The notes under the pieces: generated by a model | Told to the model about the DNA's origin: nothing | The model's database searches: none | Seen by the model: only the letters and a program-made list of their open reading frames with translations | Origin: Trueperaceae bacterium | GTDB taxonomy: Bacteria; Deinococcota; Deinococci; Deinococcales; Trueperaceae | Assembly (NCBI GenBank): GCA_040905465.1 | Contig: JBBDRK010000073.1 | Location: 1 to 17,613, forward strand | Direction of reading: 5' to 3' | DNA length: 17,613 bases | Translations under genes and position numbers: made by a program | Part shown: piece after piece, positions 1-17,613 of the stretch | How positions within the stretch are numbered: the stretch's first letter is position 1 | Layout of the letters: every line of letters begins with the position of its first letter

Positions 1-12
1 AAGGAGCCGCCG

Positions 13-55
13 CATAATCTATTTGTCGCAGGTTCAAGTCCAGACGGGCCCGCCA
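13..55 (+). pseudogene. Degenerate tRNA 3' half (CAT anticodon, tRNA-Ile2/Met-like), probable att-site remnant
   Basis: CATAA..TTGTC-GCAGG-TTCAAGT-CCAGA-CGGGCCC-G-CCA has the layout of anticodon loop, variable loop, T-arm (GGTTCAAGTCC), acceptor 3' strand and CCA. The T-stem has 2 mismatches and no anticodon stem can form with positions 1-12. Confidence 0.7.
41..55 (+). repeat. 15-bp target-site duplication, left copy (CAGACGGGCCCGCCA)
   Basis: Exact match to 1384-1398; abuts the TGT end of the IS. Confidence 0.93.
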
Positions 56-60
56 TGTGA

Positions 61-105
61 TGAGTCGGGACATAGGCGACACCTGAGTCGCGTCATTTGT
101 GACAC
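61..105 (+). repeat. Two tandem ~23-bp subterminal repeats at the left IS end
   Basis: TGAGTCGGGACATAGGCGACAC (61-82) and TGAGTCGCGTCATTTGTGACAC (84-105); inverted counterparts at 1321-1342 and 1358-1383. Confidence 0.75.
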
Positions 106-1311
106 TCAGGGTGCTTCTGTCCCGCTCTTCTTTCTGTCTTCCGGCCAGCGGCCGGGGCTTCTGTCTTGGTTGCGCCAGTAGTCTTTGCTCGGGTCGATGG
201 TGTGGCGGCTGAGGATCTCGCCGGTTTCCTGGTGGATGACGGTGGCGGTGGTGTGGTCCACGAGGATGGTGACGCGTTCCCGCGTGTGCTTCCTTCCGAC
301 GCCGAGGTGGTGGAGCTTGCCGGCGTGGCGGAGGGTGAGGAGTCCGAGCTTGTCGACTCGGTCGTTGCGGATGCGGAAGTGGGTGGCGTCGGCCTGGCTG
401 GCTGGCGCTGCTTTGGGGGTGGCGCGGTAGGCGTCACCCGGGGTGGCATTGCCCGCTAGGGCGCGGTGCGGCCTGTGCTCATTGTAGTGCGCCCTGAAGG
501 TGTCGAGTTGGGCTTGGAGCTCCACTAGGGTCTCCGGGGTACTGAGGGATTTCAGGCGTTTTTTGAGTGTCTGATGGAAGCGTTCGACTTTCCCTTGCGT
601 GCCGGGATGGCCGGGATGTCCGTTCTTCTGTCGTACGCCTAGCTGAGCTAGGAGGTGCTCGAAGGCGTTCTTGCCTCCTACGAACCTGCTGGTGTATACC
701 CCGGCGTTGTCGGTGAGGGTGGAGGCTGGCGTGGCGTGCTCGTCGATGCAGGCGGTGAATGTGTTGATCACGTCGCTTCCGCCGACGCGCCTGTAGGCCT
801 TGCTGCACAGCAGGAAGCGGCTGTGGTCGTCGAGCCAGTTGATGATCTCGACTGTGCTGCTGTCGGCCAGTTGCCAGTGCGTGAAGTCGGATTGCCAGCA
901 CTCGTTGGGTTGCGCCGCCTGGAAGCGGATGAAGCTGCTCTTGGGGCGTTTCTGCGGTTGGGCTTTGACCAGGCCGGCGGTGCAAAGCACCCGCCTGATC
1001 GTCGAGGTGCTGGGCGGCTTGACCCCCTCTCGCTCCAGATGCCAGGCGAGGGTCACCGGCCCGGCGTCGAGTCCCTGGTTGGTCAGCTCGCACCGTAGTT
1101 CGATGATCCGGAGGCGAAGCGACTCGGTGGTCGCTCGGGCGTTCGACTTCGGTCGCCGCGAGCGCTCCTCGAGACCATCGATGCCCTGTTCACGGAAGAG
1201 TTTGAGGAGACGTTGAACGTGCTGCCTGGAGTACCCGTAACGCTTGCCTGCGGCGCTGACGGTCATGGCTCCAGAGAGCACTTGCTGAACAACAACCCGA
1301 CGCTTGGACAT
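106..1311 (-). CDS. IS481-family DDE transposase
   Basis: N-terminal HTH (TVSAAGKRYGYSRQHVQRLL...LEERSRRP); rve integrase core WQSDFT / TLTDNA / QGKVERFHQTLK; YNEHRPHRAL. Confidence 0.95.
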   Translation of the reverse strand: MSKRRVVVQQVLSGAMTVSAAGKRYGYSRQHVQRLLKLFREQGIDGLEERSRRPKSNARATTESLRLRIIELRCELTNQGLDAGPVTLAWHLEREGVKPPSTSTIRRVLCTAGLVKAQPQKRPKSSFIRFQAAQPNECWQSDFTHWQLADSSTVEIINWLDDHSRFLLCSKAYRRVGGSDVINTFTACIDEHATPASTLTDNAGVYTSRFVGGKNAFEHLLAQLGVRQKNGHPGHPGTQGKVERFHQTLKKRLKSLSTPETLVELQAQLDTFRAHYNEHRPHRALAGNATPGDAYRATPKAAPASQADATHFRIRNDRVDKLGLLTLRHAGKLHHLGVGRKHTRERVTILVDHTTATVIHQETGEILSRHTIDPSKDYWRNQDRSPGRWPEDRKKSGTEAP

Positions 1312-1320
1312 GAATGAGAC

Positions 1321-1383
1321 TGTCGCTCATGTCTCGACTCATGTGCCACCTATCAGCTGTCGCATATGTCTTGAAACCAGACA
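1321..1383 (-). repeat. Terminal IR plus internal repeat upstream of the transposase
   Basis: Reverse complement of 1321-1342 is ATGAGTCGAGACATGAGCGACA, versus ATGAGTCGGGACATAGGCGACA at 60-81. Confidence 0.75.
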
Positions 1384-1398
1384 CAGACGGGCCCGCCA
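1384..1398 (+). repeat. 15-bp target-site duplication, right copy
   Basis: CAGACGGGCCCGCCA immediately after the terminal ACA. Confidence 0.93.
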
Positions 1399-1505
1399 AA
1401 AAACACGCAAGGGCGCCAGCCCGCGCAAAGGCTCAGCGGCTTTGCTGTGGTACAGCTAAGTTGCGGCGTATGTTTCGACCGCACTTGACTTGGGAGTGAT
1501 TGAAG

Positions 1506-1997
1506 ATGTCGCGGCAGTCGATTGCCAATGTGCACCTGGTTGATGTCAGTGAGGCGAACATGGCGAGCGGTGGCGGAGTTGCGGGTAGATCCGCTGCAGG
1601 AGCGTTTTAGCAGGTCTGCGTTGTTCTCTATTGCCGAGGCGCAGTTCTATCCGGCCGTGCGACTGAAGGCCGTACTCGGTGCGGAAGGTCGGCCAGTGGG
1701 CTTGGTGATGTACGGGATAGATGACGAGGATTGGGGATACCGGATTTTCCGCCTGCTGATCGCCTCTGGGGAGCAGCGGAAGGGCTACGGACGAGCTGTT
1801 GTCCAAATGGTCATCAACGAGCTGGCCCCGCTGCCGGACTGCCAGGAAGTATGGTTACGGTACTACCGGACAACGAAGCGGCTGAAAAACTCTACTCCGG
1901 CCTTGGGTTCGTTGAGCTGAGGAAAGAGCGCGGTCAGGTGTTGGCGAGGCTCATAGTGGCCAGGGATCGCCACTCGGTTCACGGAGACGTTCCATGA
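1506..1997 (+). pseudogene. GNAT N-acetyltransferase (spermidine/diamine acetyltransferase-like), two frameshifts
   Basis: MSRQSIANVHLVDVSEAN | extra A at ~1560 | WRAVAELRV...QRKGYGRA...VWLRYY | missing base at ~1866 | PDNEAAEKLYSGLGF. Acetyl-CoA motif QxxGxG and motif B NxxAxxLYxxLGF lie in different frames. Confidence 0.82.
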
Positions 1998-2199
1998 TGA
2001 TGGCCAGACCGATATGTACGAGGCGTTGCGGGCCTACTCAGAGGTCGGGTTCAACGGTCCGATGAGGCCTGACCACGCGCCGGTCATGGACGGCGAGGCG
2101 AATACCGACCCCATGTATATGCACCTCGGACGATTATTTGCGATCGGCTATATCAAGGGGATGCTCGAGGGGGTCGATCATTTGGAGCGAACCGCGTAG
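1963..2199 (+). pseudogene. uxuA: C-terminal remnant of mannonate dehydratase
   Basis: Frame reads GIATRFTETFHDDGQTDMYEALRAY..GFNGPMRPDHAP...GRLFAIGYIKG, the UxuA C-terminal signature; upstream in-frame TAG at 1954 and no N-terminal part. Confidence 0.85.
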
Positions 2200-2337
2200 T
2201 GGCTGCCGCCCGCGGCAAGATCTTCATTGTTCTCCCGATCAGCCGCCTAGCCATGTCGGTGTGGGAAGCCACCGCTAAGATCGCGGCAAACTATCCGATA
2301 CCACCGCGTAGTCGCATCGGTAGTGATAGGAGGCACC

Positions 2338-3264
2338 TTGGCTGTGCACCGCTTTGTTCCGTCCAGCTTCTGTAACACCTTCGGGCCGCACGAAACCGTA
2401 CTGTCTATCGTCAGTGGTGACGTCGTGCAAACGAGCACCGTCGATGCGGCAGGTCGCGATAGCCGCGACGAACTAGTCGCAGAACGCGGCAATCCCCTGA
2501 CGGGACCCTTCTTCGTTCGGGACGCCGAACCCGGCGACACGCTCATCGTGCACATCCGGGCCGTCCGTCCAAATCGCATACGTGGCTTCTCGAGTGCTGC
2601 CCTTGCGCCGGTAGCCGTTGACTCCGACTACGTATGGGAGCTGGAGCGTACGTCCCGGCGCATCGATTGGCACATCGACATCGACTCCGGGACCGTGCGC
2701 CAAGCGAGGCCCGTAAAAGGTAATGAACACCTGGTTTTGCCGCTTGCTCCAATGCTCGGCTGCATTGGGGTCGCGCCCGAGCGAAGGCAAGCGATCACCA
2801 GTGCCACGTCCGGAAGGCACGGCGGAAACATGGACTATCGGCGTATTGGAGCCGGCATGACGATGATGTTCCCCGTCCTCACGAACGGCGCCCTGCTATA
2901 CATCGGCGACGCCCATGCGGCCCAAGGCGCCGGGGAGTTGACCGGCACCGGGATCGAGGTATCGGCCAACGTCGAATTGCAGATAGAGTTGGAGCGGTCC
3001 GTTCCGCCCGAAGCACGAGTCCTGTGGCCCCGGGGCGAGACCGCCGATGCCATCTTCACCATCGGCAATGCACGCCCACTTGAGCAAGCGTTGCAGCACG
3101 CCACCACGGAGATGACGCGGTGGCTCCGCAGCACTTACGGTCTTTCGATCGAAGCGGCGTCCATCCTCATCGGCCAAGCCTGCGACTATGACCTAGGCAA
3201 CATGTTCGACCCGGCGTATACGATGGTTAGCGTGATGGAAAAACGGTTTCTGCCCCGTCCCTGA
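2338..3264 (+). CDS. Acetamidase/formamidase family protein
   Basis: GNPLTGPFFV..AEPGDTL, PMLGCIGVAP, HGGNMD, GDAHAAQGAGE motifs; AGGAGG at 2328-2333 (start TTG 2338 or GTG 2344). Confidence 0.9.
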   Translation: MAVHRFVPSSFCNTFGPHETVLSIVSGDVVQTSTVDAAGRDSRDELVAERGNPLTGPFFVRDAEPGDTLIVHIRAVRPNRIRGFSSAALAPVAVDSDYVWELERTSRRIDWHIDIDSGTVRQARPVKGNEHLVLPLAPMLGCIGVAPERRQAITSATSGRHGGNMDYRRIGAGMTMMFPVLTNGALLYIGDAHAAQGAGELTGTGIEVSANVELQIELERSVPPEARVLWPRGETADAIFTIGNARPLEQALQHATTEMTRWLRSTYGLSIEAASILIGQACDYDLGNMFDPAYTMVSVMEKRFLPRP

Positions 3265-3392
3265 CCTGCTGACGCTGCTGCCATCAACCCCAACGGCCGC
3301 GAGTTGTTCGGAAGTTGGTTGTAACGCTGTTCAGCCTGTTCGCCTTGGCGTAATTCGATGCCGAACACCGTGGCCCGACGCGAGGCTCACTA

Positions 3393-3421
3393 GGTAGAGG
3401 AGCTTCGCGAACTCCTCTACC
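3393..3421. terminator. Hairpin between convergent genes (probable bidirectional terminator or stabiliser)
   Basis: GGTAGAGGAG-cttcgcgaa-CTCCTCTACC, perfect 10-bp stem; no U-tract. Confidence 0.65.
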
Positions 3422-3441
3422 GGATCCGCGAACCACGCAAG

Positions 3442-4254
3442 CTAGACACCGCCGAACGCCGAATAGCCACCGTCGACCGGGATGACGACTCCGGTCACGA
3501 ACCGAGCGGCCTCACTGCACAGCCACACCAGGCAGCCCACCAGCTCCTCGGGATCGCCGAAGCGCCCCATGGGCGTGTGGTCGACTATCAGTCGGCCCCG
3601 CTCGGTGAGGCTGCCGTCTTCGTTGAGAAGCAGGCTGCGGTTCTGCTCGCCCACGAAGAATCCGGGAGCGATGGCGTTTACCCTCACGCCGGCTCCATGC
3701 TCGCGCGCGATGTGAACGGCAAGCCAGCGGGTGAGGTTGTCGATACCCGCCTTGGCAGCCGAGTAACCTACCACCCTGGTCAGGGGTTTCTGTGCCGCCA
3801 TCGAGGAGATGTTGACGATCGACCCGGTGCCCTGCTTTGCCATCGTCCTGCCGAACACGAGCGCCGGCAGCAGCGAGCCCAGTAGGTTCAGGTCGACCAC
3901 TTCGCGTACCGCCTGGGCGTCCAGGTCGAAGAGGGAGGCGTCGGGGGTCACCGTCGCGTCGGACCTGTTTCCCCCGGCGGCGTTCACCAGCACGTCGACT
4001 CGTCCCCAGGACCCCAGCAACTCCTCGTGGATCCGCTCGAGCGCGGACTGGTCCAGCACGTCTGCCGGCAACGCCATCGCCTCGCCCCCCGCGGCGCTGA
4101 TGCCCTCGCTAACCGCCCTCGCCGTCTCGCCGCGGCGGCCGACCACTGCTACGCGGGCGCCGGCGGCTGCCAGGCCCCGTGACATCACGCTGCCCAGTAC
4201 TCCGGTTCCACCGGTTACCACGGCGACCTTGCCGTTGAGGCTGAACTGGCTCAT
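3442..4254 (-). CDS. uxuB: SDR oxidoreductase, D-mannonate oxidoreductase/fructuronate reductase-like (Bacillus-type UxuB)
   Basis: TGGTGVLG, NAAGGN, NISSM..PLTRVVGYSAAK, APGFFVGEQNRSLL..DGSLTERG..I..HTPMGRFG, DGGYSAFGGV, characteristic of the mannonate-reductase SDR clade. Confidence 0.8.
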   Translation of the reverse strand: MSQFSLNGKVAVVTGGTGVLGSVMSRGLAAAGARVAVVGRRGETARAVSEGISAAGGEAMALPADVLDQSALERIHEELLGSWGRVDVLVNAAGGNRSDATVTPDASLFDLDAQAVREVVDLNLLGSLLPALVFGRTMAKQGTGSIVNISSMAAQKPLTRVVGYSAAKAGIDNLTRWLAVHIAREHGAGVRVNAIAPGFFVGEQNRSLLLNEDGSLTERGRLIVDHTPMGRFGDPEELVGCLVWLCSEAARFVTGVVIPVDGGYSAFGGV

Positions 4255-5375
4255 GATCCTCCCGCCATCTTATCCACCACGACCTCACCGTCGGCGACGA
4301 CCGCCAGCAGCTCTACGCGCCGGCCTGCGGTGTCGATGAGCGTCCAGTCCTCCCGTGGCTCCAGCCCCAACAACTCCGCGGGCGTTCGGCTCACCATCCG
4401 CAAGGCAGAACCAGCATCGATTCCCAGGCGATTGAGCGCGGTATCGACACCGTCGAGCAGCGAGCTGGCAGAGCCGGCGAGGTACTCGGTTCCGAAGATC
4501 CGCAGCCTGCCGTCCTTGCCGAGCTCGACCTTGCCTCCCACCTGACCCTCGTATACGCCCGGCTCACAGCGGGCCAGCGAGACCGCGTCGCTCGTGAGAA
4601 CCAGCTTTTGGACGCCCTTCACGCGGAAGAGTACCCGCATGACACTCGGGGGTAGATGATGACCGTCGAAGATGGCGCTGGCCGTGAGCTCGTCTCGGGC
4701 CAGTTGCTCCCAGATCGGGTTGGGGTGGCGCGGAAGCTGCGCCGGGATGCCGTTGCCCAAGTGGGTGGAGAGCCTGGCTCCGGCAGCGACTGCCCGCTCG
4801 ATTTCGTCGCCATTGGCGACGGAGTGGCCGATGGCCACGACCACACCGTGGGCGGTGAGCTGACCTATCAGCTCCGCGGCCCTCCTCATCTCCGGTGCCA
4901 GAGTGAGCAGTCGGACCTGTCCGTTCGCGGCTTCCTGAAACTCATCGAACAGTGCCCGGTCGGGGTCGCGAATGTGCTCCTCGGGATGAGCGCCACGAGC
5001 GCCACGGTCGCGGGAGATGAATGGGCCCTCGAGGTGGATCCCCGGGACCGCCCGGGTCACGACCGGAGACTCCTGCCGCGCCCGTACGATGATTCGCAGG
5101 CACTTCTTCATGTGCACGAGGGAGTCGGTTACTACGGTGGGCAGGAATCGGGTCACACCTTCGGCCTGCAGGCGCCGCACTACCTCCTCGAAGCCGTCCG
5201 TGGTCAGCTCCCCCGAGTTGAAGTCGAATCCGGCAAAACCGTTCACCTGAACGTCGAACCAGCCGGGGCTCAGGTACACGGTGGATTCCTGTCCGCTCAC
5301 GGCTCGTCGCAGCAGCCGCCCCTGGCTGATGCTCACCTCGCTCAACTGGCCGCTCTCAACGTCGTGGGCAATCAC
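4251..5375 (-). CDS. nagA: N-acetylglucosamine-6-phosphate deacetylase-like amidohydrolase
   Basis: PGWFDVQVNG, HLEGPF, RGAHP, TLAPE, GHS, THLGNG, DGHH, TSDA, LAGS; AAGGAGG RBS at 5381-5387 (- strand); 4-bp overlap with the SDR start. Confidence 0.88.
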   Translation of the reverse strand: MIAHDVESGQLSEVSISQGRLLRRAVSGQESTVYLSPGWFDVQVNGFAGFDFNSGELTTDGFEEVVRRLQAEGVTRFLPTVVTDSLVHMKKCLRIIVRARQESPVVTRAVPGIHLEGPFISRDRGARGAHPEEHIRDPDRALFDEFQEAANGQVRLLTLAPEMRRAAELIGQLTAHGVVVAIGHSVANGDEIERAVAAGARLSTHLGNGIPAQLPRHPNPIWEQLARDELTASAIFDGHHLPPSVMRVLFRVKGVQKLVLTSDAVSLARCEPGVYEGQVGGKVELGKDGRLRIFGTEYLAGSASSLLDGVDTALNRLGIDAGSALRMVSRTPAELLGLEPREDWTLIDTAGRRVELLAVVADGEVVVDKMAGGS

Positions 5376-5432
5376 GTTGACCTCCTTATCGCCTATTGCC
5401 TATTGGCGAGCCGCTTCGCCTGCGCCTTTCGA

Positions 5433-5461
5433 TTGCGCCGCCCAGTGTCGCATGCTAGGTT
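5433..5461 (+). promoter_or_regulatory. Sigma70-type promoter for the ROK operon
   Basis: TTGCGC (5433-5438), 17-bp spacer, TAGGTT (5456-5461) with extended TG at 5453-5454. Confidence 0.55.
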
Positions 5462-5484
5462 ACTATCTAAACGAGAGAAAGTAA
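5460..5484. promoter_or_regulatory. Candidate ROK-repressor operator
   Basis: TTACTaTCT-N7-AGAaAGTAA, an AT-rich 25-bp imperfect palindrome in a GC-rich background, 2 bp before the ROK ATG. Confidence 0.65.
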
Positions 5485-5486
5485 TT

Positions 5487-6674
5487 ATGAGCCAGAGCCT
5501 GAATGCCATCCACGGTCGCGCAGTGGGCCGCAACGGCCTCCTGCGGGACCTCAACCACCGCGCCGTCTACGAACAGCTGGCGAACGAGGGGCCCGCCTCC
5601 CGTGCCGACCTGGCTCGCCGGCTCGAGCTGTCGGCTGCATCGGTAGGCAGAGTAGTGGAGGGCCTGATAAGAGCCGGTTTGGTCGAGGAGGGCGAGCGAG
5701 TCGCCGGCGGCGTAGGCAGGCCGCAGACCCTTCTCCACGTCAACGCCAGGGCGGGTCTCGTTGCCGGGATGAGTATCCGCTCTAAATCTATGCGGCTGCA
5801 CCTCAGCGATCTCGCCGGTACGATCGTCGCCAGAGCCCAGGTCGAGCGTACCGACGCCGGGATAGACGCATTGGCCGGCCAGATGCGAGATCTCGTCCTG
5901 CAAACGCGTGCAGCCCACGCGCCCGAACTGAAGCTGGCGTCGCTGGTTGTGGGTATCTCCGGCGTGTGGGACGAGTCCGACCGACAGGTCTACGCGGCAC
6001 CGAACCTCTCCATCCTGGAGGGCGTCGACGCCAGGACACTCTTTCACGCGGCGCTCTCCGAGCACATACGGCCCGAATCGGTTCAGGTCGACAACGACAT
6101 AAACCTTGCCGCTCTGGGCGAATGGGAGCACGGCGCGGCCACGGGGGTCGACAACTTCTTCTACCTGAGCCTCGGTTCCGGCATCGGCGGCGCCGCCGTT
6201 ATCTCCGGCTCCCTCTACCGCGGCCTGAGGGGCTTCGCCGGGGAGCTGGGTTATCTGCCCGTCCATGTTGGGGGCAGGTTGCGATCGCTCGAGCAGGTAA
6301 TCGGCCGCAGGGCGCTTGAAGAGTTCGCAGCCCACGCCGGCCTGCCAGTCCCCGGTGGCGAAGTCTTCGGCTACCTGGCCAATCAAGCTTCGGACCACGA
6401 CGATATAGCCGACTATGTGACGGAAGCGCTGGGGCAAGCGCTGGTTGCCGTCGTCGTCACCCTCAACCCGCGCCTGATCGTCCTGGGAGGTGGCGTCGGA
6501 CGTTACGGCTCCGTTTGGATCGAACGGATCAGGGAACGGCTCAACGGGTTCGTGCCCATCGTCCCCAGCATCGTAAGCACCGAGCTCGGCCGCGAAGCCT
6601 CGCTGATGGGTGCGGTCGGCCTCGGGCGGAACATAGCGCGCAGCACGTTGCTCGCCCTGGAGCTGGCGGCGTGA
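5487..6674 (+). CDS. ROK-family transcriptional repressor (NagC/XylR-like)
   Basis: N-terminal wHTH (LRDLNHRAV..GPASRADLARRLELSAASV..GRP), DNDINLAALGE, GSGIGGA, GFAGELGY. True start is ATG 5487; the ORF-track extension to 4656 is a shadow of nagA. Confidence 0.92.
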   Translation: MSQSLNAIHGRAVGRNGLLRDLNHRAVYEQLANEGPASRADLARRLELSAASVGRVVEGLIRAGLVEEGERVAGGVGRPQTLLHVNARAGLVAGMSIRSKSMRLHLSDLAGTIVARAQVERTDAGIDALAGQMRDLVLQTRAAHAPELKLASLVVGISGVWDESDRQVYAAPNLSILEGVDARTLFHAALSEHIRPESVQVDNDINLAALGEWEHGAATGVDNFFYLSLGSGIGGAAVISGSLYRGLRGFAGELGYLPVHVGGRLRSLEQVIGRRALEEFAAHAGLPVPGGEVFGYLANQASDHDDIADYVTEALGQALVAVVVTLNPRLIVLGGGVGRYGSVWIERIRERLNGFVPIVPSIVSTELGREASLMGAVGLGRNIARSTLLALELAA

Positions 6675-6735
6675 CCGGTCGTCGCTCACTGGAGCGAGGC
6701 GCCGCCTCCAGCCGGGAAATCGAAGGGGGGTGCGC

Positions 6736-7530
6736 ATGAGCCCTTCCGGTCCGGAAGTGCGGAAATACGATCGACTGCGAGTCGAAATCCACGCGAGCAG
6801 CGAGTCGTTGGCACAGGCGGCCGCTACTCGGGCCGCGAGCCTTCTGGCCGATGCGATCGAATCGCGCGGAACGGCGAGGGTGGTACTGGCGACGGGCAAT
6901 TCGCAACTCGAATTCTTCCGGACGCTCAGGCAGCTCGACAGTGGCGACTGGAGCGTGGACTGGAGCAAGGTCGAGGCCTTCCACATGGACGAATACCTGG
7001 GAATTGGCGAGGCGCACGTTGCCAGCTTCCGCCGCTTCCTGCGACGAGAGGTTGTCGAGCCGCTTGGACTGGGGGAGTTCCACGGTATCGAAGGCGATCC
7101 CGAGAGCGCCGAGGAGACCATCGAGCGCTATTCGGCACTGCTCTCCGCCAAGTCCGTCGACCTCTGCTGCATGGGAATCGGCGAGAACGGGCATCTCGCC
7201 TTCAACGACCCGCCCGGCGTCGACTTCGACGATCCCCAACTGCTCAGAGTGGTGGCTCTGGATGAGGTGAGCCGCCAGCAGCAAGTGGGAGAGGGTCACT
7301 TTCCCGAAATTTCAGCAGTACCGACCCACGCCATCACCCTCACCATCCCGGCACTGCTGAGTGCCCGGCACATCATCGTGATTGCGCCCGAGGACAGAAA
7401 GGCCGAGGCCGTCCACAAAGCTCTGGAAGGGGCGATCGATCCCTCCTGCCCGGCTTCGATCCTCCGCACCGCCGGGCACGCCAACCTCTACCTCGACGTT
7501 GCCTCGGCGCGCCTGCTGGAGCGCAGATGA
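6736..7530 (+). CDS. nagB: Glucosamine-6-phosphate deaminase-like protein
   Basis: VLATGNSQ, FHMDEY, GIGENGHLAFNDP, AITLTIP, KAEAV, CPASIL. Confidence 0.88.
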   Translation: MSPSGPEVRKYDRLRVEIHASSESLAQAAATRAASLLADAIESRGTARVVLATGNSQLEFFRTLRQLDSGDWSVDWSKVEAFHMDEYLGIGEAHVASFRRFLRREVVEPLGLGEFHGIEGDPESAEETIERYSALLSAKSVDLCCMGIGENGHLAFNDPPGVDFDDPQLLRVVALDEVSRQQQVGEGHFPEISAVPTHAITLTIPALLSARHIIVIAPEDRKAEAVHKALEGAIDPSCPASILRTAGHANLYLDVASARLLERR

Positions 7531-7570
7531 TCCACGTCGATTGCAATCACAAGCCGCCCGGAGTGGAAGC

Positions 7571-7601
7571 GGGGTGGTCGGCATGAACGGTTGATCGCCC
7601 C
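7571..7601 (+). other. RNA hairpin in the dctP leader
   Basis: GGGGTGGTCGGC-atgaacg-GTTGATCGCCCC, a 12-bp stem with four G:U pairs. Confidence 0.5.
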
Positions 7602-7645
7602 CTTCGCCTCTCGCCCCCCAAAGCCGACTCTAGTTGGAGGTAGAC

Positions 7646-8635
7646 ATGAACCGATTCAGAATCGCACTCGTCACGCTGTTCGGACTAGCAGCGCTCGCGC
7701 TCACGTTCGCTCAGGCGCAGGCCACGCTCAAACTCGGGCACATCCGGGACACCGCCCACCCTACCCACCTTGGCGCGCTCCACTTCGCCGAACTTGTCGA
7801 GGAGTCCACCGAGGGGCGGGTCGAGGTCGAGGTGTTTCCGGACAGCCAGTTGGGCGGCATCCAGGAGATGTTCGTGCAGCTGCAAACCGGTGACCTGGAA
7901 ATGGTCTACGGCGGGATCAACACGCTGGCGTTCATCGGTGGTGGAGAGGCTTTCGACATCACCGCCATCCCCTTCCTCTACCGTGACTACGAGCACATGC
8001 GAGAGGCGCTTCTCGCGGACTTCTTCGCGCCAATAATCGAAGAGGCCGAGGAGAATACCGGCATACACATCATCAACATCGCCGGCGACACCGCGCCGCG
8101 CGGACTCTCTGCCGACCGCGCCATTCACGGCCCCGAGGACTTCCAGCGGCTCCGCATCAGGACGGCCGCCAGCGAGGTCGTACTCCGCGCGATGCAGCGC
8201 CTGGGCGCACTTCCGCAACAAGTGCCCTTCTCCGACCTCTACGTTGCGCTCAGGACCGGCGTGGTCGACGCTCAGGAAAACGGCGCAATCACCGTGGTCA
8301 ACGCCAGCCTCTACGAGGTCCAGCCGTACTATATGAAGACCGACTACATCCGCGACATCGAGACCTTCTACGTCAACCCCCGAGTTTGGGAGAGCCTGTC
8401 GGAAGCCGACCGCGAGGCCATCCACCAGGCGACCGAGGAGGCAGGTGAACTGGTCACCCAGCTCACCGAGGAGCAGCTCACCGAGGCCTACGAGGTTCTC
8501 GAGCAGGAGATCACCGTGATCCGGCCCCCGGAACTCGACCTGGAGGCGATTCGCGAGGAGCTGGAAGGCACCTTCTCCGACTGGGACGGCACCAAATGGC
8601 CGGCGGGCACACTGGAGAAGATAAGAGGCCTGTAG
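7646..8635 (+). CDS. dctP: TRAP transporter substrate-binding protein
   Basis: Signal peptide; VEVFPDSQLG, LRIRT (conserved carboxylate-binding Arg), LYVALRTGVVDAQEN, LYEVQ; GGAGG RBS. Confidence 0.93.
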   Translation: MNRFRIALVTLFGLAALALTFAQAQATLKLGHIRDTAHPTHLGALHFAELVEESTEGRVEVEVFPDSQLGGIQEMFVQLQTGDLEMVYGGINTLAFIGGGEAFDITAIPFLYRDYEHMREALLADFFAPIIEEAEENTGIHIINIAGDTAPRGLSADRAIHGPEDFQRLRIRTAASEVVLRAMQRLGALPQQVPFSDLYVALRTGVVDAQENGAITVVNASLYEVQPYYMKTDYIRDIETFYVNPRVWESLSEADREAIHQATEEAGELVTQLTEEQLTEAYEVLEQEITVIRPPELDLEAIREELEGTFSDWDGTKWPAGTLEKIRGL

Positions 8636-8646
8636 TCCACCCCCAA

Positions 8647-8676
8647 GGCTGGGGAGCATGATCGCGCTCCCCAGCC
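8647..8676 (+). terminator. Intercistronic hairpin after dctP
   Basis: GGCTGGGGAGC-atgatcgc-GCTCCCCAGCC, perfect 11-bp stem. Confidence 0.65.
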
Positions 8677-8706
8677 AGTCATTGCCCCTTCGGAGGACGC
8701 TCCCCG

Positions 8707-9984
8707 TTGATACTGGTCCTGTTTGGCCTCCTGTTCGCGTTGATCGCCGTCGGCTTCAGCATCTGGACGGCGATGGGCGTGAGCGGCGCCATTTATATCG
8801 TGATGCAAGGCGAGGTGTCTTTCCGCCTGGTGGCATCTCGGATGGTGAGCGGGATCGACTCGGAAACCCTGGTTGCGATCCCCTTCTTCATCCTGGCCGG
8901 CGACATCATGAACGCCGCCGGCATCACCCGCCGACTGGCCGACTTCGCGGACCTGTTCGTCGGTCGCTTCCGGGCGGGACTGGCCTACGTCTCCATCATC
9001 GTGAGCGTGATCATGGCCGGAGTGTCCGGCTCGGCGGTGGCAGACGCAACTTCGGTGTCCTCGGTACTGCACCCGATAATGCGCAAGCGCGGATATCACG
9101 ACCGCTTCGCGGCTGCCATCAACGCCAGCTCGGCGGTAATCGGACCTATCTTCCCTCCAAGTATTCCCATGATCTTCATCGGGGTGATAAGCGGCCTCTC
9201 CATCGGACGCCTCTTCCTCGGTGGCATATTGCCCGGACTGCTCATGGCCGGAATCCTGTGGTTCGTCGCGACCCTGGTCAGCAATCGCCGCGGGTACGCC
9301 AAAGCGCCTGTCGGCTTCTCCTGGCGGCGTTTCGGTAGGCTCGCCAAGGAGACGCTGCTGGCGTTGCTCGCCCCAAGCTTCGTCATCTCCGGCGTGGTGT
9401 TCGGCTTTGTGACGATTACCGAGGTGGCGGCAATCGCCGTGGCCTACGTCATGTTCCTGGGCCTGTTCGTCTACCGGACGCTCACATGGTCGCAGCTGGC
9501 CGAGGTGTTCCGCCGCAGCGCCCTGCTTTCGGCGACGCTCATGGCGATCTTCGCGGTTGTGGGGCTGTTCCAGTACATCGTCGCCACCGAGCAGATGGGC
9601 GCCCAGCTCGAGTCGATGGTGGAGGCGCTGAACCTCGGCAAGAACGGCTTCCTGGTGTTCACGACCATCTTCTTCCTGCTGTTGGGGGCCATCCTGGACG
9701 CCATCCCCGTGATGCTGATCTTCTTCCCCGTACTGCTGCCGATCGCCATGGAACTGGGAATCGATCCCACCCACTTCGGGGTGATCACGGTCCTCAACCT
9801 GATGATCGGTTTGCTCACGCCACCGATCGGCGTGCTCCTTTTCATTCAGACAAAGATCGGTGACGTGGGGTTCGGGGAGCTGTTGGGTGAGATCTGGCCT
9901 TATATCCTCGCCCTCCTGGGCGTGCTGCTGCTGTGCACGTTCGTCCCCGCAGTGGTGCTGTGGATCCCCAACCTGGTGTTCTGA
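8707..9984 (+). CDS. dctM: TRAP transporter large permease
   Basis: LVAIPFFILAG, GVSGSAVAD, PPSIPMI, SIGRLFLGG, GIDPTHFG, IGLLTPPIG; GGAGGA RBS with TTG start. Confidence 0.95.
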   Translation: MILVLFGLLFALIAVGFSIWTAMGVSGAIYIVMQGEVSFRLVASRMVSGIDSETLVAIPFFILAGDIMNAAGITRRLADFADLFVGRFRAGLAYVSIIVSVIMAGVSGSAVADATSVSSVLHPIMRKRGYHDRFAAAINASSAVIGPIFPPSIPMIFIGVISGLSIGRLFLGGILPGLLMAGILWFVATLVSNRRGYAKAPVGFSWRRFGRLAKETLLALLAPSFVISGVVFGFVTITEVAAIAVAYVMFLGLFVYRTLTWSQLAEVFRRSALLSATLMAIFAVVGLFQYIVATEQMGAQLESMVEALNLGKNGFLVFTTIFFLLLGAILDAIPVMLIFFPVLLPIAMELGIDPTHFGVITVLNLMIGLLTPPIGVLLFIQTKIGDVGFGELLGEIWPYILALLGVLLLCTFVPAVVLWIPNLVF

Positions 9985-10469
9985 TGGGAGTTGCTGTGAC
10001 TAGAACGATCGACTACCTCACGGCGCTGCTCGAATGGGTCATGACCCTGTCGTTCGTCGCCCTGTTCCTGGTCAATCTGCTCAACATCGTCCTGCGCAAC
10101 ATCGCGGGAATCGCCTGGCTGTGGATCCCCGGCTTCTCGCGACTGGTCTTCATCTGGCTGGTATTCCTGGGAATCGCCGCAGCCTACCGGCGCGCAGCGC
10201 ACCTCGACATCGACTTCTTCCTCCTGAGGATGAAGCCTCGAGTTCGGCTGCTGACACTCATGGGGATCAACCTGGTCCTGATTCCGTTCTTCGTCATCCT
10301 GCTCGTATATGGGCTGGACGTCGCCCAGGTACGCATGCGCGTACCGTTCGACACCTGGCAGGTACCGACGGGCTACGCCTACCTCGCCGTCCCGGTTTGC
10401 GCCGTGCTGCTGCTGCTGTACTGCGGGGAGCGGCTCGTGAAATTAGTGAAGGAGGCAAGAAGCCCATGA
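9984..10469 (+). CDS. dctQ: TRAP transporter small permease
   Basis: 4 hydrophobic helices; NIVLRN, SRLVFIWLVFLG, HLDIDF, YLAVPV; TGATG coupling to the dctM stop. Confidence 0.9.
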   Translation: MGVAVTRTIDYLTALLEWVMTLSFVALFLVNLLNIVLRNIAGIAWLWIPGFSRLVFIWLVFLGIAAAYRRAAHLDIDFFLLRMKPRVRLLTLMGINLVLIPFFVILLVYGLDVAQVRMRVPFDTWQVPTGYAYLAVPVCAVLLLLYCGERLVKLVKEARSP

Positions 10470-11230
10470 ACAAGGAGCATCTGCAACAGTACCGGGTTGC
10501 GGTCGCGAACGCCTTTGCCGAGATCGAGAGCCAGGAGCCGGCGTTCGAAGCGGCTGCCAAGGTGCTGGCTCGCGCCATTGCCGGTGATCAGGTGGTTCAC
10601 GTGATCGGCCCGGGCGGCCACTCCAACATGGCGGCCGAGGAGGTGCTGTGGCGGGCCGGCGGACTGGCTCCCATCAACGCCATCCTCGACCCCGGCACCA
10701 ACCTGATCCACGGCGCGAAGCGCTCCAACTACATCGAGAGGACGCCGGGTTACGCCAGCAGGGTGCTCGATGCCTACCGGGTCGGCCTCACCCCCGGCGA
10801 AGTGATCATCATCGTCAACGCCTACGGCATAAACTCGATGGTGATCGACACGGCCCTGGAGGCGAAGAAGCGGGGAATGACGTCGGTGGGCATCACCTCC
10901 AGGGGTTTCGCCGACAACCTAGAGCACGACCACCCCTCTCGTCACCCGTCGGCCAAGAACCTCTATCAGGAGGTAGACCACTTCCTCGATTGCCACGTCC
11001 CCTACGGAGACGCCGCCGTCGTGATCGCCGGCTCGAAACAGAAAACCGGACCCACCGCGACGATGTGCAACCTCTATACGCTCAACCTGCTGATGGTCGA
11101 AACCGTCTACCAACTGGTGGAGCTGGGGGTCGAGCCGCCGATCTGGATGAGCGCCAACCTGCCCGGCGGCGACGAGGCGAACAGGGCCAACGAGGAAAAG
11201 TACATCCCCAGGGTCCGGCATCTGGGATAG
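10466..11230 (+). CDS. SIS (sugar isomerase) domain protein
   Basis: GPGGHSNMAAEE..RAGGL, ERTPGYA, SRHPSAKNL, VPYGDA, PPIWMSANLPGGDEAN; AAGGAGG RBS; ATGA overlap with dctQ. Confidence 0.88.
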   Translation: MNKEHLQQYRVAVANAFAEIESQEPAFEAAAKVLARAIAGDQVVHVIGPGGHSNMAAEEVLWRAGGLAPINAILDPGTNLIHGAKRSNYIERTPGYASRVLDAYRVGLTPGEVIIIVNAYGINSMVIDTALEAKKRGMTSVGITSRGFADNLEHDHPSRHPSAKNLYQEVDHFLDCHVPYGDAAVVIAGSKQKTGPTATMCNLYTLNLLMVETVYQLVELGVEPPIWMSANLPGGDEANRANEEKYIPRVRHLG

Positions 11231-11268
11231 GTGTCCGTGGGAAGGTTCGCACCCAGCGGCCCCGTACG

Positions 11269-11308
11269 ACGATCGCCCGCGGCAGGTATCTGCCCGCGGG
11301 CGAATCGT
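11269..11308. terminator. Long GC-rich imperfect hairpin between convergent genes
   Basis: ACGATCGCCCGCGGCAG..CTGCCCGCGGGCGAATCGT. Confidence 0.6.
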
Positions 11309-11325
11309 TCGGTCAGGCGCCGTCG

Positions 11326-12036
11326 TTACAAGTTCTCTGGGTAAACCTGCACGTTGGAGTCGGCTCGTAGCTGCTGAATTAGCTGGTCCAGGCCCTCCTG
11401 GGTCAACTGGGTCGCTACCTGCTCGCGTATCTGCTCCATCTGAGCGTCGTCGGCTTCCGCGGGGAGTTGCTCCTGGTTTTCGTCGTACCAGGCATCGATC
11501 TCGGCATCGGTCGGTTCGACTTCGGTGGCCAGATTCTCGACCACCAGCTGGACGGTAAGCACCTCGGCGACGCGTTCGCGCAACTCGGCCTCTTCGCTGA
11601 AGCCGGCGTCACTGAGGTACTGGGCGAACTCCTCGTCGCCGGCGTGGACCTCGCGTATCTGCTGGACGTACGACTCGACTTCCTCTTCGGGTGCGGCGAC
11701 CCCACGCTCCTCGGCTTCCTCGAGCAGGACCAACTGGTTCGCCAACTGGTCAAGGAATGCCGGACGGAACTCCTGCAGCGGCGCGAGGTTCTCCTCGGTC
11801 GGTTCCACCCCCTGCTGCATGACGGCGGCTCTGGCGGCGATCTCGAATTCCCGGTCGAACTCGCTCTTGCTCAGTGTTGTCTGATCCGTTTCGATAACCA
11901 GCGGTTCCTGCGCGTCGCTCTGGGCGTTCGCGGATGCCAGCACGCCGAGGGAGAGGAGGGCGAATAGGAGTGCGAGAAAACGGCTGGTGCCTGCGGCGGC
12001 GTATGAGATGCTGGTAGCTGTTCTGTTGACTGTCAT
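11326..12036 (-). CDS. Secreted SurA/PrsA N-terminal-domain chaperone-like protein lacking a PPIase domain
   Basis: Signal peptide; LDQLANQLVLLEEAEERGV..EEEV, PTDAEIDAWYDENQ, C-terminal LRADSNVQVY; AGGAG RBS. Confidence 0.75.
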   Translation of the reverse strand: MTVNRTATSISYAAAGTSRFLALLFALLSLGVLASANAQSDAQEPLVIETDQTTLSKSEFDREFEIAARAAVMQQGVEPTEENLAPLQEFRPAFLDQLANQLVLLEEAEERGVAAPEEEVESYVQQIREVHAGDEEFAQYLSDAGFSEEAELRERVAEVLTVQLVVENLATEVEPTDAEIDAWYDENQEQLPAEADDAQMEQIREQVATQLTQEGLDQLIQQLRADSNVQVYPENL

Positions 12037-12155
12037 GTATCTCCTGACTGGTAACGAATAGTCACGGTGTGGCGGACCTGCTTACCTTAGTCAACGGGAA
12101 CATGAGAGCCCGCAACCTCTCATGAGAAGAGTGTCGGCCGAAGGAGGAGGTATTC

Positions 12156-13076
12156 GTGAAGTATCGCAAGCTCGGAGCTACCGGCCTGGAGGTTTCCGTC
12201 GTCGGCATTGGCACCTGGCAGTTCGGGGGCGAGTGGGGCAAGAGCTTCTCGCAACAGGAGGCCGACCGGATCCTCGGTCGGGCGGGCGAACTCGGCATCA
12301 ACCTGATCGACACCGCCGAGTGTTATGGCGATCATCTTTCCGAACGCCTCGTCGGCAAGGCCATCGCAGGCCGCAGGGAGTAGTGGATTGTGGCTACGAA
12401 GTTCGGTCACCGCTTCCATGGCCAGTTCGAGCGCAGCCAGCAGTGGTCGGCGTCCGAGGTGGCCGAGCAGCTGGAGGCGTCTCTTGCTGCCCTCCAGACC
12501 GATTACGTCGACCTGTACCAGTTCCATTCGGGCAGCGACGAAGCGTTCGACAACGACGAGTTGTGGCGGATGCTGGCCGAACAGGTCGACAGCGGCAGGA
12601 TTCGCCGCCTGGGGATCTCCATCGGCAAGAATCGGAACATCCACCAGACCTCTCGCGCCAGCCGGGTTGGGGCCGGCGCAATCCAAGTGGTCTATAACCG
12701 GCTCGATCGCGCCCCCGAGGAGGAGGTGTTCGGCGCCTGTCGGGAGCAGGATCTCGGCGTGCTGGCCCGGGTACCGCTGGCCAGCGGTTACCTGAGCGGC
12801 AAGTACCGTCCCGGCGACAGCTTCAGCGACGAGTCCGACACCCGCTCGCGTCACGATCCCGACGAGGTGCAACGGAAGTTGCAAGAGGTCGAGCAGATAC
12901 GTCGCGATGAGATGCCCGAGAACGTGCCGATGGCCGCCTGGGACCTGGCCTGGTGCCTGAGACACCCGGCCGTGACCTGCGTGATCCCCGGTTGCAAGAG
13001 CGTGGAGCAGGTGGAGTCGAACGCGTTGGCGGCCGAGCTTGCCCCCGCCGAGCACCCGCAGGCGGTTGCCGGGTGA
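12156..13076 (+). pseudogene. Aldo/keto reductase interrupted by an in-frame TAG at 12381-12383
   Basis: MKYRKLGATGLEVS..IDTAECYG..RRE*WIVATKFG..TDYVDLYQFH..PLASG..VIPG; both halves share one frame; strong GGAGGAGG RBS. Confidence 0.85.
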
Positions 13077-13201
13077 GCGACGCGCGGCTGGGAGATGCCC
13101 GGCTGAACATCGTCGGCTGAGACGTTCCCGGCGCGATAAGTACCCTGTGGAGGCTCACCTGCCCTGCAACTTCGCACGAGAAAGTAGACGAAAGCGTTCC
13201 G

Positions 13202-14512
13202 ATGAACTCCAAAACCGGCGACAACACCAGGCTTCATCGCGAACTCGGGACGTTCGGCGCCGCCATGATGGGCCTCGGTTCCATCATCGGCACCGGAGTC
13301 TTCGTGTCGATCGGCGTGGCCGCCGGCATTACTGGCCCCTCGGTGGTGTTGGCGGTGGCGATAGGCGCGCTGGTAGCTACCTTCAACGGCCTCTCCAGCG
13401 CCCAGTTGGCGGCCAACCATCCCGTGTCGGGCGGCACCTACGAATACGGCTACCGCTACCTGAACTCCTGGCTGGGATTCCTGGCCGGCTGGCTCTTCCT
13501 GCTGGCGAAGAGCGCCTCCGCGGCAACGGCCGCCCTCGGCTTCTCCGGTTACGCCCTGAACGCCCTGGGGGTGGAAGGGCGAACCTGGCTGGTGCCGTTG
13601 GCGCTCGCCCTGGTCGTGGCGCTCACTGTAATCGTGCTCGCCGGCATGCGCCATTCCAACCGGACGAATATCGTGATCGTGAGCGTTACCCTGGCAAGCC
13701 TTGCCTTCTTCGTCGTCGCCGGCCTTCCTACCTTTTTCGGTGAAGCCGGCGGCAACTTCACGCCGTTCTTCGATCCCGAGGCGGGACGAAGCGGAATCTC
13801 TGCCCTCCTGTACGCCTCGGCGCTCATGTTCGTGGCCTACACCGGTTACGGCCGCATCGCCACCCTGGGTGAGGAGGTTCGGGAACCCAGGAGGACCATT
13901 CCGAAAGCGATCATCGCCGCCCTGCTGGGAGTCATGGTCGTCTATGCGCTGGTTGCGTCGGTAGGGGTGGGAGCGGCAGGCACGGCGGTTCTCTCGAACG
14001 TGGAGAACCGTACGGCACCACTGGAGGTCGCGGCGCGCAGCTTCGCCCTGCCCTTCGCTCCGATGGTACTGGCGGCCGGCGCGGTAACCGCGATGGCGGG
14101 CGTGCTGCTCAACCTGATCCTGGGCCTGTCGCGCGTGTTGCTGGCCATGGGCAGGCGCCGCGACATGCCGGCGCTGTTCGGCAACCTGGGCGCCGGGGGC
14201 CGCACTCCCGTCGCGGCCGTCGTAGCGGTCGGACTGCTGATCGCCGGCCTCGCCGCCGTCGGCAATGTCAAGACCACCTGGAGTTTCAGCGCCTTTACCG
14301 TACTGGGGTACTACGCCCTGACCAACCTGGCCGCCCTGAGGTTGAGCGACCAGGAGCGCTACTACCCGCGCTGGGTGGCGGTGGCGGGTCTCGTCAGTTG
14401 TCTGACGCTGGCCTTTTTCGTCGAGACCCGGATCTGGCTGGTCGGTCTCGGATTGGTCGCAGCCGGCTTGCTGTGGCACGCGCTGGCGAGACGCCGCTGG
14501 GAGACGCGGTAG
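13202..14512 (+). CDS. APC-family amino acid/polyamine permease
   Basis: GLGSIIGTGVF, PVSGGTYEY, FVAYTGYGRIATLGEEVREPRRTIPKAI; about 12 hydrophobic segments. Confidence 0.92.
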   Translation: MNSKTGDNTRLHRELGTFGAAMMGLGSIIGTGVFVSIGVAAGITGPSVVLAVAIGALVATFNGLSSAQLAANHPVSGGTYEYGYRYLNSWLGFLAGWLFLLAKSASAATAALGFSGYALNALGVEGRTWLVPLALALVVALTVIVLAGMRHSNRTNIVIVSVTLASLAFFVVAGLPTFFGEAGGNFTPFFDPEAGRSGISALLYASALMFVAYTGYGRIATLGEEVREPRRTIPKAIIAALLGVMVVYALVASVGVGAAGTAVLSNVENRTAPLEVAARSFALPFAPMVLAAGAVTAMAGVLLNLILGLSRVLLAMGRRRDMPALFGNLGAGGRTPVAAVVAVGLLIAGLAAVGNVKTTWSFSAFTVLGYYALTNLAALRLSDQERYYPRWVAVAGLVSCLTLAFFVETRIWLVGLGLVAAGLLWHALARRRWETR

Positions 14513-14623
14513 TCGCTCGGCGACCCAGTGCGCCGGCAAACGTAGTGCGGCGGCAATTTCAGCAGGGCGTCCCGCCGAGTCGGCTGTCCCGCCGGCACGG
14601 TTGCGCCTCCTCCACGTCTCCGC

Positions 14624-15109
14624 TCAGGGACCCGGTTCCAGCAGGTCGGTGTCCGGTTTACCCGGATGGGGATTCCCGAGCACGCGGGCCAGCGCCAGTG
14701 CCTGCCCCTTGTGGTGGAACTCGTGGGTGATCGGATGCAGGATCAGCCAACGCTGGGTGAGCGTCGACCGGCTGCCACTGGGAGAGGTCCAGTCGAAAGG
14801 GTTGTCCGGAGCGTTGAAGGCGTCGAGCGCCTTGGCCACCGTCGAATCTACCTCGTCGAACGCCGTCCGCAACTCGGCGACCGATTTCGCGTGGATCTCC
14901 GGGTCGGGACCGCCGAGTCCGACCGAGCCGACCCACCACAGGTAGGTGTCGGCGACATGCGAGTAGATCGCGCTCAGGCTGCCGAAGGCGAAGTCCGGAT
15001 GCTTACGGTTCAAGACCTCTTCCGGCAGGGTGTCGAGCCAGTCGAGTACGCCCGCCCGGGTGCGCCGGGCAAGGGAGTAGAAGACTTCGAGATCGCGATT
15101 GACGCTCAT
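14624..15109 (-). CDS. DinB family protein
   Basis: GSL..IYSHVADTYLWW and HPITHEFHHKGQ metal-binding His pattern. Confidence 0.88.
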   Translation of the reverse strand: MSVNRDLEVFYSLARRTRAGVLDWLDTLPEEVLNRKHPDFAFGSLSAIYSHVADTYLWWVGSVGLGGPDPEIHAKSVAELRTAFDEVDSTVAKALDAFNAPDNPFDWTSPSGSRSTLTQRWLILHPITHEFHHKGQALALARVLGNPHPGKPDTDLLEPGP

Positions 15110-15125
15110 GGACGAATACCACCTA

Positions 15126-15671
15126 TCACGGAAACACGTACGGATTGAAGGAGCCGTCGCTGCCGGGCAGGAGGCGCTTCCGAATCAGAATTACCTGGCC
15201 GGTGTGGCGCGACTCGTCCATCATCAGGTGCGTCCAGTAGTAGTGAATGTTGCTTGCCCTCCCGGCGAAAGTCCTGGGAGTGGCCAGCCAGGCGTCATCC
15301 TTTTCGGCGAGCAGCGACAGCGTATCCTCGTGGGTCCGCTTCAGGTAATCGCGGTAGGCCGCCATGTCCTGCCCGGCCAGATGGTTGCCGTCGAATCGGA
15401 ACGCCCGTTCGAGGTCCTCCTGGCCAGCCGCGAACCGCAGATCGTGGAACATGAGGTTGCGGATCATTACCTCGGCCGCCGCAACGTGAGCCAGAATCGC
15501 GCCGATCGAGTTACTGCAACCGGGCGCCAGGGTGTCCAACTGGGGCGCTCCCAGTTCGCGTGCCGCGCTGAGCAGGTAGTAGCGGTGGCTGCCCAGCTGG
15601 CTGGCGAGCGTCTCCAGGAGCGGCCTCGTGCCGAAGTGGGGACCGACGGATAACGGGTGTTGGAGGCTCAC
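15126..15671 (-). CDS. DinB/DUF664-like protein
   Basis: NSIGAILAHVAAAE and WTHLMMDESRHTGQV; start probably GTG 15671, since the ORF-track extension overlaps the divergent gene. Confidence 0.8.
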   Translation of the reverse strand: MSLQHPLSVGPHFGTRPLLETLASQLGSHRYYLLSAARELGAPQLDTLAPGCSNSIGAILAHVAAAEVMIRNLMFHDLRFAAGQEDLERAFRFDGNHLAGQDMAAYRDYLKRTHEDTLSLLAEKDDAWLATPRTFAGRASNIHYYWTHLMMDESRHTGQVILIRKRLLPGSDGSFNPYVFP

Positions 15672-15719
15672 GGTCGCCTGGACACGAATCGCGCACGAGT
15701 TCCTGGCGGCGTCATTGTC

Positions 15720-17549
15720 ATGTTCATGCACCACAATAAACCGGCCGCACGATTGCGGCGCGCGACTATACTCGGACACGGGCAGGCGTCACGATTCCAC
15801 GACCCGGCGAGGGAGCTGGTGGATCAGAACAGGTACTTCCTGGAGGCGGCTCGAGCCGCCTGGCAGCGGTTGTCGGCCGAGGAGCGGGCAGAAGCGGAGG
15901 CCGGCCTGGACGCGGCGGTGGACGGCCTGCTCGGCACGGACGAGCTTGCGCCTGTCGTGCTCCGGCGCCTCCTGGTCCGCGCACCGGACATGCGAGCGCG
16001 GCTGGCCAGCTGCCGGCCCGCCGAGCGGAGCCGCCTCGATGAGCTGATCGAACGGCTGATGGGCGCCTTGCGTGGCGACGGCGCCAAGGCGGACGCCGCC
16101 GCGGGCGGGCATGCGGCCGCCCTCTACGCCCAGCACCTGCTCGCCCAGGCGCTACCGCTGTCCCTCGATGTCGACTCCGGCCGGCAGTTGCTGCGGCTGC
16201 TCGAGCGCGTCGCCCGCCACCAGGAACTGGCCCCAGTCGCTCGCCGGCGGGCCGGCGAGCAGCTGGCCGACGAGCTGGTGCGCGCCGCGGGTGCGGAACT
16301 GATCGACAAGGCTCGAGAGATCCTGGGCGAGCAGAGCCGGATCCCGGCGGCCGCCGAGTGGACTCTGCTGCCCGCGCGCCTGCTGCTGAGCGTAGACCGG
16401 ACCAGCATCAGTTGTGCCCGCTACCTGGCGGGGCTGCAGAAGGTCGAGCGCGACAGCTACGGCTTCGACGAGTTGCGCTCGGGTCCAGCCGGCCGTGCCA
16501 AGCGCGTCGACCAGGTGACGGTCAAGTTCGATCGACCCGACGGTCTGTCGGCACCGCCGGGTCTTGGCCGGGAGGCCGCCGGGGAAGCCGCCCTCGCGGT
16601 GCCGGGCAGCGAACTCAAGGCCAAGTCTTTCGTCGCGCTCCTTTCGCTGGCTGCCGCGGCGGCCGCCGACGGCCGGAGCGACGGCCGTCAGAGCGTGCGC
16701 CTGCGCGACCTGCTGGCGATGCTCGGCTTCTCACTCGGACGCGGCACCAACAGCGGCTACTACTGGCGTTACTACGCCGAGCTCGTGCGCTGTCTGCTGT
16801 TCGATCTGCCGAACCGGGTGGTCGCCATGCAGGTTAGCTTCGCCGGCGCCGCCGAGCCGCTGGTGGTGTTCGAGCGCCTGTTGGTCCGCGCGCTGCCGCT
16901 GGACGACCAGGGTGTGCCTCTCGCCGCTGGCCCGCTCCGATCCCTGTTGCTCGCGCTGAACGGCGAGCCGGAGGACATGGCGGCCGCCGTTCGAGAGGCC
17001 GGCGTCTTCGGGGTAGAGTTCGCTTTCAGCCCCGAGCTTCTCGCCGCGCTGGGCCTGACCAAGCCGATGAACGCACTAGAACACGTCCCGTTCGAGCTGC
17101 TGTCGCTCAAAGGACCGGCGTTCTAGCTCGCCTGGCAGGTCTCTTTCCTGCGCCGCTGGGCCAGGCCACCGCTTGGCGCCGCCCACGGAAAGCCGCTGCT
17201 GCGCGTGCTCGACGAAGCCGGTTACCTTGCCCGCCATACTCGCGGAAACAAGGTTCGTTATCGGGACGCCGTGGGTGCGTGGTGGCGAGACGTCGGCTCG
17301 CTGGTGGCCATTGGCCTGCTCGACGAGCCCGGCGTTCGCCTTTACGCCTTGCGAGGTAACGTCTGGCGCGACCTTTCCACGGCCGTGAGCCGCTCGCTCG
17401 ATCCCGGCGGTCGCCGCCTCGGCAGGCAGTTGCTGCAGCAGATCAGGGTCATATTCTCAGTCCCCGCCGAGCGGGTGAGCCAGCTCGAGGGCGTCCGCAG
17501 GCGCGGAAGCAAGCTGCGAGCAGCGGCTGCGGCAAGACGGCCCGGCTGA
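15720..17549 (+). pseudogene. Large hypothetical protein (~600 aa) with in-frame TAG at 17124-17126; possibly DNA-binding/replication-initiator-like
   Basis: ORFs 15657-17126 and 17205-17549 share a frame and read through as LKGPAF*LAWQVSFLRRW...LLRVLDEAGYL; GC-rich third codon positions; start uncertain (15720 or GTG 15819). Confidence 0.6.
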
Positions 17550-17613
17550 CAACGCTTTCAACTGATATAGATCGATTTTTGTCAAGTGGGCATGAAAGGG
17601 CTGTGACCTTGTG

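Follow-up and report, generated by a model that had tools for sequence, protein, structure and literature searches.

The region from the SDR gene to the SIS gene of this DNA is best explained as a composite catabolic island, and its conserved unit, a TRAP transporter (DctPMQ) and a SIS-family enzyme together with NagA and often a NagB-fold protein, is widespread and uncharacterised. The module is estimated, at a probability of roughly 0.55 and with the ligand and each catalytic step assigned from homology and gene context, to take up and catabolise an acidic N-acetyl amino sugar with no need for a sugar kinase. Such a kinase-less amino-sugar-acid pathway would plausibly be new, and a literature search found no competing published pathway.

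The window (the whole stretch of 17,613 nucleotides) is the entire 17.6-kb contig, a point overlooked in the earlier note. On its forward strand, an operon runs through the genes for a ROK-family transcriptional regulator (5487..6674; Pfam ROK, MarR/TrmB-type HTH), a NagB-like deaminase/isomerase (6730..7530, start at 6730 or 6736; Pfam PF01182), the TRAP solute-binding protein DctP (7634..8635, probable start 7646; PF03480, E 1e-63), the large permease DctM (8707..9984; PF06808, E 4e-112), the small permease DctQ (9933..10469, likely true start near 9984; PF04290, E 4e-24) and a SIS_2/UPF0309 relative of NagS and MurQ (10466..11230; PF13580, NF002805), with dctQ and the SIS gene joined by an ATGA overlap. 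Divergent from it, across a promoter/operator region (5376..5486) in which an imperfect, AT-rich palindrome closely precedes the ROK start, lie on the reverse strand the genes for a NagA-like amidohydrolase (deacetylase; 4251..5375; TIGR00221, 191.6 bits, below the cut-off of 225.65) and an SDR of the UxuB type (fructuronate reductase / D-mannonate oxidoreductase; 3442..4254; NCBIfam NF006132 'D-mannonate oxidoreductase', 381 bits against a cut-off of 281). The TGA of nagA overlaps the ATG of the SDR gene as ATGA, and GGAGGA stands just upstream. The divergent arrangement, the dctP-M-Q order and the translational coupling of nagA to the SDR were all read correctly in the earlier note, as was the lack of a sugar kinase or PTS in the cluster: no kinase or PTS family was detected among the scanned window ORFs, and when the whole genome was searched for PfkB and BadF/BcrAD kinases, no match fell on contig JBBDRK010000073.1.

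The DctP protein keeps the arginine equivalent to SiaP Arg-147, which is consistent with the carboxylate binding ascribed to it earlier; the closest solved structures score no better than E 1e-35 and include SiaP at E about 1e-32. Orthologs of DctP (76-82% identity) were found in 4/363 other Deinococcota genomes, and all 4, which are Trueperaceae as well, carry nagA and/or ROK-nagB together with dctPMQ-SIS in the same order. Neither of the two same-genus genomes has the TRAP unit. A metagenome scan with the SIS alignment, in which the altered phosphate loop described below served as one search pattern, so that the loci are pre-selected for it, kept 80 loci at 33-72% GC, many of them on short contigs; DctQ was present in 69, DctM in 63, DctP in 48 and NagA in 31. 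The gene right after the SIS gene in 21/63 low-GC loci encodes a 328-aa protein that was aligned with the NagB clade over 253 columns by hhalign (probability 98.7%, E 3e-16). A BadF-type kinase was found in 0/85 related TRAP/ABC-SIS loci, PfkB occurred only as KdgK-like proteins in 3 of them and as one unrelated protein, and ROK matches were limited to the window, L105 and L131; the kinase absence noted for the window therefore holds across its relatives.

The SIS gene is the one most tightly tied to the transporter. Its characterised relative NagS is the GlcNAc-6-phosphate dehydratase of Streptomycetaceae (PDB 9eol), in which His53, Arg64, Glu94 and Asp179 are essential and mutation of Asn228 strongly reduced activity, and MurQ is a relative of NagS by the authors' tree (PMC12680351). 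In the window protein the equivalents of all five residues are kept, whereas Asn and Tyr occupy the positions of the phosphate-binding Ser119 and Ser121, respectively, and Asn that of Ser91; in the alignments to 9eol and to 3cvj, NAYG stands in place of the phosphate loop SxSG. The motif VNAYGIN was found in 5/5 aligned SIS orthologs, and the genome's own SIS paralog, located beside a BadF kinase, reads SNSGRN. A motif-independent SIS search of 364 Deinococcota genomes gave 29 loci (one unparsed), among which a BadF kinase was adjacent to 0/16 loci with NAYG[IV]N and to 4/12 loci with S[NH]SGxN, a contrast that overstates the support because related genomes are not independent. The Asn and Tyr, as longer hydrogen-bonding side chains, could reach a carboxylate nearer than the phosphate.

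In the mechanism proposed here, the TRAP system would take up a carboxylate-bearing N-acetyl-hexosamine derivative, and the SIS enzyme would perform NagS/MurQ-type chemistry at C2-C3 on a sugar without 6-phosphate, that is, proton abstraction and then elimination, hydration or epimerisation. NagA would remove the acetyl group, the NagB-fold enzyme would deaminate, and the product would pass to sugar-acid or central metabolism via lineage-specific oxidoreductases. In the Trueperaceae source genome, the module would have joined a nagA / ROK-nagB unit that is ancestral in the family, with the UxuB-type fructuronate reductase placed directly behind nagA and the dead uxuA fragment as a leftover of an IS/GNAT rearrangement. 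As the substrate, an N-acetylhexosaminuronate (ManNAcA, GlcNAcA or GalNAcA), with SIS as a 2-epimerase-like step, ranks first, tentative as this choice is; a MurNAc-type 3-O-(carboxyalkyl)-HexNAc comes second as a less likely candidate, and a uronosyl-1,3-HexNAc disaccharide comes last as an improbable one.

The genes near the module differ between loci. An MDR alcohol dehydrogenase, resembling sugar or aldonate dehydrogenases, was found in 12-13 loci, a 2-hydroxyacid dehydrogenase in 8-9, a LarA-like protein in 8, GFO/IDH/MocA in 3 and KdgK with Eda in 3. L118, L120 and L125 contain NagA, SIS, dehydrogenases and KdgK/Eda, with no NagB-fold gene within 10 kb. In 5 loci an ABC-transporter variant, ABC-SIS-NagB-AGE, is present within 1.5 kb, and it was also seen as L002, where the 9.7-kb contig has no NagA; the SIS/NagB pair thus depends neither on the import of carboxylates nor on a deacetylase. 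Accessory enzymes vary from lineage to lineage, and the substrate may therefore not be the same in all of them.

These neighbours bear on the MurNAc-type reading, a sub-case of the preferred one, according to which the compound imported by TRAP is N-acetylmuramic acid or another 3-O-carboxyalkyl HexNAc like it, and the SIS protein, as an etherase/eliminase on the unphosphorylated sugar, frees D-lactate and a GlcNAc-type product for NagA/NagB, directly or after a kinase encoded elsewhere. The action of NagS and MurQ at C2-C3 of N-acetylhexosamine 6-phosphates, the kept catalytic residues and lost phosphate loop of SIS, the carboxylate that MurNAc offers to the binding protein, and the frequency of the module in metagenome contigs over a wide GC range all agree with it, as do the LarA homologs, which are closest to malate/lactate racemases and not to the hexonate epimerase type, and the D-2-hydroxyacid dehydrogenases downstream. 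The latter, however, score better with PGDH, glyoxylate reductase and GhrB models than with D-lactate dehydrogenase models, and the MDR enzymes point to sugars or aldonates. The genome also already has a canonical cluster elsewhere with NagA2, a PF01380 SIS protein, NanE, a BadF kinase, a MurQ-like protein (265 bits) and AnmK. Furthermore, the SDR, GFO, KdgK/Eda and UxaC neighbours and the deacetylase-less ABC variant would be left unexplained, and a neutral GlcNAc product would not account for the anion-binding Arg/Lys of NagA. This reading is regarded as unlikely.

The presence of that second, kinase-containing cluster indicates that the window set is not the housekeeping pathway. The clade of the window NagA accompanies the TRAP-SIS unit (orthologs of 55-57% identity adjoin it), and in the alignment column that holds Arg in solved NagAs, Arg was found in 10/12 and Lys in 2/12 members. 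The window NagB is the only PF01182-type homolog found in the genome by tblastn, in a single copy. It is typical of a divergent clade that carries a QQVGEGHF insert and is very large, with at least 599 stretches in GTDB genomes; it scores below cut-off with all NagB NCBIfam models and does not stand apart from the rest of its clade, which is mostly unlinked to acid-sugar genes and has a TRAP gene in 0 of its best 80 loci. The C6-anion-binding basic residues of solved homologs are kept in both NagA and NagB by alignment, and the substrates of these two could thus be 6-phosphates supplied by a kinase encoded elsewhere. ROK kinases bear DxGxT and Cys-rich Zn motifs, both of which are absent from the window ROK protein as read from its sequence; with an N-terminal wHTH and weak NagC/Mlc matches, it is identified by these features as a transcriptional regulator and not as a kinase. 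A regulon search with the palindrome upstream of its gene found none.

At the left border, an IS481-type transposase gene (106..1311, reverse strand; Pfam rve_3, rve, HTH_28), which is a single copy in the genome, marks the rearrangement. It is followed on the forward strand by a GNAT acetyltransferase ORF (1522..1920; Pfam Acetyltransf_1, E 7e-8), directly 5' of the C-terminal remnant of UxuA (mannonate dehydratase; 1972..2178; E 8.9e-14) and in a shared frame with it according to the coordinates. The remnant covers about 70 of the 352 Pfam UxuA positions (PF03786, 282-351) and lies 1.26 kb from the SDR stop, close to the 1.2 kb given in the earlier note. It is a dead, non-functional fragment and the sole UxuA match in a 95%-complete genome, also when full-length UxuA from L055 was used as the query; the best enolase-superfamily candidate for another mannonate dehydratase scored 137 against a ManD cut-off of 550. 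Between the remnant and the SDR gene lies a gene for an acetamidase/formamidase-family (FmdA_AmdA) protein (2323..3264, forward strand; Pfam PF03069, E 3e-23), a possible accessory amidase, whose family is also represented close to the module (L088 and L089) and within ABC-type operons (L136, L142, L146 and L167). The FmdA_AmdA gene and the IS481 transposase and GNAT genes 5' of the remnant had also been overlooked.

The window SDR is credibly a fructuronate reductase, because its orthologs (55-71% identity) are located in UxaC/UxaE/GntE operons. Of the family's 29 best SDR loci, 18 have a GntE-type LarA adjoining the SDR and 0 have NagA there. Two UxuB-type SDRs are encoded in the genome, as is a GntE-type LarA beside Gnd, and UxaC was not found in it (95% complete), so a source of fructuronate other than UxaC would make sense. 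In relatives, amino-sugar and hexuronate genes also occur together: a nagA / ROK-nagB unit (61-63% identity) adjoins a KduI-UxaE-SDR-GntE operon with an ABC importer in G252, the same-genus genome G287 has an SDR-UxaC-NagA-NagB run, the Deinococcota locus L025 has the order NagB-SDR-LacI-UxaE-UxaC with a 4-nt overlap of NagB and SDR, the Chloroflexota locus L048 has NagA-NagB-SDR, and UxaC shares operons with nagA/nagB and SDR in G287, L025, L016 and L063. Sulfatases flank nagA/nagB in 7/80 NagB loci. This company of UxaC, UxaE, KduI and sulfatases suggests co-catabolism of acidic amino-glycans, by which the mixture of amino-sugar and hexuronate genes is explained without new chemistry.

On these grounds a conventional origin has to be weighed, in which NagA and NagB are ordinary GlcNAc-6-P/GlcN-6-P enzymes served by a kinase encoded elsewhere, Trueperaceae feed on glycosaminoglycan-type acidic amino-glycans, and rearrangement has juxtaposed the SDR, the uxuA fragment and the TRAP-SIS unit with no single shared pathway. 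It is possible, if rather less probable than the reading preferred here. The gene neighbourhoods of G252, G287 and L025 and the sulfatases agree with it, as do the conserved phosphate-binding residues of NagA and NagB, the two BadF-type kinases of the genome (neither on the window contig), the missing TRAP unit of the same-genus genomes, and the recent rearrangement recorded by the transposase, the GNAT insertion and the truncated uxuA. It leaves unexplained, however, the repeated association of TRAP-SIS with NagA and NagB-fold proteins, without a kinase in any of 85 loci of diverse GC, and the loss of the SIS phosphate loop exactly in the kinase-less type; the ATGA junction of nagA and SDR points to an established operon and not to a fresh accident.

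The exact route of the earlier note, likewise a sub-case of the preferred reading, takes TRAP-imported GlcNAcA or ManNAcA through NagA to glucosaminuronate, through NagB to D-fructuronate and ammonia, through the SDR to D-mannonate, and by dehydration to KDG, with the C6 carboxylate substituting for the 6-phosphate throughout. In its favour are the nagA-SDR coupling, the gene orders of L025, L048 and G287, the kinase absence from the 85 loci, the retained basic residues of NagA and NagB, the SIS replacements that may suit a nearer carboxylate, the SDR and LarA content of a genome lacking a UxaC match, the sugar-acid-type dehydrogenases, KdgK/Eda and one UxaC beside the module elsewhere, and the outcome of the literature search. 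Against it, the uxuA/uxuB linkage, whose conservation had been singled out beforehand as decisive for the route, was not seen: UxuA was found in 0/85 module loci, an SDR match in 1/80 metagenome module loci (weak, 32% identity), and no SDR with the TRAP-SIS-NagA unit in the 3 other Trueperaceae loci with readable flanks. For the KDG-forming step assigned to uxuA, the dead fragment is the only UxuA match of the genome. The missing SDR-NagA adjacency among the best SDR loci, the loci with no nearby NagB-fold gene and the UxaC in the same operons as nagA/nagB and SDR also argue against this route, and SIS, the most constant partner of the transporter, is unneeded in it. UxaC was found in 1/85 module loci. 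The route as written is doubtful, and the interpretation as a whole is partly supported.

Among known systems, NagS shares with the window protein the SIS_2/UPF0309 fold family (E 4e-26 to 9eol) and the linkage to NagA and NagB. True NagS orthologs have at least 58.7% identity, and homologs of about 26-36% identity outside the NagS family gave no GlcNAc-6-P dehydration (PMC12680351); the window protein reaches only 95 bits to 9eol, carries the Ser119/Ser121 and Ser91 replacements, and is encoded not beside dmdR1 but in an operon with a TRAP transporter. With the canonical GlcNAc/sialic-acid pathway with SiaPQM, the island has in common a TRAP binding protein with the Arg, NagA- and NagB-type enzymes and a ROK-family regulator. 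That pathway (NagK or NanK, NanE, NagA, NagB) differs in that the island has no kinase, NanA lyase or NanE, its NagA and NagB lie below all NCBIfam equivalog cut-offs, and it has a UPF0309 SIS enzyme, which is not needed there. The oxidative chitin pathway of Pseudoalteromonas, which reportedly proceeds from GlcNAc1A through a D-aminoacylase-type deacetylase and a D-amino-acid-type deaminase, resembles the island in that an N-acetylated amino-sugar acid is degraded with the kinase acting late, in a route that ends at KDG; a NagB-fold isomerase-deaminase would probably be unable to act on an aldonic acid without a C1 carbonyl. In the Thermotoga-type hexuronate pathway (UxaC, UxaE, SDR-type UxuB and LarA-type GntE, or UxuA to KDG), the SDR precedes GntE, whereas the window SDR follows nagA in a genome in which UxaC was not found and UxuA is a fragment; the likeness is that this SDR falls above the cut-off of the UxuB SDR subfamily, that its orthologs stand in UxaC-UxaE-SDR-LarA(-GntK/Gnd) operons, and that the genome has a GntE-type LarA by Gnd.

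The window is read here, with a probability of roughly 0.55, as carrying a conserved, kinase-less unit of TRAP transporter, SIS enzyme, NagA and often a NagB-fold protein, which would serve an acidic N-acetyl-hexosamine derivative. It makes up a complete contig (C73) of 17,613 bp. Genes were assigned by ORF listing together with Pfam and NCBIfam scans, and all elements of the gene list of the earlier note were recovered. The NagA-like gene (4251-5375, minus strand) and the UxuB-type SDR gene (3442-4254, minus strand; NF006132) are translationally coupled, as had been claimed: the stop codon of nagA overlaps the start codon of the SDR gene in an ATGA, preceded closely by GGAGGA. On the plus strand lie the genes for a ROK protein with a winged-helix N-terminus (5487-6674), a NagB-like protein (6730-7530; PF01182), DctP (7634-8635), DctM (8707-9984), DctQ (9933-10469) and a SIS_2/UPF0309 protein (10466-11230), and the dctQ-SIS junction is an ATGA overlap like that of nagA and SDR. 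An AT-rich imperfect palindrome is found 5' of the ROK gene, for which genome scans returned no regulon, two loose patterns giving 9 and 27 scattered sites. An acetamidase/formamidase-family gene (2323-3264, plus strand) lies to the left of the SDR gene, and unrelated genes lie to the right of the cluster, among them a SurA_N gene and one for an amino-acid permease as well as ORFs that matched no family. Long ORFs without a Pfam family occur at 12120-13076 and 14624-17126, e.g. 15657-17126 (489 aa), those at 12120-13055 and 12390-13076 being on opposite strands; some of these right-hand ORFs may not be genes, given the GC-rich DNA.

The closest solved relatives of the SIS protein were 3cvj (E 2.5e-32) and NagS/SCO4393 (9eol, E 4.4e-26). 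In the NagS study (PMC12680351), His53, Arg64, Glu94 and Asp179 are reported as essential, the mutation of Asn228 as strongly reducing activity, and Ser54, Ser119 and Ser121 as holding the phosphate. By alignment to 9eol, the window SIS keeps the positions of His53, Arg64, Glu94, Asp179 and Asn228 together with Ser54, and Ser119 is replaced by Asn, Ser121 by Tyr and Ser91 by Asn. The resulting loop, VNAYGIN, was present in all five aligned SIS orthologs. The loss of the phosphate loop speaks for an unphosphorylated sugar as the substrate of the first enzymatic step at least. Independently of the motif, the full-length SIS protein was used as a query against 364 Deinococcota genomes, which yielded 29 loci taken with 1.5-kb flanks, one of them unparsed. 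A NAYG[IV]N loop was found in 16 of the 29 loci, with an adjacent BadF kinase in 0 of 16, and a S[NH]SGxN loop in 12 of the 29, with an adjacent BadF kinase in 4 of 12; as the genomes are related to one another, this contrast between loop type and kinase can be read as suggestive but does not amount to a statistical test. The neighbours of the 16 NAYG[IV]N loci were TRAP genes, ABC permeases with NagB and an AGE-family epimerase, ROK or NagA.

The absence of a sugar kinase, noticed earlier from the sequence alone, was upheld when the whole genome was searched for PfkB and BadF-type kinases, neither of which gave a match on the window contig. The kinase-free state extends to relatives, since tblastn with the BadF kinases of the same genome as queries found BadF-type genes in none of 85 related loci (80 metagenome loci, four Trueperaceae loci and L002, a locus with an ABC transporter). 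Among these 85 loci, a ROK kinase query matched only the window, L105 and L131, and the PfkB matches were three KdgK-like genes and one gene in L097. In the ROK protein of the window, the first motif site reads GMSIRSKS, no Cys cluster is present and the N-terminal winged helix-turn-helix is retained; on reading of the sequence it is free of both the DxGxT ATP motif and the Cys-rich zinc motif of ROK sugar kinases. A separate cluster of the same genome comprises NagA2, a PF01380 SIS protein, NanE, a BadF kinase and a MurQ-like protein, AnmK being close by; its presence speaks for the window genes as an additional, specialised system. The SIS paralog of the genome, on contig C49, has an SNSGRN loop, is fused to a ceramidase-like domain and lies directly beside a BadF kinase. 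Its surroundings (G000:C49:34000-50000, L093; G000 being the genome of the window) form a second unusual amino-sugar cluster with an ABC importer, a DegT-type aminotransferase, the BadF-type kinase, a second ceramidase-like protein, NanE and the 706-aa fusion of a ceramidase-like N-terminal domain and a SIS_2 domain with the phosphate loop kept.

Orthologs of DctP (76-82% identity) were found in 4 of 363 other Deinococcota genomes and were absent from both genomes of the same genus. The gene order in the four genomes is nagA, then ROK and/or nagB, then dctP-M-Q-SIS, and in two Trueperaceae module loci a GFO/IDH/MocA oxidoreductase directly follows SIS. A metagenome scan was performed with the alignment of the five SIS orthologs, and the best 80 of 350 relatives (65-80% identity, 33-72% GC, many on short contigs) were examined; these 80 loci are pre-selected for the altered SIS loop, because the loop was one of the two search patterns. 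Among the best 80 of 350, DctQ was present in 69 loci, DctM in 63, DctP in 48, NagA in 31, the window-type NagB in 10, FmdA-like genes in 4 and ROK in 3. The conserved uxuA/uxuB linkage, the lack of which would count against the proposed route according to the earlier note, did not hold for the module, as the UxuA fragment query matched 0 of these 80 loci and the SDR 1 of 80 (at 32% identity), and the SDR was absent from all three Trueperaceae module loci with readable flanks.

De novo ORF clustering of the 63 metagenome loci at ≤56% GC gave a core order of GntR/FCD regulator, DctP, DctM, DctQ and SIS, with NagA on either side. Two arrangements follow SIS, the first with a 328-aa protein (21 of the 63 low-GC loci) and the second with an MDR alcohol dehydrogenase (13 loci), behind which a D-2-hydroxyacid dehydrogenase lies in most cases (8 loci). 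Near the module, LarA homologs were found in 8 loci, KdgK-like together with Eda genes in 3 loci (two of these nearly duplicate each other) and UxaC in 1 locus; FmdA-like amidases lay within ABC-type operons in 4 loci, and some module loci had no NagB-fold gene. In four metagenome loci (L118:13753-16071, also L110, L112 and L120), a fused large-plus-medium subunit diol/glycerol dehydratase gene was observed about 3 kb downstream of the SIS, alcohol dehydrogenase and 2-hydroxyacid dehydrogenase genes. An ABC variant, CUT1-type ABC-SIS(NAYGIN)-NagB-AGE-family epimerase, was observed in L214, L216, L219, L220, L225 and L002, with no deacetylase in the readable stretch and, in L002, with an aldo-keto reductase added on the other strand.

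The 328-aa family (L156:9183-10169 and 20 further loci, alignment A4) always lies directly after a NAYGIN-type SIS gene and gave no Pfam or NCBIfam match. By profile-profile comparison in hhalign against the NagB clade, it aligned over 253 columns with a probability of 98.7% (E 3e-16), and it is thus a predicted divergent NagB fold, with Ile at the position of the invariant Arg182 of the window NagB and with the conserved motifs WLMAAPSGF, FQFDDYP and GIGMDGHWGFHG.

The window NagA scored below the equivalog cut-off of TIGR00221 (191.6 vs 225.65 bits), and the module NagA of L156 scored 203.3 bits on the same model. Its DVQVNG, HLEGP, GHS, THLGN and SDA motifs align with those of solved NagAs and are invariant across the clade; they presumably hold the metal and catalytic residues (QxN or HxH, Glu, two His, Asp). 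At the position that corresponds to the HHREPG arginine of 2vhl, 10 of 12 members of the clade have R and 2 of 12 have K, and the retained Arg/Lys would fit any C6 anion. The window NagB exceeds the gathering score of PF01182 (94.2 vs 27 bits) and falls under the NCBIfam cut-offs (best NF001684, 143.3 vs 326; TIGR00502, 110.2 vs 236.9). Its FHMDEY, GENGHLAFNDP, R182 and K224 align with 2bkv and are invariant in its clade alignment (A1), and they presumably include the catalytic Asp/His/Glu and the anion-binding Arg/Lys positions. Those relatives of this NagB that carry a name are labelled Trueperaceae. Its clade, of which it is typical, is very large (at least 599 matching stretches in GTDB genomes), and loci anchored on this NagB are uninformative on the transporter, because the clade is too broad and TRAP genes were found in 0 of its best 80 loci. 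Amuc_1822 is a proven GlcN-6-P deaminase, and its forward primer gave 0 matches with ≤3 mismatches to the NagB of L017 (3463-4278), so that no assayed enzyme could be tied to the clade by this comparison. The contig of L017 is labelled Akkermansia muciniphila and the start of its NagB differs from the published Amuc_1822 primer; this label, or else the assignment to the species, may be imprecise.

For the ligand class, the LRIRT motif of DctP aligns with LKLRV of SiaP, its Arg falling on the position of Arg-147, which according to PMC4646407 selects carboxylates, sulfonate or phosphate being rarely bound there. The ligand of DctP is therefore probably a carboxylate, as judged from this alignment, and it is not readable more closely from homology, because no solved TRAP binding protein is close (4n8g, E 1e-35; 4pc9, 3e-33; SiaP proteins, about 1e-32). 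Sialic acid was rejected as the main reading, with no NanA-type lyase in the Pfam-scanned ORFs of the window and NanE elsewhere in the genome. The aldonic acid GlcNAc1A was rejected by inference, because the NagB-fold isomerase would have no carbonyl to work on. Sulfatases were found in 0 of the 85 module loci, and GlcNAc-6-sulfate is thus not supported as the substrate.

The SDR exceeds the cut-off of NF006132, 'D-mannonate oxidoreductase' (381.4 vs 281 bits), and its orthologs lie within hexuronate operons in L025, L016, L063, G287 and G252. Its family occurs in 92 of 128 Trueperaceae genomes, and at the 29 best Trueperaceae loci (one of them, L196, from the unpublished genome G324) a LarA homolog was adjacent in 18 and NagA in none. 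The adjacent LarA is of the GntE type (best solved match 4nar; best NCBIfam 'putative hexonate epimerase'), and GntE converts D-mannonate to D-gluconate according to Desguin et al. In the Chloroflexota loci L016 and L063, UxaC and UxaE orthologs (by tblastn) precede the SDR, a LarA ortholog and a Gnd- or GntK-like ORF, the last being called from its N-terminus only. Because its orthologs lie with UxaC, UxaE and GntE-type LarA, the SDR is credibly a predicted fructuronate reductase. The conserved pair of UxuB-type SDR and GntE-type LarA (L177-L205, Trueperaceae; L016:16734-19082; L063:11060-13219) resembles a Thermotoga-style route in which mannonate is led to gluconate past UxuA. In the genome of the window, the GntE-type LarA lies beside Gnd and without an SDR (G000:C58:12451-15567), and a second UxuB-type SDR lies beside KdgK and Eda on contig C43. 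The enolase-superfamily gene next to the latter, considered as a substitute for UxuA, scored best as talarate/galactarate dehydratase (259 vs 500) and 137 vs 550 on the ManD model.

The uxuA remnant reported earlier is real and is not full-length (1972-2178, plus strand; PF03786 positions 282-351 of 352, in an 80-aa open frame), and the genome contains no other UxuA match. In window 1312-2322, it and the GNAT acetyltransferase ORF (1522-1920, plus strand) are in one frame with one stop between them, next to an IS481-type transposase (106-1311, minus strand). Since it follows the GNAT gene directly in the same frame and next to a transposase, it looks like a 5' truncation by rearrangement, the 5' four-fifths having apparently been replaced. 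The mixture of genes in the window may have an ordinary reason, since nagA/nagB and hexuronate genes travel together elsewhere: SDR-UxaC-amidohydrolase-NagB are in a row in G287 of the same genus; an orthologous nagA and ROK-nagB unit (61-63% identity) lies beside a KduI-UxaE-SDR-GntE operon with an ABC importer in G252; NagB and SDR overlap by 4 nt in L025, followed by LacI, UxaE and UxaC; and sulfatases flank nagA/nagB in 7 of the best 80 NagB-anchored loci. These cases support the reading that the uronate and amino-sugar portions of acidic glycans are used jointly. They also show that UxaC is not dispensable in the relatives concerned; the NagB-SDR-UxaC link is what the NagB-anchored neighbourhoods yielded. 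In the conventional reading, the locus would be a plain mosaic in which amino-sugar and hexuronate genes lie together and a kinase from another part of the genome takes part; this reading suits these neighbourhoods and, weighed against the lost phosphate loop and the BadF-free related loci, is considered less likely than the kinase-less unit.

Under the preferred kinase-less unit, two kinds of substrate are candidates. The N-acetylhexosaminuronate of the earlier note, which would be taken through NagA, NagB, SDR and UxuA, is favoured by the lack of a kinase, by the anion-binding residues that NagA and NagB have kept, by neighbours of the module such as sugar-acid-type dehydrogenases, KdgK/Eda and UxaC, by the coupling of nagA to the SDR and by the lack of any UxaC match in the own genome (95% complete, 1.7% contamination); however, the uxuA/uxuB linkage is not conserved, uxuA is dead, the NagB-fold gene is missing in some loci and the route assigns no role to the SIS enzyme. 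A role as ManNAcA to GlcNAcA 2-epimerase is conceivable for the latter by analogy, since NagS takes both GlcNAc-6-P and ManNAc-6-P according to a section heading of PMC12680351. A MurNAc-type sugar is favoured by the kinship of SIS with MurQ and NagS and by the malate/lactate-racemase-like LarA homologs and D-2-hydroxyacid dehydrogenases near the module, but canonical MurNAc genes are already in the genome and the sugar-acid neighbours would be left unexplained. The MurQ etherase model TIGR00274 gave no match on the window contig, its matches in the genome being on C49 (265 bits) and at two weak places.

A broader reading, a widespread kinase-free pathway, is put forward tentatively, at slightly under even odds. 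The TRAP transporter would deliver a carboxylated N-acetyl-hexosamine (ManNAcA or GlcNAcA, or MurNAc), on which paralogs of phosphosugar enzymes, namely the NagS/MurQ-type SIS enzyme, NagA and a NagB-fold deaminase, would act in the unphosphorylated form, with the sugar's own carboxylate replacing the phosphate handle and the 328-aa protein as the dedicated deaminase. If so, a whole phosphosugar pathway would have been re-tooled for a carboxylate handle and a new NagB-fold family would be defined. The module, on contigs of 33-72% GC, would offer a concrete starting point for tests, comprising one binding protein and four soluble proteins. The cell envelopes of bacteria and archaea are rich in N-acetylhexosaminuronic acids and muramic acid. 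No published module or pathway of this kind was found in the literature searched on TRAP with NagB and mannonate, on UPF0309 and on hexosaminuronic-acid catabolism, nor was a described catabolic route for N-acetylhexosaminuronic acids found there, and among the papers on TRAP with N-acetylmuramic acid and etherase the one consulted describes no such module. A close known system is NagS, whose orthologs share ≥58.7% identity and synteny with dmdR1 according to its study; the window SIS lies outside both, scoring 95 bits to 9eol and having dctQ and the SurA_N gene rather than dmdR1 as neighbours. The same study (PMC12680351) reports that GlcNAc-6-P was not dehydrated by homologs of roughly 26-36% identity found beyond the Streptomycetaceae, and the proposed pathway, if true, would provide a function for such UPF0309 homologs.
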